Shown in pieces: positions 1 through 64,000 of a stretch of DNA of 64,000 nucleotides. This DNA is from a bacterium (lineage in GTDB: Bacteria; Zhuqueibacterota; Zhuqueibacteria; Residuimicrobiales; Krinioviventaceae): positions 142,860 to 206,859 of the forward strand of contig JAKQIY010000006.1 in assembly GCA_029561455.1 (NCBI GenBank), written 5' to 3'. The stretch's first letter is position 1. Every line of letters starts with the position of its first letter. The translations under genes and the position numbers were made by a program. The notes beneath the pieces are model-generated. The model did no database searches, had not been told where the DNA came from, and saw only the letters and a list, made by a program, of their open reading frames with translations.

Positions 1-374
1 TCTTTTCCAGGAACGAATCGAGATTTATGGTAGGAATAATTTGCCCCGCCTGGTTAATGGTTTTAAAAGAAGCCGGGCAATTCATGGTAACAACATGCAA
101 AACAACATTATTATAACGTGGATCGGTGTGATGGCGATGCGCATACCAGTCGCCGGCTACCGGGTGAACCTCGATATTGCCGCGCAGCAAGCGGTTTTCG
201 ATAAAGATCAAAGCATCCAGAAAATCCGGGCCGGAGTCGTAATTACGCACCCCCTTACTGCGGATTTCAATTTTTCTACCATCAACTGTATACAGTTCCC
301 GGTTCTCAAAATTCTTGCTTTCCCACAGGTGATAAAGAAAAGCCTCTCGCGCCGGTTCCTTAACCTGGTCCATA
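1..374 (-). CDS. DUF2851 family protein. Only the N-terminal part lies in the window; the gene continues past the window start.
   Basis: Reverse-complement translation from the ATG at 372-374 gives MDQVKEPAREAFLYHLWESKNFENRELYTVDGRKIEIRSKGVRNYDSGPDFLDALIFIENRLLRGNIEVHPVAGDWYAHRHHTDPRYNNVVLHVV... with no stop before position 1. The pattern (YHLW, then G..N.DSGPDF, then G.IE.H...DW..H.H..DP.Y.NVVLHVV) matches the conserved N-terminus I recall for DUF2851 proteins. The ORF track omits it because it is open at the window edge. The plus-strand ORF at 41-415 is treated as spurious. Confidence 0.5.
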
Positions 375-429
375 GTCCCCTCCGGTTATTATTTACCACA
401 AATCAGGTATTATAAACATCAGAGTTACT

Positions 430-876
430 TTATTTATCCTCGATAATGTTGGCGTCCTCGATATCGTCGCTATTCGCTCCGGATCTGACACTGGATTTGC
501 CGGTTTGCTTTTGTTCCGATGCCGCACGCGGTTCCGGTTGTTTACGGTTTTGTTCCCGCTCCCGGCGTTCCGCCTCTTTTTGTTCCCTGACCTGTATAAT
601 CTCATTTTTCTTGCTGTCTAGTTTTACTTCCTGGGCTTGTAAATCCGCAATCATTTTCTTCACCTGGGCATCGTTGCCAACGTCGGCCTTGTCGTCTTTA
701 CTGAGCAACTCAAACGTCTGCCCGCCCAGTTCTGCAAACAATTTTTCAATATTGCGCTGGATGCCCATAATATCGACTTTAAGTTTGCCGATCTTGCCAT
801 ACTCTTCGGTTTTATCCACAACCAATTCAATACCGTCACGAATGCCGTTTTTAATATCTTCAAACAATGTACTCAT
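430..876 (-). CDS. Hypothetical charged coiled-coil protein, 148 aa, possibly phasin-like.
   Basis: The ORF is intact. The sequence is K/E/Q-rich and looks helical, with no signal peptide. I did not recognise a family. Confidence 0.45.
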   Translation of the reverse strand: MSTLFEDIKNGIRDGIELVVDKTEEYGKIGKLKVDIMGIQRNIEKLFAELGGQTFELLSKDDKADVGNDAQVKKMIADLQAQEVKLDSKKNEIIQVREQKEAERREREQNRKQPEPRAASEQKQTGKSSVRSGANSDDIEDANIIEDK

Positions 877-898
877 AAATACCTCCTTAAATTACCGG

Positions 899-3163
899 TT
901 ATAATTGTGAACCAAGGTATGTAATTTTATTTATTTTATGATATATACCAGACCTGAACTCGACAAAATAAATACCGCAGGCCAGAGAATAACCGGCATC
1001 ATCGCGGCCATCCCATTTTATTAAATAATCCTGCCCGCCAACCTTGTTTTCATTCATCAGGTTCCGCACCAGTTGGCCCAGAACATTATAAATTTTAATT
1101 TCAACATGGTGAGTGGATGTTTTAACAGGAAGCATAAATTTTATTTCGGCGCTTTCAACAAACGGGTTGGGCCAGATGTTGAATAATTTAAAATTGACCG
1201 GCAGTTCTTCGCCCGGGGTGTGCTGTAACGCGGAAAAAATATCCAGTTTTCCCCATCCCCACTCGCCGTTGGGTATTTTTTCTACCGGGTATTCCGTATC
1301 GGCTGAATTGGTTAACATATCGCGAACCTGGATGGCCGTGATATCAGGATATTTTTCAAAAATCAGCGCAACCGCGCCGGACACATGAGGCGCAGCCATA
1401 CTGGTGCCACTGGACAGGGCTTCGCGTCCACCTTCCAAAATCAGGGCATTGGGCAATCCCGAGGTTGTTTCCGAAAAAATACTGGCGCTGCTTCCCGGCG
1501 GGGCATACTGCGAATAACTGCTGGCAATGATCTCTCCGGGGGCAACAATTTCCGGTTTTATGCGTTTATCCAGCGTTGGGCCAAAGCTGGTAAAACTGGC
1601 CAATGTGCCAATTGCTATCTGCCCAAAAGGATCAAAAGTTAAATGATTACCATCCAGATCTACCCAGGATTTTTTACTGGTGTATGCGCCAACGGTTATG
1701 ACGTTACGTGCAGTTCCGGGTATGGATATTTTCCCGTCATTAACATTCCCCTCCACAAAAGCCGCCTTCATACTGGCATTGGTAACCCCGGTAATCCAGG
1801 CGTCCACGTCCCCGGCTTGGCCGGAAAATTTCATCTTCCATGTGCCGGCTACCGGAGGCTTGAGTGCGTTAGCATCATTGATATCCACATATATTTCATA
1901 ATTGCCGATCTCTTTATTATAACCGGGCAGGTAGCCGCCGACCGCTTCATAAAATCCATTCCACACATAAACTGTCCCCTCATCCGTATTTTCTTCCGTT
2001 ACTTCACCCTGCATAACCGGGCCAATTCTTTTTCCCGACGGCGTTGTGATGGTGATGCCGACTTTTTGGTTGCTTTGATACCAGATATTAAACAACACCC
2101 GGTCGTTGCCGGCGCCCGGTTTTGGCATATATTCATTTATAGTAAAAGTAACGTCCTTATAGGTAATCCCGTTGCTGAATTGCGCCCGGGCGTGTATATT
2201 GTTGCCGCCGTCATTACCGGCAACCGTTACTACCGCTTTACCGGACTTGCCGGGGCCAACCACCTGGTCGATGGCAAGCTCCACATCCGAGGTGCCGTTA
2301 TGGGCGCCGCTGTGGCCGCCAAAACTCATATTGATAACGCAGGGCATATTCAAAACTGTTGCCAGACTGTCGACGATCTTTAATGCAATGATCTGGTCGG
2401 CAGTCTGGAACTCTTGGCTCATCTCATCGCGGGTAGCTTTAATAATGATCAGACCGGCTTCAGGGGCAACCCCGGCATAAGCGCCAAACGTGCCGTCGGC
2501 GCTGCCGTCGCCGGCGGCTATTCCGGCGACATGCGTGCCATGCCCGGAATAATCCCGCTCGTAAACAAAGCCGTTGCCGTTCAGGGCGTTATTGATATCA
2601 TCTTCAGTATACATAGTGCCGCCGTAAACATTGCCGGGATCGCTCATATCCAGCAAGTATTTAATACGGGTTTTACCGGCGGCGTCAATAAAATCTTCAT
2701 TCTCCCAGTCAATTCCCGAATCAATGATCCCTATCAAAACCCCCTTGCCTGTGTAGCCGAATTGTTCCCGCACTTTAACTGCGCCGATTCTGGCGGCGCT
2801 CACATCCAGACAAGCATAATCGGGCCGTGATGCGGTAATGCGTATAACCTGTGGTAAACCGGCCACTTTATCAAGCCCGGCAACCGGGATAGTGACAACG
2901 GCCAAATTTTTATATATACATTCAATTTTCACACCATACGCTTGCAGTTCATGAACATCGCCCTGAAAAGTAACAATCGCCCTGACTTGCGCGCCCCGGG
3001 CGGTTTTCTGCAATGAATTATCCGGCTGCAAAAAATCCAGGCGCTGCGGGTAGGTAACCAGTAGCCCAAGCTGCGGATCCAGCTTGTTTATCCCTTCCAC
3101 AGCATACAACCCCGCGCTTGTAAGCAGCAATAAAACTATAATTACATACTTGTTCAAAATCAT
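899..3163 (-). CDS. S8 family (subtilisin-like) serine peptidase with a T9SS C-terminal sorting domain.
   Basis: The S8 catalytic triad motifs are present in order: Asp IIDSGIDWENEDF, His GHGTHVAGIAAG, Ser GTSMAAPHVSGAVAL. There is an N-terminal signal peptide. The C-terminus (NIWPNPFVESAEIKF...IKIYNVLGQLV...GIYFVEF...KITYL) is a T9SS CTD. Confidence 0.85.
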   Translation of the reverse strand: MILNKYVIIVLLLLTSAGLYAVEGINKLDPQLGLLVTYPQRLDFLQPDNSLQKTARGAQVRAIVTFQGDVHELQAYGVKIECIYKNLAVVTIPVAGLDKVAGLPQVIRITASRPDYACLDVSAARIGAVKVREQFGYTGKGVLIGIIDSGIDWENEDFIDAAGKTRIKYLLDMSDPGNVYGGTMYTEDDINNALNGNGFVYERDYSGHGTHVAGIAAGDGSADGTFGAYAGVAPEAGLIIIKATRDEMSQEFQTADQIIALKIVDSLATVLNMPCVINMSFGGHSGAHNGTSDVELAIDQVVGPGKSGKAVVTVAGNDGGNNIHARAQFSNGITYKDVTFTINEYMPKPGAGNDRVLFNIWYQSNQKVGITITTPSGKRIGPVMQGEVTEENTDEGTVYVWNGFYEAVGGYLPGYNKEIGNYEIYVDINDANALKPPVAGTWKMKFSGQAGDVDAWITGVTNASMKAAFVEGNVNDGKISIPGTARNVITVGAYTSKKSWVDLDGNHLTFDPFGQIAIGTLASFTSFGPTLDKRIKPEIVAPGEIIASSYSQYAPPGSSASIFSETTSGLPNALILEGGREALSSGTSMAAPHVSGAVALIFEKYPDITAIQVRDMLTNSADTEYPVEKIPNGEWGWGKLDIFSALQHTPGEELPVNFKLFNIWPNPFVESAEIKFMLPVKTSTHHVEIKIYNVLGQLVRNLMNENKVGGQDYLIKWDGRDDAGYSLACGIYFVEFRSGIYHKINKITYLGSQL

Positions 3164-3218
3164 TCACCTGTTATTGTCATTATATCTATTATACTCAAAA
3201 CCGGTTGTGCGGTTCATT

Positions 3219-6200
3219 TTAATGTAAAAGAGCATCGCGTTTTATCCGGGCGTCGCGGAATTCCGGGTCGATCAACAGCGTCCGATCCAATTCCAGGCGG
3301 GCTTTATCGAGTTGTCCTTTGCGTTCATAAGCCAGGGCCAGGTAATAATGAGCCATTGCAAAATCAATATCCTTTTCGGCGGCCGCCTGGAAATGGCGCA
3401 AAGCCTGATCAAGGTTGCCCATCTTCCAGTAACACAAACCGCTATAAAAATATGCCGCGCCGTAATCAGGGTCGAGCTTTATTGCCGCCTGTAATTCCGG
3501 CAAAGCCAGGTCCGGGCGGTTTTGCAAATAAAAACATAAACCTTTATGATGACGCGCCTGGGGGTATTTCGGGTCGAGTTGTACCGCCCGAACAAACATA
3601 TTAAACGCCGCATCCAGCCGGTTTTCTTCCAGATATATCTCACCCTGCGCCTGGTACGCCCGGGCATTGCGGGGATTCAATTTCAACAACGCCTGCAATT
3701 CGGTTTTACGGCGGTCATTTAATCCGTCCAGGTACAAAGCGTTGCGGTTTCCCGGACTCTTGTCCAATGCTTTACGGTAATAACTGCGCGCCTCATGGTA
3801 ACGGCCCAACCAGGCCATAACCTGACCTTTGGCAACCAGTGATTTGGCAGCATCCATCCGCTCCAGGTTCACCTGCACCTGCGAACTGTCCACCACATTA
3901 TATAAATACGGCCAAACCGATTTCTTCAGGTTTCCCAAACTGGTCATTACGTCCGTATTGACTGATACACTCAATTCCCGTGAAAATTCTATATAGGGCA
4001 GGTCATCGGAATTTACCGGCGCAGAAACGCCATAACGCTGCAGGTCGTCTTCAGCCATAATAAAGCAGCTCAGTAGTTCGTAAGGATCATCAAGATTCAC
4101 TTCGGCAAGATCGTTCCTGATCTCTTGTCGGTTGATGCGTTCCAAAAGTATCGCTAAATCGATTTTAAATGGCTGCGGCGTGGCCATTAACAGCATGTGC
4201 GATGGATTAACATACCACAACGAACTGTGCGGAAAGACCAGTTGAAAAGTTTTGATCAGGGACTGGTATTCCAGTTCGGTTATGGCATTAGGCGGCAGCC
4301 AGGCGATGATAATTCCATCCTCCGAAAGTACATTTTTACACATACGGTAAAAGTCCAGGGTGTACAGGTTCGGGCTGATCTTGGGATGGATGGCGTTAAA
4401 AGAGATCATATCATAACGCTTATTAGTGCCTTTGATAAATTCCCGCCCGTCGCCAATGATGAGATTAAATCGCGGATTTTGCAGCACGTTGTGGTTCTGC
4501 TTTTCGAAATACCCGGCGGTTTCTATTTCGTCTTTAACCAGTTCCACACAATCGGTCTGCATATCCGGGTAGAGCATGGAAGCCCACGAGGTGCTGCCGA
4601 AACCAAATCCAACGATCAGGGTGGTTTTGGGATCGGGATGGATCAACAAAGGCAAATGCCCCAGCAGTTTGTGAACCTGCATATCCTGGTAGATCGTAAA
4701 AGCGGTCGACTCGCCGTTAATGTTCAACTCGCGCTCATTGGTAATTTTATCCTGCAAAACCGCAATGGAAGCATCTATGCCCTCTTTATAATACAACAGG
4801 TCATAACGTTTGGACGGCCCGGTAAACTCGACGCTGGCCAGCACCACCGGCTTGCGGTTAATGGTAAAAGCCAGTATGACCAGGGCAATTCCGGCCAGGA
4901 CTAACGGATAGCTCCGGCGCTTGCGGCCCGCATCTGGGTGCAACAATAGCAGTCCGACGCCAATACCTAAATTGACCAAAACGACCAGCGCTATACTGAG
5001 TCGAATGCCGAATACCGGTAAAAGGACAAAACCGGCTAAAAATGACCCGACAATCGAGCCAACCGTATTGGCGGCGTAGACCTCGCCCACCTGACGGCCC
5101 AGTCCTTTTATATCGCGGTGATAGCATTGCACCGCCAGTGGAAATGTCGCGCCCATAAGCAACGTGGGCAGTAACATGACCAGAAAAGACAACAGGAATT
5201 TTACCCCGGTATTCATCCACCAGTTATGGTAACCCAGCGCCTGCCGCAGCGTATCGCTGATTGCATAGAACCGGGCGATGAGCGGTAGCACCGCCAGGGC
5301 GGTCAGGCCGATAAGAATTTCTATCACTGCAAACCAGGTCAGATGATCTTTGATTTTGGGAACAATATGCGAAAAGATATAACTGCCGGCAGCGATGCCG
5401 ATCAAAAACGTGGTCAAAATAGTCGTAAAAGTATAAGTGGTCAGACCAAGAAAATAAAGCAGTGAGCGCGTCCATAACAGTTCATAAGCCAGCGAAGCCA
5501 GCCCGGACAGGGCAAATCCCCACAGGATCAGCCGATAACGACGCTGCGCGGCGGAATTCTCAGGTTGCTTAATGGCGCCGTCCTGTTCTGCAACCGGCTC
5601 AGCAGCAGTATTCTTTTTACCAAGCGATATAAGGTACGCGGTCAGGCCAATAGCTATATTTATAGCTGCGGCCAGATAAATCGTCTGAACAATGCCAAAC
5701 ATCCTGACCAGGAAAAACCCCGTGCCGAAAGCGCCAAGAACCGCGCCCAGGGTATTAAATGAATAAAGATAACCGGAAATTTTACCCGTTTGCTGCCGGC
5801 CGCCGACAAAATAACGGATCAGCACCGGCAAAGTGCCGCCCATTAACACAGTGGGGATCAGAATAATTATAAACGCCAGCAAAAAGCGGATCAGGGCGAA
5901 CACATAAAATTGCGGATGAAACTGGCTATAGATCAATGTATATAAATGGTCGGCGCCTTTAAAGATCAGCGGCGTAAACACAGCGTAAATGCCAATGCCG
6001 ATTTCCAGCAACGCATACAACCTCAACTTGTTCTGACTTTTATCAACCAGGCGGCCAAAGTAATAACTGCCCAGCGATAAACCGGCCATATATGACGACA
6101 CCACTGTGCTGGCGGCAAACGCAGTTACCCCGAAAATCAGTTTTAGAATCCGAATCCAGACAATTTGATAGGCCAGCCCGCTGATACCGGATAAAAAAAA

Positions 6201-6314
6201 TAATCCAATAATTAAAAAATGAATACCGGGTTGTGCAAACAGGGGGGTATTTCGGTCCGGGTGAGGTTCTTTATTGATAACAGCTTTTACTGGTCTTTTC
6301 TTTGCTTTCGCCAC
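3219..6314 (-). CDS. Fused polytopic membrane protein with a spermidine-synthase-like (PABS fold) domain and C-terminal TPR repeats.
   Basis: The N-terminal ~480 aa contain many hydrophobic helices. The middle carries a SAM-methyltransferase/spermidine-synthase-like block (TLIVGFGFGSTSW...DMISFNAIHP...DGIIIAWLP). The C-terminal ~300 aa hold repeated TPR-like units (AYQAQGEIY..., AAYFYSGLCYWKMGNLDQA..., MAHYYLALAYERKGQLDKA). Confidence 0.7.
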   Translation of the reverse strand: MAKAKKRPVKAVINKEPHPDRNTPLFAQPGIHFLIIGLFFLSGISGLAYQIVWIRILKLIFGVTAFAASTVVSSYMAGLSLGSYYFGRLVDKSQNKLRLYALLEIGIGIYAVFTPLIFKGADHLYTLIYSQFHPQFYVFALIRFLLAFIIILIPTVLMGGTLPVLIRYFVGGRQQTGKISGYLYSFNTLGAVLGAFGTGFFLVRMFGIVQTIYLAAAINIAIGLTAYLISLGKKNTAAEPVAEQDGAIKQPENSAAQRRYRLILWGFALSGLASLAYELLWTRSLLYFLGLTTYTFTTILTTFLIGIAAGSYIFSHIVPKIKDHLTWFAVIEILIGLTALAVLPLIARFYAISDTLRQALGYHNWWMNTGVKFLLSFLVMLLPTLLMGATFPLAVQCYHRDIKGLGRQVGEVYAANTVGSIVGSFLAGFVLLPVFGIRLSIALVVLVNLGIGVGLLLLHPDAGRKRRSYPLVLAGIALVILAFTINRKPVVLASVEFTGPSKRYDLLYYKEGIDASIAVLQDKITNERELNINGESTAFTIYQDMQVHKLLGHLPLLIHPDPKTTLIVGFGFGSTSWASMLYPDMQTDCVELVKDEIETAGYFEKQNHNVLQNPRFNLIIGDGREFIKGTNKRYDMISFNAIHPKISPNLYTLDFYRMCKNVLSEDGIIIAWLPPNAITELEYQSLIKTFQLVFPHSSLWYVNPSHMLLMATPQPFKIDLAILLERINRQEIRNDLAEVNLDDPYELLSCFIMAEDDLQRYGVSAPVNSDDLPYIEFSRELSVSVNTDVMTSLGNLKKSVWPYLYNVVDSSQVQVNLERMDAAKSLVAKGQVMAWLGRYHEARSYYRKALDKSPGNRNALYLDGLNDRRKTELQALLKLNPRNARAYQAQGEIYLEENRLDAAFNMFVRAVQLDPKYPQARHHKGLCFYLQNRPDLALPELQAAIKLDPDYGAAYFYSGLCYWKMGNLDQALRHFQAAAEKDIDFAMAHYYLALAYERKGQLDKARLELDRTLLIDPEFRDARIKRDALLH

Positions 6315-6403
6315 TCACTACTCCAATGCAATAACCGGTCACTTTGCAGGCAGGGATTGTCATTTATTCTAATATAATAAATACTTTAATTATATACCAC
6401 TTT

Positions 6404-9400
6404 TTACCGAAGCAAGGTGATTTTTTTTATACCGGAATATGTACCGGCCCTGAACTGCACCAGGTATATTCCGGCGCTGACCGGACGGCCCTGCTCATCC
6501 GTGCCCTGCCAGCGGGCCCGGTATCTGCCGGGCTGCTGCGGCTCCGCTACCAGCGTTTTCACTTTTTGCCCCAGCATATTATAGACCGTCATTTCAACGA
6601 AACTGTTTTCCGGCAGTTCATAGCCGATGACCGTTTCCGCATTGAATGGATTCGGATAATTTTGCCAAAAATCAAAACGGGACGGCTTTTCGTCATGCTG
6701 GTCGGCAATGTTCACTGTGGTTTTATCAAATACAAAAAAATCGTCAATATACCAGCCGGCGTCCTCGGCTTGTCCCGTGCTGCCGAAATGAAAACGCAGC
6801 CGGATTTTTTTATCGGCCCATGGAGTCAAGTCAAACTGTACTTTCTGCCAGACGCTGATGCAGCCGCTGAACCCCGGCTGCCCTGCCAGCGCTAAATTTT
6901 CGGCGGATAATGAATCGCAGGTATAACCCTCCAGGGGATGGATAACCAGCCACAAAACCCCGCCATCATCGGAAAGCTGCACATTGCCGCCGTCATAACA
7001 GGTATTCAAATAATCCATACAATAATAGTGATAGAATTGCAGAAACGGCGCTACAAATCCCGCTAAACTGATCTCCGGGCTGTCCAGTTTATAATCTGCA
7101 AACGGCGTATAATCACCCTTTAAAACCGTGCCCCAAACACGACGGCCGGAATGGGCTTGATCCGGCGCATGATAATACAGGCCCGGCTCCGGTACGCCCC
7201 ATTGCCATAACCCGCTGCCGGTAAAATCTCCGGCATCCGTCTCGAAAGATTCATCTACCACACTAGTTCCCGGTACTAGAATAAAATTACAATCCCCGAA
7301 ATAATCGCCGTCGTTTAACACAAGCTGCCGTTTTTGCGGAACGTAACCGTCATGGCGGACGGCCAGTATCACCGTATCCGCAATAACCCCGGACAATAAA
7401 AACTCACCGCTGCCGGACGTGGTATCGGCAAGACCCTGTCCGCGTATGCCGACAACCGTGCCGGTATGGTCATTCATATCGCTCAAAAGGACAGAGCCGC
7501 CGATCATTTTCGATTGAGCCGGTTGCAGGTAAAGCGGTAGTTCGTTTTGCCCGGCGGCGAGCCACATACTATCGGCATAGGCGCTGTATCCCTGCCGGTA
7601 TACATATATAAAATAATAACCGGCGATCATCTCGGTAAAACCGAAAACGCCGTTTTTATCGCTGGTTGCCGAATATTCCTGTCCCGATAAAACATGGCGC
7701 AGGTAAACAAAAGTTTCCGCGATGGTCAGGCTGTCTGTTTGGCGGTAAACAATGCCGGACAAACCGGCGGCAGCGTTGCCTACGGTAATATCGGTTTGAT
7801 AAAGAGTATATCCTGTTGTACCCAGACTGAACGTTATTTTTCCAGCTTGTTTTGGAACAATTGTAAACGTGTAGCCGATAAAAACCGTATCGAGTCCGCA
7901 GCCACTCACAAAGATTCTTTCCGGCTCCGGGAAGGCGGCAACAGAAATTTCTCCGGGAACGCCCGGCGCCAGGGAAGAATCCAGCCCAATGAACGGTGCG
8001 GCAGCCACAATTGTTATTGCCGAAAAATCGAGAGCGCTCCGTACCGGCAGCCGCCCGGTGTAATCGGGCGCCGGGTCGGCCGGTTTACTACCATAAATAT
8101 AAAGCGGCTGCCCATAAGGACAGTTTATTTCAATATCCGCCGCGCCATCAGCGTCGGTAACAGCTTGGATTGACGAATCCAGGCCGATGCCATGAATAGA
8201 GATCAGGTAATTTGCCAGTGGCGCGCCGCTGTTATCAGCCACATCGATATGCAGTAATTGTTGAACATTCGCAGTTAACGTATCCGGAGTAAAGGTGACC
8301 CGCGGTGGTTCAGGCACGGTAAAATTATACCGGTAAAGTAAATGCCGGTTTTTACTCACCGTCAACAAGGCGTTGTCTGTGGAAAGTGGCTGCTCCAGCG
8401 CAACTACTGCATGGCCATTGTGCGTCATCGCCGCGCCGATCAACACATTGTTTTGCGATAATGCCGTTACCGCGCCGTCAACCGGGCCATGTTCATCCGT
8501 CACTTGCACTTCCAGGCGCTCCGCGCCCGCCGCCAGGGTTTCGGGATGCGCAACCTCCAATATCTCCGGCGCGCCGCGCCAGAGCGGTAACGAAGGATCG
8601 CCGAGAATATTATAGACTTCCATATAAAAATCAGAGTATGGATAGCCGCGGCTATAAAGTTGTAACAGGGCGTCAATTGCCGCCTGGCCAAAACTCTCAT
8701 ACTGTTTATCAAACGCGGCTTGAAAGAATTGCTCCTGCAAATAATAATCCTGGTGCCAGAACGACACCGCCGATGCGCCCCAAAACAACACCGCGCCGCG
8801 CTGTTCATAGCTCAGAAAACTTTCTCCCAAACATTCCATACCGCCCTGAATTTTATAGGCAAAATCCCCGGCATTGCAGCCAAAGCTCAGTGTTAGCGGA
8901 TAACGCCCTGTATTTTGCAAATAATAAAGTTCCACCAGGCTGTAATCATCCAGGTCGCTCCAATAGGTTTCCGAGCCGTGACCGGAATAAACGACCATAG
9001 CGGAGCCGCGGTCAACGGCATCGTTCAATTGCTGGCGATCATCATTGTTAAAAGTCCATATCGAATCGCCGGCGACAGCAATAGGAGTGCAATAGCGATT
9101 TATGGAATTACGGTGTCCCTTTTCCACAAATTCGTGGAAATTTTTATCCCTGGTGGCAATAAATGTGGCGTGGTCAAGCCAGGAGCGATCAGGTGCGATT
9201 AATTCTTCATAAGCTATTATCTTGTCGATCATGCTCCGCAATTGCGTGGTATCGGCAGCCGGCAGCCGCCCGACCAGTATATCCGGGAATATATCGTCAT
9301 CGCCATCCATTGTCGCATAATAGAGGTCTGTAATATGAGGGACATGCGGATTTAAAGAAAATTGCCCGTTAAAAGCCGGTATGTGGGTGATATCGCCGGC

Positions 9401-10333
9401 CAGCAGCACAAAATCAGGCGGAGTTGGCCAGGTAGTGTAAGCCTGGCGAATGTAATTGCGAATGGCACCGGCGCTGCCGCCGGTGTGACTGAGCGTGGCA
9501 ATAGTAACTTTATATCCTTTTTGCGTCTTCCACTCCGCCAGCAGCGCCGCTTGTTCTGCAAACGCATCCGGGGTAATGAGCAAATAACCGGGAGGAGTCC
9601 AGAGCTCAAGATCACCCGGTAAAGACTGTATTGTATTGCCGGTTTCGTTCAACAACCGGTTAAAAAGCGGACCAGTCGATGCCGGTTTGGCGGCGCGCGG
9701 CTGAGCTATTGCCGGGTCGGTTAACCGCAGGCGGCACTCCAGCCGGGTAATAAAGCGAATGTCGCCGCTTACCGGGTTATAGTGTACGGGCATGATCTGC
9801 AGGCGGGCTATTCTGCGCCCCCGCATAATTCCACCGGGATAAATGCGAACCGTTTCTGCAGGGTAAAATTGGTTGGTTTGATATACCCTCCCGGTTTCAG
9901 CGACAAGCGATTGGGGGGCTTCCCCCACCCTGGTATAAACCGGCGCTGGTTTAACAGTTCCGGTCATCATTGCTTCAGCCCCGGAATAATTCTGCTCCGT
10001 GACATCGATATGGTCGATAACCAGTTCCCGGCCATCCGGGATCACCAGCAGGCGGTTAATTACCGGCAATTGCGGACATTGGGGATCGACTGATACCTCG
10101 CAGCCGGGGATGCAAATTGTACTGAAAGCGGGAAACAACGAATCCTGCTCCACGGCAAAACCTGCACAGGCCACATTAACGACCAGCCGGCTTTCATCGA
10201 CCGCGCTGACAGTACAGGTAATCTCCTGCTCTGTGGACGCCATTAAACGGGAAACCCAACGACACATGGCGTCGCTGGGTATCCACAGAATCAGCAGAAA
10301 AAAATAAATGATTTTACTGCCTGGTTTCCTCAT
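6404..10333 (-). CDS. C25 family (gingipain-like) cysteine peptidase with a T9SS C-terminal sorting domain.
   Basis: There is a signal peptide. A His motif VVYSGHGSETYWSD resembles the gingipain GHGSET.W box, and a candidate catalytic Cys lies in FGCNAGDF. A block typical of the C25 N-terminal region is present (LLITPDAFAEQAALLAEWKTQKGYKV...LLAGD). The CTD reads NYPNPFNAETVIGYELP...MTVYNMLGQKVKTLV...GIYLVQF...KKITLLR. Confidence 0.65.
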   Translation of the reverse strand: MRKPGSKIIYFFLLILWIPSDAMCRWVSRLMASTEQEITCTVSAVDESRLVVNVACAGFAVEQDSLFPAFSTICIPGCEVSVDPQCPQLPVINRLLVIPDGRELVIDHIDVTEQNYSGAEAMMTGTVKPAPVYTRVGEAPQSLVAETGRVYQTNQFYPAETVRIYPGGIMRGRRIARLQIMPVHYNPVSGDIRFITRLECRLRLTDPAIAQPRAAKPASTGPLFNRLLNETGNTIQSLPGDLELWTPPGYLLITPDAFAEQAALLAEWKTQKGYKVTIATLSHTGGSAGAIRNYIRQAYTTWPTPPDFVLLAGDITHIPAFNGQFSLNPHVPHITDLYYATMDGDDDIFPDILVGRLPAADTTQLRSMIDKIIAYEELIAPDRSWLDHATFIATRDKNFHEFVEKGHRNSINRYCTPIAVAGDSIWTFNNDDRQQLNDAVDRGSAMVVYSGHGSETYWSDLDDYSLVELYYLQNTGRYPLTLSFGCNAGDFAYKIQGGMECLGESFLSYEQRGAVLFWGASAVSFWHQDYYLQEQFFQAAFDKQYESFGQAAIDALLQLYSRGYPYSDFYMEVYNILGDPSLPLWRGAPEILEVAHPETLAAGAERLEVQVTDEHGPVDGAVTALSQNNVLIGAAMTHNGHAVVALEQPLSTDNALLTVSKNRHLLYRYNFTVPEPPRVTFTPDTLTANVQQLLHIDVADNSGAPLANYLISIHGIGLDSSIQAVTDADGAADIEINCPYGQPLYIYGSKPADPAPDYTGRLPVRSALDFSAITIVAAAPFIGLDSSLAPGVPGEISVAAFPEPERIFVSGCGLDTVFIGYTFTIVPKQAGKITFSLGTTGYTLYQTDITVGNAAAGLSGIVYRQTDSLTIAETFVYLRHVLSGQEYSATSDKNGVFGFTEMIAGYYFIYVYRQGYSAYADSMWLAAGQNELPLYLQPAQSKMIGGSVLLSDMNDHTGTVVGIRGQGLADTTSGSGEFLLSGVIADTVILAVRHDGYVPQKRQLVLNDGDYFGDCNFILVPGTSVVDESFETDAGDFTGSGLWQWGVPEPGLYYHAPDQAHSGRRVWGTVLKGDYTPFADYKLDSPEISLAGFVAPFLQFYHYYCMDYLNTCYDGGNVQLSDDGGVLWLVIHPLEGYTCDSLSAENLALAGQPGFSGCISVWQKVQFDLTPWADKKIRLRFHFGSTGQAEDAGWYIDDFFVFDKTTVNIADQHDEKPSRFDFWQNYPNPFNAETVIGYELPENSFVEMTVYNMLGQKVKTLVAEPQQPGRYRARWQGTDEQGRPVSAGIYLVQFRAGTYSGIKKITLLR

Positions 10334-10354
10334 TTATGCTCAGGACATATTTCC

Positions 10355-13300
10355 TTATTTAATCAGGATCATTTTTTTCACATCGGTAAAAGACCTGGTT
10401 TTTAATTTGTAGAAATAAACGCCGCTGGAAACCTGGGCGCCGCTATCATTGCGTCCGTTCCACAGCACTTCATACCGGCCGGCGCGATGTTCGCGATTGA
10501 CCAGCGTGGCAATGCGCTCACCGAGAATACTGTATATCTCAAGGCTAACCTTGCCGTCTTCCGGTAATTCATAATGGATGGTGGTAACCGGGTTAAACGG
10601 ATTCGGGTAATTCTGCGCCAGGCTGTATTCTTTTGGCAATGCACTGCCGGTCTCATTTTCCACGCCCGTCAGCACCGTATCGGCAAAAATATACACATCG
10701 TCGATATATATACCGTCTGCTACATTGCTGTCCTCATTGCTGGCCAGCCGGAAGCGGAAGCGTACCTGTTCGCCTATTGCGCCGGTATAATCATCCAGCG
10801 ATATAATTTGTCGACTCCAGTCATACCCGGATTCGCCGCTAAAAGTCAGCATTTTTTTCCAGGTTGCCCCGTCGCCGGTGACTTCAAAAAAGACGGAATC
10901 GCCGCTGCTGAGCGAATGGATATAATAAAAAGAGACCGCAGCATTATTCTTGCCGGAAAGATCATACGAATCCAGCAGGGTCAGGGAACTCACACTGTCC
11001 GGACTATAATAGCCATCCGGGCTGTCCGTCATAGAGTTGTTTCCACTATAAGCGTAAAAATTCGGGCCCCAGCCGGCATCCAGATCCCATTTTGAATTCG
11101 CTCCTTCAAAATCGTCTACCAGCAGCGAGGTAACAATTTTAAATTCATAATTATCCGATGCCAATGAATTCGGATTTGAGGCATAGTCGAAAGCCCGGAC
11201 GGTATATTTGACCCGGTCGCCGCTGTGTAACGGGGCGTCCAAACTGATCGTGCCGCGGAATATATCGGTGCCAATATCGCGGCTCATGTCTACGGAAACC
11301 GTTTCGCCATTGTTTATTGAATAATCCAGAGTAACTTTGTCGTCGTTAATAACTATGTTATCCGTAACCTTTGCAGTTACAACAAAAGGCCCGGTCATAT
11401 TAAAGGTGTTGGGCAACTGGGTAACGTTGCTTATTTCCGGCTTGACTACATCGACGCCGGCATAAAAAGTATAAGCAGCAAAAGGCGCTTCGTACGGTAA
11501 TTTTGCCAGACGATTGTTCTGATCGTAGGCCATAAAATAATAATGAATTGCCGTTTCAGATTGCGCCGGTATTTCAGCCTGGAACATATCGCCGACCAAC
11601 GGCGTCATTTCCGATGAATACAATCGCTCTTCATTGCCAATTTGCCAATACAACATGACGGAATCCGGGTTGACCGGGGCGCTCTCGGCAATAACTTCCG
11701 CAACTACCTGGTAAGGAGTTGCAGTGTTTTCAGTATCTCTGAGCGGAGTATGTAAAATTCGAATTCCGGCCGGGGCCATGGCAAAGTATTTGTTGCCGGC
11801 AGCCTGCACATTATTACGTAAATCGTTCAGGTTGTCGCCGCCCAGCACCGCAAAGGTCACTGTTTCATTGCCGCCCGGCGCTATTGAAAACGGCCCGGCG
11901 GAAAGCACATGCGACCAGTCGTCATTTTGAGTGCTGGCGGTTGCTACAAATCCTTCACTCATAAAATCATATTTCAGGTCATCGGTGAGGGCATTATTAT
12001 AAACATACAGGTTATGATCGATAGCCCGGTACGACACCGGCTGCGGATACAACATGGATATACCATAATAAGCAGCGCCGGATGAACTCATATAACCCAG
12101 TTTTTTACCCGTATCCCAGCCGGCAAAATCGACATTATCATCGCCGTTTGAAACATCCCAATCCATATATAGACCAACATAAATATTATTCAACATCTGA
12201 CCGGTAGTATTTTTGACCTGAAATTCCAGGATAACATAATCATCATCAGGAGAACCGGACCAGGCATAACTGTTTTGGGTCACTTCCACACCCAACGGAT
12301 TTTGGGCGCGGGAATCGTTAAATATTGCTTTCCCATCCTGATCGGAAATGATTTTACCGCCAATATTGATATTACCGCCCTCGCTGGTTACCCAGTCATA
12401 ATTATCATACGCAGCATTCCCATACGAACAGTCGGATACCTGGTTCGGCCCGGATGCGACCCACAACGAACCCAGGAACAAGGCGCTGTAATTTTCTTTG
12501 GGATACCGGAACCCTGTACCGATTGAACCATCCGATTCCGCATAATCATTATAACCATAAGCGCCAAAGCTGGTGATGGTAAAGTCCACATTATTGATGT
12601 CGTGATTCATATATAAAGGCTGGATCAACATTTTAAAAAAGCGGGTGCTTGCATAACCGTTATTATCGGCTATTACCAGCTTGATCAGCGCTTCATAGCC
12701 TATCGGCGTGCTCGCATCGACAGTCAACACAATTGGCGAGGCGCTGTTATCAACCGCCTGACCTTGCAGCAAGGCCGGGAAAACCGCTGCATTGCTGGTA
12801 AAAGTAATTTTAGGATCGGATGAACTGGCCGTAACGGTAACGTTGTCCATATCTTCGGCAATACTGTTCAAAGTAATGATCAGTTGCACAGTCTCGCCGT
12901 TATCCACCACGCCGTTGCCGTTGCCGGTTACAGCATCATTGATCTCATAATCAACAAACTGGACGGGATTTTCCGTCAGGGCGCGGTAAGCGTTAACCCG
13001 GCCCGATCCAAGCCAACCGGCATAAGTGGGGTTTTTTTCATCGATATTATCCGTCGTTTCAACAATCTGGGTAACAATCCGTTCATTGCTCCAGCCGGGA
13101 TGCAACGCTTTGACCAGGCCGGCCAGTCCTGCTACAATAGGGGTAGACATCGAGGTGCCGCTCATGTACCCATAGGCGCTATTGGGCAAAGTGCTGTAAA
13201 TTTGCGTGCCCGGCGCGCACACATCAACACTGGTATGATAATTTGAAAACGATGCCTTTTTGTCCACATCATGGATGGTTGCGGCAACACATAGTACATT

Positions 13301-14440
13301 TTCATAAGAACCAGGATAGTGTGGTCCATAAGCGCCGGGATCGGAATTACCTGAACCGGATACTAGAACAACGCCATTCTCCCAGGCGTAATTAATAATA
13401 TCCTGGGCATAACTGCTATAGCGGCTGCCGCCCCAGCTCATACTGATTATATTTGCCCCGTTATCTGTGGCATACACAACCCCATTATACCCATCAATAA
13501 CATAACCGTTTCCATCCCGGCCCTGGTAACCGCAGCGTACCGGTAAAATGGAACAACTCCAACCCATACCGGCGACGCCGGTAGCATTATCGGTAACCGC
13601 CGAAGCCAGCCCGGCGCAATGGGTGCCATGCCCGTTAAAATCATTCGGATCATTATCCGGGTTGGCGCCGTCTTCACCAGGCGCAGGACGGGTATCGTCG
13701 CTGCTGTATTCATAACTATCAACAAAATCCCAGCCCCGGAAATCATCAATATAACCGTTGCCGTCGTCATCGATATTGTTTACATCAGCTGTTGTAAACT
13801 TGCCGTCATGGTTGGTATCTTCACCCAGGTTTTCCTTAATATGCGCTGCAAGGTCATCGTGATCCCAGTCCACTCCGGTATCGATTATAGAAATAATAAC
13901 ATTCGCACTGCCCTTGCTGATATCCCAGGCTTCTGCGGTTTTCATTATATTCCAGTGGGTTTGTTTATTTAATGATGGGTCATTGGGAGTGGCATTGATT
14001 TTAGAGATATAAACCGGTTCCGCATACTCTACTGCGGGGTCGGCGCCAAAAGCATTGACCACGGCCATAACATCCTCGGCGGTAGAAAATTGCAGCTTGA
14101 AAATCCGCGCCAAATTTGCGCTGCCCGGGTTCACCCTGTCAATATGTTTCGGAAAGACCGGTGAGACGCGGGTTACCTGCCATTGCTGTATTTTATTATC
14201 AATAGATTTAATACCGGTTTGGTTTGCTTGCGCTTGCCGGTAGACCTCACGACTTGAGATATTGTCTTTAAATTTGACAATCACCTGGCCTTGAAGATAA
14301 AGAACGTCGTCAGTATTTGTTTCGATGACAGGCGCAACCGGGGTGTTACCGGTTTTTACGGTATTGGCGCCCATAACCGGCCCCGTCAGGGTTATAACTA
14401 CAAACAATAATGAAAAAAGCATTAACCAATTTCTGTTCAT
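10355..14440 (-). CDS. Large S8 family serine peptidase (1361 aa) with a T9SS C-terminal sorting domain.
   Basis: The Asp/His/Ser motifs are IIDTGVDWDHDDL, NGHGTHCAGLASAVT and GTSMSTPIVAGLAGLV. A propeptide-like N-terminus (VIVKFKDN...) and a signal peptide are present. The CTD reads NYPNPFNPVTTIHYELPEDGKVSLEIYSILGERIATLV...GVYFYKL...KKMILIK. Confidence 0.85.
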   Translation of the reverse strand: MNRNWLMLFSLLFVVITLTGPVMGANTVKTGNTPVAPVIETNTDDVLYLQGQVIVKFKDNISSREVYRQAQANQTGIKSIDNKIQQWQVTRVSPVFPKHIDRVNPGSANLARIFKLQFSTAEDVMAVVNAFGADPAVEYAEPVYISKINATPNDPSLNKQTHWNIMKTAEAWDISKGSANVIISIIDTGVDWDHDDLAAHIKENLGEDTNHDGKFTTADVNNIDDDGNGYIDDFRGWDFVDSYEYSSDDTRPAPGEDGANPDNDPNDFNGHGTHCAGLASAVTDNATGVAGMGWSCSILPVRCGYQGRDGNGYVIDGYNGVVYATDNGANIISMSWGGSRYSSYAQDIINYAWENGVVLVSGSGNSDPGAYGPHYPGSYENVLCVAATIHDVDKKASFSNYHTSVDVCAPGTQIYSTLPNSAYGYMSGTSMSTPIVAGLAGLVKALHPGWSNERIVTQIVETTDNIDEKNPTYAGWLGSGRVNAYRALTENPVQFVDYEINDAVTGNGNGVVDNGETVQLIITLNSIAEDMDNVTVTASSSDPKITFTSNAAVFPALLQGQAVDNSASPIVLTVDASTPIGYEALIKLVIADNNGYASTRFFKMLIQPLYMNHDINNVDFTITSFGAYGYNDYAESDGSIGTGFRYPKENYSALFLGSLWVASGPNQVSDCSYGNAAYDNYDWVTSEGGNINIGGKIISDQDGKAIFNDSRAQNPLGVEVTQNSYAWSGSPDDDYVILEFQVKNTTGQMLNNIYVGLYMDWDVSNGDDNVDFAGWDTGKKLGYMSSSGAAYYGISMLYPQPVSYRAIDHNLYVYNNALTDDLKYDFMSEGFVATASTQNDDWSHVLSAGPFSIAPGGNETVTFAVLGGDNLNDLRNNVQAAGNKYFAMAPAGIRILHTPLRDTENTATPYQVVAEVIAESAPVNPDSVMLYWQIGNEERLYSSEMTPLVGDMFQAEIPAQSETAIHYYFMAYDQNNRLAKLPYEAPFAAYTFYAGVDVVKPEISNVTQLPNTFNMTGPFVVTAKVTDNIVINDDKVTLDYSINNGETVSVDMSRDIGTDIFRGTISLDAPLHSGDRVKYTVRAFDYASNPNSLASDNYEFKIVTSLLVDDFEGANSKWDLDAGWGPNFYAYSGNNSMTDSPDGYYSPDSVSSLTLLDSYDLSGKNNAAVSFYYIHSLSSGDSVFFEVTGDGATWKKMLTFSGESGYDWSRQIISLDDYTGAIGEQVRFRFRLASNEDSNVADGIYIDDVYIFADTVLTGVENETGSALPKEYSLAQNYPNPFNPVTTIHYELPEDGKVSLEIYSILGERIATLVNREHRAGRYEVLWNGRNDSGAQVSSGVYFYKLKTRSFTDVKKMILIK

Positions 14441-14496
14441 ATCATTTCTCCCGCACTTGATTGTTATTTTGTTGTCTGTCAGTTATACAGAATCTT

Positions 14497-17331
14497 TTAC
14501 CGGACTAGCAACATTTTGTGTATTTGACCGAAATCGCCGGCCTGTAAACGATAAAAATAAATTCCTGAAGCTACATTATTACCCATACTATCGCGGCCTT
14601 GCCAAACTACCTGGTGGTTACCGGCCTTGATCTCGTTATCAAACAGCGTAACCAGTTCGCGCCCCATAATATCGTACACTTTAACTGTGGCATGGGTTGC
14701 TTTGGGTACGTAAAAATCAATACTGGTCTGTGGATTAAAAGGATTCGGATAATTCTGATATAATACATATTGACCGGCAACCGGGAGGTTTTCATCCCGA
14801 ATTCCGGACACCGGGTTTTCTGTCCCTTGCAGCCAGTTTATAACATTACCCATCATTTGCTTGCGGGTAATATTCTTGGTGCCAAATTCATTGACGCCTT
14901 CAAAACTAAAGGCAAAATAGACCAGCCGGTAATCATCTCCACGGTATTTGATAGCAGCGGCTTTATCCATCAGACCGGTGCCAAAGTAGTTTAATAGCGG
15001 ACTGGCCAGGGTGTCCGGCGCCACTATGCTGGCTGAGGTGTTGTTGTTGGCGCCGTTGCCTTCGGTTATAAAAAAGTAGGGCCGGAAGGTTTTGCTGATC
15101 GGGTCGCCGTCAATACCGGCAACCATGACGATCGGACTGCTGGTGGCGGTATCTTCAATGTGCCGCGCATGCAGAATATTTTCGTAAAACAGCCGGCTGG
15201 CGGCATTGCCGGAGCCGATCAGATCATCGCCAATGTTTTGCCCGGTCAGGAACAGTTCGCCGCCGCTCTGCAGAAAGGTTTGAATGGTATTTTGTTCGGC
15301 GGCAGATAATGTGTTTGCCTGGGAACCGGTGAACCATACCACCGTGCCATACTTGTTTAACTGGTCGATATCCGGCGAACCTTTTTGCGCAACCCGCCAG
15401 GTATCATAATAGGTAATATTCAACTCGTCCAGGGCAGATTGATAAAAAGTAATAACCGGAATATTGTTTTCATCTGTCTCATTCCAACTGTCGTCAACCA
15501 CCAGAATATATATATTTTCCATCATAATTATAACATTCAAAGTAGTTATTACCCCCAGCTCGTCTTCCAGACGTAACCGGCAGTTAACAGGATGATAATG
15601 CGCATCCGGCAAAGCTTCAATACCAAAACCATCTGCGCCCGTGGTTGTTTCAGCATCTTCAGCCATGAAGGAATAGATTGCTGTGGAATCGGTAATTGCG
15701 ATAGTCGGATCGTCAGTACTCAACACCGCTGTTACTGTATGCAAATCAGCGCCAAAGTTATTTACTGTAATTGCAATCTGTCCGTATTCTCCGGGGTCGA
15801 GATAGCCGTTGCCATTGCCGCCGCCATCATTCAGGGTATATTCCACATAACCAATGTCACGGGCGTTACTATACAAGTCCGCATACATGGAATCTGCCGA
15901 ATCGCTGATATTATTAACGGCAATTTTGGTAACCCGATCCTGGTAATCCAGACTGTTGGGATTGGTAATACGGTTAAAAAAGCGATTCACTGTGCTGCCC
16001 GGGAATGGATCTTTATCGTCGCCGCCATTACGGCCATAATCAAGATCACGCCGGCCGTCAGCTTCCTCAAGGTCAACAAGTTTGTGATTCTCATCGTCAT
16101 TTTGATTATAACCAACTGTATTATCCACGTGCCAAATCAACAAACCGGAACCCTCAATGGTTTGATCAAAACCCTTTTGACGACGGTTTTCAACCAGGAA
16201 ATACTGCTTGCCGATATCCGCACTTAAACCCAGGTTACCTCCGGAATTATACTGGTAAGGTTCAATATTACCATTCGTCCACAATTTATAAACTACCGGG
16301 GTGTCTTCCACTGCCGGGAAAAAAGCATCAAGAGTATTTTGCTGCACGACTATGGGATCAAGCCAGCCCAACACTTCCTTGCACCAGGCGCTCATATGGC
16401 TGGGATATTGGGCGGAATTGCCGTCGCCGCCCCATGAGCCACCGGCCATCAGGCACCAGTTACCAACCCCTTCCGAAGTTTCGCCATCTTCTTCATCATC
16501 GCGGTCATACAAATCCGGCAGGCCAAGCGAGTGCCCGAACTCGTGACAAAAAACCCCAATCTCGACCATTTTGCCTTTTTCTATTGCCGGTTGAATGGTA
16601 TACTCGTCGATCTTGATAAAACCGCCATTCACAGATACATCTTGAGTGGAATAAGCCTGGCCAAAATAGGCGCTATATACAAAAGAATGCGACCAGATGC
16701 CCCTGCCGCCCTCTTCCGCGCCGCCGCCGGAATGAACGATAATCATCACATCCACATAACCGTCATCATCGCCGGAATTGGGTATTCCGTCCGGGCCATC
16801 GTCATCATACTGCCCATAATCGACCGAGTCGTCCGATATTTGAAACAATTCACGCAGCAGTAAACCGGTATGCCCGCTGTCGTCATAATAATACTCGCTG
16901 TTGCCCGACACCTGGAACCAGCCATGCACCTGGCCGGTCAGATCAAACTGACCATAAGACACCTCGTGGTAATAATCACGCATGGAGCCGGTCTTCCAGT
17001 TACCAAACAGTTTACTCTGTAATGTCTCTGTCTTCCATTCCTGTTCAACATCCGAATACTGTACGCACAGAACCGGTAGGTGAGCGTGCACAAAAGGTGG
17101 TTCATAAGGGGCAGCCGCTTTTTTGCTTGACTGTACGGCTCGTTTTTGTTCCCTGAACTGGATAATTTTACTCTTTAATCCCTTTTCCGGCATATAAAAA
17201 GCGGGATTGCTTTTAATATTTCGCAACATATACGACGGAATTTTCACATCTTGTGTGCGCGGCGGCACAATAGCCAAGCTGGCTGCCGCGCTGCACAACA
17301 ACAAAATCCATACACTTGCAAATTTTTTCAT
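14497..17331 (-). CDS. M6 family (immune inhibitor A-like) zinc metallopeptidase with a T9SS C-terminal sorting domain.
   Basis: The zinc motif HEFGHSLGLPDLYD (HExxH followed by a D-rich block, as in InhA/M6) is present, with a signal peptide. The CTD reads NYPNPFNPQTSIDFYVP...VKVYDIMGRELVTLFD...GIYFYRL...HKMLLVR. Confidence 0.7.
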   Translation of the reverse strand: MKKFASVWILLLCSAAASLAIVPPRTQDVKIPSYMLRNIKSNPAFYMPEKGLKSKIIQFREQKRAVQSSKKAAAPYEPPFVHAHLPVLCVQYSDVEQEWKTETLQSKLFGNWKTGSMRDYYHEVSYGQFDLTGQVHGWFQVSGNSEYYYDDSGHTGLLLRELFQISDDSVDYGQYDDDGPDGIPNSGDDDGYVDVMIIVHSGGGAEEGGRGIWSHSFVYSAYFGQAYSTQDVSVNGGFIKIDEYTIQPAIEKGKMVEIGVFCHEFGHSLGLPDLYDRDDEEDGETSEGVGNWCLMAGGSWGGDGNSAQYPSHMSAWCKEVLGWLDPIVVQQNTLDAFFPAVEDTPVVYKLWTNGNIEPYQYNSGGNLGLSADIGKQYFLVENRRQKGFDQTIEGSGLLIWHVDNTVGYNQNDDENHKLVDLEEADGRRDLDYGRNGGDDKDPFPGSTVNRFFNRITNPNSLDYQDRVTKIAVNNISDSADSMYADLYSNARDIGYVEYTLNDGGGNGNGYLDPGEYGQIAITVNNFGADLHTVTAVLSTDDPTIAITDSTAIYSFMAEDAETTTGADGFGIEALPDAHYHPVNCRLRLEDELGVITTLNVIIMMENIYILVVDDSWNETDENNIPVITFYQSALDELNITYYDTWRVAQKGSPDIDQLNKYGTVVWFTGSQANTLSAAEQNTIQTFLQSGGELFLTGQNIGDDLIGSGNAASRLFYENILHARHIEDTATSSPIVMVAGIDGDPISKTFRPYFFITEGNGANNNTSASIVAPDTLASPLLNYFGTGLMDKAAAIKYRGDDYRLVYFAFSFEGVNEFGTKNITRKQMMGNVINWLQGTENPVSGIRDENLPVAGQYVLYQNYPNPFNPQTSIDFYVPKATHATVKVYDIMGRELVTLFDNEIKAGNHQVVWQGRDSMGNNVASGIYFYRLQAGDFGQIHKMLLVR

Positions 17332-17441
17332 GTTATTTCCTGATATATATTAACTCTTCCGGCAATTTATTAATTACAGGGCCGGAAATTTTTTCTCCGC
17401 AGCTGCCTGAATGGACACCCGTGATTTATAAATATAATAAA

Positions 17442-20261
17442 TTATCGCAACAAAATCATCTTTTTTGTTTCACACCGGTTACCCACAGTTAATGTATAAA
17501 AATATATACCGCTTGTGGCCGGCACACCGGTTTCCGCCAGACCGTTCCAGGTGAGGCAATAAGAACCTGCCGGCTGACGCTCTTCATGCAGGGTAGCTAT
17601 TTTTTGTCCGCATACATTATATATGTACAGACTGGCCACGCCCGCTGCCGGCAAAGTATATGTAATTGTGGTTGTTGAATTGAACGGATTAGGGAAATTC
17701 ACGGCCAATTCAAACATATCCGGTATGTTTCCGGTCAGGGCATTAGTTTCTTCAACAGCGGTCTTTACGCTGCCCTGCAGCCATTCCAAAGTTTTTTCCA
17801 GCAGCTTGCGCCTGACATCATAACCGGAGTGTTTATTGTTAACCGCTTCCAGGCTGAATGCATAATAAACCAGTTTATACTTGCCGTTGTACCGGGTTGC
17901 TGCACATTGGCCGGGTATTTCCAGGTCGGTATAGGTTAAAAACGGTTCCGCCAGGGAATCGGGCGCTACCGCGCCGGGAGAAACCTGGTTGCCGGCGCCA
18001 TCGCCCCCGGCGGCATAAAAATATGGGCGAAATTCATCGGAAATAGGATCGCCTGCCAGTCCGGAAATCCTCAAGACCCCGGTAACCGGTACATTATCGG
18101 TCAATAAGCGGGCGTGCATCCAGTCTCTCAAAAAACTGCGCTGCACGTCATCGCCGTTTGCCATTTGTTTGCCGATATTCTGCCCGCATAACAACAGCTT
18201 CCAACCGCTGTACATCAAATACCGGAAATTTGCCATTTCATTAGGAGTAAAGGTCGCTTTCTGAGAACCGGTGAACCAGATAATCACGCCATAAGGGATC
18301 ATGTCATAGCGGGTGGGATTCTGTTTGTCCTTAACGCTCCACACATCATATTCAACATAATCTATGCCGTTCAGCGCATCCCGGTAATAATTCACTATCC
18401 GCTTTCCGTTTTTATCCGTCTCGTCCTGGCTGTCGTCTACCAATAATATCCGGTTGTTTTCCATATAGATGATCACATCACGGGTTATGGTATAGCCATT
18501 ATCGGCAGCCAGATGTAATTTACACAACAGCGGATGCCGGATTGTTCCCGCGGCCAAGGTTATTACAAAAGGATCGGCAACATTGGCCTGTATTTCATCT
18601 TCGCCAATACCTTTATACACAGCCTGCGCATCGGCTATATGCAGGGCAGGGTCGTCACTGCTCAATTGCGCATTTAAAGCATTGATATATCCACCATAAT
18701 TTTTTAACCTGATATACAGGTTGATTGTTTCACCAGGGTTGAGGTATTTACGCAGGGTATCCTGGTTCAGGTAATACCCGTCGCAGGCAATATCATCGGC
18801 AAACGCCTGGATATTGGCAATCATCGCAGATCCGTCACGATGAATATTTTCAACCGCTATTTTACTCGGCTTGCCGTCATAACCAAGCGAATTAGGTAGA
18901 CTGGTTCGGTTAAAATTACGGTTATTGGCGGCGCCGGGAAAGATATCACCCGCATTGCCCCGATTAAGGGCGCAATCCAGGTCGTCCTGCCCGTCCGCTT
19001 CTTCCAAATCTAAAAATTTGTGATTCTCAAAATCATTGCCAAGCAAATAGGACAGGCTATTATCAACATGCCACAATAAAAAACCTTCGCCCGGTAAATT
19101 GCTATCAAAACCGTGCTTTTGCCGGTTTTCCAGCAAAAAATATTCCCGACCCAGTTGTTCAACAAGCCCAAGATCGTTTTGATATATAAAAGGTGCAATT
19201 TGGCCTTTTGTCCATAATTTGTAAACTACCGGTTCGGTTTCACACGCCGGCACAGGCATATCGTCCAGGTTTTCGGTTAAAATCAGCGGCGTTACCCATC
19301 CCAGGGCTTGCTTACACCAGGCGCTAAAATGAACCGGCGTCTGCGGTGATTTGCCATTCCCGCCCCATGAGCCGTACCCCATTACACACCAGATTCCCAC
19401 TCCTGCTGAACTGTAATCGCGGTCATATAAATCCGGCAGACCCAAAGCATGACCAAATTCGTGACAAAAAACCCCGATGGAAACCATATCGTTCTGCTGC
19501 ATGGCCGGAACGATCATATAATCATCAATTAATATAGTTTCCCCACTAGCCCGGCTATCATTGGTCGTAAAACAATCACCGTTAAGTTTACTATATTGAG
19601 AAAAATGCGACCATATTTCCGGACCCCCGGCTTCTTCGGCGCCAACCCCGGAATGGACCAGGATAACGACGTCGACATAGCCGTCATCATCCCCGGAATT
19701 GGGAATACCGTCGCTGCCATCGTTATCATAAAGACTGAAATCAATACCGGTATCAAAAAAGGTCAATGCTTCTTTTAACAGCTCGCCTGCATTCCCCCGC
19801 TCGCGTTCATAATAAACGCTGTTGCCGGTTGCCTGGTACCAACCATACACATCACCATCCGGAATAAACCGGCTATATGATACTTCCCGGTAATAATCCT
19901 GCATGGAGCCGGTCGGCCAGGCGCCAAACAACATTTGCTGCAAATCGGCAATAGGCCATTCTTCCCTTTTTACATCCGCAAAGCGGACGCACAATACCGG
20001 CAGATCAACCGTTACGGGCGCCTGACGGTAGTCGGGGCTGGAGCCCCCGGCAAGTGTTTGGCTGCGATACATGCGCATGGTCTGCTGAAAACCGCGTTTT
20101 GCCCGGTAATAAACAGGGTCACGGGTAATGTTTTGCAGCATATCGGCTGGAATCCGAACTGTAGCTTCACGCGGAGGCGCAATTGCATAGACAAACGCTG
20201 GTAGTAAAATAATAACCAGAAATATTTTTTTCATCGTTTTATCAAGTGAACAAACCGGCAT
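17442..20261 (-). CDS. M6 family zinc metallopeptidase, a tandem paralog of the preceding gene, with a T9SS CTD.
   Basis: HEFGHALGLPDLYD is present, and the protein is collinear with 14497-17331 over its whole length, including the same GIPNSGDDDGYVDV block. The CTD reads NFPNPFNSTTTITYTLP...LYIYNVCGQKIATL...GIYFYTL...KKMILLR. An alternative start at MKKIFL (ATG 20234) would give a cleaner signal peptide. Confidence 0.7.
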   Translation of the reverse strand: MPVCSLDKTMKKIFLVIILLPAFVYAIAPPREATVRIPADMLQNITRDPVYYRAKRGFQQTMRMYRSQTLAGGSSPDYRQAPVTVDLPVLCVRFADVKREEWPIADLQQMLFGAWPTGSMQDYYREVSYSRFIPDGDVYGWYQATGNSVYYERERGNAGELLKEALTFFDTGIDFSLYDNDGSDGIPNSGDDDGYVDVVILVHSGVGAEEAGGPEIWSHFSQYSKLNGDCFTTNDSRASGETILIDDYMIVPAMQQNDMVSIGVFCHEFGHALGLPDLYDRDYSSAGVGIWCVMGYGSWGGNGKSPQTPVHFSAWCKQALGWVTPLILTENLDDMPVPACETEPVVYKLWTKGQIAPFIYQNDLGLVEQLGREYFLLENRQKHGFDSNLPGEGFLLWHVDNSLSYLLGNDFENHKFLDLEEADGQDDLDCALNRGNAGDIFPGAANNRNFNRTSLPNSLGYDGKPSKIAVENIHRDGSAMIANIQAFADDIACDGYYLNQDTLRKYLNPGETINLYIRLKNYGGYINALNAQLSSDDPALHIADAQAVYKGIGEDEIQANVADPFVITLAAGTIRHPLLCKLHLAADNGYTITRDVIIYMENNRILLVDDSQDETDKNGKRIVNYYRDALNGIDYVEYDVWSVKDKQNPTRYDMIPYGVIIWFTGSQKATFTPNEMANFRYLMYSGWKLLLCGQNIGKQMANGDDVQRSFLRDWMHARLLTDNVPVTGVLRISGLAGDPISDEFRPYFYAAGGDGAGNQVSPGAVAPDSLAEPFLTYTDLEIPGQCAATRYNGKYKLVYYAFSLEAVNNKHSGYDVRRKLLEKTLEWLQGSVKTAVEETNALTGNIPDMFELAVNFPNPFNSTTTITYTLPAAGVASLYIYNVCGQKIATLHEERQPAGSYCLTWNGLAETGVPATSGIYFYTLTVGNRCETKKMILLR

Positions 20262-20461
20262 CTTGATATAATTAGCCTGATATTGGCTTTCCTGAAAATA
20301 TGTTGTATCAATAAATTAAAAATTTTTTAATTTTGCTATTGCATTTATCAATCTTTTTTTTTATACTTCAACTAGTATAAAATACTATCCGGATTTAAAT
20401 TTTTACCTTACCAAGTTTACAAATAAAATTACTCATTTACCATAAAAAAAACGGATGAATT

Positions 20462-22951
20462 ATGAAGAAAATCTGTTTTCCGCTATTCCTGATGTGTATC
20501 CTGTCGGTTCATGCAGGGTACGCCGGTATAACCGGCACACTGGCCGGTAAAGTATTTGAGAAAGGCACCAATGAACCTTTACCCGGTACAAATATTATTT
20601 TAACAGGTACCACGCTGGGCGCTGCCGCTGATGAAAAAGGCTTTTTCCTGGTTAACAATATTCCAGCCGGCAAATATAATATACGGGTGGAAATGATCGG
20701 CTACAGAACATTGATCGTGGAAGATGTCACTATCCTCATGGATCTGCGCACGTCTTTACAGCTCGAACTGGAAGAAACCGTACTGGAAATGGAAGAGATC
20801 ACCGTTACGGCGCATTCTTCCATGATCCAGAAAGATGTTACGGCTACTACACATTTCATCAATCGCCAGGAAATAACCCGGCTGCCGGTGCTCTCTTTTA
20901 CCGATATTGTCGATATTCAGCCGGGAGTTGCCGCCGGTCATATCCGCGGCGGTCGTGAGAGCGAAGTATTATATATGGTAGACGGATTTCCAATCCAGGA
21001 AGTGATCGAAGGCAAAGTAGGTACGGAATTACCCATGACATCGATCATTGATATGACCGTACAAACCGGCGGTTTTAACGCCGAATATGGCAATGCCATG
21101 TCCGGAGTCGTGAACATTCTTACCCAGGATGGCGGCGAAAAGCTGGAAGCTATGACTGAATTCTCGATGCAAAAATTTCAGTCCATGCGTAATCCCTGGC
21201 GTGACCGGAAAAACGATGCGGACTGGATCAGTGAAATGTACCTGGGTGGTCCTCTGTTTACCCAAAAATTAAAATTTTATGTGGCCGGTGATGTGCGCGC
21301 TCCCCATACCCGCTGGAAACGAGAAGAATTCGGTCAGCGCATGATGATCTATAACTCCAAAAACGGTTGGAACATGAACCTGAACGGTAAACTGACTTGG
21401 GCGGCGTCCAATTCTTTTAAAATCAGAATTCAGGGCTTGTTGTCACTATGGGACTGGCAAGAATATGATCACAAATGGAGTAAAAATCTCGCTGTTTTGC
21501 CGGATCGGTCCAAAAAGAGCTACCGCACCAGTATAGCGCTTACCCATACACTCAGTCCTACCACTTTTTACGAATTGCGGTTGAGCCGGTACGATGTATT
21601 AAAATCCATTTATGGCGCTTCATCTATTGATATGGCAGGCGTGGAATATGAAAACAACGATCCCACCAGTTGGGTCATCGCCGGTGATTATCCCTGGTGG
21701 CTCGATCACCAGGAAATTCACAATACCGCCAAATTTGATTTCACATCACAACTGAACAATTACCACCAGCTTAAAGCCGGTCTTGAATTTGTATATTATG
21801 ACCTGTACAAAAAAAATGTACAGAGAATGGAAGTAAAAACATACGACCCGCAATTTCCACAGTATATCTCGTATGATACGGAATATCATTACTATCCCAA
21901 CCGCGGCGCCGCTTATGTACAGGACAAGATAGATTATGACGGGATGATTATAAATGTGGGCATACGCTATGACTATTTAGACCCCAGAGCACAGCGCCCT
22001 GCCCTGGAAGAAAAGGTCTATGGCCAGCGCCATACCTGGATCATTAACCAGGATAAAAAAGAACAGGCCTCCTTGAAACACCAGTTCAGCCCCCGGGTAG
22101 GTATTGCCATACCGATGGGCCCCGACCAGGAACTGCATGTTAATTATGGCTGGTTCTTCCAAATGCCGCTCTTTGATTACCTGTACACCAATTCGAACCT
22201 GAACCTGGCCGAAGGCTTTTCCCCGCTTGGCGATCCGGACCTGAAACCCTCCCGCACCATTTCTTATGAGGTCAGTTATAAAAACCAGATCAGGGAAAAA
22301 ACCCTGTTCGATTTTACCGTTTTTAATAAAGAGGTCAGCAACCTGGTCGATAATAACACTTACCTGGACAAGCAAAAAAATTCCCTCACCGGCACCGGTT
22401 ATTCCCGTTTCGTTAACCTGGAATTTGTCAATATCTGGGGCACTGAAATATATTTAAAACGGGACGTCAGCCAGTTCCTCTCCGGCAAGGTCAGCTATAC
22501 CTACATGGTCGCTAAAGGCACAGGGTCGGAAAACACTGAAAAATTCAACTGGATCACCAAAGACACCAAAGTACCGATCAGCGAATATTATCTAAGCTGG
22601 GATCAACGTCATACCCTGGTGACCAATATTGATTTTCGCAAACCCGATAACTGGGGTGTAAATTTATTGTGGCGCTGGAACAGTCCGCTGCCCTGGACCG
22701 AATACCGTGGCGTTGCCACAGAACCGAATAATAATCGCATGCATGTCATTACCAGCCTGGATATCCGGTTGAATAAAGACTTTATTATTGCAAATTATCC
22801 GGTCTCCCTGTTTGCCGAATTTATAAATGTTTTTGACCGCAAAAACCTGCTCTGGCAAGACTCTGAAGGCCGAGAAGGCGGTTATTTGAATGATCCAGGC
22901 GCCTGGGATGAACGGTATTGTTACCGCCTGGGTTTTAATGCAAAATTTTAA
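20462..22951 (+). CDS. TonB-dependent receptor family outer-membrane protein with an N-terminal carboxypeptidase-regulatory-like domain.
   Basis: There is a signal peptide. A CarboxypepD_reg-like beta-sandwich is present (GKVFEKGTNEPLPGTNIILTGTTLGAAADEKGFFLVNNIPAGKYNIRVEMIGY). A plug-like segment follows (ITVTA...IQKDVTATTHFINRQEITRLP...FTDIVDIQPGVA). The long, beta-rich C-terminus ends in ...RLGFNAKF, an OMP-style terminal Phe. Confidence 0.7.
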   Translation: MKKICFPLFLMCILSVHAGYAGITGTLAGKVFEKGTNEPLPGTNIILTGTTLGAAADEKGFFLVNNIPAGKYNIRVEMIGYRTLIVEDVTILMDLRTSLQLELEETVLEMEEITVTAHSSMIQKDVTATTHFINRQEITRLPVLSFTDIVDIQPGVAAGHIRGGRESEVLYMVDGFPIQEVIEGKVGTELPMTSIIDMTVQTGGFNAEYGNAMSGVVNILTQDGGEKLEAMTEFSMQKFQSMRNPWRDRKNDADWISEMYLGGPLFTQKLKFYVAGDVRAPHTRWKREEFGQRMMIYNSKNGWNMNLNGKLTWAASNSFKIRIQGLLSLWDWQEYDHKWSKNLAVLPDRSKKSYRTSIALTHTLSPTTFYELRLSRYDVLKSIYGASSIDMAGVEYENNDPTSWVIAGDYPWWLDHQEIHNTAKFDFTSQLNNYHQLKAGLEFVYYDLYKKNVQRMEVKTYDPQFPQYISYDTEYHYYPNRGAAYVQDKIDYDGMIINVGIRYDYLDPRAQRPALEEKVYGQRHTWIINQDKKEQASLKHQFSPRVGIAIPMGPDQELHVNYGWFFQMPLFDYLYTNSNLNLAEGFSPLGDPDLKPSRTISYEVSYKNQIREKTLFDFTVFNKEVSNLVDNNTYLDKQKNSLTGTGYSRFVNLEFVNIWGTEIYLKRDVSQFLSGKVSYTYMVAKGTGSENTEKFNWITKDTKVPISEYYLSWDQRHTLVTNIDFRKPDNWGVNLLWRWNSPLPWTEYRGVATEPNNNRMHVITSLDIRLNKDFIIANYPVSLFAEFINVFDRKNLLWQDSEGREGGYLNDPGAWDERYCYRLGFNAKF

Positions 22952-22963
22952 CATGGTAACTCT

Positions 22964-23971
22964 ATGGTAAAAACCCGTAACATGTTGTTTTTTATTCTGC
23001 TCACTACCCTTTCCTGCTGGAACAGACAAGATCATGACGTCACTCGTCCGGTTATTCCGCACTATTATTTTAATGGAACCGCGGTCGGTTATGATTCGGG
23101 GGAATCGCTGGAGGGTATTATTGTAGAACTGGCCGCCACCAAAATGTTGTATGATATCCAATTTTCTACACAGACCGATACTACGGACAGCAGCGGTCAT
23201 TTTTCATTCGACCCGGTCTATCCCGGTTATTATACCTGGAAAGTCAAAACCGACGGCTGCTGGCTTGCCAAACAAAAGCTGGAAATTGCCCATCACGACA
23301 GCTCTGCTATTATCCAGATCCCACAGCTCTTTTACGCCAGGGATTTTGGACGTCTTCCTGGTAGCGCACATCCTGCGCTGGCAATTAATGGTTCTACCGC
23401 ATGGTTAAACGAATTTTGGAGAGCAGGGGAAGATACCCCGCCATTTATAACTTCTGATCTTGTGCGGGTCTATAAACAAAAAAACCAGGTTTGGTTTTTT
23501 GAAAACTGGTATATTTCTCCTTTTTATCACAGGAATCTGACATCGATGACTTTTAGTCGGGAATTTTTATACGCCTGTGTCGCTCCGGACACATTGTACA
23601 TCGTTAACGTTTTAGATTGCCAGCTTTCCGGTAAATTCCAGCTATCGCAAAATATCACCGGGGTGGCGTTTAATCCACAGCAAAACTGTATTTATACCTG
23701 CTCAAAAAATAATTTGTACCGGCATGAAACGGAACAGCCTGTGAATATTGTGCAAAGCTGGAATTTTGACGATCAAACCCTCTCGGCTATTGCTTATTAC
23801 AAAGGTATTTACACCTATGATAACAACAGCTACCTGCTGAAAAAATATAATACCGGAATGAATATAGAATCAACATTTGCGCTTATCGATTCTGATTCGC
23901 AGAAACAAATTGCGAATATTTACGATATGAGTTTTGACGGTTACGGGCAGTTGTGGATTACTTTGCCATGA
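22964..23971 (+). CDS. Lipoprotein of an uncharacterised multi-copy family, copy 1 of the tandem array.
   Basis: A lipobox is present (LTTLSCW). A transthyretin/carboxypeptidase-regulatory-like N-domain is present (FNGTAVGYDSGESLEGIIVEL...SDSSGHFSFDPVYPGYYTWKV). The conserved C-terminal signature is YTCSKNNLYRHETEQP.NIVQSWNF...AYYKGIYTYDNNSYLLKKY...NIYDMSFDGYGQLWITLP. Confidence 0.75.
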   Translation: MVKTRNMLFFILLTTLSCWNRQDHDVTRPVIPHYYFNGTAVGYDSGESLEGIIVELAATKMLYDIQFSTQTDTTDSSGHFSFDPVYPGYYTWKVKTDGCWLAKQKLEIAHHDSSAIIQIPQLFYARDFGRLPGSAHPALAINGSTAWLNEFWRAGEDTPPFITSDLVRVYKQKNQVWFFENWYISPFYHRNLTSMTFSREFLYACVAPDTLYIVNVLDCQLSGKFQLSQNITGVAFNPQQNCIYTCSKNNLYRHETEQPVNIVQSWNFDDQTLSAIAYYKGIYTYDNNSYLLKKYNTGMNIESTFALIDSDSQKQIANIYDMSFDGYGQLWITLP

Positions 23972-24020
23972 AAGAATTATACTTTTCATAAACGCTACAT
24001 GAAATTGCAAAAGAGGGGTT

Positions 24021-25055
24021 ATGAAAGTAAAAATAAAAATTATAATCATTGTTGGTTTGTTACCCATAATACTTAATTGCTGGGATAAACAAAGTCATGA
24101 TATTACCAGGCCGCCAGTTCCACATTATATATTCAACGGAACAACAGTCGGATATAATTCGGGGGAATCGCTGGAGGGCATTATTGTAGAGCTGGAAGCC
24201 ACCAAAATGTTGTATGATATCCAATTCTCTACACAAACCGATACTTCGGACAGCAGCGGCCATTTCTCATTCGATCCGGTCTATCCCGGTTATTATACTT
24301 GGAAAGTCAAAACTGACGGCTGCTGGCTTGCCAAACAAAAGATGGAAATTACTCATCACGACAGCTCTGCTATTATCCAAATTCCACGGCTTTTTTACGC
24401 CAGGGATTTCAAAAGTCTCCCAGGCAGCGAACATCCGGCGCTGGCAATTTATGGTTCTACCGCATGGTGTAACGAATTTTGGATTGCAAAAGAAGATACT
24501 CCCCCTTTTATTACTTCTGATCTTGTGTGGGTTTATAAACAATCTAATAAAACCTGGTTTGCAGATAATTATTATATCTCCCCGTTTTACCATCGGAATT
24601 TAACTTCAATGGCTTTTGGACGCGAGGTTGTATATGCCTGTGTCGCTCCGGACACATTGTACATCGTTAACGTTTTAGATTGCCAGCTTTCCGGTAAATA
24701 CCAGCTATCGCAAAACATTACCGGGGTGGCGTATCATGCATCGCAAAACTGTATTTATACCTGCTCAAAAAATAATTTGTTCCGTCATGAAACCGAACAG
24801 CCGATAAATATTGTACAAAGCTGGAATTTTAACGATCAAACCCTCTCGGCTATTGCCTATTACAAAGGGTTTTATACTTTTGATAACAACAGTTACCTAT
24901 TAAAAAAGTATGATACCAGTATGAATATAGATTCAACTTTTGCGCTTATCGATTCTGATTCACAGAAACAAATTGCGAATATTTATGATATGAGTTTTGA
25001 CAGTTACGGGCAATTATGGTTTACTTTACCATTAAAGAATTATTCATTTCATTAA
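24021..25055 (+). CDS. Lipoprotein of the same family, copy 2.
   Basis: The signal is MKVKIKIIIIVGLLPIILNCW. Long stretches of DNA are more than 90% identical to copy 1. It has the same C-terminal signature (...NIYDMSFDSYGQLWFTLP). Confidence 0.75.
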   Translation: MKVKIKIIIIVGLLPIILNCWDKQSHDITRPPVPHYIFNGTTVGYNSGESLEGIIVELEATKMLYDIQFSTQTDTSDSSGHFSFDPVYPGYYTWKVKTDGCWLAKQKMEITHHDSSAIIQIPRLFYARDFKSLPGSEHPALAIYGSTAWCNEFWIAKEDTPPFITSDLVWVYKQSNKTWFADNYYISPFYHRNLTSMAFGREVVYACVAPDTLYIVNVLDCQLSGKYQLSQNITGVAYHASQNCIYTCSKNNLFRHETEQPINIVQSWNFNDQTLSAIAYYKGFYTFDNNSYLLKKYDTSMNIDSTFALIDSDSQKQIANIYDMSFDSYGQLWFTLPLKNYSFH

Positions 25056-25085
25056 CACAACTCCAAAAGCTGAAAAAGGGCTGTT

Positions 25086-26078
25086 ATGAAAGTAAAAATA
25101 AAACTAGTGGTCATTATTGGGCTATTGCAATTACTTAATTGCTGGAAAAAGCAAGATCACGATATAACACGTCCAATTATTCCACACTATATTTTTAATG
25201 GTACGATGGTTGATTATGATAGCGGTGAAAAACTGCCCAACATTATTATAAAATTAACAGCTTCCAGAATGCTTTATGATGTTAAATTTCCCACCCAGTC
25301 CGACACTTCCGACAGTAATGGAAATTTTTCTTTCGACCCGGTTTACCCCGGTTATTATACCTGGAGGGTGCAAAAAGAAGGGTGTTGGCTCAATGAAAAA
25401 AAACTGGAAATAGTGCATCGAGACTCTACATCTGTTATTGCGGTTCCGCACCTTTTTTATGGAAAAGTTTTTAAATTTCGCTCCAGTTATCCTGTTTTTG
25501 CTATTAATGGCACAAAGGCATGGTTCAATGTATATTCAATGACGCCTTATTTTAAAAGAGCGCAAATGTTTATCTTGTATGTTCTTACTAACGGAGTGTG
25601 GTTTGAAGAGGGTTATTACCTTTCACCTTTACGTAATAAAAAAGCTACATCTATGGCTTTTGGGAGAGATGCTTTATATGTGTGTATTGCACCGAATACA
25701 TTGTATTTAATAAATACTTTGGACGGAACCCTTATAGGTCAATACCAGATATCGCAAAATATTACAGCAGTAGCATATCACCCGCCACAAAATTGTATTT
25801 ACACCTGTTCAAAAAACAATTTATACCGGCACGAATCTGAGCAGCCCATTAATATAGTATCAAGTTGGAATTTTGAAAATCATACTTTGTCGGCTTTAGC
25901 CTATTATAAGGGTATATACACATACGATAACACAAATTACCTGTTAAGAAAATATAATACGGAAATGAATGTAGAGATCACATACGCATTTGTTGATTCA
26001 GATTTAAAAATTCAAATTCTCAATATTTACGATATGAGTTTTGACGGTTACGGGCAGTTGTGGGTTACATTGCTATGA
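25086..26078 (+). CDS. Lipoprotein of the same family, copy 3.
   Basis: The signal is MKVKIKLVVIIGLLQLLNCW. The N-domain is a variant (YTWRVQKEGCWLNEKKLEI). The C-terminus is ...NIYDMSFDGYGQLWVTLL. Confidence 0.75.
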   Translation: MKVKIKLVVIIGLLQLLNCWKKQDHDITRPIIPHYIFNGTMVDYDSGEKLPNIIIKLTASRMLYDVKFPTQSDTSDSNGNFSFDPVYPGYYTWRVQKEGCWLNEKKLEIVHRDSTSVIAVPHLFYGKVFKFRSSYPVFAINGTKAWFNVYSMTPYFKRAQMFILYVLTNGVWFEEGYYLSPLRNKKATSMAFGRDALYVCIAPNTLYLINTLDGTLIGQYQISQNITAVAYHPPQNCIYTCSKNNLYRHESEQPINIVSSWNFENHTLSALAYYKGIYTYDNTNYLLRKYNTEMNVEITYAFVDSDLKIQILNIYDMSFDGYGQLWVTLL

Positions 26079-26128
26079 TAGAGTTATTAATTTTTAAATA
26101 CAACTCCAAAAGCTGAAAAAGGACTGTT

Positions 26129-27127
26129 ATGAAAGTAAAAATAAAAATTATCGTCATTATTGGTTTGCTGTCCCTGGTATTTAATTGCTGGGACAAACAA
26201 AACCATGATATTACCAGGCCCATAGTTCCACATTACATATTTAATGGAACCGCGGTCGATTATGATTCGGGGGAATCGCTGGAGGGCATTATTGTCGAAC
26301 TGGCCGCCACCAAAATGTTATATGATATTCAATTTTTTACACAAACCGATACGACCGACAGCAGCGGTCATTTTTCATTCGACATGGTCTACCCCGGATA
26401 TTATACCTGGAGAGTGCAAAAAGAAGGGTGTTGGCTCAATGAAAAAAAACTGGAAATAAAGCATCGGGACTCTACATCTGTTATCGCTGTTCCGCACCTT
26501 TTATATGGAAAAATTTTCGATCTTCGTGGCTCCAGTCATCCTGCTTTTGCTATTAATGGCACAAAGGCCTGGTTCAGTACTTATTCCATGACGCCTTATT
26601 TTAAAAGAGCGCAAATGTTTTTCGTATATACTCTTACTAACAGAGGCTGGTTTGAAGAGGGTTATTACCTTTCACCTTTATACAAAAAAAACGTTACCTC
26701 AATGGCCTTTGGAAGAGATGCTTTATATGTATGTGTTGCGCCGGATACATTGTATTTAATAAATACTATGGACGGAAGTCTTACAGGTAAATACCAAATG
26801 AAACAAAATATTACAGCAGTAGCATATCACCCGCCACAAAATTGTATTTATACCTGTTCTAAGAATAATTTATACCGGCACGAATCAGAGCAGCCCATTA
26901 ATATAGTATCAAGTTGGAATTTTGAAAATCATACATTGTCGGCTATCGCCTATTATAAAGGTATATACACGTATGATAACACAAATTACCTGTTAAGAAA
27001 ATATTCTACGGAAATGAATGTAGAAATTACTTATGCACTTGTTGATGCAGATTCAAAAATTCAAATTCTAAATATTTATGATATGAGTTTTGATGGCTAT
27101 GGGATGTTGTGGGTTACTTTGCCTTGA
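26129..27127 (+). CDS. Lipoprotein of the same family, copy 4 (mosaic).
   Basis: The first ~90 residues are near-identical at the DNA level to copy 1 (GESLEGIIVELAATKMLYDIQF.TQTDTTDSSGHFSFD). The remainder follows copy 3 (YTWRVQKEGCWLNEKKLEI.HRDSTSVIAVPHL...). The upstream 45 bp are near-identical to those upstream of copy 3. Confidence 0.75.
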   Translation: MKVKIKIIVIIGLLSLVFNCWDKQNHDITRPIVPHYIFNGTAVDYDSGESLEGIIVELAATKMLYDIQFFTQTDTTDSSGHFSFDMVYPGYYTWRVQKEGCWLNEKKLEIKHRDSTSVIAVPHLLYGKIFDLRGSSHPAFAINGTKAWFSTYSMTPYFKRAQMFFVYTLTNRGWFEEGYYLSPLYKKNVTSMAFGRDALYVCVAPDTLYLINTMDGSLTGKYQMKQNITAVAYHPPQNCIYTCSKNNLYRHESEQPINIVSSWNFENHTLSAIAYYKGIYTYDNTNYLLRKYSTEMNVEITYALVDADSKIQILNIYDMSFDGYGMLWVTLP

Positions 27128-27174
27128 GTACATTTATTTTTATAAAAGCTACTTAAAATTGCAAAAGAGGGATT

Positions 27175-28215
27175 ATGAATGTAAAAATTAAAATTATAAT
27201 CATTATTGGGTTGTTACCCATAATATTCAATTGCTGGAAAAAACAGGGTAACGAAATAACCCGCCCTGCGGTGCCGCATTATCAGTTAAGCGGCACAACT
27301 CTTGATTATGACAGCGGAGAAATACTGCCTCACATTACAATTCAGGTAAAAGCCGTTACCATGCTTTATAGTGATGTAACTTTTACTGACGTTATAACCG
27401 AATCGGACAGCGTCGGAAAATTTATTTTTGATCCGATTTATCCCGGTAATTATGTGCTTGCTATAAATACTGAAAATGCCTGGCATTCCAGCAAAAACAT
27501 TGAAATTGCCCATTCTGACAGATCTATTGATCTTTTAATCCCGCAGGTGCAATTTGCCACCTATTTACCAAAAAGTTACCAAGCTTCAAACGATATGGAT
27601 ATTACAAAGGTAAAAAAAAATGCAGCTTTTTGTATTGATCAAAGTACCTGTTATATTAATTGTGCTCATGATCACTACCCGCTTCCACCAACTGAAATTT
27701 CAATCTTTAAAAAAGAATATATCAGGTGGGTTTATGAAAAGCCATTAAATCCGGGAATTGACTATGATTCATTTTTTAAAATGACCTGTGATTATAATAA
27801 TCTGTTAATACTGGCAAAAAACGATACTATTATACCTGTGAATAAATGGACTGGTTATGCAGGCAGAAAAATCAAACTAGCGGGGCTTGCAAGTTTGCAG
27901 GATTTAGTTTTTAACCAAACGGATAACTTTCTTTATGCATGCACTCCAACAGAAATACTGAAATTAAGTGCAACGGATTACTCAATTCTGGGTAGCTATC
28001 AGTTCCCAACCAGAAATTATGATGCAATAGCATGCAATAATACGATCTTTACTTTTGATAAAGCAGATTATTTACTCCGTCAGCACAACGCCAATATGCA
28101 AATTATAAAGACTTTTGTTATCATTAATTCTGTAGATATGAGCCAAATAACAAAGTTATATGATTTTGACTTTGATGGTCTAAAAAACCTTTGGGTTATG
28201 CCCTTGATAGAATAA
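27175..28215 (+). CDS. Lipoprotein of the same family, copy 5 (most divergent).
   Basis: The signal is MNVKIKIIIIIGLLPIIFNCW, and the signal plus upstream region are near-identical to copy 2. The body is divergent but keeps the family skeleton (PHYQLSGTTLDYDSGEILPHITIQV...IYPGNYVL...LYDFDFDGLKNLWVMPL). Confidence 0.7.
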   Translation: MNVKIKIIIIIGLLPIIFNCWKKQGNEITRPAVPHYQLSGTTLDYDSGEILPHITIQVKAVTMLYSDVTFTDVITESDSVGKFIFDPIYPGNYVLAINTENAWHSSKNIEIAHSDRSIDLLIPQVQFATYLPKSYQASNDMDITKVKKNAAFCIDQSTCYINCAHDHYPLPPTEISIFKKEYIRWVYEKPLNPGIDYDSFFKMTCDYNNLLILAKNDTIIPVNKWTGYAGRKIKLAGLASLQDLVFNQTDNFLYACTPTEILKLSATDYSILGSYQFPTRNYDAIACNNTIFTFDKADYLLRQHNANMQIIKTFVIINSVDMSQITKLYDFDFDGLKNLWVMPLIE

Positions 28216-28241
28216 AAGAAATAAATAAAGAACTCCTAATA

Positions 28242-29744
28242 TTATCGCCAATCCGCCATTTGGGCATTAGTATAAAGTTGTTTGCGGTTTTCACCGTTGC
28301 TGTCCATCACCCATACGGATGACGCTGTTGAATTATCATTTGCCACATTAGTAAAAAGGATCTTGCCGCCATCGGGAGACCACACCGGATCCAGATCGTT
28401 GGTGCCGGCCGTTTTCTTGGATGAGATATTTGTCGTATCGCCGCTGCTGATATTAACGACAATCAGCTGCGCATCCAGCATTCTGCCGCTGCTCACCTGG
28501 TGCCCGGCAACATCACGATAATAGACAATTTTGTCCCCGGCCGGTGAAAATGACGGATGCCCCATAATTCCCGGCAAATTTTCCACAACCAGGGTCAAAT
28601 CGCCGTTATCCGGATTGACCAGGTAAATTTCACTATCCCATTCCTGCTCGCCAATTGTCAAAGCAACAATTTTATTGCTGACAGAGGTCCAATCCAAATC
28701 CCGGAAATGTCGCCCATCCGGTGCGGTGGCTATTTGCTGTAACTGCCCGCCGGTGGCGTCGATCTGGTACAATTTATTATAGTTGGCGTACAAAATTTTC
28801 TGCCCGTTACCGGCCCAGCAAAATCCTCTCCCATAATTAAAATAACCATCCACGGGTGTGGTGGTAATTTTTTGCACATTTGCGCCGTCGCGGTTCATGG
28901 TATAAATATGCGTTACAATATCCCGATCAGATGTAAAAGCGATTTTATCTCTGGTGGGGCACAGTTTGGGATACCAGTCCCGGCCTACAGCCCAGGTAAG
29001 TAGAATAGAATCGGTTCCGGCTGTATTGCCGGAATATATGTTATAATCGCCATCGCTGTTGCCGGCAAATAATATCGGGTAATCCGGTAACGGGAGGGTG
29101 GTAAAACTCCAGGCCGGTCCGTTAATTTCCGTTCCGCTCAAATCGCGCGCTACGATCTGCCAGTGATACGTGGTATTGTATAAAAGCCGGTTTAACGCGT
29201 AACTTGTATCTTGCAATTGCGAGGAAATAAGTTGGAATGCCGAATTGCCATTGCCCAAATATATATCAAAGCTTAATGTATCGTCATCATCCGGGTCCCG
29301 GCTACTCCAGGTCAACGACAACGAGATCGGTTGATTGACGGCGCCGTTGGCGGGAACCGGTTTTGATGGAATTGTTGGCGCATTATTGGCGGCAGCGCTT
29401 TTCGTTAACAGGATAGTGGCGATAGCCGTCTTGTGCTGTTTTACTTCTACAGATACAGACCCGGATTTATACCCGGTTTTAACTGCTTTAACGATATATG
29501 TATTTTCGCTGATATCTGTAAGAAAAAATTTTCCATCAGCATCGGTTATCACCGCGTCGCTGGCCGGGGAGGTAGTTATACTTGCTCCTGCCACCGGTAA
29601 ATTACTCTCCGCATCCAGCACTTGCCCGTTTATAGCGCCATTAGTTTCAGGCTCTACCGGGTCTTCGGTACATGAAAACCACCCCGCCATACACACCAGT
29701 AATCCATAGCAAACTAGCTTGATTATGCCTTTTTCCAATATCAT
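28242..29744 (-). CDS. TolB-like (PD40/WD40-like beta-propeller) lipoprotein with an N-terminal carboxypeptidase-regulatory-like domain.
   Basis: A lipobox is present (MAGWFSCTED). A CarboxypepD_reg-like segment is present (INGQVLDAESNLPVAGASITTSP...DADGKFFLTDISENTYIVKAVKTGYK). Several PD40-like repeat units follow (IAFTSDRDIVTHIYTMNRDGANVQKIT; NGDLTLV...; GGKILFTN...SVWVMDSNGENRKQL). Confidence 0.55.
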   Translation of the reverse strand: MILEKGIIKLVCYGLLVCMAGWFSCTEDPVEPETNGAINGQVLDAESNLPVAGASITTSPASDAVITDADGKFFLTDISENTYIVKAVKTGYKSGSVSVEVKQHKTAIATILLTKSAAANNAPTIPSKPVPANGAVNQPISLSLTWSSRDPDDDDTLSFDIYLGNGNSAFQLISSQLQDTSYALNRLLYNTTYHWQIVARDLSGTEINGPAWSFTTLPLPDYPILFAGNSDGDYNIYSGNTAGTDSILLTWAVGRDWYPKLCPTRDKIAFTSDRDIVTHIYTMNRDGANVQKITTTPVDGYFNYGRGFCWAGNGQKILYANYNKLYQIDATGGQLQQIATAPDGRHFRDLDWTSVSNKIVALTIGEQEWDSEIYLVNPDNGDLTLVVENLPGIMGHPSFSPAGDKIVYYRDVAGHQVSSGRMLDAQLIVVNISSGDTTNISSKKTAGTNDLDPVWSPDGGKILFTNVANDNSTASSVWVMDSNGENRKQLYTNAQMADWR

Positions 29745-29835
29745 TGGCTTGCGTCCCTTCCCTCACATGTTTTTTATTGTCAAGATAATAAATTCCGGAT
29801 AATATGCAAAACATTTTTCACTTTATTAACAATTA

Positions 29836-30996
29836 TTAATGATCCGGCCCGGAAATAAATATATCGACACGCCGGTTTTTAATTCTTCCTTCCGCACTAT
29901 TATTTTCGGTCAGCGGGGCATAACAGGACTGCCCGGCTGAAAGCAAATTTCGACCATCATAACCCGAAACCGCCTGTAGCACTTTAACAACCCGGGCCGA
30001 TCTTAATGCCGACAGTTCCCAGTTACTGAATTTGTTTTTCTCCAGTTCATTAGAAAATGGAACTGCATCGGTATGTCCAACTACCATTAACTGAAAATCA
30101 CTATTTTTTGGTTTTTTCAATACTTGTGCTAAACGAAACAAGGCTTCTTCACCCCTGAGACGTAAATAGTCGCTTCCGGAAATAAATGCACTTTTCCCCG
30201 CCAAAGTATAACATAATTTATTGCCATGCCAGGATAACAACACATCGCCATTAATAATATCAATATGCAATGCGGTTTGTAATTCTTCATACAACGATTG
30301 CAATGCTGCGGATATATGTCCCTCCGGCGGGTTTGTTCCCGGAACAACTAGAGTATGATAATCAAATTCCTCTTTCCCCTGTAACGATTGCGTCAACTCC
30401 ACTAATTGTATATCCCTGGCTTTCAGTTCTGCACGTAAATTCGTTATCACCTGGTTATCCTGCGTCACCTGTTCTTCCAACTCTACTACTTTATCCTGTA
30501 GTAATTTAAAATTATCTGCAATCTGTTCCTGGGCTTGGTTTTCTGTAATATTACTAAAGGTTCCTGCCGCTATTGAACTTGTTTCCTTTGCATCAGCCGG
30601 TTTTAAAAAACCGGCGCGGATATAAACCCTGCCGGTTTGGTTTTTTCCTGTGGCCTTTAGATTAATAAATCCCTGATGTTCAATTTTTTGACCCTCAGGA
30701 ATGATAATAAATACTGTCAGCTTTTTTTTCTGACCGGCGCTTATTTCAACCCGTTTTGGGGATACCTCGAGCCAGGTAGTATCATAATCTGTTTCCACCC
30801 TGAGACCGGCTTTACCACTGTTGGTAACCTCCACCTCGCGTATCTCCAACCCACCCTCCGGCATAATAACTTCAATTTGTAAGGGCTCTATGAGTAATGC
30901 CGGTTCACAATAACTGTTAACAGCGCTAATTAACAGTATTAACGCCAGAATTATAAATATAGTATTTTTCACTTTTTCCTGCTCTGCAAATATCAA
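29836..30996 (-). CDS. OmpA/MotB-family protein with an OmpA-like C-terminal peptidoglycan-binding domain.
   Basis: The C-terminus reads VVGHTDAVPFS...SNWELSALRSARVVKVL...GQSCYAPLTENNSAEGRIKNRRVDIFI, a canonical OmpA_C-like block. There is an N-terminal signal or TM segment and a central coiled-coil. Confidence 0.7.
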   Translation of the reverse strand: MIFAEQEKVKNTIFIILALILLISAVNSYCEPALLIEPLQIEVIMPEGGLEIREVEVTNSGKAGLRVETDYDTTWLEVSPKRVEISAGQKKKLTVFIIIPEGQKIEHQGFINLKATGKNQTGRVYIRAGFLKPADAKETSSIAAGTFSNITENQAQEQIADNFKLLQDKVVELEEQVTQDNQVITNLRAELKARDIQLVELTQSLQGKEEFDYHTLVVPGTNPPEGHISAALQSLYEELQTALHIDIINGDVLLSWHGNKLCYTLAGKSAFISGSDYLRLRGEEALFRLAQVLKKPKNSDFQLMVVGHTDAVPFSNELEKNKFSNWELSALRSARVVKVLQAVSGYDGRNLLSAGQSCYAPLTENNSAEGRIKNRRVDIFISGPDH

Positions 30997-31111
30997 CTCG
31001 CGCTAGTCTAACTGATTTTTAATACCTCCCTTCCTCAGTCACACCACCAGGTCACCTGGCTCGTCTCCAGCAATTAAAATTTACTTTATGCTTTTAAATG
31101 TAACCAACCGA

Positions 31112-32416
31112 TTAATTGTTTTGGTTAACTATTGAAATATTATAATCGCCATACTGATTAATTGTCGATTGATGTAAATCACCGGTCTGGGTGGTAATAG
31201 CGCCGTTATAATCACCAATGTGGTAATTGGTTGCCTTGTTAAAATCACCGGTCTGTATGATAGTAATAGGATCCGGGTTACTATCGGAACCGCCAATGTC
31301 GAGCGTACCATTGTTATTATGCTCACCGAGCGTCAAATTAAATGCCTTGTTATTGTTGCCTGTTTGCAAAGTGAGGTGTTTGTTCTCATAATTATAACCA
31401 CCACCTACCCGTGATTCCGAATAATTGGAATTGCCGGTTTGTTCCACAACGGATGAATTGTTGCCACCCCAAAAATATAGTTTGGATACATTATCATCAC
31501 CAATTTGCTGAACAAAGCCATAATTGGCATCATCATATCGCTGGTCAAAACGGGCGTCGTTACGGTTGCCGGTTTGAATGATCTTGCCTTCGTTATCATC
31601 ACTGTCGCCATCCAGCCCTTGCTGCAGAATATTGGTGTTATCGCTACCGGTTTGTACTGATGCAGCCAGGTTGTTACTTTGGGCCTGGGAGATGGTTGAT
31701 TTATTTCTACCGGCTGTACCGGTCGCCAGGGGCGCGATGCTTTGTGAAGCGGTGTTATTATCTCCAATCTGGCTGATTAACCCTTTATTGTTGTGATCCA
31801 GAAAAGTGAACCCGGATGCGTTCATTGTCTGGGTCGATTTATTCATACTACCGTTTTGCAGAGATTCAAAATAGTTACCACTACCGGCCGGAATGCCGCC
31901 CACACCGAGGTTCTGAAAAGCATCGTTAGCTGTGCCGGTTTGAGAAATTTTTACTTCACTACCACCGGCGTGTACGCGGGTACTAGCAATATTAAGAGCT
32001 CCCTGCTGAAACACATTCGAGGTATTGCTGTTACGCTCATGGCGTACAGTAGCCTGGTTTTCAGTGCCTTCCTGTATAACCGTAGAGTTGTGATTGTCGT
32101 GATGCATCATATAAACATCTGCATCATTACCATCACCTGTCTGGTTTACCTGGGCATGCATACCACCCCAGGGACTGGAAACCTGTTCAACCTTGGTTTC
32201 ATTTGCATTGCCGGACTGGGTTATGTCAACCGAATTATAATTGGAATTTGCCGGGACGTCTTTGGATTGAATGACAGACACCTGGTTTCCGGAACCAGCC
32301 TGATCAACAGTTGCGGCATTATTTGCCCCGGTCTGATCCAGAGATGTATTGTTCCCGGCCGCCAGGGTTAGCGTAATCATTAAAAACAGACAAACGGGTA
32401 TAAAAAGACCTTTCAT
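31112..32416 (-). CDS. Curlin-repeat (CsgA/CsgB-like) secreted protein, 434 aa.
   Basis: A signal peptide is present. The body is N/Q/G/T-rich with degenerate repeats of the curlin type, Q.G..N.A...Q (VDQAGSGNQVSVIQ, ITQSGNANETKVEQ, VNQTGDGNDADV, ISQTGTANDAFQ, IIQTGNRNDARFDQ, VEQTGNSNYSE, IIQTGDFNKATNY). It lies in the same operon as csgEFG. Confidence 0.65.
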   Translation of the reverse strand: MKGLFIPVCLFLMITLTLAAGNNTSLDQTGANNAATVDQAGSGNQVSVIQSKDVPANSNYNSVDITQSGNANETKVEQVSSPWGGMHAQVNQTGDGNDADVYMMHHDNHNSTVIQEGTENQATVRHERNSNTSNVFQQGALNIASTRVHAGGSEVKISQTGTANDAFQNLGVGGIPAGSGNYFESLQNGSMNKSTQTMNASGFTFLDHNNKGLISQIGDNNTASQSIAPLATGTAGRNKSTISQAQSNNLAASVQTGSDNTNILQQGLDGDSDDNEGKIIQTGNRNDARFDQRYDDANYGFVQQIGDDNVSKLYFWGGNNSSVVEQTGNSNYSESRVGGGYNYENKHLTLQTGNNNKAFNLTLGEHNNNGTLDIGGSDSNPDPITIIQTGDFNKATNYHIGDYNGAITTQTGDLHQSTINQYGDYNISIVNQNN

Positions 32417-32450
32417 TATTTAACTCCTTGAAAAATTATAATATCAGTCC

Positions 32451-33395
32451 TTAATTTGTGCGTGTTACCTTGACAATACTGCCGTTACCGGTTTGGGTGA
32501 TAATTCCACCTAACCCGCTGCCAAAAACATTCAATTCGCCATAATGGTTGGCGCCATACTGGTTTATTTGTAACCGGTCGGCGTCTCCATCCTGGTTAAT
32601 ATCGCTTTTACCGTTATTTAATCCGATAGAGGTAATATAGGCTGTATTATTTCCTCCGTTTTCCTGGGATATTTTAGCATTGCTGCCGGTATCGCTATTA
32701 CTATTTAATGGATTGACCAGGTTTATCGCTGCCGTATTATTGCTGATCATTCCCTCACGACCCTGTTCGATGGTGGCGGAATGATTATCGCCAACCAACA
32801 AAATACTTACCGGCTGGGTATTGCTACCATTATAACTGCCATTGCTGATAATTGTGGCTTTATCTTCCTGCGAACGGCTTTGGTTACCGGCAATCAAGAT
32901 CAGAGAATTATTATGGTTGCCATCCTGACTGATTGTAGCTTCACCCCGATTCGATGGCCAGAGAATTTTTTCCTCGGCATTATTATAATTACCGGCCTGG
33001 GAAATAATTGCCGAGGAGGCATCGGCCGTTGTTACCTGGGAAGCCAGGTTCCAGTTCCCGGTTTGGGTAATTTTTTGCATGCCCAAATTGTTGCCGGCAA
33101 GATGGTTTTGGCTTGCTTCATTCCTGTAACCCTTTTGTGTGATCTGCTGTTTGTAGGCATTATAAACATCAAATGAAGAATTTAACTGAAATGCTTCATT
33201 GCGGGAACCGTTCTGTTCAATAAGCGATACCGAATTGCTGACTTTTTGAATAACATTAACAGCATTCTCAAATCCGATTTGCTCGATCATCACCTGGTTA
33301 TTATTACCGATCTGATCAATTGTGGCGGTTTGCTGAGCATTCCCGGGTGGACAAAAAAACAAGATCAGGATCGCAGGATAGCATAATTTCTTCAT
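32451..33395 (-). CDS. Curlin-repeat (CsgA/CsgB-like) secreted protein, 314 aa.
   Basis: Clear curlin repeats are present: ATIDQIGNNNQVMIEQIGFENAVNVIQ; IEQNGSRNEAFQ; ITQKGYRNEASQ; ITQTGNWNLASQ; ISQAGNYNNAE; ISQDGNHNNS; INQDGDADRLQINQYGANH. A signal peptide is present. Confidence 0.75.
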   Translation of the reverse strand: MKKLCYPAILILFFCPPGNAQQTATIDQIGNNNQVMIEQIGFENAVNVIQKVSNSVSLIEQNGSRNEAFQLNSSFDVYNAYKQQITQKGYRNEASQNHLAGNNLGMQKITQTGNWNLASQVTTADASSAIISQAGNYNNAEEKILWPSNRGEATISQDGNHNNSLILIAGNQSRSQEDKATIISNGSYNGSNTQPVSILLVGDNHSATIEQGREGMISNNTAAINLVNPLNSNSDTGSNAKISQENGGNNTAYITSIGLNNGKSDINQDGDADRLQINQYGANHYGELNVFGSGLGGIITQTGNGSIVKVTRTN

Positions 33396-33561
33396 TTCAT
33401 CCTCGAAATATTTACCAGCTTTTTAATTCATAATTGTTTTTATTGACTCAGTCAATGTAATTAGCATATTATTATGATAATGTGATTTTTGGTTTATTTA
33501 AACACGGCAGCAACACAAGCTGCCGTGTTCACTATTTGTGCCTTATATCTGCTTGTCGATT

Positions 33562-34587
33562 CTATGGATTCTGTGTTACGATTGCCTGATTGTTATTACC
33601 GGTTTGGGTAATTGTTCCGGTATGACCTGTACCAGTGGACAGAATTGAGGCAATATTGTTATCGCCGATTTGGGATATAGAACCCTTGTTCAAATCGCCG
33701 GTCTGGCTGATATCGGCAATATTATTGTTGCCGCCAATAAACTCGGTAGCATCGTTTTTATACCCATCCTGGGCAATTGTAGCGGTATTAAAATCACCAT
33801 AATATGTCGATGGCAAGTGCTGAAATGCTTTATTCGAACCGGTTCCGTATTGTTCCACTTTAGCCAGGTTATTATCACCGTTTATCCATTGTGTCACATT
33901 ATTACTGTTACTGGATGATAGCGCTGTGCCCTGAACAATAATAGTCTCATTAAAGGAACCAACTACCGCGGTGCTCGCTTTATTGGCCGTACCAAATTGT
34001 TCCATTGAACCTTCATTTTCGGAGCCTCTTTGGTTTAACCCTGCGGTATTGTTTGACCCTTCCTGATCTATATAAGCGCTATTCAGATAACCGCCATACT
34101 GTACCAGTTCGGTTACCTGGTTATTGTCGCCATTGATTTGGTTGATAATTGCGGAATGCCCTTCGCCATTTTGCTTGACAGCCGGGTTATAGGCATAGAC
34201 AAAATCGCCAACCTTATTATTATTACCAACCTGCGTAATAACTGTTGAATTGGCATTACCATTTTGCTGAACCGCTTCGGTTACACCGGTGGCGGTACGA
34301 AACTGGCTGACTTTATTTCCCGTGCCGTTTTGCTGAATATCGACCATATTTGCCGAACCAACCTGATTCACACCCAGGGCTGCCGGTTCGGAAGGAGTGC
34401 CGACGATATTGCCATCTCCGCCGCCCTGGTCGATCGCCGATATATTATCAGTTCCGCTTTGATTGACTTTAGCATAATTTGAACCAGATGCCTGATTTAC
34501 TGTTGAGCTATTTCCGGCAGCTAAAACAAAACTGGCCAGGACCATTACAAGTAATATAATAAATCTTGTTTTCATCATCATCCTCAC
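33562..34587 (-). CDS. Curlin-repeat (CsgA/CsgB-like) secreted protein, 341 aa.
   Basis: A signal peptide is present. The repeats include VNQASGSNYAKVNQSGTDNISAIDQ, VNQVGSANMVDIQQNGTGNKVSQ, VQQNGNANSTVITQVGNNNKV, IDQEGSNNTAGLNQRGSENEGSMEQFGTANKA, ISQTGDLNKGSISQIGDNNIASI and ITQTGNNNQAIVTQNP. Confidence 0.7.
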   Translation of the reverse strand: MRMMMKTRFIILLVMVLASFVLAAGNSSTVNQASGSNYAKVNQSGTDNISAIDQGGGDGNIVGTPSEPAALGVNQVGSANMVDIQQNGTGNKVSQFRTATGVTEAVQQNGNANSTVITQVGNNNKVGDFVYAYNPAVKQNGEGHSAIINQINGDNNQVTELVQYGGYLNSAYIDQEGSNNTAGLNQRGSENEGSMEQFGTANKASTAVVGSFNETIIVQGTALSSSNSNNVTQWINGDNNLAKVEQYGTGSNKAFQHLPSTYYGDFNTATIAQDGYKNDATEFIGGNNNIADISQTGDLNKGSISQIGDNNIASILSTGTGHTGTITQTGNNNQAIVTQNP

Positions 34588-34662
34588 TTGAACATTCTTC
34601 CAAAAGTATCAATTTAATTCAAATTTAACGAGCGGGAACCTCCATGTTCCCGCTTGCCATTA

Positions 34663-36522
34663 TTATGGCTGTTGAATGATTTGACTGAAATTGTTGACAC
34701 CGTTAACCATAATAGTGCCCGACTGGCCAATACCGGTTTGCTGAATTGCCGCAATATTAGTATCGCTGGAACCTAGCAGATCAATATCCGCAATGTGATT
34801 ATCGCCGGCCTGGCTTGTGGCAATGACGTTTCCTGAACCACTTACATTAATAAATGAATCATTGCTTTCACCATGCTGACCCTGAATCGAAGCGTTATCA
34901 TTACCAACAATTCCCAAAGTCGCTTCATTGGCGCCGCTGGTACTCCATACGGTGTATTGTTGCGCCTGGGTGGTTTTATTGCCATCGCCGGCAACATCTA
35001 TTACAGCTTTGCTGTAACGTCCATCCTGGAACTGAGAATAAACTCCATTGGTAACATCGGCCGCCTGAGGGCCAGTCCAGGAAAGTGCAAGCGGACTGGC
35101 AAGACCGGTAGCGGCAACATCAACAGATGCTGCCCCGGTATTATTATTACCGACATGTTTGACATTAATTTCCGAAGCCATGCCGCCTTTGCTTAACTGA
35201 TTGGCATTATTAAGATTACCTTCCTGGAAGACCAGCATTTTCTGAATACCATAGCTGCCAAAACTGGCTAATGTTTTTTGATCGGCAACGTTCTCATTGC
35301 CAATCTGCTTGATCTCAATGGCCATATAGCCTTTGTTTGCATTGGTGCGATGATAGGTAGAATTCAATTCCTGAGAGCCCTGGTTCAAATCGCCGGTTTG
35401 GAAAATTCCGGCTTCCCCGTTATTGCTGTTCATATCTATCAAAGCATCATTAGTATTGCCGGTTTGTACAACATAAGCTCCTTCCTTCCAGTCCGAAGCA
35501 TAACCCGGTTGATAATAGTTATTAACGGGAGCGCCGGATGCGCCTTGTGCAACGACTGCTTTATTACCGTTACCGCCATTCTGATCCACATCGGCATAGT
35601 TACGGCCATATTGCTGCACAGAAGCATTATGACTGTTACCTACCTGATCTACGGTGGCGATATTCTGGTTGCCAATCTGGTCAACATCAGCAAAATCACT
35701 GTTCCCGGTCATTGTAGTTGTTGCCAGGTTCATATCACCCAGTTGATAAGTATTGGCGATATTATCTGCTCCGGCGCTGATTTGTGATGCATTGTTCAGA
35801 TTACCATCCTGTAGTATATCCCCTTTCTGGTTATGGCCCAGGCCACTGCCGGAAAAGGTTTGACCAGCGGTATTATCATCGCCAAACTGATCAATATTTA
35901 TACCGCCGCTGTATCCATGATTGCTGCCGGTTATATTCTGGGTAGCGGCGTTACGGTCGCCAACAGTATAAATATACCCATGACTGTGGTTTGCCGACAT
36001 GGTTTGCGTGGCAGTATTATCATCGCCGATCTGGTCAACCTCAAAAGAATTGGTATAACCGGCAGAAATTGTTTGTGTGGACAAATTGCCGGCGCCTTGT
36101 TGATAAGCATTTACGGTCTGACCACTGTTGTATCCCGGAGCATAGGTGCTTTGTATTGCGGTATTGGTGGTTCCATCCTGTTCAATCGTCGCCCGGTTAG
36201 TGGAGTGACCACCGCCGCCGGTTTCAGTTTGATCGACATCAGCTACATTGCCTGTGCCGGTTTGTTTGACGTTGGCAATTTGCTGCCCGACCGGGGTATT
36301 TGATGCTGTTTCTACCTGGTCGACTGTAGCCGTATTAGCGCCATCCTGTTGCACGGTTATCTGGCCATTATCACCGGTTTGGTTGGTTGTGGTTACATTA
36401 GAACCGACCTGTGTTACATTAGTAGTATTATTATTGCCGTTCTGATTGTTGGTGTTGGTATTGGCGGCGTAGCTAAAGCCGACGAACGATAAACAAATTA
36501 TTAGAATAATAAATTTTTTCAT
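34663..36522 (-). CDS. Giant curlin-repeat protein, 619 aa.
   Basis: A signal peptide is followed by dozens of curlin-type units (VTQVGSNVTTTNQTGDNGQITVQQDGANTATVDQ; VDQIGDDNTATQ; IDQFGDDNTAGQ; VDQIGNQNIATVDQVGNSHNASVQQYGRNYADVDQNGGNGNKA; IFQTGDLNQGSQ; IKQIGNENVADQ). E. coli CsgA is 151 aa. Confidence 0.7.
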   Translation of the reverse strand: MKKFIILIICLSFVGFSYAANTNTNNQNGNNNTTNVTQVGSNVTTTNQTGDNGQITVQQDGANTATVDQVETASNTPVGQQIANVKQTGTGNVADVDQTETGGGGHSTNRATIEQDGTTNTAIQSTYAPGYNSGQTVNAYQQGAGNLSTQTISAGYTNSFEVDQIGDDNTATQTMSANHSHGYIYTVGDRNAATQNITGSNHGYSGGINIDQFGDDNTAGQTFSGSGLGHNQKGDILQDGNLNNASQISAGADNIANTYQLGDMNLATTTMTGNSDFADVDQIGNQNIATVDQVGNSHNASVQQYGRNYADVDQNGGNGNKAVVAQGASGAPVNNYYQPGYASDWKEGAYVVQTGNTNDALIDMNSNNGEAGIFQTGDLNQGSQELNSTYHRTNANKGYMAIEIKQIGNENVADQKTLASFGSYGIQKMLVFQEGNLNNANQLSKGGMASEINVKHVGNNNTGAASVDVAATGLASPLALSWTGPQAADVTNGVYSQFQDGRYSKAVIDVAGDGNKTTQAQQYTVWSTSGANEATLGIVGNDNASIQGQHGESNDSFINVSGSGNVIATSQAGDNHIADIDLLGSSDTNIAAIQQTGIGQSGTIMVNGVNNFSQIIQQP

Positions 36523-36623
36523 TTCTTTTCCCTCTTTCTTCCAATTTTAAATTACCATCCATGGCATCATTTATCTTTCTCGAATCCTGAAAAAGGTTGT
36601 ATAAAACATCAAACCGGGTTTAT

Positions 36624-37499
36624 TTAATTCGTTTGTTTAATAACCGCATTATTATTATTGCCGGTTTGTGTTGTCGACGCATTATGGGCATTGCCATACT
36701 GAAATGATTGTGCCGTATTCCAGTCGCCGGTTTGAGTTATTATTGAATAATTATTTTCCGATCCGGGCGTAGTTGCCGATTTATCCATATATTCCTCTGC
36801 AGTATTATTATTTCCGGATTGCACTACAAAACCCTGGTTACCACCGGTATGGCTCCAACCCCATTGTCCGCCAGCCATAATTTGATTGGAATAATTTTCA
36901 ATGCCAGTTTGGGTAGCGCTCAAGCTGGAATGGTCATTCACAGTTCCGCTTCCCAAAACCTGCCACGCTTCATTACCCATGCCGTTATCGCCGCCGCCGC
37001 CATTACCACTTTGAATTATGGTCGCGCCAAGCACGCTGCCATTGATGTGCTGGTTAGCGTAATGGTCGTCGCCGGTTTGGGTAATAGTACCGGTCGATTG
37101 ATTACGTAATTGGTTAATATAAGCTTCATTAAACGAACCGGTTTGGCCTACATTCGCCAGAGCATAATCATTCACATTTTGATTGATATCTGAAATATTC
37201 ATATCACCAAGTTGATTGACTACTGCCTGGGAAGGAGTGCTGCCGCCATAAGCCCCACGATATTGATCTACATCGGACCAGTTATTATTCCCGGTCTGCT
37301 GCACCGTGGCGGTAATGCCGGAAGAATAATACGTATAATCCGTTTTGGTCTGATCAACCGTACTGGTATTACTGGAACCAGTTTGTGTAGTAGTAGCTTG
37401 ATGGTTTTTGCCGGTTTGATTGATGCTCGATGAATTGCTGGCAGCAAGGACAAAACCGGCGAAAACAAGAACAAACAATAAAAGTATTAACTTTTTCAT
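36624..37499 (-). CDS. Curlin-repeat (CsgA/CsgB-like) secreted protein, 291 aa.
   Basis: A signal peptide is present. Repeats include INQTGKNHQATTTQTGSSNTSTVDQ, VQQTGNNNWSDVDQ, VNQLGDMNISDINQ, INQL...ITQTGDDHYANQ, VVQSGNNNTAEE, ITQTGDWNTAQSFQYGNAHNASTTQTGNNNNAVIKQTN. Confidence 0.65.
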   Translation of the reverse strand: MKKLILLLFVLVFAGFVLAASNSSSINQTGKNHQATTTQTGSSNTSTVDQTKTDYTYYSSGITATVQQTGNNNWSDVDQYRGAYGGSTPSQAVVNQLGDMNISDINQNVNDYALANVGQTGSFNEAYINQLRNQSTGTITQTGDDHYANQHINGSVLGATIIQSGNGGGGDNGMGNEAWQVLGSGTVNDHSSLSATQTGIENYSNQIMAGGQWGWSHTGGNQGFVVQSGNNNTAEEYMDKSATTPGSENNYSIITQTGDWNTAQSFQYGNAHNASTTQTGNNNNAVIKQTN

Positions 37500-37689
37500 A
37501 ATGACTACCTCTGTACTTTTACTCTTACCCGGTTTAAAGAATTATTGGTTTTGAATCACAATCGTAATATTAGTGATTCCGGTTTGAATAGCATTACCGG
37601 AATTATTGGTTGTAAATTCAAACCCGGTAAGATAAAATTGATACATAAAAATTTTCATTATTACACTATCCTGTAGAATTATTAAATAA

Positions 37690-38610
37690 TTATGGATAGG
37701 TTTGGTTAACTGTGGCGTTGTTGCCGGTGCCATTCTGCATAACAGTGGCTTTATTAACAAAGTCGCCATAATCGCCAAATAAACCGGTGCCGCCGTTTTG
37801 CACGACAGAAGCTGTATTGGAATCGCCAAGTTGATCAACATCGGACTTGTTAACATTCAGATTTTGGGTTACAGAGGCAGTGTTGTAATTACCGGCCTGG
37901 TAAATACCAAAATCATGATTACTGAACAGTCCTTTGCCGGTTTTATTATCATCGCCGGTTTGAGTTACTTCAGCATAGTTTCCTTGTGCGTTTTTGGCCC
38001 CGCCAGTACCATATTGTACTATGGTAGCAGTATTCCATCTTCCAGTTTGGGTTTCAATAGCCGTATTGCCAACTACCCAGCCGCCGCCGCCCTGTTCATC
38101 GACAACCGCAATATTTGCAGTTCCATCCTGAACTTGCCGTACATACCCGTTAAAACCGGTTTGATAAGAATTAGCTTCATTAGAGTTACCAATTTGATCC
38201 TGGTCAACTGTAGAGGAAACAGTGTGCTGCCAGGCAGTCACTTTATTGGTATTTCCTTCCTGGTATTGAGTGCCGGTGTTGCCACCGTTGCCGCCATCAG
38301 CTAATTGCCATAAAGTGGCCTGGTTATTGTTGCCATGTTGTTCCTGGGCGCCGGTCTCGCCAACAACTGTTGACCCAGCCGGCCAGCCGCCTTTTTGATC
38401 CAGATCGGCCACGTTGCCGGATCCATCCTGAATTTGGGTTGCAGTGCTGGTATTGGCTATTTGTTCAATAGTAGCCGCATTGCTTGAACCGGTCTGTGAA
38501 GCAGAGGCGGTGTTGCCCGAACCGGTTGTCGATATTGTTGCAGAATTGCTGGCCGCAAATACAAATCCGGCCATTGCTAAACAGAGTATAAAGGTAAACA
38601 GGGTTTTCAT
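37690..38610 (-). CDS. Curlin-repeat (CsgA/CsgB-like) secreted protein, 306 aa.
   Basis: A signal peptide is present. Repeats include ASQTGSSNAATIEQ, IQDGSGNVADLDQ, QEQHGNNNQATLWQ, VDQDQIGNSNEANSYQTGFNG, IVQYGTG...VTQTGDDNK, VDQLGDSNTASVVQNG. It is a close paralog of the next gene, with the same N- and C-termini (...ATVMQNGTGNNATVNQTYP). Confidence 0.7.
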   Translation of the reverse strand: MKTLFTFILCLAMAGFVFAASNSATISTTGSGNTASASQTGSSNAATIEQIANTSTATQIQDGSGNVADLDQKGGWPAGSTVVGETGAQEQHGNNNQATLWQLADGGNGGNTGTQYQEGNTNKVTAWQHTVSSTVDQDQIGNSNEANSYQTGFNGYVRQVQDGTANIAVVDEQGGGGWVVGNTAIETQTGRWNTATIVQYGTGGAKNAQGNYAEVTQTGDDNKTGKGLFSNHDFGIYQAGNYNTASVTQNLNVNKSDVDQLGDSNTASVVQNGGTGLFGDYGDFVNKATVMQNGTGNNATVNQTYP

Positions 38611-38642
38611 GATAAACCTCTCTTTTTGTTTAATTTATGTTT

Positions 38643-39545
38643 TTATGGATAGGTCTGGTTTACATTGGCAGAATTGCCATTGCCGTTTTGCATAACTGTG
38701 GCGCTGTTTACAAATGCGCTGAATGCGCCGGTATCGCCGGTTTGATTAATAACTGCATTGTTGGAATCGCCAATTTGATCGACATCGGAAAGGTTGGCAT
38801 TTAAATTCTGGTTAACAAAAGCAGTATTAAAATTTCCTTGCTGATAAATACCCCAGTCGTATTGATTATAATAGCCATCTCCGGTTTTATTGTTATCACC
38901 GGCTTGATTTATTTCCGCCGAGTTGCCTAAAGCAGTTTTTGCAGCGCCTGTTCCATACTGTACAATATTGGCTTTATTGTTTACACCGGTTTGTTTTTCA
39001 ATTGCGGAATTTCCATCGCCGCCGCCCTGTTCATCGACAAAGGCGCTGTTTCCAGTTCCAGTCTGATATTGTTGAACATAACCATTATAACCAACCTGGA
39101 AAGAATTAGCGACATTGGAATTACCAATCTGATCCTGATATGTTTTACTGCTGCCGGTATATTGCCAGGCAGTCGCTTTGTTGCTGTTACCCTCCTGGTA
39201 TTGCCGGGCGTCGTTGCCGCCTTCATTTTCGTTGGCTAATTGTAACAATGTGGCCTGGTTGCTATTGCCATGCTGTTCCTGGGCGCCGGTCTCCCCTACG
39301 ACTGTTGATCCGGCTGGCCAGCCGCCTTTTTGATCCAGATCGGCAACGTTGCCGGTCCCATCCTGTATCTGGTATGCCGAACTGGTGTTGGCAATTTGTT
39401 CAATACTGGCGCCATTGCCGGAGCCGGTTTGCGAGGCCGAAGCGCTGTTCGCGTTCCCGGTGGTCGATATAGTGGCGGTATTGCTGGCGGCATACATAAA
39501 TCCAGCCACTGCCAGACAGATGATAATAGTGAAGAATGTTTTCAT
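38643..39545 (-). CDS. Curlin-repeat (CsgA/CsgB-like) secreted protein, 300 aa. It is the first curlin subunit gene after csgG.
   Basis: It is a paralog of 37690-38610. The repeats include SASQTGSGNGASIEQ, QEQHGNSNQATLLQ, VDQIGDSNNAVINQTGD and ATVMQNGNGNSANVNQTYP. A signal peptide is present. Confidence 0.7.
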   Translation of the reverse strand: MKTFFTIIICLAVAGFMYAASNTATISTTGNANSASASQTGSGNGASIEQIANTSSAYQIQDGTGNVADLDQKGGWPAGSTVVGETGAQEQHGNSNQATLLQLANENEGGNDARQYQEGNSNKATAWQYTGSSKTYQDQIGNSNVANSFQVGYNGYVQQYQTGTGNSAFVDEQGGGDGNSAIEKQTGVNNKANIVQYGTGAAKTALGNSAEINQAGDNNKTGDGYYNQYDWGIYQQGNFNTAFVNQNLNANLSDVDQIGDSNNAVINQTGDTGAFSAFVNSATVMQNGNGNSANVNQTYP

Positions 39546-39666
39546 GGTACTACCCCTTTCTTAAAAATTTTACAGCGTTTTGGTTAAACTGTTGGTTATT
39601 ACTGTTAAAATGCTTACTCCCACAACCCTCCTTTCACGTGTTGATAATTACTAGTATTGTTGATTG

Positions 39667-41091
39667 CTAATAATATTTGATTCCAAACTTGAAACTCCAA
39701 AAATAATCATCCAGTTTGCCATGCAGTATTCCGTCCATGTAATCCGTAAAAGTATACTGGTTTTCAAATAAAAAATTGAAACTGACCTGGCGGGAAACAA
39801 AGCATTCCAGTCCGGCGCCGCCGGCAATAACAGGTTCCCAGCCATTAAAGCGTTTCTCCCTGCTTATTTGTTCTCCTGCTTTATCTCTGACTTTAAAATT
39901 CATAACACCGCCGCCGGCATACACAAATGGCCTTAAACTGCTTTTAGGCCACATATTATAAAATCCCTGTAACTGGGCTAATGCCAGGTCGGTATAAAAG
40001 TTATCACGATTTGCCAGCCGGCCGGCGCTGGCATTGAGCGCCAAAGCGAAGCGGGGATGTAAACCATAACTAATCGTAACATCGCCGCCGGGTCGCAGCC
40101 GGGGATTGGCATAATCACCCTGGTATAACTGGCTGCTGAAGTTGAGCGAAAATGCCAGGCCCTTGTCGTAACCAAACGCCGGAGCTTCGTTAAATGCGGT
40201 TTGTTCCTGACCAAACGCAGAATACCGCTCGCTGTTTTCTTTCTCTACCAGGTAATTTTGGATAATAGGTGATTTGATGTCTTCAGGATTTTTTAATTCC
40301 CAGTTTTTGGTAATAATTCCTTCGCAAATCAAACTCAAAACGCCTTTTTCAATCGCTTCTAAAACACACATCTGCGGGGGTTCATTGGTGCTGTAACCGC
40401 TTTCAATCTCAAGCAAGCGTTTTTCCCGGATAAACCGGTACAGACTGAAATCTACGGCTTTGGATAGGATAGTTTTAGTGGTTGTTACATTATTTAAAAT
40501 CCGTCCCGTTTTTGTGGCAACGGTGCGCAGGTAGATATTAACCTGGTCGCTGCGGAATTCTGTATGACCGCCCAAACCAAAATAGCGGGCGCCAAATCCG
40601 CCGGTTAATGTATTGGTTTCGTAGGAAATGATCCCGCCTTCAAGGGTAACGCCGGCGTAAAGCAGCGGCGGTAATGGGGGAAGTTTATTTCCCTGGTCAT
40701 CGGTATAATTATCGCGGGTGGCGGTGATTATTTTTCGTTCATTTAAAAGATTGGAAATACCTTCGCGTTCAACTACAATGAACCAGCCGGAATCCTCAAG
40801 CGATTTTAACAACATAGACGTGGCGCCCTGGGTGACGGCTGTCGACCAGGTCATGCCGGTAGCAGAGGCTTTGTATTGACCGGTTTGATCGCGGAATTTG
40901 TAAACTGCTATGACGATTTTTTCTTTGGGCTCGGGTAAAGAAATCAACTCTTTATGTACTGATGTAACATAAGTAATGGCTGCCGGTGTACTATGTACCG
41001 GGTTCATATTGCGAAATTGTGGCGAGCAACCAACAGTTAATATTATTAATGCTGTGAGCAGGAAAAAGCCTTTAGCTCTTTTATTATTCAT
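39667..41091 (-). CDS. csgG: Curli production assembly/transport lipoprotein CsgG with an extra C-terminal beta-barrel-like domain.
   Basis: A lipobox is present (LTVGCSP). Residues ~55-290 align with E. coli CsgG by eye: YKFRDQTGQYK.../IQDETGQFK; GATSMLLKSLEDSGWFIVVEREGISNLLNERKII / SATAMLVTALKDSRWFIPLERQGLQNLLNERKII; GGFGARYFGLGGHTEF / GGVGARYFGIGADTQY; ESGYSTNEPPQMCVLEAIEKGVLSLI / EVGYTSNEPVMLCLMSAIETGVIFLI. A further ~190 aa follow that E. coli lacks. They end ...FKFGIKYY, which looks like a small OMP beta-barrel. Confidence 0.85.
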   Translation of the reverse strand: MNNKRAKGFFLLTALIILTVGCSPQFRNMNPVHSTPAAITYVTSVHKELISLPEPKEKIVIAVYKFRDQTGQYKASATGMTWSTAVTQGATSMLLKSLEDSGWFIVVEREGISNLLNERKIITATRDNYTDDQGNKLPPLPPLLYAGVTLEGGIISYETNTLTGGFGARYFGLGGHTEFRSDQVNIYLRTVATKTGRILNNVTTTKTILSKAVDFSLYRFIREKRLLEIESGYSTNEPPQMCVLEAIEKGVLSLICEGIITKNWELKNPEDIKSPIIQNYLVEKENSERYSAFGQEQTAFNEAPAFGYDKGLAFSLNFSSQLYQGDYANPRLRPGGDVTISYGLHPRFALALNASAGRLANRDNFYTDLALAQLQGFYNMWPKSSLRPFVYAGGGVMNFKVRDKAGEQISREKRFNGWEPVIAGGAGLECFVSRQVSFNFLFENQYTFTDYMDGILHGKLDDYFWSFKFGIKYY

Positions 41092-41531
41092 TACAGACCC
41101 TCGCCATTGTAGTATGGTAATTCGATAGTTGTGGTGCCGCCGGTGGAAGGATCGCTGATCTCTATACGCAGCCCCTGTTCAGCGGGAATGACATCAATAG
41201 TATAATCGCCAATTTCATAATGCCCTTCTTCCAATTCCGATTCACCGAATATCTGCGTAACCAGTTTACTGGAAAGCCGGCTCAGAATTTGCCGGTTTAT
41301 ACTGTCGGTAAAATCTTCCAGGGGGTCGCTGGCCTGATAGGAATAAGAACTGGCTTTATCCCCGGTCTTGTCCTGCAGTTGTGCAGAACTTAACAGCCAC
41401 GAAGCATTATATGGATTTCCGCCAAAATTAGGGTTTACAAAGGTATGGACTAATTCTGTGGTGTAACCGGGTAAAACAGAAAACAGAATCAAGCCTAGAA
41501 CGCAAAAAACACCAAAACAGCTCTTGTTCAT
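41091..41531 (-). CDS. csgF: Curli assembly protein CsgF.
   Basis: A signal peptide is followed by [29 protein letters not shown], which matches E. coli CsgF [27 protein letters not shown]. Also [11 protein letters not shown] matches NFTQAIQSQIL, and [29 protein letters not shown] matches [29 protein letters not shown]. The ATGA start/stop overlap with csgG indicates translational coupling. Confidence 0.8.
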   Translation of the reverse strand: [146 protein letters not shown]

Positions 41532-41542
41532 AGTTATTCTCC

Positions 41543-42115
41543 CTAATAAATACCTGTTCCAGCCATATCGTCGCCGGCCATTTGTTTTTGATCCTGAGTG
41601 TAATTAACCAGATAATTGCCGGTAAAACCAGTTGCCTGCCTGGCAGCCTCTTCGATTTCGTCGGATCTTGGCGTTAATCGGTTTTGGTAAATAGAAATAT
41701 CGTTAATATTTATGAAAACCCAGCTGCCGGATTGCCCGGTCGGCATTTCTGAAATATAAATTGTATAATCATAAACCCCGGCAGGAGGCTCCCAGAGGGT
41801 ATAAAAATACTCATAAAATTCCTGACCGATTTTGGTTTTGGTATCGTTAATTATCAGTCCATCAATTTCCAATACATCGCCCGGACGAGTATTTTTTACA
41901 GTCTCAGTTTGTTCTGTTTCTTTAACAGTATCAGCCTGCTGCTGGACTTCCTGCCGGGCTTCCTGCAGTAATTTTTCCAGCAACGCTTTGGTGTTCTGTG
42001 ACTTTTTTTCTTTATCGCTGACTGTTGTACTATCGTTTGTTTGCGTATAAAGGGGTACAGTCATCATAAAAACACACAGCATCGTAACTAAAGTACTGGT
42101 TACACATTTTTTCAT
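41543..42115 (-). CDS. csgE: Curli production assembly/transport component CsgE-like protein.
   Basis: A signal peptide is present. LEIDGLIINDTKTKIGQEFYEYFYTLWE matches E. coli CsgE [28 protein letters not shown], and GSWVFININDISIYQNRL matches GSWITITVNQDVIFQTFL. It is the first gene of the E-F-G order and lies 12 bp upstream of csgF. Confidence 0.65.
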   Translation of the reverse strand: MKKCVTSTLVTMLCVFMMTVPLYTQTNDSTTVSDKEKKSQNTKALLEKLLQEARQEVQQQADTVKETEQTETVKNTRPGDVLEIDGLIINDTKTKIGQEFYEYFYTLWEPPAGVYDYTIYISEMPTGQSGSWVFININDISIYQNRLTPRSDEIEEAARQATGFTGNYLVNYTQDQKQMAGDDMAGTGIY

Positions 42116-42751
42116 AAATTTTTCAGGTGCAGCGAATTAATAAAAGGAACAAGTAATCCCCTTTTTCATCCCACACCCGACTCGCCCTTAATATGATATG
42201 AACCAGGAAATTAACATTATTATATGTCTAGTTTTTTTATTAATTCAAGCACTATGCCAGGTAGAAATTCAGATCTATTGGACAATAACCCCTATGTTGA
42301 TATTTTTCAAATATTTGTAAATGTTCTTATTTCGTAAATATCTTCGAGGAATGGAATTTGTGTTTCCTGACTGAAACAGGTTGATGACAATAATGCTATA
42401 ACATCATAAAAAACATAAATCAAGCAATTGTACTAAAAATGACACAAAAAAGCATCATTCGTGTAATTCGGAAAAATTTGTAATTATACCTGTAATAAAA
42501 AAAAACAAACAATTAAAACAAAAATGATCATTAAAAATACTCAACTTTAGATTGCCAGGTAAGTTATTTGAAAATTAAAGATGATGAGGTTTTAGAGCGG
42601 GACCTTGACAGTACGATTCACTCTTTTTTAACCAGAAGCATAAATTTTTAAAATTATAGCTTCTGGTTCACAATCTCCCGATTGGGAACCCGCTTGTACA
42701 AAATCTCTGATTTGATATGCAAAAATTATATAAAAAAATAACTGCTTTAAA

Positions 42752-42801
42752 GGAATCGGAGATTCCTGACCACTTTCGTTCCTGAACGGGAAATCAGGAA
42801 C
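42752..42801 (-). terminator. Candidate intrinsic terminator of two tandem hairpins for the minus-strand operon 44765->42882.
   Basis: Two perfect hairpins are present: GTTCCTGA-ACGGGAAA-TCAGGAAC (42778-42801) and GGAATC-GGA-GATTCC (42752-42766). Read on the minus strand, they are followed by a T-rich run (the reverse complement of 42721-42750). Confidence 0.3.
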
Positions 42802-42881
42802 TAAGAAACAATGATTGTAAATTACTTGCTTATTGAAATGAACTCTTTAATCACGCCGTTTCCCGGTGTCATTAATACTAT

Positions 42882-43055
42882 CTAAAAGGACAACAGCGAA
42901 TCCGTCTCGTTCTCCACCCGTTTGCGCGTTACATACACTACAAAGCCATCCACCCCGGAGCCGTCATAATCCACTTCCAGAGATACCTTGCTGCGACTCT
43001 GGATGATCTTGTGCAGCAGCCGGATGATCTGCGGTATACTCAACTTGCCGCTCAT
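42882..43055 (-). CDS. Hypothetical small protein, 57 aa.
   Basis: It reads MSGKLSIPQIIRLLHKIIQSRSKVSLEVDYDGSGVDGFVVYVTRKRVENETDSLLSF. Its ATG overlaps the TGA of the upstream small gene (ATGA), which indicates translational coupling. It is not in the ORF track, and I did not recognise a family (it faintly resembles DUF2283). Confidence 0.35.
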   Translation of the reverse strand: MSGKLSIPQIIRLLHKIIQSRSKVSLEVDYDGSGVDGFVVYVTRKRVENETDSLLSF

Positions 43056-43291
43056 GCTGTTTTCACTCCTTCAAATCCTGCCTCGGCAAACCGTTTTTCG
43101 GTAATTTTCCCGCTCACCAAGCCAATGCTTTCCACCCGCCCGGACTTTTCCCGGCATTCCCGGCAATCTTGCGCTAAACAACGGGTGCAATAATGGCATT
43201 TTTCTGTATTGTCTTGCATTTTTTCTCCACTATTTTTTCCAAAACCCCAATTAGGCCTTAATAGTTGCAATACCTTGTCCCCTTTGTCCAT
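43052..43291 (-). CDS. Hypothetical small Cys-rich protein, zinc-ribbon-like, ~79 aa from ATG 43291.
   Basis: It reads MDKGDKVLQ...EKCHYCTRCLAQDCRECREKSG..., with a GGTGGA Shine-Dalgarno 5 nt upstream of the ATG. It contains a C-x2-C...C-x2-C cluster. The track lists a GTG-initiated version starting at 43300. Confidence 0.4.
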   Translation of the reverse strand: MDKGDKVLQLLRPNWGFGKNSGEKMQDNTEKCHYCTRCLAQDCRECREKSGRVESIGLVSGKITEKRFAEAGFEGVKTA

Positions 43292-43400
43292 GCCGTCCAC
43301 CGGTTACCGGGTGAAGCATTCTGTCCAGGACTTGTTACAGTTTAAATTTCATTTGGAACGAATGCTTCACCCCTACTCAACTAGACAAAAATCCCGGCCA

Positions 43401-44765
43401 TCAATTCTCCACCCCCAACAACCTTCTTGCCCCCCGCACCGCGCCGTTGCGGCCATCCCCATCGGCGATAACCTGCAACAATCCCGCCGCACGGTTGATA
43501 CCCTTGATCCGCTTTTTCGGCAAAAATCCCCCATTACGCACCAGGTGGACAAACTCTTCTTCATCGATCATCCCCATTTCAAACATGCGCTGGTAAGCGT
43601 TCAACTCCTTGTCCAGCGCCGTGGCGTTCAGCAGCCGCGCCCGCGCCTGTTCCGTCTTGTCGAGCAGATTAACCTCTTTCCATTCCAGCTTCCAGTTCGC
43701 CCCGGCCTCGCCGCGCAGGATCAAAAACGTATCCACCACGCGACGTATAATCGGGTCGATTTTCGTCCGGTACGAGTTGATATTCGCAACGATCATATCG
43801 TTCTGGTTATTGCTCATCCGCTCGGTCGTCGTCCACTTGTACAGACCGAACATAAACGGCGGCAGTCCCGTTTTGGTTATGATTTCCTCCTGCGCCGTAT
43901 GCACCGGCACTTGCAGGTTCAATATGGTATCCTGTCCGCCGAGTATTTTCACGTCGATACTGGCCCCCTCCGGCACGGCCGCGGCTACATCCCGCACACT
44001 CCCCCTGCGCCGAGCCCGGAACACCTCGGTAATATCATTCTGCAAATCCTCCGCCGCTTTTTTTACGCGCCCGAAATCGCCCCCGCGGCCCCCTTGCACC
44101 GTCACCAGGAAGGTCGGGTCCCCCACCCGCCATACCTGGTTTTCGATAGCCTGCTGGATGCGTAAAAAGATTTTCACCACAAACGGCAGCGAATAAAACA
44201 GACTGTATCCCTGCGGATGCCCGTCCCGCTGATCAAAACTGAGATAATAGATGAAATCCTGGTTGGCAAACGGCAGCACATTAAACACCCCCTCGCGCGC
44301 CTGACCCAGCAGCAAACAACCGTTGCGCTCCACAAAGCGGAAATCGTTGGCACGGGCGATCTTGAGCTGCTCCACATCATCCAGCATTTCGGACGGCACC
44401 AGTTCCCCAAAACCCATGCCTTTAGCCAGCGCCGAATCGCACAACTGGTCCACCCACGTATTCAGGCCCGAACTGAAATGGTTCACCCGTACGCCGGACT
44501 TGAACGCGTTCAGCAACTGCTGCACGCGCGGATCTTGCGCGGTCAACTCAAAATCGCCGATCAGCCGCACCAGCTTGATTACCGCCACATCCAAAAGCGG
44601 CACCGCCTCGCGCATCAGGTCGTACAAGTCCAGGTTGAACTTTAATGGCTGATAACCTTGCAGCGCCAGCGCAAAAGGATTCTCCCACGCATCGCGCGTC
44701 TGTGTCCGACTGCTTTTGGCGGACTCTTCCCGCCCCGCAAACCACCTGCTAAAAGGATTTCGCAT
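43401..44765 (-). CDS. Hypothetical soluble protein, 454 aa, family not recognised. It has a vague phage-portal-like feel.
   Basis: The ORF is intact with no signal or TM segment. It has a Gly-rich loop (VQGGRGGDFGRV). It is the first gene of a three-gene minus-strand operon. Confidence 0.6.
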   Translation of the reverse strand: MRNPFSRWFAGREESAKSSRTQTRDAWENPFALALQGYQPLKFNLDLYDLMREAVPLLDVAVIKLVRLIGDFELTAQDPRVQQLLNAFKSGVRVNHFSSGLNTWVDQLCDSALAKGMGFGELVPSEMLDDVEQLKIARANDFRFVERNGCLLLGQAREGVFNVLPFANQDFIYYLSFDQRDGHPQGYSLFYSLPFVVKIFLRIQQAIENQVWRVGDPTFLVTVQGGRGGDFGRVKKAAEDLQNDITEVFRARRRGSVRDVAAAVPEGASIDVKILGGQDTILNLQVPVHTAQEEIITKTGLPPFMFGLYKWTTTERMSNNQNDMIVANINSYRTKIDPIIRRVVDTFLILRGEAGANWKLEWKEVNLLDKTEQARARLLNATALDKELNAYQRMFEMGMIDEEEFVHLVRNGGFLPKKRIKGINRAAGLLQVIADGDGRNGAVRGARRLLGVEN

Positions 44766-44933
44766 CTTTTCTCCCCTCTTTAATCACGACTACAAGATAC
44801 ACAAATAATTCTTTTTTCCAAGCAAGATTGGGTAATTTACACAGAGGGGGGAAAGAAATTATTTTTTATGCTTGTTCAACTCTTCAACCAGTTTGAAAAT
44901 AATGTTACATTTAAAAATATTCAAGAAAAACAA

Positions 44934-44962
44934 TTGACAAAACGCTTTAAATATATTAGATT
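44934..44962 (+). promoter_or_regulatory. Candidate sigma70-like promoter (TTGACA-N17-TAGATT) for the nucleotidyltransferase gene, possibly giving a leaderless mRNA.
   Basis: TTGACA is at 44934-39, a 17-nt spacer follows, TAGATT is at 44957-62, and the ATG is at 44969 with no SD. Confidence 0.25.
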
Positions 44963-44968
44963 TAAAGC

Positions 44969-45238
44969 ATGATATCAACTCAAGACAAACAACAAATAAT
45001 TGAAATTGCCCAAAAATACCAGGCAGCGCGCGTTTTTCTGTTTGGTTCCAGTATCGATCCGCACAGAACTCCAAAAGATATTGATCTAGCTGTGGAAGGC
45101 CTGCCCGATAACCTGTTCTTCAAATTCTGGGGCGAACTTATCTTTGCCCTCTCCAAGCCGGTTGATCTGATTGATCTGAAAAGAGAAACCCGCTTTACAG
45201 AAATAATCCGCGCTGAAGGTCTTTTATTATTTGGATAA
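44969..45238 (+). CDS. Minimal nucleotidyltransferase (MNT) domain protein, the antitoxin-type partner of HEPN/MNT pairs.
   Basis: The motif LFGSSIDPHRTPKDIDLAVEG matches the G[SG]...D.D nucleotidyltransferase fold signature. It is 89 aa. No HEPN partner ORF is evident next to it. Confidence 0.7.
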   Translation: MISTQDKQQIIEIAQKYQAARVFLFGSSIDPHRTPKDIDLAVEGLPDNLFFKFWGELIFALSKPVDLIDLKRETRFTEIIRAEGLLLFG

Positions 45239-45272
45239 TATACTGTATCCATAATCAACTACTCACCTTAAC

Positions 45273-45320
45273 AAATCGTCCATTCAATGGCTGAATTTCA
45301 ACCACTGAGTGGACGATTTG
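45273..45320 (+). other. Strong stem-loop immediately downstream of the MNT gene, a possible terminator or attenuator.
   Basis: A 15-bp stem with one G-U pair (CAAATCGTCCATTCA / TGAGTGGACGATTTG) encloses an 18-nt loop. It is not followed by a clear U-tract. Confidence 0.3.
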
Positions 45321-45490
45321 CATAATTTAACTCCTTAATAATCAATAAAACTACCACTAAAAATCAAACAAAACTTTAAAAACATTTTTGCACATCTTTA
45401 ATTACAAAAAATCCTTGAATATCACCGGATTTTTCCTTAATATCACCATACAATCGGGTTGTACATCTTACTATATACGACCGGGTAACT

Positions 45491-46120
45491 ATGCAAAACT
45501 CAAATAAATATATTGCCATCATCGGCGATCTGGTCAACTCCCGCGCCATGACCAACCGCAACGAGGTGCAAAATGCGTTGATCAATACCCTGAACACTAT
45601 CAACTCCAGCGATCTCAAACAACATATCGCCGCCAAATTCGTTATTACCCTCGGTGATGAATTCCAGGGACTGGTAACGCGTAATTTCCCCCTTCACCCT
45701 TTTCTCGAATTATATCATTCCGGCCTGCCCGCCAATGTCGCTACCCGCTTTGGTATCGGCCTGGGAGAATTGGCCACCGAATTAAAAAGCGAAACCATCG
45801 GTATGGACGGCCCCTGCTTTCACAACGCCCGCTCTGCAATTACCAGGGCTAAAAACGAAAATATCAACCTTATCTTTCAGGGTTTCGAAATGAATACCGC
45901 TCTCAATGCCTTGTATCATAACATTAACAATATTACCCAAAACTGGAAAGCCAGACAACTGCAAGTTATCTCGCTTTATAAAGATACGGAAGATCAAACG
46001 AATGTTGCAAAAAAAATGAAAATATCAAGACAAGCGGTTCATCGTATTTTAAAAGCAGCAAAATATGACCTGGTGCAAACCGGCTGGGATGGTGTACAAG
46101 AACTATTCTCCTTTATTTGA
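45491..46120 (+). CDS. SatD-like protein with a C-terminal helix-turn-helix, a putative regulator.
   Basis: The N-terminal YIAIIGDLVNSRAM resembles the signature I recall for SatD-family proteins. The C-terminal KMKISRQAVHRILKAAK is HTH-like, sigma-70 region-4 style. Confidence 0.45.
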   Translation: MQNSNKYIAIIGDLVNSRAMTNRNEVQNALINTLNTINSSDLKQHIAAKFVITLGDEFQGLVTRNFPLHPFLELYHSGLPANVATRFGIGLGELATELKSETIGMDGPCFHNARSAITRAKNENINLIFQGFEMNTALNALYHNINNITQNWKARQLQVISLYKDTEDQTNVAKKMKISRQAVHRILKAAKYDLVQTGWDGVQELFSFI

Positions 46121-46132
46121 GAATAATAACTT

Positions 46133-46242
46133 TTGTCAACCATTTTTGGTTGACAAAGCCATTGTCAACCATTTTTGGTTGACTACAGCCCAGTCAATTA
46201 AATTTGATTGACTGAAGCCTAGTCAATCAAATTTGATTGACT
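46133..46242. promoter_or_regulatory. Array of four palindromic sites, two of each of two types, immediately downstream of the SatD-like gene.
   Basis: TTGTCAACC-ATTTTT-GGTTGACAA is at 46133-46156 and repeats at 46162-46184 with one mismatch. CAGTCAAT-N8-ATTGACTG is at 46191-46214. AGTCAATCAAATTTGATTGACT, a perfect 22-bp palindrome, is at 46221-46242 and is followed by TTTTATTAT. Confidence 0.5.
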
Positions 46243-46453
46243 TTTATTATACTACACTCCTGCAAATTTCCTGTTAATAAAAAAATCCCCTTACAAACAC
46301 TGAAAAAATCACTGTATTGACCTCTAATCAAGGTCAACGAAATACGAAATTATTAAGATGGATATTTTCCCTGGGAAAAAAAATCTGTTGCATTCTAGCC
46401 AAATTCCTGTTATTTTTTCTTAAATAAACCGTTTATAATATTGCAGGTGAAAA

Positions 46454-46795
46454 ATGCACACAAAATTCTATCCCCTTGTCATTCTGATCGCAGTTATCCT
46501 TCTCTCCCTGGCGGGTTGTTCCAAAGACGAACCCACCAAAAGCAAAGCCCCGGCCAACGTGGTCGGCACCTGGCGTATCGAGTGGACCGCCCAGCCGAAT
46601 CATGGCTCGTTTACCATTACTTTTAAATCCGATTTTACTTACACCTCAACGGCTGCCGCCGAACCCGGCACATTCGATTCTAACGGCAAAAAAATCTCCT
46701 GGATGATGAATAATATTTATTACTCTGCAACAGTCGGCGGCACATCCATGAGCGGCACCCTCGCTGATGGTAATTTTATCGGCGCCAAACAATAA
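46454..46795 (+). CDS. Small hypothetical lipoprotein, 113 aa.
   Basis: A lipobox is present (SLAGCSKD). The sequence is beta-rich and I did not recognise a family. Confidence 0.5.
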   Translation: MHTKFYPLVILIAVILLSLAGCSKDEPTKSKAPANVVGTWRIEWTAQPNHGSFTITFKSDFTYTSTAAAEPGTFDSNGKKISWMMNNIYYSATVGGTSMSGTLADGNFIGAKQ

Positions 46796-46993
46796 CCAGG
46801 CAGCTTCTGTTGTTTATAGAGTACCTCTTTTATATTGTGCTTGCAATCGGTAGGATAGGGTCTTGCCCTATGTAAAAATTTTCATTTATTGTAATCAGGA
46901 TTTTCCAAGAGTACATGATCAGAATTAAGCAATGACAGGGCAAGCCCCCATCGAACCCTTAATTACCAAATTAAAAAGCAAAGCATTTACTCT

Positions 46994-47968
46994 TTAATAC
47001 CCGCTTATCCACAGGTTGCCGTAAGCATCAAAATCCATATCTGTTAATTTTTCAATCTGCCGCCCGGTTTTGCTGTCAATCAGGGCATAAGTGGCAATAA
47101 CGTTCATATTATTATCATACCGCTTTAATACCTGTTCGGAATTGTCATAAGAATAGAGTCCTTCTTTCCAGGCCAACGCTTCCAGTTGCACCACCGGGGG
47201 CGTCCAGGTTTCTGCAAACCCGCCAATAGTTACATCGTGCCGGAAAATTGCGGTCCGCGAACAGGAGAACAACCGCTCGCCGGCCTTGTCGTAGGCCAAT
47301 CCGGTCAGATTGGCGCTCACCGCATATCCCCCTGCCCGCGAGCCGTCAAAGCGATTCAATACTATAATTGAATCCGGCGCCTGGGTAACATAAAAGTTAT
47401 TTCCGATAATCGTACAGGCTTTAATATTTTTATCTTTTAAAATATTGGGCAAATATTTTTCAACTACCCATTTACTGTTCTCATACTTGAATTGTATTAT
47501 ATCAGTTGAAAAAAACCAGCAGGTTGTATTATGGATGGCCATCGGTTTGCCGGAATAAACCATATCGTCTAGTCGTAACCGCGAAGTTAAATAAATTTTG
47601 GGAACCCTATAATCCCGGTTTATATCACTATAATCGACCTGAAAATTCCGGTCGCCAATCGGATAGCCATCCCTTTCAAAATGTAAAAAATATTTGCCGG
47701 GGTAAACCGGGGTAATTAAAAAATTCCCGAGGCTATCGCTTACACCTCGGAAAAAGACCGAATCCACATCATATACTAACACCGCAGCGGTTAATACTAC
47801 TTTTACTCCCGCCAAAGTACTATCACTATCCCAATCTGTGATCTTGCCACTAAAGCTGTAGAATGGTATATCCGGCCGCGTAACGTGATGATCTTGTTTG
47901 TTCCAGCACCCGGCGAAAAAAATCATTAAAATACAGGTTACGCAATGCAACTTTTTAAACCTTGTCAT
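46994..47968 (-). CDS. Lipoprotein of the same multi-copy family as 22964-28215; this is a sixth, dispersed copy.
   Basis: The lipobox is FFAGCWNKQDHHVTRPDIP. The N-domain reads KITDWDSDSTLAGVKVVLTAA...SDSLGNFLITPVYPGKYFLHFERDGY. The C-terminal signature is ...YALIDSKTGRQIEKLTDMDFDAYGNLWISGY. Confidence 0.75.
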   Translation of the reverse strand: MTRFKKLHCVTCILMIFFAGCWNKQDHHVTRPDIPFYSFSGKITDWDSDSTLAGVKVVLTAAVLVYDVDSVFFRGVSDSLGNFLITPVYPGKYFLHFERDGYPIGDRNFQVDYSDINRDYRVPKIYLTSRLRLDDMVYSGKPMAIHNTTCWFFSTDIIQFKYENSKWVVEKYLPNILKDKNIKACTIIGNNFYVTQAPDSIIVLNRFDGSRAGGYAVSANLTGLAYDKAGERLFSCSRTAIFRHDVTIGGFAETWTPPVVQLEALAWKEGLYSYDNSEQVLKRYDNNMNVIATYALIDSKTGRQIEKLTDMDFDAYGNLWISGY

Positions 47969-48204
47969 AGTACAACCTCTGTCAGAAAAAAACTTGTAAA
48001 TTTTTACAAACTTTATAAAATATTAGTATTAAGATTGTTCGTTAACCAGACAATTGTATAACAACTCTGCGAAAAATGCAATTCATTTTTTAACTAAAAT
48101 TCAAAAATTTACAATTGCATTTGTAATAATGAGCTTTGATTAATGCAACCAATTTTCTAAATTCATTATATTATCATTAAACCATATAACAATCGCGGAA
48201 CCAG

Positions 48205-49860
48205 GTGACTATGAAAACCTTACTAAAAACCATCTGTTTTATTTTGTGTTTGTTTATTCCGGTTTTAACTTTATCCACAACGCCGCCTCCTCCCTCGATA
48301 CAGATCAACGACGCGATGGAATTCACCTCCTCCAATTTGCCGATTGTCGTCATCAATACCAACGGTATGCAAATCCGCGATGATCCGCGTATAATAGTGG
48401 ACATGGGCATTATCGATAACGGCAATGGCCAGCGGAATAATTTAACCGATCCCTTCAACGATTACAACGGTAAAATCGGCATCGAATATCGCGGCAGCGC
48501 CACCAGCGCTTATCCCAAAAGACAGTACCGCATCGAAACCGTCGATTCCCTCGGCGAAAACCTCAATGTCTCCCTCATGGGCCTGCCCAAAGAAAATGAC
48601 TGGATTTTATATGGGCCCTATACCGACGATATTTCCCTCATTCGCCATGTTCTCGCCTACCGGCTGTCCAATGAAATTGGCCGCTATGCCAGCCGCACCC
48701 GGCTCTGCGAACTGGTGATGAATGATGATTACCGCGGTTTGTATGTGCTTATGGAAAAAATTAAACAGGATAAAAATCGCGTCGATATTGCTAAACTACT
48801 CTCTACCGATATTACCGGCGACGAGATCACCGGCGGTTATATAATCAAGGTCGATAAATCTGCCGGAGAAAACGTCGCCGGCTGGCAATCTGAAAACCGC
48901 GTCAATTATCAGTACCATGATCCCCAGGCTGATGAACTGGTTACCCAGCAAAAACAATACATCAAAGATTACATCAATAGTTTTGAATCCTGCATGGCGA
49001 ACCTGGATGATAACGAACAGAACGACATTCCGGAGTATGCCGCTTTTATCGACGTACCTTCATTTGTCGACCATTTTCTACTCAATGAATTCTGCAAAAA
49101 CGTGGACGCTTACCGAATCAGCGCTTATTTATATAAAGAAAAGGACAGCAAAGGCGGTAAACTTTATGCCGGGCCGGTGTGGGATTTCAACCTCAGTTTT
49201 GGTAACGCCTGGTATGCTGAAGATTACATGGTTACCAATACCTGGCAGGTGGATTATACCACTATCATTCGTCCCTGGGATGGTTATAAAGTCCCATTCT
49301 GGTGGCCAATTTTGGCGCGCGATCGGGCTTTTGTTGAATTACTCTTGCAGCGCTGGAATGAACTCAAAAACCTCAATTTCAGCAAAGATCATCTTTATAC
49401 GGTTATTGATAATCTCGTTATTGTCATGACTGAAGCCCGGCTACGCAATGCAGCGCGCTGGCCGGAAATGGCAGATAATGATTACGAGGCGGAAATAACC
49501 ACTATGAAACACTGGCTCAGCGACCGCTGGGACTGGATGAATATCAATCTTGGTTTATTGCCCTCCGGCACTAGCGGTTCGGCAGATGTGGCTAATCAGT
49601 TCGCTTTACAACAAAATTTCCCCAATCCGTTCAATCCCGCTACTACCATAACCCTCAAGATATTATCAAAAGCGCAGGTCGAATTAAAAGTCTACAACAC
49701 CCTCGGCCAGGAAGTAACCACCCTGGTCAATGATGTTATTTCACCAACACTAAGCTATCCTGTTGAATTCAACGCTGCCGGATTACCATGCGGAGTATAT
49801 ATTTATCAACTCAAAGCCAATAATTATGTCACGTGCAAAAAAATGGTACTGATCCGATAA
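48205..49860 (+). CDS. CotH kinase family protein with a T9SS C-terminal sorting domain.
   Basis: CotH-like blocks are present (EYRGSATSAYPKRQYRIE; YRLSNEIGRYASRTRLCELVMNDDYRGLYVLMEKIKQDKNRVDI; LNEFCKNVDAYR). A signal peptide is present. The CTD reads NFPNPFNPATTITLKIL...LKVYNTLGQEVTTLV...GVYIYQL...KKMVLIR. Confidence 0.8.
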   Translation: MTMKTLLKTICFILCLFIPVLTLSTTPPPPSIQINDAMEFTSSNLPIVVINTNGMQIRDDPRIIVDMGIIDNGNGQRNNLTDPFNDYNGKIGIEYRGSATSAYPKRQYRIETVDSLGENLNVSLMGLPKENDWILYGPYTDDISLIRHVLAYRLSNEIGRYASRTRLCELVMNDDYRGLYVLMEKIKQDKNRVDIAKLLSTDITGDEITGGYIIKVDKSAGENVAGWQSENRVNYQYHDPQADELVTQQKQYIKDYINSFESCMANLDDNEQNDIPEYAAFIDVPSFVDHFLLNEFCKNVDAYRISAYLYKEKDSKGGKLYAGPVWDFNLSFGNAWYAEDYMVTNTWQVDYTTIIRPWDGYKVPFWWPILARDRAFVELLLQRWNELKNLNFSKDHLYTVIDNLVIVMTEARLRNAARWPEMADNDYEAEITTMKHWLSDRWDWMNINLGLLPSGTSGSADVANQFALQQNFPNPFNPATTITLKILSKAQVELKVYNTLGQEVTTLVNDVISPTLSYPVEFNAAGLPCGVYIYQLKANNYVTCKKMVLIR

Positions 49861-50153
49861 AAAAATTCTTCTCTTCGGGTTTGAATAAATGGGGGAATTA
49901 ATTTATTTAAAAAAAAGTTATTTATATATATTTTTGAAGATCGGATATTCTATAAATCCCTGCCCGGTATAATTTTTCTATTCTCCTAGAGTTTAATACT
50001 CAATGAAGAAAAGTGATTAATTCGATCTTGTACAAATCTCAGGTCTGCCACGAAATAAACGCCACCACTCTCCGGTATTATGAATCTGTAATTTTACTTT
50101 TAGGTGTAGAGTAATTTCCTTATCTAAAATTTCTCATTATCAGGAGAGAGCTT

Positions 50154-53100
50154 ATGAAAATGCATAATTTTTTACTCTGTATGATAGGCTTTATTTTGTT
50201 TTCCGGAATTTCATTAGCTACCGCTCCCTCTAGCGGGTTAAAACCAGATTTTCCAAATTTGTTATACACACAATACATACCTTCACTATTAACTATACCA
50301 ACTGCATCACAATTAACCAAAATTGCCGATATTGGCGGACGAACCAACACAATTATATTCAAGGATTATTACGTTTGCGCCAATGAAGGCAGAAACCTGG
50401 TCATTATCGATTTATCCGACCCAACTACACCGCAACTAATGAGTAAGCTCCAGCTAGGTGAGAGCTTTATCACCAATCTCTTTGTTTCCGGTGAAAAGGC
50501 GCTGGCCTGCACAGAATTTTCCGGCACATATATTATTGATCTGACCAATCCATACACACCTGTCATTATCGGTCATATTCCGGCGATTGGCATCGTTTAT
50601 GAAACTTATTTTGCAGGTAATTATGCATATCTTGCAGAAGGGAAAAATGGCTTTAACATTTATGATATTACGAATCCTGAACAGCCGCAAACTGTTTACC
50701 ATAACGCCGATTCCACCTATAATATTCGGATTAATGGTGCATTTTGTTATACCTGCAGCGGCTCAAAAATTACAGAATTGAATGTAAACAACCCGGCTTC
50801 ACCGCAAATAATTACGGAATTCAAACTTGGTTTTGATAATGCCAGGATGCTATATCTACACAATAATTAGATTTATGTACAGGATTACCATGAATTGCGC
50901 ATTTACGACATCAGCAATCCAGCAACATTACATCAAACTGGTTCTTATTCCTTCCCATCAGATCCCTGGGATTTAAAAGTGAATGGGAATCTCGCCTATA
51001 TTGTCTGATCCAGGTATTTTAGTATCCTGAATATCAGTAATCCTGCCACTCCACAATTAGTTAGCCAACAAGTGAACTTTTATCGGCCCTTACAGCTAGC
51101 AGTGTCAGGCGATTTGGCCTTGCTAGCCTGTTGGGAAAATAATATTCAGGTCCATAATTGCAGTGATCCTGCCAATCCAGCGCTAATATCCACCTGGGTA
51201 GGAGTGGCGCCAGTTGCACAATCAATAACAATAGATAAAAACAAAGCATTTATTGCCGAAAGGATGGGGGGAATGGCTATTGTGGATATTTCCAATCCGG
51301 CAGTTCCGCAATTAATACAAAAATATACAAACAACCTTAAAAGCTGTGATGCCGTCGCCGTTAAAGATAACATTGTACTGCTGGCCGAAACTGATATATT
51401 GCATATTTTTGATTATTCAAATCCGGCAGGGCTTTTACCCCTTGCCGATTTTTCTGTTCCGGAAGGTACAATAAAGAGTATATTAATTGACGGCTCGACA
51501 GCCTGGCTGGCTGCAAGTAATGAGGGTTTGATCGCACTGGATATCAGCGATCCGGCTCATCCTGCTAAAATCAGCCAGGTGGACAATTCTCAATATGTAG
51601 GAAATTTGGCAATATCCGGCAATTATATATGGGTTACCGAATACCTGTGTGGTTTGAGAGGATATAATATTTCAACCCCTTCAAATCCTCAGGAGATTGC
51701 ATTCATCCCAACTCTTTCCAAATCCAGAGATATTGTCATTAGTGGTAACTATGCTTATATCATCCAGGATGATAATTCAAAAATTTACATTGTGGATATT
51801 AGCGCTCCGCTATCGCCAGGTGTTGTGGATAGTGTGAATACCGAGATTTTTGACCCTTATTCTGTTCACATACAAAATAATATACTTTTTATTGCCGGAT
51901 TTAGAGGAATTCAGGGCTTTGATATCAGCAATCCAACGCAACCTGTCGAGGCCATCGCTTATTGTAAAGTATCTACCAATATTAATCATATAAAGGGAAA
52001 CAATGAATTTCTGTATGCCGCAAATGAAGGTATGGGCCTTGAAATCTACAAACTGCCAGGCTCACCTGTTGTTTCAGGAATAATCGTTACAAACACCAAT
52101 GACCTGGGGGAAGGCTCGCTGCGCCAGGCGCTGGATCAGGCCAACAGTGAAACAGGCCCCGATACCATCCGGTTTAATATTCCTGTCACCGACCCGAATT
52201 ACAATGCCGCCTCAGGTGTGTGGACAATTAAACCGGTTTCACAGTTACCATCCTTTAATGAGCAGACAGTTATTGAAGGTAATTCCCAGGCTGATTTTAT
52301 CGCCGAAGACACCAATCCCAACGGCCCGGAAATTCAAATCGACGGCAGCCTGTTATCATCCTGTCCGGGTTTAATTGTCAACGCCGATAATTGTGAAATC
52401 AGCGGCCTGGCTATTATCAATTTCCAGAGAGCGGCCATAAACGCCTCTCATGTTAACGGCCTTAAAGTCTGGGGCTGTTACCTGGGTCTCGATGCCACAG
52501 GCGCTACCGCCGGCCCCAACCTGTACGGCATTTTCTTATTCAACAATTGTAGCAACTCCATCATTGGTCCCATTGATGATTCCATGTCCCCCAATGTTAT
52601 CTCCGGAAATAGCGAAGTCGGTATTTACCTGGTACAAAACTCGTCAAATAATACTGTATATCGAAACATAATCGGTCTTGATCCGCAAGCGACTGTAAAG
52701 ATCGGCAATGCCGTTGCCGGTATTGCTATTGGGGATCAGTCCATAAATAATATGATTGCGGAAAATATTATTGCCGGTAATAAAGATGGTATTAGCATTG
52801 CTGATTGCATTGAAAATCAAATTCAGAACAACTCTATTGGCGCCAATCCCGAGTTCATTGCCAATCTTGGCAACACCGAATATGGTATCTACATAACGGG
52901 CTCCTCGGAACGTAATATGATTTGTGAAAATTCCATCTGGTATAACGGTTTGTACGGTATACTTGTTATAGGTCAGAATTGTGTTACAAACACTATCAGC
53001 CGCAACAGCATTGCCTTTAATTCGGAAGCGGGCATCGACCTGCGCTACGGCGGCAATAACGACATGCAGCCACCCGGACAGTTGCATAAAACCGGCGCAA

Positions 53101-53609
53101 CCCTCAGCGGCGTAACCGTGCCCAAAGCAGTTGTAGAATTGTTCAGCGACCAGCATGATCAGGGCCAAACTTTCCTGATAGATACCTTTGCCGATAACAA
53201 CGGCGTTTTCTCCTTTTCCCTGCCTGCTGAGCCACTTTTACCCAATTACACCCTGACGGCTACAGATACATTAGGCAATACCTCGGCATTTACCGCGCCT
53301 ATCTCTACAGTAATTATGGAACAGGAACAAGCAAAAATCCCTTCTCAATTTACACTGGAACAAAACTACCCCAATCCCTTCAATCCGGTTACCTCAATTC
53401 GCTACGGCTTGCCAACTGCCGACCTGGTTACTGTTAAGGTATTTGATATTCTTGGTAAAGAAACAATGACCCTGATAAATGCGGAAAAACAAGCAGCCGG
53501 CTGGCATAACCTCAAATTCGACGCCTCAACACTCACAACCGGTCTCTATTTCTACAAGGTTATTACTACCCGTTCAAAAGGGAGTGGCAAAATGATACTT
53601 GTCAGGTAA
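50154..53609 (+). pseudogene. LVIVD-repeat / right-handed beta-helix T9SS cargo protein interrupted by two in-frame stop codons. It is a paralog of 53993-57454.
   Basis: A single reading frame is collinear with the 1153-aa paralog throughout. It contains an in-frame TAG at 50868-50870 (LYLHNN*IYVQDYHELRIYDISNPATL, versus LYLHNDLLFVANNNILHIYNVSNPAT in the paralog) and an in-frame TGA at 51006-51008 (NLAYIV*SRYFSILNISNPATP, versus NLAYIADYYHIILLDLSNPANP). The track splits it into 50154-50870 and 51072-53609. It ends with an intact T9SS CTD. Confidence 0.6.
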
Positions 53610-53992
53610 ACGAGTTGGGTAATACATAGCCCTGTCGTCAATATACTGCCTCCAGAACTCTGACTCGCATTTTCCCCAACAGTATTCGGTATGTCTGGTC
53701 TTTTAACCTGGTTTAATGCATGAGAGGCATCAGTCCTGAACCTATCTGGGAGTTATTACTGGCATTCGTGTAACTCACTTTAGAGCTATACCGGTTTTCT
53801 CTTTATCTTCTCAATCGGTATGTTTTTTCAAAAATCCTAAAAAAAGTAATATTGTATTAAAATTTTATGTATATTTCATCTCAGATTAAAAAATTCAACT
53901 CTTTTAAAGCTCGTTTTTTCAATATTCCAATTCGATGAGTAAAATTAGAAAATTATAATTGCCCAATTTATCTCATAATCGGGAGAGTTGTC

Positions 53993-56900
53993 ATGAATAA
54001 ACATTACACCCTGTTCTTTATGTGTGGATTGTTGCTGCTAGCCTGCTTTGCTTCTGCAGTTCCATTCTCACCCGGCGTTCCTGCGCAGGCTGCCTCCGCT
54101 TTACTCACCCGGCCAAATCCCCTCTTGTACACTGAAAACACTGCCAGTTCAGGTTTAACCAAAATTGCCGATATTGGCGGGCAAAGCAGGGATATTGCCT
54201 TAAATGGTTATTATGCTTATACCGGCGAGGGCAATAAACTGGTCATTCTCGATGTCTCCAATCCCGCTGCCCCGCAATTACTCAGCAGATTGAAACTGGG
54301 AGAAAGCGAAATCTATAATATTACTGCTTCGAATGATCTGGTTTTCGTCTGTACTGAATATTCAGGTTCTTTTATTATCGATGTCGCTAATCCCCATACG
54401 CCGGCTATTGCCGCCCATCTACCGTATACGGGCTGGTCATTCAAATCCTGTCTCGCCGGAAATTATGCTATTTTGGCCAGGGGAACCAACGGCTATATCA
54501 TTTTTTATATCGTCGACCCCTATCAACCACAGGTTGTATATACCGGTTCCGTTATTGCCAATGCAGTAGAGGTAGTTGGTAATTACTGCTTCCTGGCCGA
54601 TTATACCAAACTGACAGTTCTCGACATCAGCGCACCCGCGGCGCCTCTGTTGGCCGCCGAATACCCGTTTGCCTACAACGACGCCTCGATGTTGTATTTA
54701 CACAATGACTTGCTGTTTGTTGCCAACAATAACATTTTGCATATCTATAACGTCAGCAATCCGGCGACCATTGCAGAGCTCAGTTCCTATACGTTCACTG
54801 CGGGCTATCCCTACGATGTAAAGATGGTCGGCAATCTTGCTTATATTGCTGATTATTATCATATTATTCTTCTTGATCTCAGCAACCCGGCGAACCCGCT
54901 TTTGCTTGGTCAGGAAGACATTGGCTGCCTTCCCTACCAGTTAGCCGTTTCAGGAAATTTTGCTTATTTCGCCTGTTTTTATAAAAACGTCCAGGTCTAT
55001 AATTGCAGCGATCCTGCAGACCCATTTTGGTTTTCCGAATGGACCGGCCCGGTTCCCACCGCACGGGAATGCGTTCTTGACCAAAACAAATTATATGTCG
55101 CCAACCGTGAAGCCGGTATGAGTATTCTGGATATCTCTGTTCCCCAATCACCTTTTTTACTGGGCAAATATACTGACATTTTCTACAGTTGCAATGCCCT
55201 GGCGGTTAAAGATAATTATGTTCTGCTTGGCGACCTGGATACGCTGCGTATTATTAATTGCTCAAATCCCCAGGCGCTCGTGCAGGTTGCCACGTTAACC
55301 TTATTAAACGGCTATATAAGCGATATTAAAGTGCGAAATTCGTATGCCTGGGTAACGGATAATTATAACGGCCTGATCGGGGTAGATATCAGCAATCCCG
55401 CCAACCCGGTCATTACCGGTAACTATGATACTCCGGGCGATGCGTGTCATTTGGCATTATCCGGTAATTATGCCTGGGTTGCCGATGGGTCTTCCGGTTT
55501 ACGCTGTATGAATATTGCATCTCCTGCCAATCCGTTCGAAATCGCTGTGGTGTCCTCTTTAAAAAATGCTTATGATGTTGAAATTTCCGGTAATTATGCC
55601 TGGGTCGTAAAAAGGTGGAATCCCTATATTTATCAGGTAGATATCAGTACGCCCTTGCTGCCGATCATTACCGACAGTATTAATACACAAATTTTTGACC
55701 CGTTCTCCGTACTTATTCAGGATAATCTTGTATTAATTGCCGGGGTTCAGGGTATTCAGGGTTTTGATATCAGCAATCCGGCTCAACCCGTCGAGGCAGT
55801 TCCATTTTATCAGGTTTCCTCATGGGTATCCGGCATGGACGGCAGCGCTGAATATCTCTTTACCGCCAATGACGGCATGGGCGTCGAAATTTTTAAACTG
55901 CCAACGCCTTCTCCGTTTACCGGACTGCTGGTAACCACTACCGCCGATAGCGGCGCCGGCTCCCTTCGTCACGCCATTGAACAAGCGAACATTAAAGCAG
56001 GGCCGGATACGATACGCTTCAATATACCTGATAGCGACCCCAATTTTAATATTATTGACGGCGTGTGGCACATTCGCCCGGCGTCCCCGCTGCCCTCGAT
56101 TACCGACGCTCTAATCATTGAAGGCTATTCTCAAACCGATTTTATTGCTGCCGATACCAATCCCGCCGGACCGGAAATTCAAATCGACGGCAGCCAGGTT
56201 TTTTCCGGCTCCGGTCTGAACGTTAATGACTATAACTGTGAAATCAGCGTTCTGGCGATCATTAACTTTCCCCATGCGGGTATTATGGTCTCCATTGCCG
56301 ATGGTATAAAAATCTGGGGTTGCTACCTGGGAATCAATGCCACAGGCAGTGCCGCCGGGCCCAATCGCTATGGATTATATTTATGGGGTGGCTGTGAAAA
56401 TTCAATTATCGGCCCCCAGGGTGCCTCACAAACTGCCAATGTAATTTCCGGTAACAGCGAAACCGGCATATTCATTGATGAAGACTCGCGCAATAATAAT
56501 ATAACCGGGAACATTATCGGTTTGAATTACAACTCTAATCTAAAACTGGGGAATGGTTATGCCGGGATCGCCCTGCAGGAGCAATGCAACGATAACCGGA
56601 TCGCTGAAAATATTATTAGCGGTAACGGCAATGGCGTAATCATAACCGAATGTGCCGGTAACCTGCTTGAAAATAACATCATCGGTACAAATAACAGTCT
56701 TGCTCCCGAACTAGGTAATACGGAATATGGCGTTATCATTATGACCAAAGCATTTCAAAACAAGCTATCCGAAAATATTATCTGGTACAACGGTAAAAGC
56801 GGTGTGCTTGTCAATGGTCAAACCAGTTATGCCAATACTATTTCCCGCAACAGTATTGCTTTTAACACCGACGCCGGTATAAAGCTGGTCAATAACAGTA

Positions 56901-57454
56901 ATGATAATATCGATCCTCCCGCCCAGTTACACAAAACCTGGACCACCCTCAGCGGCGTCACCCGGCCATTAGCAACAGTAGAACTGTTCAGCGATCAGGA
57001 CAGTCAGGGTCAGAATTACCTGGGAGACACTATTGCCGATAATAGCGGCGCCTTTTCATTTACCTTGCCGGTTAATCCGTCTTTATCGTATTACACCCTG
57101 ACGGCTACGGACACCTCCGGCAACACCTCGGCGTTTTCCATGTCCCTGCCTACCGACATCGAGGAACAACAGCAGCAAAAACTGCCGGAACATTTCACCC
57201 TTGATCAAAACTATCCCAATCCCTTCAACCCGGTAACCACCATACGTTATGGCCTGCCCGTCGCCGAGGTTGTCACCCTTAAGGTATTCGATGTACTTGG
57301 CCGCGAAATGCTGACCCTCATCGACGCCGAAAAACAATCCGCCGGCTGGCACACCTGTACATTCGAAGCCTCCCGCCTCGCCAGCGGACTCTATTTCTAC
57401 CGGCTGCAAACCCCGCATCAAACGCTTTGGGGTAAAATGACGCTGGTGAAATAA
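53993..57454 (+). CDS. LVIVD-repeat / right-handed beta-helix protein with a T9SS C-terminal sorting domain, 1153 aa.
   Basis: A signal peptide is present. Repeated LVIVD-type units are present (KLVILDVSNPAAPQLL; LTVLDISAPAAPLL; HIILLDLSNPANPLLLG; MSILDISVPQSP; IGVDISNPANPVI...). The middle has a parallel beta-helix-like run (N.I.GN.......I...). The CTD reads NYPNPFNPVTTIRYGLP...LKVFDVLGREMLTLID...GLYFYRL...GKMTLVK. Confidence 0.8.
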   Translation: MNKHYTLFFMCGLLLLACFASAVPFSPGVPAQAASALLTRPNPLLYTENTASSGLTKIADIGGQSRDIALNGYYAYTGEGNKLVILDVSNPAAPQLLSRLKLGESEIYNITASNDLVFVCTEYSGSFIIDVANPHTPAIAAHLPYTGWSFKSCLAGNYAILARGTNGYIIFYIVDPYQPQVVYTGSVIANAVEVVGNYCFLADYTKLTVLDISAPAAPLLAAEYPFAYNDASMLYLHNDLLFVANNNILHIYNVSNPATIAELSSYTFTAGYPYDVKMVGNLAYIADYYHIILLDLSNPANPLLLGQEDIGCLPYQLAVSGNFAYFACFYKNVQVYNCSDPADPFWFSEWTGPVPTARECVLDQNKLYVANREAGMSILDISVPQSPFLLGKYTDIFYSCNALAVKDNYVLLGDLDTLRIINCSNPQALVQVATLTLLNGYISDIKVRNSYAWVTDNYNGLIGVDISNPANPVITGNYDTPGDACHLALSGNYAWVADGSSGLRCMNIASPANPFEIAVVSSLKNAYDVEISGNYAWVVKRWNPYIYQVDISTPLLPIITDSINTQIFDPFSVLIQDNLVLIAGVQGIQGFDISNPAQPVEAVPFYQVSSWVSGMDGSAEYLFTANDGMGVEIFKLPTPSPFTGLLVTTTADSGAGSLRHAIEQANIKAGPDTIRFNIPDSDPNFNIIDGVWHIRPASPLPSITDALIIEGYSQTDFIAADTNPAGPEIQIDGSQVFSGSGLNVNDYNCEISVLAIINFPHAGIMVSIADGIKIWGCYLGINATGSAAGPNRYGLYLWGGCENSIIGPQGASQTANVISGNSETGIFIDEDSRNNNITGNIIGLNYNSNLKLGNGYAGIALQEQCNDNRIAENIISGNGNGVIITECAGNLLENNIIGTNNSLAPELGNTEYGVIIMTKAFQNKLSENIIWYNGKSGVLVNGQTSYANTISRNSIAFNTDAGIKLVNNSNDNIDPPAQLHKTWTTLSGVTRPLATVELFSDQDSQGQNYLGDTIADNSGAFSFTLPVNPSLSYYTLTATDTSGNTSAFSMSLPTDIEEQQQQKLPEHFTLDQNYPNPFNPVTTIRYGLPVAEVVTLKVFDVLGREMLTLIDAEKQSAGWHTCTFEASRLASGLYFYRLQTPHQTLWGKMTLVK

Positions 57455-57485
57455 AATACCGGGTACAAATATTTCGTTTTTTCTC

Positions 57486-57513
57486 AGAGCAAGGGGCAAA
57501 AGCCCCTTGCTCT
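57486..57513 (+). terminator. Candidate intrinsic terminator hairpin downstream of the 1153-aa gene.
   Basis: A perfect 12-bp stem (AGAGCAAGGGGC / GCCCCTTGCTCT) closes a 4-nt AAAA loop, 32 nt after the TAA stop. It is flanked by T-rich sequence on both sides. Confidence 0.5.
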
Positions 57514-57539
57514 AAATTCTTTCAAATTCTATATTCATC

Positions 57540-57905
57540 TAGTCAACACTGTCCATGCCGTCCACCCCCTGAAAAACAAGCTCTTTCACCAACGTCATTT
57601 GCAGATCGCGCCGGGATTCATATCCCGGTGCGGGAAATAAACCAGGGTTTCTAACCCTGGATAATGATGTTAATACTCTGCATTACCAAACTGCATTTCT
57701 GGTTCCAGGCCTCCCGGCTTGGAACCCCTTTACCCCGGCTCTGCCGGTAAAAATATGAATACTTTTACAGGGCGTCCCCCCGAACGCCCCATCGCTCAAT
57801 CTCGCTCAGGGAGTCCGTCCCAGAGCGCATAATAATGTAGAACATCCGTCCTGTAGTAAAATTTATAGTTCTGTATCAAGGGCAAAAGTCCCTTGTTTAA
57901 TATTT
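57540..57905 (+). ncRNA. Candidate structured small RNA, unassigned; the strand is uncertain.
   Basis: The segment is gene-free and carries at least five perfect GC-rich hairpins within ~250 nt: CCGGGAT-TCAT-ATCCCGG (57611-28), CCAGGGTT-TCT-AACCCTGG (57642-60), GGTTCC-N14-GGAACC (57701-26), GGGCGT-N7-ACGCCC (57770-88), and CAAGGG-CAAAAGT-CCCTTG (57877-95). The last is followed by TTTAATATTT, which looks like a terminator. It did not match RNase P, tmRNA or other motifs I know. Confidence 0.2.
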
Positions 57906-58422
57906 ATTATCCAACCTCACCCCTTTTCCCATCATACCAATTGCAATTCCTATCTGCTCTTGAAAACTATTTTATTTGAGCTGAATTCATCTGACGGATA
58001 ATGTATGTTATTTTATTATAATTCTTTAGGCTTGTCTAAAATTTTTTCACCTAAAAAATGAATAATGGTTTTTTTACTTGCTACAAGCATCGAAAATTTA
58101 TATATTGCATCGTGAATGGAGTGGGCCTTTTTTAATCGGGGGGCCTCAAGCTGGACCTCAAATTCGGGATTTATTTAAATTTCCAAAAGCGCAAAAACAC
58201 TATCAAAAGTTATTTTTTACCAGGTGTTATTTTTTACACATTTAATTGTGTTTTTTACAACAGTATGAATTATCAGGGCTTTTAGACCCTGATTTACATT
58301 CATAGCAGGCGTTTAAGAACTATTTAAATTTTTACCTGAAACAAACCTGTAATTAATATTTACTAATTACTACTTATTCAATTATGGGTAATGTTATGGG
58401 TAATTAAGAGGAGGAGGAACAG

Positions 58423-59859
58423 ATGGGTAAATTTTGTAGTAAAATTTTATGGGGAGCGCTGATCACTCTCACTTTCTCAACACTGGTACGTGGTCAAACG
58501 CATTTCTTGTTCACCCCAACTGAAGACTATTATAGTATCATCGTCAGCCAGGCAACAATTGCCGGTCAACCCCTGCAAAACGGCGATGAAATCGGAGTCT
58601 TTTATGATAATGGCAGCGCCATGGTTTGCGCCGGAGCAGTTGTCTGGCCTAACAACGGCATTAGCGCCTGGGGTGATGATTCACAAACTACTGCTAAGGA
58701 TGGCTTTGCTACCGGTGATTTGCTGGTTTTCAAAATCTGGGAGTCAGGATCAGCATCTAATTATGACGATGTAAACGCTACATTCTCAACAGGCAACGGT
58801 ACCTGGGGCAATGGTATTTATGCTCAGGTGAGTCTTGATGCTGTACCATATATCCCTATCGGCCCGGATCTGGATGTACAGGATAATGTTCATTCTTTTA
58901 ATTTCGGGAATATCACTGTCGGATTAAATTCATCGCATACTTTTGTTATTCAGAATGAAGGCGATGCAAGTCTGGATATCTCTTCTATCGATATTGGTGG
59001 AACCAATGCAACTGATTTCAGCATTTCCAGCGGAGGCGGAACTTTCTCTGTTGCTGCCGGCAGCGATCATAATTTGGGTGTACAATTTACTCCAGCGGCA
59101 GCAGGAGCCAAAACTGCAACACTAACCATTTACAGCAACGACCCGGATGAAAACCCCTGGCAAATAATTCTTTCCGGTTCAGGTGAAACAGTCCTGCCGC
59201 ATTATAACTTTGCAGCCACTGAAGACTATTATAGCATTGTAATCAATAATGTGACAATAAATGACCTGCCTTTGCAAAATGGCGATGAAATTGGCGTCTT
59301 TTTTGATAATGGCAGCACCCTGGTTTGCGCAGGCGCAGTTATTTGGCCTGATTATGGTTTGAATGCCTGGGGTGACGACTCCCAAACCAACGACAAAGAT
59401 GGATTTATTGCAGGTGAATACCTGGTTTTTAAAATTTGGGATGCCAGCGCTTCAACCGAGTATACTAATATCAATGCCCTTTATCTGTACGGTGACGGCA
59501 CCTGGGGCAACGGTGTGTTTGCTCAGGTTAATTTGCATAATGTTCCTGTTGCTATTAACACAACAAACGATACAAGACCGATCCAGTTCGATCTGCTACA
59601 AAATTATCCTAATCCATTCAATCCGCAAACAACAATAGAGTATTCCCTGCCGGAAACTGCAGATGTACAGGTCGAGGTTTTTAATATAACTGGACAAAAA
59701 ATATGTACCCTGGTCAATGAAAAATTACAACCGGGGTATTATCGAGTGGTTTGGGATGGTACAAATGACCGTTCCGAAACGGTTAGCGCCGGTATTTATT
59801 ATTTAATCCTTAAAGCCGGAAATTATACCCAAACAAAAAAAATGGCCTTTATTAAATAA
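58423..59859 (+). CDS. T9SS cargo protein with two copies of an uncharacterised ~110-aa domain, 478 aa.
   Basis: There is a strong SD (AAGAGGAGGAGG) and a signal peptide. The internal duplication is FTPTEDYYSIIVSQATIAGQPLQNGDEIGVFYDNGSAMVCAGAVVWPNNGISAWGDDSQTTAKDGFATGDLLVFKIWESGSA, then FAATEDYYSIVINNVTINDLPLQNGDEIGVFFDNGSTLVCAGAVIWPDYGLNAWGDDSQTNDKDGFIAGEYLVFKIWDASAS. The CTD reads NYPNPFNPQTTIEYSLP...VEVFNITGQKICTLV...GIYYLIL...KKMAFIK. Confidence 0.75.
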   Translation: MGKFCSKILWGALITLTFSTLVRGQTHFLFTPTEDYYSIIVSQATIAGQPLQNGDEIGVFYDNGSAMVCAGAVVWPNNGISAWGDDSQTTAKDGFATGDLLVFKIWESGSASNYDDVNATFSTGNGTWGNGIYAQVSLDAVPYIPIGPDLDVQDNVHSFNFGNITVGLNSSHTFVIQNEGDASLDISSIDIGGTNATDFSISSGGGTFSVAAGSDHNLGVQFTPAAAGAKTATLTIYSNDPDENPWQIILSGSGETVLPHYNFAATEDYYSIVINNVTINDLPLQNGDEIGVFFDNGSTLVCAGAVIWPDYGLNAWGDDSQTNDKDGFIAGEYLVFKIWDASASTEYTNINALYLYGDGTWGNGVFAQVNLHNVPVAINTTNDTRPIQFDLLQNYPNPFNPQTTIEYSLPETADVQVEVFNITGQKICTLVNEKLQPGYYRVVWDGTNDRSETVSAGIYYLILKAGNYTQTKKMAFIK

Positions 59860-59885
59860 AAAAATATCTCAATTGTTTTTACTAA

Positions 59886-62800
59886 TTGGAGGGTGAAATG
59901 AATCATTTAAAAAATACAGTTCTTGCCCTGAATATAATGTTTTTCCTATTCCTTATGGGATCATTTTCATTTACGTATTCTGAACCAGAAGCAAAAGCAA
60001 ACGACCGTTTAAAACAATCTGATCAAAACAGGGATGACGGTAAAATTTCAATAATCAGAAAAAAACTGGATGGCTCATTGCTGGGAAAAATTGATTTTTC
60101 CAAAGAAACTGGCAGGATATCAAATACTGAAATACCTGAACCGCCATCTCCACCCACAACGGATGGGTGGCAAACAATCAAATCTGAAACATTTGAAGGT
60201 TCTTTTCCAAACGATTGGCAACTATTAGGAACAGGATGGGGTAAAAGTAATTATCGCAAAAATAATGGCACCTATAGTGGTTGGTGTGCCCAAGGTACGA
60301 ATCCAGGCGGTCATACCTATACATATAACATGAATACCTGGATGATTTATGGTCCTTTTGACTTGTCCGACCCTAACATTACTAATGCAAAACTGTCTTT
60401 CTGGCACTGGACTATATCCGAATATCAATATGATTATTTCATGGTAGGGGTTTCCAGAACCAGTTATAATTCCGGTTACAGTGTTTATGGTTATACCGGT
60501 AACTTTACAACTCTATCCGGAAATGTCAATGGCTGGAATTTCCTGGAGTTTGACTTGAATGATTGGGATGGCGAAGGCGACAGTTATCTTGACGATAATC
60601 AGGTATGGATTGCCTTTGGCTTTGGCAGTGATAATGTTGTAAATTATGAAGGTTCTTATGTGGATGATATATCAATAACCAAAGAAGCATCAGATCCTTT
60701 CACATTAACATCTCCCAATGGCGGGGAAACCTGGTACACGGGAAGTAATCAAAACATCACCTGGAATTCTACCGGCAACAGTGGTAATATTAAAATTGAA
60801 TATACTACCAATGGCACAAGTTGGACAACAATTGTTGCCAGCACTCCGGACGATGGATCTCATCCCTGGACTGTGCCGGATACTCCTTCTACCACCTGTA
60901 AGGTTAAAATTACGGATTCTGATGGAACGCCTACAGATCAAAGTAATAACAACTTTACAATTAAAGCGCCCTTTATTACCGTAGCTTCTCCTAATGGGGG
61001 TGAAAGTTGGGAATCTGGCACTAATCATAATATTACCTGGACTTCCGGGGGAACCAGTGGTAATGTAAAAATTGAATTTACGACCGATGGCTCTAACTGG
61101 ATTTCTATTATTGAAAGCACACCTGATGATGGCGCTCATTCATGGGCTATTCCTGAATCTCCATCAACCAATTGTCGGGTCAGAGTTACCGATGTTGACG
61201 GGAATCCAACGGATACAAGTAATAACTCTTTTACAATTACTGCCCCCAATATCATCATTACTTCTCCTAATGGTGGAGAAAGTTGGCTGCCTGATTCAAG
61301 TCATCCTATTACCTGGACTTCTTACAGAACAAGTGGTAATTTGAATATTGACCTTTCCACTAATAATGGGGTAAGCTGGACGAGAATTCTGTCCAATGTT
61401 ACAGATGATGGCTCAAAATCTTGGACAGTGTCAAATACACCATCATCACAATGTTTGATTGCTATCACCGATGCCGACGGAGCTCCTAGTGATACAAGCG
61501 ATAATGTATTTACAATACAAGGTGATAATATCACTATAACCTCACCCAACGGCGGCGAGAGTTGGGAAGTTGGCAGCGCCCATAACATAACCTGGACGAC
61601 ACTCGGTACTATTCCCAATGTTAAAATCGAATATTCCATTAATAATGGAACAAACTGGAACACAATCAACGCCAATACACCTAACAATAATACACTATCC
61701 TGGACTATACCCGATAACCAATCAACTAATTGTCTTATAAGGGTCGCAGACATCGACGGTACACCCACAGATCAAAGTGACAATGTCTTTACTATAACAA
61801 CACCTCCTTGTCCCCCCCACTTTGCATTTACGGTTACTGAAGACTATTATCCCATTTTATTATATACAGTGACACTCGATGATATCCCGGCAAATACCTG
61901 CGACGAAGTAGGCGTTTTTGCTTCGGATGGTCAGGGTGGGCTGGTATGCGCCGGTGCGGTAACCATTAACGGGGCGCCTCCTTATTCCTTACAAGCATGG
62001 AGCGATGATTCACAAACCGGGGTAAAGGACGGTTTCTCTTCTGGCGAAGCTTTGCATTACCGCTTCTGGGATAGTGAAACACAAACTGAATATGGACCGG
62101 AATTCAACGCGACCTATACTACCGGTAACGGTAACTGGGGAAATGGCGCTATGGCGGAAATCAATCCTCTTCAGTTCAAGGCTGGATGTAATCTGACAAT
62201 AAATCTCCTCGCTGGTTGGAACTGGATTTCCAGCAATGTTGCCCCTGATTCCCCGGATATGGAAACAGTGTGGGCTGGCATCCCCGGCTTGAATATTGTT
62301 AAAGGACAAAGCGGTTTTTATATTCCCGGCGTCATTAACACTATTGGCGATTGGGATGTAAAAAAAATGTACATGGTTAATGTACAATCAGCTTGCCAGT
62401 TAGTAATTACCGGCTCCTGCATTGCCGCCGACATGCCCATTCCCTTACAGCAGAATTGGAACTGGGTAGGTTACTTACCCAATTCCCCGATCAATGCCGA
62501 AACTGCTCTGGCCAGCATTGTCTCACATCTTTCTATTGCAAAATCCCGTAACGGCTTCTATATCCCGGGTACAATCAATAACATTGGTAATATGACCACC
62601 GGCTCCGGTTACCGGATATACCTGGATCAGGCAGCAACTCTCATATACCCCGCTGCTACAGCCAGCCCGGAGCAAAATTTAGCACCCGAATTACATAAAA
62701 CTGCACCACAAAGGCAACATTTTGCAACCAGGCCGCAAAGTGACGATTACCATGCTATAGTCATTGAAAATGTTCAGGGTCTACAACCTGGCGCAGAAAT

Positions 62801-63341
62801 TGCGATATATTCTGAGAATGGTTTATACGCCGGCTCTGTTGTATACACAGGTCAAACTCCCATAGCTCTTTTGGCTTGGGCCGATAACGATGAAACCGAT
62901 CTTGTTGAAGGATTAAAGTCGGGCGAAAAAATGTACTTTAAATATTGGAATGAACAAAATAATAATGCTGTTGAAATGAATTGCCTGGTCAACAAGGGTT
63001 CAGAATTTTTCGGGGCATCACCATATTCATTTGTAACCCTGGAAACCGTAGAGTCCTTACCAACCCGGTTCAGTTTGCAGCAAAATTATCCCAATCCGTT
63101 TAACCCGACCACCACAATTCAATATGAATTACCGGTGGCCTCAAGGGTTGAACTGGCCATTTACAATATTAATGGCGAGTTGATCAAACTCCTGACCAAT
63201 GAATTACATGAAGCAGGCCGGTATACGGCTATTTGGGATGGTACTAATCAAGACAACACTCCAGTATCGTCAGGTATCTATTTTTATCAGCTCGACACCC
63301 AAAAGGAAAAATTTATTAAAAAGTTGACCCTGGTCAAATAA
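59886..63341 (+). CDS. Large T9SS cargo protein, 1151 aa, with five Kre9/KNH-like tandem repeats and two copies of the same ~110-aa domain found in 58423-59859.
   Basis: Five ~80-aa repeats of the form TSPNGGE.W..G..HNITW...GTSGNVKIE.T..G..W..I...TPDDG...W.IP..PST.C.V.VTD.DG.PTD.S.N.FTI lie between residues ~280 and 640. Two domain copies follow (FAFTVTEDYYPILLYTVTLDDIPANTCDEVGVFASDGQGGLVCAGAV...AWSDDSQTGVKDGFSSGEALHYRFWD, and SDDYHAIVIENVQGLQPGAEIAIYSENGLYAGSVV...AWADNDETDLVEGLKSGEKMYFKYWN). The CTD reads NYPNPFNPTTTIQYELP...LAIYNINGELIKLL...GIYFYQL...KKLTLVK. Confidence 0.75.
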   Translation: MEGEMNHLKNTVLALNIMFFLFLMGSFSFTYSEPEAKANDRLKQSDQNRDDGKISIIRKKLDGSLLGKIDFSKETGRISNTEIPEPPSPPTTDGWQTIKSETFEGSFPNDWQLLGTGWGKSNYRKNNGTYSGWCAQGTNPGGHTYTYNMNTWMIYGPFDLSDPNITNAKLSFWHWTISEYQYDYFMVGVSRTSYNSGYSVYGYTGNFTTLSGNVNGWNFLEFDLNDWDGEGDSYLDDNQVWIAFGFGSDNVVNYEGSYVDDISITKEASDPFTLTSPNGGETWYTGSNQNITWNSTGNSGNIKIEYTTNGTSWTTIVASTPDDGSHPWTVPDTPSTTCKVKITDSDGTPTDQSNNNFTIKAPFITVASPNGGESWESGTNHNITWTSGGTSGNVKIEFTTDGSNWISIIESTPDDGAHSWAIPESPSTNCRVRVTDVDGNPTDTSNNSFTITAPNIIITSPNGGESWLPDSSHPITWTSYRTSGNLNIDLSTNNGVSWTRILSNVTDDGSKSWTVSNTPSSQCLIAITDADGAPSDTSDNVFTIQGDNITITSPNGGESWEVGSAHNITWTTLGTIPNVKIEYSINNGTNWNTINANTPNNNTLSWTIPDNQSTNCLIRVADIDGTPTDQSDNVFTITTPPCPPHFAFTVTEDYYPILLYTVTLDDIPANTCDEVGVFASDGQGGLVCAGAVTINGAPPYSLQAWSDDSQTGVKDGFSSGEALHYRFWDSETQTEYGPEFNATYTTGNGNWGNGAMAEINPLQFKAGCNLTINLLAGWNWISSNVAPDSPDMETVWAGIPGLNIVKGQSGFYIPGVINTIGDWDVKKMYMVNVQSACQLVITGSCIAADMPIPLQQNWNWVGYLPNSPINAETALASIVSHLSIAKSRNGFYIPGTINNIGNMTTGSGYRIYLDQAATLIYPAATASPEQNLAPELHKTAPQRQHFATRPQSDDYHAIVIENVQGLQPGAEIAIYSENGLYAGSVVYTGQTPIALLAWADNDETDLVEGLKSGEKMYFKYWNEQNNNAVEMNCLVNKGSEFFGASPYSFVTLETVESLPTRFSLQQNYPNPFNPTTTIQYELPVASRVELAIYNINGELIKLLTNELHEAGRYTAIWDGTNQDNTPVSSGIYFYQLDTQKEKFIKKLTLVK

Positions 63342-63466
63342 TTTAACCGCGAGTAAAGTATATTTGTGTAGAACCGTTAAAGCCAGGTATGGACACAATA
63401 TCTGGCTTTAACATTTTATATTTACCAAGATTTCAGCACAACATAAGCAATGGAGTCGGAAAAATG

Positions 63467-64000
63467 AGGAATATATTATTCTTTCTAGTGATTATTTTAG
63501 GAGCGCAATTGCTTTTTGCCCAGAGCATTACCTTGAATAAACGAATAATGACTGATCAGGAGTTCAATCGTATAAAAGCAAAAATCGGTGTTTATCAGGA
63601 TGGAAAAAATTATAACATTAAAGTCAATGGTCATGGCACCGGTCTAAAACCTCCAACTGAAGCCGAATGGCAGCAAGTTCGCAATTTACCCATACTCGTC
63701 GATAAAATTAATAAAATTGGCGGGGGACTCAAAGCTGCCCCTAATCATGATAATTCAGCTACGAACTGGTTCCCCCCTATCGGTAATCAGGATGGCGAAG
63801 GTTCCTGCGTTGCCTGGGCTGAGGGTTATTATGTGAAAACCTTTCAGGAAGCCCGTGAACATAACTGGAATCTGTCCGGCGCCAGGTGGGAGGGCGGATA
63901 CGATGGAGAACCAAGTTCCGCTTATCAAAATAAAATATTCAGCCCCGATTTCATCTATCATCAAATTAATGATGGCGTAGATGAAGGCGCCTATTTTAGC
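63467..64000 (+). CDS. Secreted papain-like (C1 family-like) cysteine peptidase, N-terminal part only; it is truncated by the window end.
   Basis: A GGAG SD lies 9 nt upstream of the ATG at 63467. A signal peptide is present (MRNILFFLVIILGAQLLFAQ). The block NWFPPIGNQDGEGSCVAWAEGYY resembles the C1 active-site region (Q...G.C..WA), with the Cys in an S-C-V-A-W context. There is no stop before position 64000. Confidence 0.4.

Follow-up and report, generated by a model that had tools for sequence, protein, structure and literature searches.

Cryptic or defective prophage remnants can arise through recombination at repeats or IS elements, as exemplified by the cryptic prophages of E. coli K-12. 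Portals of HK97-lineage tailed phages and of gene transfer agents (GTAs) have been solved for phages HK97 (8cez) and lambda (8k38) and for RcGTA (6te8/6tba). MntA is the antitoxin of the MNT-HEPN type VII toxin-antitoxin systems and represents the fold family of the minimal nucleotidyltransferases (MNTs). SatD (PF16264; satD of the Streptococcus sat operon) forms a pair with a DUF3307 protein (PF11750). Panoptes-type guard systems consist of mCpol, a minimal CRISPR polymerase, and a membrane effector (PMC12657218, PMC12657230).

With these systems, we compared a short patch (42882-46260) of a 64,000-nucleotide stretch of bacterial DNA (GCA_029561455.1, JAKQIY010000006.1:142860-206859), which we refer to in its entirety as the window. 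The closest named relatives of the host bacterium belong to the candidate division KSB1. An earlier note had described the patch as a non-housekeeping islet reminiscent of defence or toxin-antitoxin loci, with a 454-aa protein of unrecognised family as the possible effector of an undescribed system. The patch is indeed non-housekeeping, and it is also rearranged. It is very probably the junction of three unrelated items, namely a severed portal gene trio, a stand-alone MNT, and an orphan SatD with its palindrome array, in a rearranged and repeat-rich stretch of DNA. Neither the MNT nor SatD has a demonstrated link to the portal trio.

The 454-aa Protein Is a Portal by Sequence and Fold

The minus-strand open reading frame at 43401-44765 is present as reported and encodes a full-length protein of 454 aa. 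Its family can be recognised: by sequence and modelled fold, it is a canonical portal of a tailed phage or phage-like element. A PHROG search aligned residues 18-390 with positions 2-369 of the 386-position portal profile phrog_30703 (E=2.5e-68), and 137 relatives of the protein are present in IMG/VR. When its AF2 model (pLDDT 74) was submitted to Foldseek, a check proposed in the earlier note, 50 of the 50 listed PDB matches were portals or portal-containing neck or connector structures, each with a probability of 1.00; the best match was the RcGTA neck structure 6te8 (E=2.9e-9). The fold is shared nearly full-length with the portals of HK97-lineage phages and GTAs, and so is, in the relatives of the window, the position of the gene ahead of head-morphogenesis and HK97-fold capsid genes. 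However, the window portal shares only 10-17% sequence identity with solved portals, was missed by the Pfam portal models at threshold (Phage_portal_3; E=0.041, below cutoff), and is detached from its capsid genes, while its close relatives are without an adjacent terminase. A phage portal was the very outcome that the earlier note had named as speaking against its effector proposal.

Downstream of the portal gene, two small genes are encoded on the same strand. The first codes for a Cys-rich (zinc-ribbon-like) protein with the predicted CxxC...CxxC motifs (43052-43216); its length is probably 54 aa and not about 79 aa, as had been proposed. Shared with the 53-aa gene of the related locus L002 are the ATG at 43216 (MQDNTEK...) and its ribosome-binding site GGAGAAAAAATG, but not the additional N-terminal codons of the versions annotated from 43291 (79 aa) and 43300 (82 aa). 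Homologues of this protein, likewise rich in Cys, are present in the relatives L003 and L008. As already noticed, the TGA codon of this gene overlaps the start codon of the next one (ATGA at 43052-43055). The latter (42882-43055) encodes a conserved 57-aa protein that is 82% identical to its L002 counterpart and 57-59% identical to those of L003 and L008; profile searches of Pfam, PHROG, and NCBIfam yielded no family match for it. An inverted-repeat search revealed a hairpin with 19-nt arms between the portal and the small genes (43309-43372); since a gap is found at this place in the L002 alignment, the hairpin is specific to the window strain.

A leader or promoter region of about 95 nt (44766-44858, minus strand) precedes the portal gene. 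It is kept in the window, L001, L002, and L003, while the sequence farther upstream differs in all four. Leader, portal gene, and small genes together make up a phage-derived, GC-rich segment (42811-44858, minus strand), the 5' end of a head-tail cluster, that aligns with L002 in blastn at 91% identity over 44858-43389 and at 77% over 43284-42811, after which homology ends. The GC content of the trio patch is 50-58% vs. roughly 30-46% in its flanks.

In the relatives L001, L002, L003, L007, and L008, the portal gene is part of an HK97-type cluster of at least 11 kb, whose gene order is leader, portal, Cys-rich protein, 57-aa protein, head protein of about 400 aa, 148-aa protein, major capsid (phrog_3922, E=5e-54), connectors, and tail. 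The two small genes are present in L002, L003, and L008; a single 50-aa gene takes their place in L001 and L007. None of the remaining cluster genes is found in the window. The capsid-assembly neighbours that are missing there are present in all close relatives and also in same-strain sister assemblies, three of which (L017, L019, and L033) are 100% identical to the window over 42674-53000 and then continue into genes for a 403-aa protein, the capsid, and a 997-aa protein. Judged from gene order and homology, the trio is made up of the first three genes of this cluster. It does recur in other genomes, as the earlier note had asked, but only as the start of a capsid-tail cluster. A portal alone cannot build anything, so that the trio is a fragment without a predicted function of its own. 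The window does not contain an intact prophage, in which integrase, terminase, capsid, tail, and lysis genes would be contiguous; of the phage genes it has only those for the portal and the two small proteins, and no tRNA gene was found in it.

The Phage Cluster Stops in a Dispersed Repeat

The spacer 3' of the 57-aa gene has been invaded by small dispersed repeats in the window strain. A copy of a repeat of about 150 bp with three hairpins is located at 42660-42808 and is the single occurrence of this element in the window. Alignment of nine sequences from five distinct sites identified this copy as a hybrid whose left part derives from the curli-side copy and whose right part derives from that of the phage cluster. 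Further copies reside at unrelated sites (L027-L032; five or more sites in all). The repeat is a short non-coding element with inverted-repeat ends (CTTCTGGTTCCCAATCTCC and GGAGATTAGGAACGAGGAG in the alignment), as are MITE/REP-like elements, and it has no match in Rfam.

Embedded in the hybrid copy is a 42-bp core (42674-42715), identical in both parental arrangements, that constitutes the breakpoint of the phage cluster. Ahead of 42674, the window is identical to configuration C, in which the curli locus is joined to a sigma-54 regulator gene; the two representatives of this configuration (L024 and L025) match the window up to 42715 and then continue with the sigma-54 regulator and a kinase. 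Beyond 42715, the window is identical to configuration A, the full cluster (L017 and L019-L022; no mismatch over 10,327 bp). In two NCBI metagenome-assembled genomes (MAGs), neighbouring accessions agree with configuration C, CsgE (HPG40738) lying beside the regulator (HPG40739), and HPN45151 beside HPN45150; the portal and the 399-aa protein carry the NCBI MAG accessions HPG41930 and HPG42079. Within the 42 bp common to the two repeat copies, the window sequence changes over from that of the phage cluster to that found on the far side of the curli locus; the trio is thereby cut off from the rest of its cluster.

Since the 42 bp are shared by both arrangements, the adjacency of curli and portal genes is either a recent recombinant or an assembly join. 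By our own estimate, the balance tips slightly towards a very recent homologous recombination event that severed the trio in part of the population; we infer recombination at the repeat as the mechanism, and in this case an inversion is favoured over a deletion of >232 kb. We give a little less than even weight to the alternative that an assembler merged two loci at the repeat. The curli-portal arrangement is found in one other contig (ERZ27257428 k141_18677) and in an inferred 217-kb contig, and the parental junctions are found in four assemblies each. The contigs of three assemblies break at the repeat, and Logan contigs (k=31) terminate at 42700 and begin at 42686. Like the remnants of cryptic prophages, the window carries part of a phage late operon that borders on host genes and is broken off in repeated DNA; in a related MAG, portal 5' fragments are found beside IS21. 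The window differs from such remnants in that its fragment shows no decay, matching the intact copy of the sister assemblies at 100% identity; hence, the event is either extremely recent or not biological, i.e., an assembly join.

SatD Is Accompanied by a Periodic Palindrome Array

As the earlier note had surmised, the plus-strand gene at 45491-46120 encodes a SatD-family protein; residues 7-191 match PF16264 well above the gathering score (E=5.7e-33; 114.8 bits vs. a cutoff of 29). The protein models as an N-terminal cyclase/GGDEF-like palm domain followed by a C-terminal helix-turn-helix (HTH) domain. One of its relatives (L118) sits among ParE and MNT-HEPN genes.

A DUF3307 partner gene follows satD in eight of 11 comparison loci (L118-L120, L121, L124, L128, L130, and L131), and a shorter unnamed gene occupies its place in the other three. 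In the window, a gene for a 113-aa lipoprotein is found there instead, and tblastn searches of the whole window with four DUF3307 proteins returned nothing better than E=0.5. As no DUF3307 partner is present, the window SatD is orphaned; the partner would have been lost, leaving the regulator and its operator behind.

Immediately after satD lie four 20-bp palindromes (46133-46242; starts at 46135, 46164, 46193, and 46222) with 7-nt arms, a 6-nt spacer, and a period of 29 bp. The four palindromes noted earlier are thus present, while the N5 spacer given for the GTCAACC pair is in fact 6 nt long (0 matches with N5). They are unique in the window (0-0.16 expected by chance), and the motif of the array was found nowhere else in 120 loci. 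The suggestion that the palindromes belong with the HTH of SatD gains from the comparison of satD loci, since comparable periodic arrays adjoin satD in both bacteria and archaea of distant lineages. Arms of 7 nt, a spacer of 6 nt, and a period of 28-29 bp recur in L118, L120, L121, L122, L128, and L129, and looser arrays are present in L119, L123, and L124. Under a strict test, periodic palindrome pairs were detected in seven of 10 scored satD loci vs. none in 1.31 Mb of background, where the periodic array beside satD is a feature proposed in the present analysis and not an established criterion. Two satD loci added later and judged by inspection had no clear periodic array, with a single palindrome in Arthrobacter and none in Fusobacterium. 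From these sequence comparisons, the array emerges as a conserved companion of the SatD family, the sole fresh point of our analysis, and we regard the four palindromes as the putative operator array of SatD. SatD would bind the array and repress the partner gene; in relatives, the array immediately precedes the DUF3307 transcription unit.

Alternatively, the array could be a compound structure in RNA that terminates or stabilises the satD transcript at its 3' end or represents a small REP-like element. Its predicted RNA fold is very stable (-60.6 kcal/mol, z=-12.8) and ends in a U-rich tail, and in RNA several mismatched arm positions would form G-U pairs. We nevertheless consider this alternative unlikely. 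Arrays of the same architecture are positioned upstream of satD in haloarchaeal plasmids, Sphingomonas, Agrobacterium, and L124, and 18 nt separate the last unit from the satD start codon in Natronosalvus, a place where a terminator makes no sense. Moreover, the 7-6-7 arm layout and the period of 28-29 bp are maintained across lineages that differ in arm sequence, a pattern predicted by co-evolution with a dimeric HTH protein, and the absence of the motif elsewhere in the 120 loci also counts against an RNA element.

With the SatD-DUF3307 pair, the window shares a full-length SatD domain and the periodic array. The window differs from it by the absence of DUF3307; in distant lineages, the array lies upstream of the translationally coupled pair and not between the two genes. 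A far-reaching form of the operator reading, which we offer as a distinctly improbable one, is that SatD palm-HTH proteins bind tandem 20-bp palindromes spaced 28-29 bp and thereby hold the neighbouring gene for the DUF3307 membrane protein in check, so that the widespread SatD-DUF3307 pair would act as a two-gene module of a guard-like or toxin-antitoxin-like kind, with possible gating by a nucleotide. If true, such a module would account for satD being essential and yet accessory in Streptococcus pyogenes, and the window SatD would be a relic that has kept regulator and operators but lost the partner. In contrast to Panoptes, SatD has an HTH domain and an operator-like array; furthermore, some SatD pairs are located among housekeeping genes, and SatD is without a PADLOC match. 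The resemblance between SatD and Panoptes is a lead only.

Portal-Led Clusters Without a Nearby Terminase

A search of 10-19 kb upstream of the portal gene in the window strain, L001, and L008 revealed no terminase gene, and no terminase-sized minus-strand open reading frame is present in 44766-64000. The full cluster itself may therefore be defective or unusual. It could be argued that portal-led clusters are domesticated, terminase-less, GTA-like particle genes of KSB1-related bacteria rather than decaying prophages, and that their splitting at the repeat is an on/off rearrangement within the population. The window strain, L001/L007, and L008 represent three independent host contexts, and in each of them the cluster begins with the same conserved leader, with host genes upstream and no terminase within the above distance; all cluster open reading frames are intact at portal identities of 72-94%. 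In addition, the RcGTA portal is the best structural match, and the entire L001 element spans only about 11.3 kb between host genes. Against this stand the GC content of the cluster, well above that of the host in all contexts and suggestive of recent acquisition, the lack of synteny of the insertion sites, and the nearly flat Foldseek ranking among portals. One MAG carries two full and three truncated cluster copies beside IS elements, which is the behaviour of mobile DNA. In the related phages L005 and L010, the terminase is encoded 6-7 kb upstream, so that it may simply be distal or lost in the present clusters. Taken together, we hold a GTA-like role to be very improbable; a head-tail cluster is present in the relatives, and no terminase was found in the 10-19 kb upstream of it.

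A Solitary MNT and the Defence Reading

The MNT gene (44969-45238, plus strand) encodes an 89-aa protein that matches Polbeta PF18765 (34.7 bits vs. a Pfam cutoff of 26.9) and displays in its translation the GS-X9-DXD motif (G26-S27...D37-I38-D39). No open reading frame of at least 40 aa with HEPN potential is present in 44766-44968 or 45239-45490. The view that this is a lone MNT can therefore be upheld: the protein is stand-alone and without a toxin partner. It shares with MntA the fold family and the GS...DXD signature, but lacks a HEPN gene, scores far below the cutoff of the NCBIfam MntA equivalog (27.2 vs. 60 bits), and does not have the paired MNT of L118 as its orthologue. In the PADLOC search (PADLOC-DB v2) proposed by the earlier note, the portal, the small proteins, and SatD gave no match above noise; the MNT alone weakly matched the single-gene candidate PDC-S09 (E=2.9e-7).

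That the portal and the two small proteins form the effector module of an undescribed defence or toxin-antitoxin system, possibly regulated by SatD or the MNT, is scarcely credible and was rejected: the non-housekeeping, compositionally foreign patch, the PDC-S09 match, and the genomic neighbourhood of the L118 SatD would agree with it, but the presumed effector is a canonical portal, the trio is always followed by capsid and tail genes, both in relatives and in same-strain sister assemblies, neither trio nor SatD is matched by PADLOC, and the clusters of L001, L007, and L008 have neither the MNT nor SatD as a neighbour.

The region between the MNT gene and satD contains a hairpin only. This hairpin (45272-45320) was correctly spotted behind the MNT gene, although its size was given as 15 bp; an inverted-repeat search found arms of 24 nt that are 88% complementary, and the structure is probably a terminator.

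The 454-Amino Acid Protein Is a Phage Portal Protein

An earlier note on this DNA was largely right in what it observed, since the ORFs and repeats that it listed are present at the coordinates it gave, but its main interpretation, a defence islet with a 454-aa protein as the effector, is refuted by the outcome that the note itself had named for this, a confident portal assignment. The minus-strand gene in question (43401–44765), whose product had been considered to belong to no recognised family, encodes a phage portal protein as judged from both profile and fold matches. The protein matches PHROG family 30703 (portal protein) over residues 18–390 (E = 2.5e-68); its scores against the Pfam portal models fall below threshold. 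An AlphaFold model built from 28 homologs (pLDDT 74) was compared with the PDB, and all 50 of the 50 matches listed are portal or portal-containing neck/connector structures, each with a probability of 1.00, from tailed phages, an archaeal tailed virus and the RcGTA particle. Relatives of the portal were found by tblastn in six phage records and, through a profile-guided scan, in 137 IMG/VR viral contigs, although no close relative was found in IMG/VR. PADLOC returned no match for the proteins of the portal-led gene trio or for the neighboring SatD protein. The candidate effector is thus a phage portal, which removes a false lead for a genome scan.

The two small genes that complete the trio are a Cys-rich gene and a 57-aa gene (42882–43055, minus strand). 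The Cys-rich protein, previously given as ~79 aa, most likely comprises 54 aa with its start at the ATG at 43216; this start is favored because the ATG and its ribosome-binding site are kept in the closest relative, while the codons upstream of it are not. The GC content of the trio patch is 50–58% versus roughly 30–46% on both flanks, and the three genes are free of sequence decay.

The Trio as the Start of a Head-Tail Cluster

The trio recurs in other genomes, but there it always forms the start of a head-tail cluster and not a defence system, and it represents the first three genes of such a cluster. The same two small genes lie 3' of the portal gene in the comparison loci L002, L003, and L008 (the latter from a candidate division KSB1 MAG), and a single 50-aa gene is found there in L001 and L007; portal identity to the window is 94% for L002, 82% for L003 and L008, and 74% for L001/L007. 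In the closest relatives, the small genes are followed by genes for a 390–440-aa protein, a 148-aa protein and an HK97-fold major capsid protein (phrog_3922, E = 5e-54), and these in turn by genes for several connector-sized proteins, a 263-aa protein, two small proteins and a ~1000-aa LVIVD-repeat protein. None of these remaining cluster genes is present in the 64-kb window. Homology between the window and L002 extends from 44858 down to 42811 and ends ~70 nt beyond the stop codon of the 57-aa gene, just ahead of the start of the next gene in L002. Whether its join to the curli side is real or artefactual, the trio is the 5' end of a phage late operon, cut off from the rest, and on its own it has no predicted function. 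A 13-bp exact direct repeat (CTCTTTAATCACG; 42843 and 44776) was considered as the ends of a 1.9-kb insert and ruled out, because both copies lie within the L002-homologous region and the downstream copy is not conserved in L002; in 4.4 kb, chance alone would give about 0.15 or more matches of this kind.

About 95 nt located 5' of the portal gene are conserved in all these relatives (window 44766–44858, minus strand; L001:9905–10000; L002:118–210; L003:~225–316), with complete divergence further upstream. This leader contains the invariant blocks TGTGTAA.TTACCCAA..TTGCTT.GA and TTTATCTT, and it is conserved although the portals of the same loci are merely 72–94% identical. Its probable role is that of the cluster's late promoter or of a binding site for a regulator.

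The ~1000-aa protein encoded at the tail end of the cluster (L001:17332–20331; L033:18924–21365, a sister locus of the same strain) carries LVIVD (beta-propeller) repeats and is not a typical helical tape-measure protein. It is weakly similar to T9SS-secreted LVIVD proteins of the host that are encoded at window 50322–55900.

A Breakpoint within a Dispersed Repeat

Exact-protein look-ups with the flanking minimal nucleotidyltransferase (MNT), the portal and the curli-side marker CsgE led to contigs from several other assemblies in which one or the other side of the window recurs at 100% identity and which fall into three configurations. By these identities, the same strain exists with a complete cluster. 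Configuration A (JGI 3300010355, ERZ27257483) has the sequence of the window from 42674 through at least 53000 (10,327 bp, 0 mismatches), and to its left come a 403-aa gene, the capsid gene and the remaining cluster genes. Configuration C (ERZ27257483, JGI 3300009780) equals the window from 36000 to 42715, beyond which it encodes a sigma-54 response regulator, a histidine kinase and large secreted proteins. The arrangement of the window itself (configuration B) was recovered only in contig k141_18677 of ERZ27257428. Base-level alignment revealed that A and C are identical at 42674–42715; from 42716 to 42783 they are about 88% alike with the window matching A, and left of 42674 the window matches C. 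Since its left side follows C and its right side A, the window corresponds to a crossover within 42 bp of identity.

The 42-bp identity is part of a ~150-bp dispersed repeat (window 42660–42808; other copies in L027:~10490–10650, L028, L029, L030:~3255–3410, L031, and L032) that consists of three hairpins (GGTTCCCAATC-TCCC-GATTGGGAACC; GGAATC-GGA-GATTCC; CTCGTTCCT...AGGAACGAG) and is bounded by inverted repeats. The community has five or more unrelated sites with a copy, three or more of them beyond the sites in A, C and the window, and two inverted copies lie 219 kb apart on one contig. Contigs break or change context at this repeat: those of three further assemblies terminate in or near it, and of two Logan k=31 contigs, one stops at 42700 and the other starts at 42686, precisely as expected for a shared 42-bp node that two paths enter and two leave. 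An Rfam scan of 42100–46500 yielded only sub-threshold microRNA noise and no match for the repeat, nor was the repeat found in IMG/VR. The spacer 3' of the 57-aa gene measures 620 nt in configuration A versus 157 nt in L002; repeats have therefore moved into the cluster of this strain. Near copies of the first repeat lies another short family (core ACAGTCCATAAAGGGACTG.ACTCCGGATTC; L017:~5430–5560, in the spacer of the complete cluster in a sister locus of the same strain, and the right flank of L028/L029), so that the 620-nt spacer is a nest of small repeats.

Is the Curli-Portal Join Real?

By accession adjacency, CsgE adjoins the sigma-54 regulator in two deposited MAGs (HPG40738/40739; HPN45151/45150); the proteins of the portal, MNT and SatD genes follow one another at a different place, and the 399-aa, 148-aa and capsid genes are found on yet another stretch. 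Each parental junction is present in four assemblies, the window junction in one. A JGI/ENA scan for the reciprocal product, in which the 403-aa gene would be joined through the repeat to the sigma-54 regulator, gave other repeat copies only and neither a parental nor a recombinant junction among them. The longest contig reported is 217,272 bp for the curli and trio proteins alike, 190,001 bp for the regulator and 232,359 bp for the 399-aa protein, and the common 217,272-bp contig suggests a second assembly with the arrangement of the window. A k=141 de Bruijn assembler should not span a 42-bp repeat without path-supporting reads. We lean slightly towards the join being a real recombinant; that it is an assembly artefact at the repeat is a reading to which we give somewhat less than even weight. 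If real, the join would more plausibly have arisen by an inversion between inverted repeat copies rather than by a deletion, as a simple deletion would need the loss of >232 kb. What makes the neighborhood unusual is the breakpoint within a short repeat, and this join may be an assembly artefact without a counterpart in the cell. Caution is warranted in general, because metagenome contigs that switch context within a 42-bp shared repeat can produce apparent islets.

Nature of the Phage Element

A 400–660-codon frame lies immediately 5' of the portal gene in about 40 of 45 IMG/VR relatives, and fifteen of these frames are homologous to the putative terminase of comparison locus L004. L005 and L010 contain a GpA-type terminase gene 6–7 kb upstream of the portal gene, which weakens the description of the cluster as "terminase-less." No terminase-like gene was found within 10–19 kb upstream in the strain of the window, in L001/L007 or in L008. 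The entire element of L001 spans about 11.3 kb, with host genes on either side. The MAG CAXXFV01 (L010, L011, L013, L014, and L016) possesses two full copies of the portal-led cluster that are 92–98% identical; their homology begins 117 nt ahead of the portal gene, and a GpA-type terminase gene (6.8 kb upstream) is present at just one of them. Three further copies in this MAG comprise no more than the leader plus ~228 codons from the start of the portal gene; in L013, the one truncated copy examined, an IS21-type element (IstA/IstB-like ORFs) is located ~2 kb downstream. Breakage or copying of the portal-led module has thus recurred at one and the same left boundary. The cluster may represent a prophage, either a defective one or one whose terminase gene is distal; a domesticated GTA-like element is less likely than either and, in our view, improbable.

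The Neighboring Minimal Nucleotidyltransferase

The lone MNT without a HEPN partner that had been noted is real (44969–45238, plus strand), and no HEPN gene adjoins it. With a match to PF18765 above threshold and the motif G26-S27...D37-x-D39, it is a genuine minimal nucleotidyltransferase. Its score nevertheless stays well under the MntA equivalog cutoff, and the sole signal in the defence database comes from the single-gene candidate PDC-S09, which it matches weakly. Beyond the catalytic motif, no relationship was detected to the paired MNT near the satD gene of comparison locus L118, and no plasmid relatives of the MNT were found. The upstream neighbors of the cluster differ in every other genome, and hence nothing links the MNT to the trio. 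The arms of the hairpin that follows the MNT gene are 24 nt long and not 15 bp. A 34-aa ORF (44868–44972, plus strand), also present in the JGI gene calls of the sister contigs, ends with a stop codon that overlaps the MNT start codon (ATGA).

SatD and Its Palindrome Array

The protein encoded at 45491–46120 (plus strand), annotated merely as "SatD family," has an N-terminal domain with a predicted nucleotide-cyclase/GGDEF-like palm fold, and both Asp13 and a GDEFQG hairpin are invariant in our SatD protein alignment (A4). These features suggest that SatD binds or makes nucleotides, a putative function. In homologous loci, a gene for a DUF3307 (PF11750) membrane protein lies 3' of satD: 175–250 nt downstream in the KSB1-like relatives L118–L120, with a 4-nt overlap on two haloarchaeal plasmids, on an Arthrobacter plasmid and in L124, and 10 nt apart in a Fusobacterium record. 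DUF3307 is encoded nowhere in the 64-kb window, and its SatD is therefore orphaned. The satD-DUF3307 pair of L124 is situated among the core housekeeping genes uvrB, birA, coaX, and groES; in L118 (478–3946), satD has an MNT-HEPN and a ParE-toxin pair shortly upstream, in toxin-antitoxin-rich surroundings.

Four palindromes follow satD in the window (46133–46242) at a period of 29 bp, each with arms of 7 nt around an A/T-rich spacer of 6 nt; a search with the 5-nt spacer previously given for the GTCAACC palindromes yielded no match. This architecture recurs in the satD-DUF3307 spacers of two relatives: that of L120 contains three copies of TGTCAACC-N6-GGTTGACA, and that of L118 contains GTCAGCC/GGCTGAC and GTCAATC/GGTTGAC. 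Arrays of the same kind are located upstream of satD in Halorientalis and Haloplanus (GTTCGCC/GGCGAAC), Natronosalvus (TACAACC/GGTTGTA), and Sphingomonas (TTAGCCC/GGGCTAA), and also, with a looser fit to the architecture, in Agrobacterium, L124 and L119. Under a strict definition (two palindromes with ≤1 mismatch each, 28–29 nt apart, with similar arms and within 320 nt of satD), a pair was detected in 7 of 10 satD loci versus none in 1.31 Mb of other DNA, so that the proposed link between SatD and the palindromes is supported and extends to other lineages. The Arthrobacter and Fusobacterium loci, which were inspected outside the scored set, have no periodic array (one palindrome and none, respectively), and the motif was not found elsewhere in 120 loci.

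The geometry of the array is conserved, the sequence of its arms is lineage-specific, and the array always stands ahead of the transcription unit containing DUF3307. This combination argues for a putative operator array bound by the HTH of SatD. RNA hairpins acting as a terminator are an alternative that would account for the very stable predicted fold, but they are at odds with the arrays positioned upstream of satD. Together, the cyclase fold of SatD, its fixed membrane partner and the periodic operator-like array across Bacteria and Archaea provide a directly testable model of function. The SatD family was named in 2001. No characterisation of SatD, no mention of DUF3307 or PF16264 (the SatD family) and no link between SatD and GGDEF was found in the literature searched. 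In Streptococcus pyogenes, satD is described as essential yet accessory, and among streptococci it is reported to have been studied only in S. mutans (PMC11323703). An essential-yet-accessory satD would fit a repressor of a harmful partner.

Further Observations in the Window

The curli-type locus (34663–42115, minus strand) encodes CsgG, CsgF, CsgE, and several proteins with faint or weak Curlin-repeat matches, and it contains an ~800-bp internal duplication (37817–38611 versus 38761–39546, 73% identity). Its host also encodes many T9SS (Por_Secre_tail) cargo proteins. Five consecutive ORFs of 330–346 aa on the same strand (22964–28215, plus strand) possibly represent a tandem paralog family.

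Follow-up and report, generated by a model that had tools for sequence, protein, structure and literature searches.

A probable recent pseudogene with two in-frame stop codons in a tandem pair of paralogous T9SS cargo genes

The frame at 50154-53609 of the window, which is the whole stretch of DNA analyzed here (64,000 nucleotides of contig JAKQIY010000006.1), is very probably a real and evolutionarily recent pseudogene, in which two nonsense lesions have disrupted one member of a tandem pair of paralogous T9SS cargo genes. All public assemblies of the strain had the broken allele as their consensus. Each of the tandem paralogs would encode a cargo protein in which a signal peptide is followed by seven-bladed LVIVD beta-propellers in tandem, then by a right-handed NosD-like beta-helix and an Ig domain, with a type-A CTD at the end. 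Translation of the broken copy would end at codon 239 and yield a fragment of 238 aa, which could be exported by Sec, would probably misfold and would then be degraded in the periplasm. A product restarted downstream would have no signal peptide, and its CTD would be stranded in the cytoplasm with no access to the T9SS. The cargo function of the broken copy would be lost in this way and is presumably covered by the intact paralog.

The disrupted frame consisted of 1151 codons and a terminal TAA. Exactly two internal stops were found by translation, at codons 239 and 285, and the DNA at these codons read TAG and TGA, respectively, 138 nt apart (Table 1). This stretch contained 50-90 stops in each of the remaining five reading frames. 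Thus, 50154-53609 is a genuine coding frame rather than a chance open stretch. The intact paralog starts 384 nt downstream of the broken gene. A consensus scan for promoters and terminators between 49700 and 54100 found nothing relevant that exceeded the shuffle expectation.

Table 1. Positions of the disrupted gene, its parts and its intact paralog in the window (nucleotides), and of the predicted structural elements of the ortholog (residues).
Feature	Position	Strand	Description
Disrupted gene, whole	50154..53609	+	Signal peptide, ~14 LVIVD beta-propeller blades, NosD-like beta-helix, Ig domain, T9SS CTD
AGGAGA, Shine-Dalgarno-like	50142..50147	+	6 nt 5' of the ATG; kept in the ortholog contig (CAGGAGAAAAGTCATG); from sequence reading
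N-terminal remnant ORF	50154..50870	+	238 aa; signal-peptide-like N-terminus, ~4.5 LVIVD blades, without CTD
Premature stop 1, TAG	50868..50870	+	TTG (Leu) in ortholog and paralog alike
Inter-stop segment	50871..51005	+	45 codons; LVIVD repeat still recognisable; 6 nt differ from the ortholog besides a 3-nt gap at the 3' end
Rearranged patch surrounding stop 2	50999..51014	+	From alignment to the ortholog
Premature stop 2, TGA	51006..51008	+	Ortholog GGG (Gly), paralog GAT (Asp)
Downstream remnant	51009..53609	+	866 codons; rest of the LVIVD blades, beta-helix ~52707-53060, Big_6 ~53082-53288, T9SS CTD ~53367-53597
Intact paralog	53993..57454	+	1153 aa, same architecture, 51% aa identity
Ortholog model: N-terminal helix	residues 5-17		AlphaFold2
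Ortholog model: disordered linker	residues 16-51		AlphaFold2
Ortholog model: ~54 beta-strands	residues 55-634		~14 four-stranded blades; AlphaFold2
Ortholog model: beta-helix	residues ~643-975		AlphaFold2
Ortholog model: Ig-like sandwich	residues ~976-1038		AlphaFold2
Ortholog model: CTD	residues 1080-1150		AlphaFold2

In a global alignment, the broken gene was collinear with the paralog from the signal peptide to the C-terminus, with only two 1-residue gaps at 51% identity. This alignment and the Pfam results bear out the preliminary description, in which the frame was said to follow the 1153-aa paralog to a common T9SS CTD, and translation and DNA agree with its statement that the in-frame TAG at 50868 and TGA at 51006 are the only lesions. 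Comparison with orthologs, which had also been proposed there, was provided by a database search with the conceptual protein. It identified an uninterrupted ortholog of 1152 aa (P0001/P0122) from a sister lineage, on JGI contig Ga0255812_10134438 (L002), that was collinear with the broken gene, 86% identical at the amino acid level and 88% identical at the nucleotide level, and that had the sense codons TTG and GGG at the stop sites. As described before, no frameshift was found in comparison with the paralog or with the ortholog, the sole indel in the latter comparison being the 3-nt in-frame gap beside stop 2. Among the results of the database search, no intact allele exceeded 90% identity to the version of the broken strain, hence no immediate ancestor was seen. 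Metagenome and genome contigs were also scanned with a protein query and with a DNA pattern over stop 1 that carried N at the mutated base. These scans identified no further alleles, the results being two irrelevant matches of 43% identity among metagenome contigs and none among genome contigs. The species is apparently absent from the GTDB representatives searched, or its representative does not carry the locus. Of the named homologs, the closest one for this gene family was from candidate division KSB1 (44-48% identity). L010, the more distant contig that carries an ortholog of the paralog, contained no upstream ortholog of the broken gene.

Both genes matched the Pfam families LVIVD (PF08309), NosD/Beta_helix (PF05048 and PF13229), Big_6 and, at the C-terminus, Por_Secre_tail (PF18962). 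In the broken gene, PF18962 scored 33.3 bits against a cut-off of 27 and covered residues 787-863 of the 866-aa downstream piece, which is its extreme C-terminus. The LVIVD scores were 112-197 bits, and the LVIVD E-values of the three pieces of the broken gene were 1.5e-12, 2.2e-6, and 8e-33, respectively. The AlphaFold2 model of the ortholog, whose elements are given in Table 1, had a mean pLDDT of 86. In Foldseek searches, its first ~640-700 residues matched tandem seven-bladed WD40 propellers (Utp21 and Elp2) with E-values of ~1e-22, all of these being generic matches, and a PDB sequence search with the paralog gave no match. LVIVD repeats (Pfam PF08309) have been described in cell-surface proteins (Adindla et al., 2004, PMC2447325). 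Similar to those proteins, the genes reported here encode tandem repeats of ~42-43 aa that are predicted to form propeller blades of a surface or secreted protein, for which the model gave tandem 7-bladed propellers. Different from them, the repeats here form part of a fusion with a parallel NosD-like beta-helix, a Big_6 domain and a T9SS CTD. In the ortholog model, stop 1 corresponds to residue 239, where the second strand of blade 5 begins, and stop 2 to residue 286, directly past the third strand of blade 6.

The two stops differed in nature. Around stop 1, the 29 bases upstream and 14 bases downstream were identical in the ortholog, which reads TTG. Because of this codon and its identical flanks, stop 1 is a single T>A transversion of a Leu codon. 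Although both stops had been placed at Asp codons (GAY) of the paralog, the alignment supported this for stop 2 only (GAT), and the paralog codon at stop 1 was TTG. Stop 2 lies in a patch that, relative to the ortholog, combines the 3-nt gap with a change of nine bases from GGGGGCGAT (Gly-Gly-Asp) to TGATCCAGG (stop-Ser-Arg) between near-identical flanks. The ortholog reads GCA TAT ATT ATT GTC GGG GGC GAT TAT (A Y I I V G G D Y) in this region, and the window reads GCC TAT ATT GTC TGA TCC AGG TAT (A Y I V * S R Y). In the predicted structure, the site is an inter-strand loop. Relative to the sole ortholog at hand, the lesion at stop 2 is not a simple point mutation, and it is possible that the stop arose by GGA>TGA on a loop that had already diverged.

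Donor sequences were sought for an origin of this patch by template switching or by gene conversion from the paralog, and no convincing one was found. The 13-mer CTGATCCAGGTAT from the patch recurs on the minus strand at 62618-62634, where 0.06 matches were expected by chance, and a look-alike of the patch that was recognized by eye (13 of 17 positions) lies 45 nt upstream, at 50957-50973. Neither of these candidates had extended flanking similarity, and both are probably chance matches. An insertion with a compensating deletion was considered as well: dropping the T at 51003 restores a paralog-like YIAD, but a stop follows after 10 codons, which makes this explanation less parsimonious.

The locus was retrieved elsewhere by searching for exact matches to the N-terminal ORF of 238 aa and to the variously called downstream ORFs. 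It was present in five other assemblies: ENA ERZ27257428 (on a 90-kb contig), NCBI GCA_035398985.1 (DAOPIE010000033.1), JGI 3300010355, Logan SRR5007225, and Logan SRR5007219. All five were byte-identical to the window across 7.7-18.5 kb, with no mismatch and with both TAG and TGA present; they may share raw reads or one treatment-plant system, and their independence is firm for two sequencing runs and several assemblers only. SRR5007219 and SRR5007225 are two different SRA runs, each of which was assembled singly, and SRR5007225 is from a US wastewater sample (PMC7300365). Two NCBI protein accessions were found for each gene piece by cluster membership; therefore, two deposited MAGs carry the broken locus. 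No gene caller left the locus whole: the N-terminal ORF was called with 229 or 238 aa, and the C-terminal one with 778, 829, or 835 aa. At NCBI, the N-terminal remnant is a separate 'hypothetical protein' (HPG41936.1 and HPN46101.1).

The dN/dS between the broken gene and the intact ortholog (Nei-Gojobori) was 0.245 overall with a dS of 0.30, and by segment it was 0.357 upstream of stop 1, 0.124 in the inter-stop segment and 0.233 downstream of stop 2. For an intact control pair, the paralog and its own ortholog P0128 from L010 (72% identity), dN/dS was 0.204 at a dS near saturation. In a relative-rate test with the paralog and the candidate division KSB1 homolog P0003 as outgroups, the broken lineage had 46 derived residues and the intact lineage 39 (p=0.52), without any excess of amino acid changes in the former. 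Because of this low dN/dS and lack of rate acceleration, nearly all of the divergence is read as having arisen under purifying selection, and the inactivation as recent when compared with the separation from the sister lineage. Of all possible single-base changes in the broken gene, ~3.7% create a stop, and two nonsense hits without a frameshift are unremarkable.

The signal-peptide-like N-terminus of the 238-aa ORF was recognized by eye (MKMHNFLLCMIGFILFSGISLA followed by TA), and the ortholog model has its N-terminal helix (residues 5-17) in this region. The fragment had been suggested to be still secreted. Judged from its sequence, it has only ~4.5 of 14 blades and may reach the periplasm via Sec at most, but T9SS export would fail with the CTD missing. 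The restarts that gene callers used for the downstream piece were GTG 51072, GTG 51102, TTG 51120, and ATG 51273, none of which gives a signal peptide. Similar to T9SS type-A CTD cargo (PF18962), the conceptual full-length protein possesses a signal-peptide-like N-terminus and a C-terminal Por_Secre_tail; in the broken gene, however, signal peptide and CTD are on separate ORFs. A T9SS cargo requires both on one polypeptide, which is found only in the conceptual uninterrupted gene. Since the two elements are divided between ORFs, neither product would be able to finish the Sec and T9SS route.

The preliminary description had left two readings, a very recent pseudogene or an artefact, and the former is the one retained. 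That the gene is intact in the organism and both stops are sequencing or assembly errors might be suspected of a window derived from a metagenome assembly. This is extremely improbable, because the stops recurred byte-identically in the five other assemblies, which came from different pipelines and included the two singly assembled runs, and consensus substitution errors do not recur like that; moreover, a 9-base patch with a 3-nt gap, as at stop 2, is no single miscall. With two runs and several assemblers in agreement on both stops, sequencing or assembly error is excluded at the consensus level, and the lesions are real, although a minority of the population may carry an intact allele. A full-length cargo protein could also still be made from such a gene by readthrough, by a suppressor tRNA, or by insertion of selenocysteine at TGA or pyrrolysine at TAG. 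The 866 downstream codons without decay and their dN/dS would be expected of a working gene too. Recent loss explains the low dN/dS equally well, however, because the value averages over the whole divergence. Among the 32 ORFs of the window, 23 were terminated by TAA, 5 by TGA and 4 by TAG, one of the last being the premature stop of the broken gene itself. Behind each of the eight other TGA or TAG terminators, intergenic sequence offered another in-frame stop within 0-34 codons. In the window, stop codons thus have their standard meaning, in line with the earlier view that genome-wide recoding is unlikely, for which these five TGA- and three TAG-terminated genes with their nearby back-up stops speak at the scope of the window. 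In addition, the window contained no tRNA gene, and no Rfam family, SECIS included, reached its gathering score anywhere in it. The sole likeness of the broken gene to genes with UGA or UAG recoding is an in-frame TGA and TAG within a conserved frame. It differs from them in having no SECIS or other Rfam match, in using codons that are ordinary terminators of nearby genes, and in the homologous residues, which are Leu and Gly or Asp in ortholog and paralog rather than Cys, Sec, or Lys. Two types of stop would also require two separate recoding systems inside one secreted beta-propeller. Recoding is accordingly regarded as highly improbable.

It is very unlikely, if somewhat less so than recoding, that the locus has become a functional split gene, one of whose products (the N-terminal piece of 238 aa, or a restarted C-terminal one of 778-845 aa) serves a role of its own. 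Both pieces are called as ORFs by the NCBI, JGI, and ENA pipelines, and a purine-rich, G-rich stretch (GGATGGGGGGA) precedes ATG 51273. However, this ATG is the only candidate restart with such a stretch, since GTG 51072, GTG 51102, and TTG 51120 have no Shine-Dalgarno-like motif, and a CTD would be useless to any C-terminal product that starts without a signal peptide. The N-terminal piece breaks off within blade 5 of a 7-bladed propeller, which prevents closure of the fold, and it lacks the CTD. Moreover, the 45 inter-stop codons are accounted for by neither piece, and in the searches, neither piece had a high-identity homolog that naturally stands alone. A different question is whether the loss, once it had occurred, was neutral. 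Surface proteins are frequent targets of adaptive loss, and losing one surface paralog could have been advantageous, for instance by escape from a phage or predator that used it as a receptor, after which the broken allele swept. This is unlikely, although not to the degree of a split gene. The broken allele was the only one seen across all assemblies of the strain, and the two hits lie within 138 nt; two uniformly placed hits have a probability of ~8% of such spacing, which is not significant, and the closeness of the stops is suggestive at most. Direct evidence for selection was not found, fixation could stem from a clonal bloom or from shared raw data, and a selected knock-out does not need two stops. 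It is equally doubtful that the dominant strain of wastewater and digester samples swept after it had silenced one T9SS paralog or, as a variant of this, that leaky stops maintain a low-level conditional contingency locus.

A recent pseudogene formed by nonsense mutation, which is the preferred reading, resembles other nonsense-disrupted bacterial pseudogenes in having in-frame stops in a full-length frame that is collinear with its homologs, an adjoining intact paralog and no further decay yet. There is no difference in kind, except that public records give two CDSs instead of a pseudogene. The public 'hypothetical protein' and 'NosD domain-containing protein' should be merged into one pseudogene. 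The case is a cleanly dated, very recent loss of one duplicated T9SS cargo copy in an uncultured wastewater lineage. It is otherwise a textbook recent nonsense pseudogene, of which only the instance and the annotation correction are new; it shows turnover inside a large secretome island, with no new mechanism and without opening a long-standing question.

This island is the window itself. The 64-kb window contained none of the T9SS machinery genes PorK/L/M/N, SprA/Sov, and PorU/V. The broken gene is surrounded by at least 10 other CTD-bearing cargo genes, at least nine of them beyond the gene pair, and because of these many cargo genes the organism likely has a T9SS. The Por_Secre_tail cargo genes nearby included those for S8, C25, and M6 peptidases and a CotH protein. 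The window also contained five tandem CarboxypepD_reg paralogs and a curli-type operon with CsgG, CsgE, and seven curlin-repeat genes.

The 13-mer CTGATCCAGGTAT spans the second premature stop (51001-51017) of the broken gene and has one further copy on the opposite strand (62618-62634, -), which sits within the cargo gene at 59886-63341. The chance expectation for a match of this type is ~0.06. No similarity was found between the sequences flanking the two copies, and the recurrence is therefore probably a coincidence.

In a more distant relative, represented by an 8167-nt Logan contig (SRR27370449), the ortholog of the intact paralog was identified with 72% amino acid identity. The gene upstream of this ortholog differs from that in the window, and a sulfatase gene is found downstream. 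The different upstream neighbor indicates that the tandem LVIVD pair is not conserved in this lineage.

Genes for cargo with the T9SS C-terminal sorting domain are densely packed at 899-20261 (-) and 48205-63341 (+). The peptidases among their products are two S8 subtilases, two M6 peptidases and one C25 gingipain-like peptidase (1309 aa); a CotH protein is also encoded, along with two large proteins that carry Ig/MAM domains. Internal repeats of one module, TEDYYSI...GDEIGVF...AWGDDSQT, occur in both the gene at 58423-59859 and the gene at 59886-63341.

A curli-type secretion locus was also found at 29836-42115 (-) in this non-proteobacterial, T9SS-rich genome. It comprises CsgE, a small ORF, CsgG, the curlin-repeat genes and an OmpA-family gene, and its run of seven CsgA-like paralogs is unusual. 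Elsewhere, four of five tandem paralogs contained a weak CarboxypepD_reg domain. The GC content over 24-28 kb was 0.35-0.37, compared with 0.42-0.50 in the rest of the window.

Positions of the genes in the curli-type locus, the paralog array and the orphan-ORF stretch
Feature	Position	Strand
TonB-dependent-receptor-like gene, upstream of five-paralog array	20462-22951	
Five tandem paralogs, ~330-346 aa	22964-28215	+
OmpA-family gene, after curlin-repeat run	29836-30996	-
Seven consecutive curlin-repeat (PF07012) genes, 291-619 aa, after CsgG	31112-39545	-
CsgG	39667-41091	-
Small ORF between CsgE and CsgG	41091-41531	-
CsgE	41543-42115	-
Orphan ORF, 454 aa, without significant Pfam domain	43401-44765	-
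Polbeta nucleotidyltransferase ORF, adjoining orphan ORF	44969-45238	
SatD-family gene, near orphan ORF	45491-46120	

Finally, the GC skew was strongly negative (-0.20) in the stretch at 42000-46000 that holds the orphan ORF, and this ORF may be a mobile-element or phage remnant.

Follow-up and report, generated by a model that had tools for sequence, protein, structure and literature searches.

The region 57455-58422 of the 64,000-nucleotide stretch of DNA analysed here (the window) is best read as a composite spacer and not as one gene. It is composed of a terminator, a 101-nt indel, a ~97-nt repeat, local hairpins together with a terminator-like hairpin (H9), and an AT-rich region with the putative promoter and the Shine-Dalgarno sequence of the next operon. 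As judged from sequence comparisons, the ~280 nt after the terminator hairpin H1 are assembled from separable hairpin units, one of 101 nt with two hairpins and one of ~97 nt with three. The best explanation, to which we give about an even chance, is that small stem-loop intergenic repeats resembling BOX, ERIC, REP/BIME or Correia-like elements have been stacked beside terminators.

The region is flanked by two plus-strand genes for cargo of the type IX secretion system (T9SS), many of which are encoded in the genome of the window. The upstream gene (53993-57454) encodes an 1153-aa LVIVD/NosD/beta-helix cargo protein, and the downstream gene (58423-59859) encodes a 478-aa "choice-of-anchor D" cargo protein. 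The downstream gene is the first of an operon of 478-aa, 1147-aa, and 1272-aa proteins, all of them cargo. The organism is uncultured, and the best distant orthologue comes from candidate division KSB1. For self-comparison by self-BLAST, 84 kb of the contig were rebuilt from contig L062, the window, and contig L061. Four other assemblies of the locus were checked (L001-L003 and L063), each of which is 100% identical to the window. The region is also carried by the JGI contig 3300010355 Ga0116242_10000690. A search of 5.8 billion proteins yielded no orthologue of the 478-aa or the 1151-aa protein that exceeds about 45-50% partial identity. A search of genome contigs with the 478-aa protein returned only matches to the C-terminal sorting domain, and none of these loci contains the region. 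The only useful relative of the upstream gene is P0122, with 72% amino-acid identity, located on the 8-kb Logan contig L057 of SRR27370449, which lacks the 478-aa operon.

Elsewhere in the window, within 20462-28215, a gene resembling TonB-dependent receptors (CarboxypepD_reg and Plug domains) precedes a tandem array of five genes, each encoding 330-346 aa; weak CarboxypepD_reg matches below the Pfam cutoff are present in four of them, and Pfam matches nothing in the fifth. A curli-type secretion locus spans 31112-42115, with csgG, csgF, and csgE at 39667-42115 on the minus strand and two large curlin-repeat proteins encoded at 31112-32416 and 34663-36522.

The features of the region and of the adjoining gene end are the following.

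57192-57517, plus strand: 3'-end module of 326 nt, comprising the last ~260 nt of the LVIVD/NosD cargo gene, a 31-nt spacer, and H1.
57486-57513, plus strand: H1, AGAGCAAGGGGC-AAAA-GCCCCTTGCTCT, 12 bp, 100% complementary, 8 GC pairs.
57514-57597: spacer that aligns with L057 at roughly neutral divergence and contains the 17-mer TGTCCATGCCGTCCACC (57550-57566).
57598-57698: 101-nt indel that carries H2 and H3, with CATTT direct repeats at 57593-57597 and 57694-57698.
57607-57632: H2, 11 bp including one G.T.
57637-57665 (core 57642-57660): H3, 8 perfect bp.
57696-57792, plus strand: copy A of the ~97-nt repeat, with the three hairpins H4, H5, and H6.
57701-57726: H4, 11 bp including one G.T.
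57735-57747: H5, 5 bp.
57770-57789: H6, 6 bp.
57803-57827: H7, local hairpin, 5+4 bp around a single internal mismatch.
57877-57895, with tail to 57905, plus strand: H9, CAAGGG-CAAAAGT-CCCTTG, 6 bp and a 7-nt loop, then TTTAATATTT.
57906-58422, plus strand: AT-rich upstream region, GC 0.27-0.34, preceding the 478-aa / 1147-aa / 1272-aa operon.

The hairpin cluster is real and non-random, since the region has no credible ORF, folds more strongly than shuffled sequences, and ranks as a structure outlier in the window. An earlier note, written from the sequence, had described the region as gene-free and unlike random intergenic DNA, and both descriptions hold. Within 57500-58422 there is no ORF of at least 60 aa, the largest having 55 aa (58078-58245), and an antisense ORF of 138 aa (57083-57499) touches only the edge of the region. 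The minimum free energy of 57455-57920 is -150.3 kcal/mol, compared with -103.4 ± 6.1 kcal/mol for dinucleotide shuffles, which corresponds to a z-score of -7.6 on the plus strand; the z-score of the minus strand is -5.3. In a GC-corrected scan of the 64-kb window in 200-nt segments, 57601-57800 is the second strongest structure outlier (z -3.4 on the plus strand and -3.8 on the minus strand). The two hairpins named in the earlier note are exactly where it had placed them, at 57486-57513 (H1) and 57877-57895 (H9). They are related, as it had claimed, agreeing at 18 of 20 positions plus one indel. The note had counted at least four further stems within about 250 nt between them; at least six are present (H2-H7), and the hairpins span ~360 nt. 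Its description of the surrounding DNA as otherwise AT-rich does not apply to the hairpin stretch, the GC content of which is 0.50-0.52, and the AT-rich part is 57900-58400 with a GC content of 0.27-0.34.

The strongest structure outlier of the window is an array of perfect palindromes (46051-46300, z about -5.6). The array itself, at 46130-46250, lies right after a satD-like gene (45491-46120, PF16264), contains TTGTCAACCA-TTTT-TGGTTGACAA twice and AGTCAATYAAATTTGATTGACT twice, and looks like a set of tandem operator sites. A 49-nt imperfect palindrome at 45272-45320 (AAATCGTCCA...TGGACGATTT), with a nucleotidyltransferase gene on one side and the satD-like gene on the other, is a strong structure outlier on the minus strand.

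The intrinsic terminator of the upstream T9SS cargo gene is H1, which begins 31 nt past the TAA stop codon of this 1153-aa gene and is formed by a GC-rich stem-loop with a T-rich tail. The tail, TAAATTCTTTC, passes the T-rich criterion of the terminator scan, yet it is weak. The stem of H1 is kept at homologous gene ends. The orthologue in L057 and a paralogue in L061 have GAACAAGGGGC-TTTT-GCCCCTTGTTC at the place of H1, with one compensatory change of a G-C to an A-T pair and the loop flipped from AAAA to TTTT. H1 belongs to the 3' module of the cargo gene, because 57192-57517 is duplicated behind the 1272-aa cargo gene, ~10 kb downstream. The second copy is at extended coordinates 67020-67344 (L061 13557-13881) and has 89.3% identity to the first (E 2e-119, self-BLAST of the 84 kb). 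This 326-nt near-duplicate at two T9SS cargo genes suggests gene conversion or shuffling of a tail that includes the C-terminal sorting domain and the terminator. Hairpins of the form AAGGG...CCCTT occur only three times in the 84 kb: H1, its paralogue, and H9. H9 is a decayed look-alike of H1 with a T-tract, TTTAATATTT, and a putative terminator. H1 and H9 resemble Rho-independent terminators in having GC-rich stem-loops with T-rich tails, and H1 in addition shows the compensatory change; both differ from typical Rho-independent terminators in that their T-tracts are weak (TAAATTCTTTC in H1 and TTTAATATTT in H9). Downstream of H9, the AT-rich stretch 57906-58422 contains the Shine-Dalgarno sequence GAGGAGGAGGA at 58408-58418, followed by the ATG at 58423; the next operon probably has its promoter and ribosome-binding site in this stretch.

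The 200-nt spacer behind the gene in L057 aligns to 57455-57597 and 57699-~57735 with 77% identity (nhmmer E 8e-14). As a neutral yardstick we used the four-fold sites of the L057 gene and the window gene, which agree at 60% over the full length and at 76% when only the final 150 codons are taken. The identity of the spacer is no better than neutral, and the conservation of 57514-57597 is therefore not taken as a sign of function. The earlier note had stated that its reading would fail if the hairpins were not conserved in related genomes; in the one relative, L057, H1 is kept, but H2-H4 fail this check, as H2 and H3 are absent and the 3' arm of H4 is unpaired, its complementarity having been lost. 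The alignment with L057 breaks off at ~57735, within H4-H5, where L057 runs into an unrelated convergent sulfatase gene.

The 17-mer TGTCCATGCCGTCCACC is exactly repeated at 43285-43301 and 57550-57566, and occurs in L057 as ...CCTTCCACC. Each occurrence is embedded in a set of three 9-nt repeats whose phase is set by GTCC or GTCA, with a chance probability of ~0.007. In viral contigs, the 17-mer has 15 matches, all in unrelated high-GC coding DNA and attributable to chance. A lone phage portal gene (43401-44765, minus strand, phrog_30703, E 2.5e-68) is located within 42882-44765, accompanied by two small ORFs, one of them Cys-rich. Since the portal gene stands alone, with no other phage genes nearby, the locus is probably a prophage remnant. 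We rejected the 17-mer as an att site shared with the portal-gene remnant at 43285, since a recombinase and extended similarity are both lacking.

The 101-nt unit with H2 and H3 is precisely absent from L057, which has an apparent empty site: its junction reads CACCAACGTCATTTCTGGTTCCAG, with one CATTT. The unit may be an insertion of a small palindromic element, or, equally, L057 may have undergone a slippage deletion between the CATTT repeats. No second copy of the unit is present in the 84 kb. The bacterial MITEs of the Correia/NEMIS and bcr1 types are matched by the size of 101 nt, the flanking A/T-rich direct repeat of 5 nt, and what looks like a clean empty site in L057 (PMC10969869). The unit differs from them in that it has one copy, its ends, GCAGATCG and CCAAACTGC, agree at just 4-6 of 8 positions, so that terminal inverted repeats would be at best 4-6 nt long, and a deletion between CATTT and CATTT explains the pattern as well.

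Self-comparison of the 84 kb identified only two non-coding repeats, the 3'-end module (57192-57517) and 57696-57792, which contains H4-H6. H7 has no other copy in this self-comparison and is unique in the data examined. The copies of the H4-H6 repeat are as follows.

Copy A, 57696-57792, plus strand: ~97 nt, three hairpins.
Copy B, L061 17306-17407, corresponding to extended coordinates 70769-70868: ~81-87% identity by aligner, nhmmer E 1e-31.
Copy C, L061 20567: truncated, 3 kb beyond copy B, with the first ~20 nt kept in register.
Copy D, L057 3920-3946: decayed.

The documented copies, two full, one truncated, and one decayed, either lie within 17 kb of each other or occupy the same locus. 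All four share the start boundary TTTCTGG. Several copies at unrelated intergenic sites (A, B, and the truncated C) lie within 84 kb, as in a dispersed stem-loop repeat family of the BOX/ERIC kind, and ~590 kb of loci from other organisms contain no copy. Copy B is ~13 kb from copy A. The genes on either side of its 774-bp intergenic region are both on the minus strand, and copy B is therefore antisense to them. Copies A and B differ at 4 of 50 stem columns and at 19 of 52 unpaired columns (Fisher p 0.0007), so that stems are preferentially conserved in this part of the region. Of the 25 pairs of H4-H6, copy B forms all and copy A forms 23, and the two copies thus have a stable secondary structure in common. 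Double compensatory changes are absent, and pairs changed only from G-C to G.T. In copy C, H4 may likewise have been retained, its two arms forming a long-range helix that encloses a 41-nt insert. The H4-H6 unit has no terminal inverted repeats, and no transposase, RAYT, or IS200-like gene is present among the genes scanned in the 84 kb. We rejected a genomic island bounded by copies A and B, because no recombinase is encoded in the interval and the sequence to the right in the relative does not match.

Copy B directly adjoins a nested palindromic element (L061 17418-17640, GTCATTCCGAGGAGCGAAGCGATGAGGAATC ... GATTTCTCGCTTCGCTCGAAATGAC), which is enclosed by the inverted pair GGGGCTGTATCAAAAGCCCC / GGGGCTTTTGATTCAGCCCC. 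Its motif GTCATTCYGAG...GAATC recurs in locus L008 from Melioribacteraceae and in locus L022 from Ignavibacteria. The adjacency of copy B and the nested element indicates that intergenic regions of this genome collect palindromic units.

The earlier note had proposed a single structured RNA bounded by two hairpins. The parts of the region are separable, as H1 travels with the 3' end of the upstream gene and H4-H6 recurs elsewhere in antisense orientation, which speaks against that proposal. Scanning with Rfam, as the note had suggested, assigned the region to no family. Rfam 15 at the gathering score gave no match in the window, the extended contig, or the 50 kb of related loci L061, L062, and L057, and copy B had no Rfam match. 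At E<=10, there were only sub-threshold, terminator-shaped matches driven by H1; the best of them, to rli22, has 26 bits against a threshold of 80, stems from H1 alone, and is a chance match. No tRNA or tmRNA was detected in the window. The blastn search of phage and plasmid collections gave no phage match and one 30-nt chance match in a plasmid, and scans of viral contigs with the hairpin pattern and with the module pattern gave no matches. Two pattern scans of metagenomes were empty as well; the second pattern failed to return the JGI contig that carries the region, and the scans are given no weight.

The ERIC/IRU elements of enterobacteria have the same traits as BOX-type repeats, namely a length of ~100 nt, several stem-loops, and an intergenic location. 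Families of small stem-loop repeats are common in bacteria and typically intergenic (PMC2267715, PMC3049150). BOX/RUP/SPRITE, ERIC, and REP/BIME elements are lineage-restricted and modular, and co-transcribed elements are believed to exert their effects via RNA structure (PMC3049150, PMC2267715, PMC3116915, PMC10969869). The units described here resemble BOX, RUP, and SPRITE of Streptococcus pneumoniae in being ~100 nt long, composed of several stem-loops, modular, and mosaic, as well as in their restriction to intergenic regions, occurrence in either orientation, narrow lineage, and presence or absence between close relatives (PMC3049150). They have no sequence similarity to BOX and are present as two full copies in the 84 kb examined, compared with more than 100 copies per genome for BOX (PMC3049150), and a subunit order of the boxA/B/C type is not evident in the H4-H6 unit. 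As in REP/BIME elements and in REPINs mobilised by RAYT transposases, GC-rich palindromes follow gene ends near terminators, form mosaics with other short motifs, and keep their stems (PMC3116915, PMC3337134). Unlike REP, which is a single 20-40-nt palindrome with one consensus, often in inverted doublets, the H4-H6 unit combines three hairpins that differ from one another and share one orientation. It forms no doublet and lacks a conserved GTAG-type head, and no RAYT gene is present among the genes scanned in the 84 kb; it was therefore not assigned to REP or REPIN.

It is also possible, if rather unlikely, that a small family of plus-strand sRNAs, each transcribed on its own, has H4-H6 as its conserved 5' domain. 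Copy A would then extend from ~57699 to a terminator formed by H9 near 57905, copies B and C would be its paralogues, and the C-rich loops (UCCC/UCCU in H4 and CCCCCC in H6) would base-pair with Shine-Dalgarno sequences, among them GAGGAGGAGGA of the downstream cargo operon. RsaE/RoxS of Firmicutes are sRNAs of this kind, with C-rich loops that mask Shine-Dalgarno sequences. The H4-H6 unit resembles them in exposing UCCC and CCUCC in hairpin loops and in having several paralogous copies, and Shine-Dalgarno sequences are strong in the window organism. The sharp 5' boundary common to all four copies is consistent with a transcribed unit, and so are loops that drift while stems hold and a plus strand that folds better than the minus strand (z -7.6 versus -5.3). 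Four of the five wobble positions in H2, H4, H5, and H6 (one in H2, two in H4, and one in H5) pair only on the plus strand, but this 4:1 bias is not significant. Stem conservation together with these wobbles would also fit a selected plus-strand RNA. A plus-strand terminator-like hairpin is located 110-330 nt downstream of each of the copies A, B, and C; however, shuffled sequences lead one to expect 0.4-1.1 such sites per region, close to the 1-2 present, and the stretch between the module and the putative terminator is unrelated among the copies. No sigma-70-like site was found upstream of copies A, B, and C, although promoters of this lineage may follow another consensus. Furthermore, copy C retains just ~20 nt in register, and the L057 copy has lost the H4 pairing though neutral divergence is merely ~25-40%. 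The H4-H6 unit is thus unlike RsaE/RoxS in having no recognizable promoter, no common terminator, no cross-genus conservation, and no Rfam match. No sRNAs are known from the phylum of the window organism. The more specific proposal, in which the ~97-nt unit would be the core of an undescribed plus-strand sRNA family beside secreted-cargo operons, with UCCC/CCUCC loops pairing with the Shine-Dalgarno sequences of these operons, appears distinctly improbable.

We consider it very unlikely that 57540-57860 is what remains of a decayed gene or small ORF, such as the minus-strand MTLVKELVFQGVDGMDSVD (57595-57536), with H9 as a terminator left from a lost cargo gene. The GC content of 0.50-0.52 is as in coding DNA, the small ORF is also present in L057, and H9 resembles a cargo-gene terminator. 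However, the ORF pair has 2 synonymous and 5 non-synonymous differences, a shifted stop, and an identity at the neutral level, for which we rejected it as a gene. No Pfam domain was found at E<=1 in any open frame segment of the region, and nothing upstream of H9 looks like the 3' end of a cargo gene. We give almost no credence to the "riboswitch-like leader" of the earlier note, in which the hairpins would control the 478-aa operon in cis from its 5' leader, as a riboswitch, attenuator, or thermosensor: the hairpins are upstream of the operon, on the same strand, and strongly structured, but the terminator-like H9 and ~520 nt of AT-rich DNA separate them from the start codon, so that a leader does not fit, no Rfam family is matched, the left part is also present in L057, which lacks the operon, and H4-H6 recurs in unrelated contexts, antisense to its neighbors.

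We hypothesize that the hairpin units are small, non-autonomous, stem-loop-forming intergenic repeats, which may spread or be copied at the DNA level. When co-transcribed, the units would form RNA hairpins that block 3' exonucleases and help to stop read-through, and the upstream gene would thereby be insulated from the next operon. Stems may stay paired through selection or arm-to-arm correction, while loops and spacers drift. The end of homology with L057 inside copy A, at ~57735, is expected if rearrangements happen at repeats.

The region illustrates that dense perfect GC hairpins and a very low folding z-score can mimic a structured RNA gene. For annotation, it adds evidence that 3' ends of cargo genes, terminator included, are copied between T9SS genes. 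The stacked stem-loop repeats would represent a new repeat family in an uncultured lineage, with stems preferentially conserved. If the repeat unit were instead a transcribed sRNA family near secretion-cargo operons, it would provide a modest new regulatory lead.
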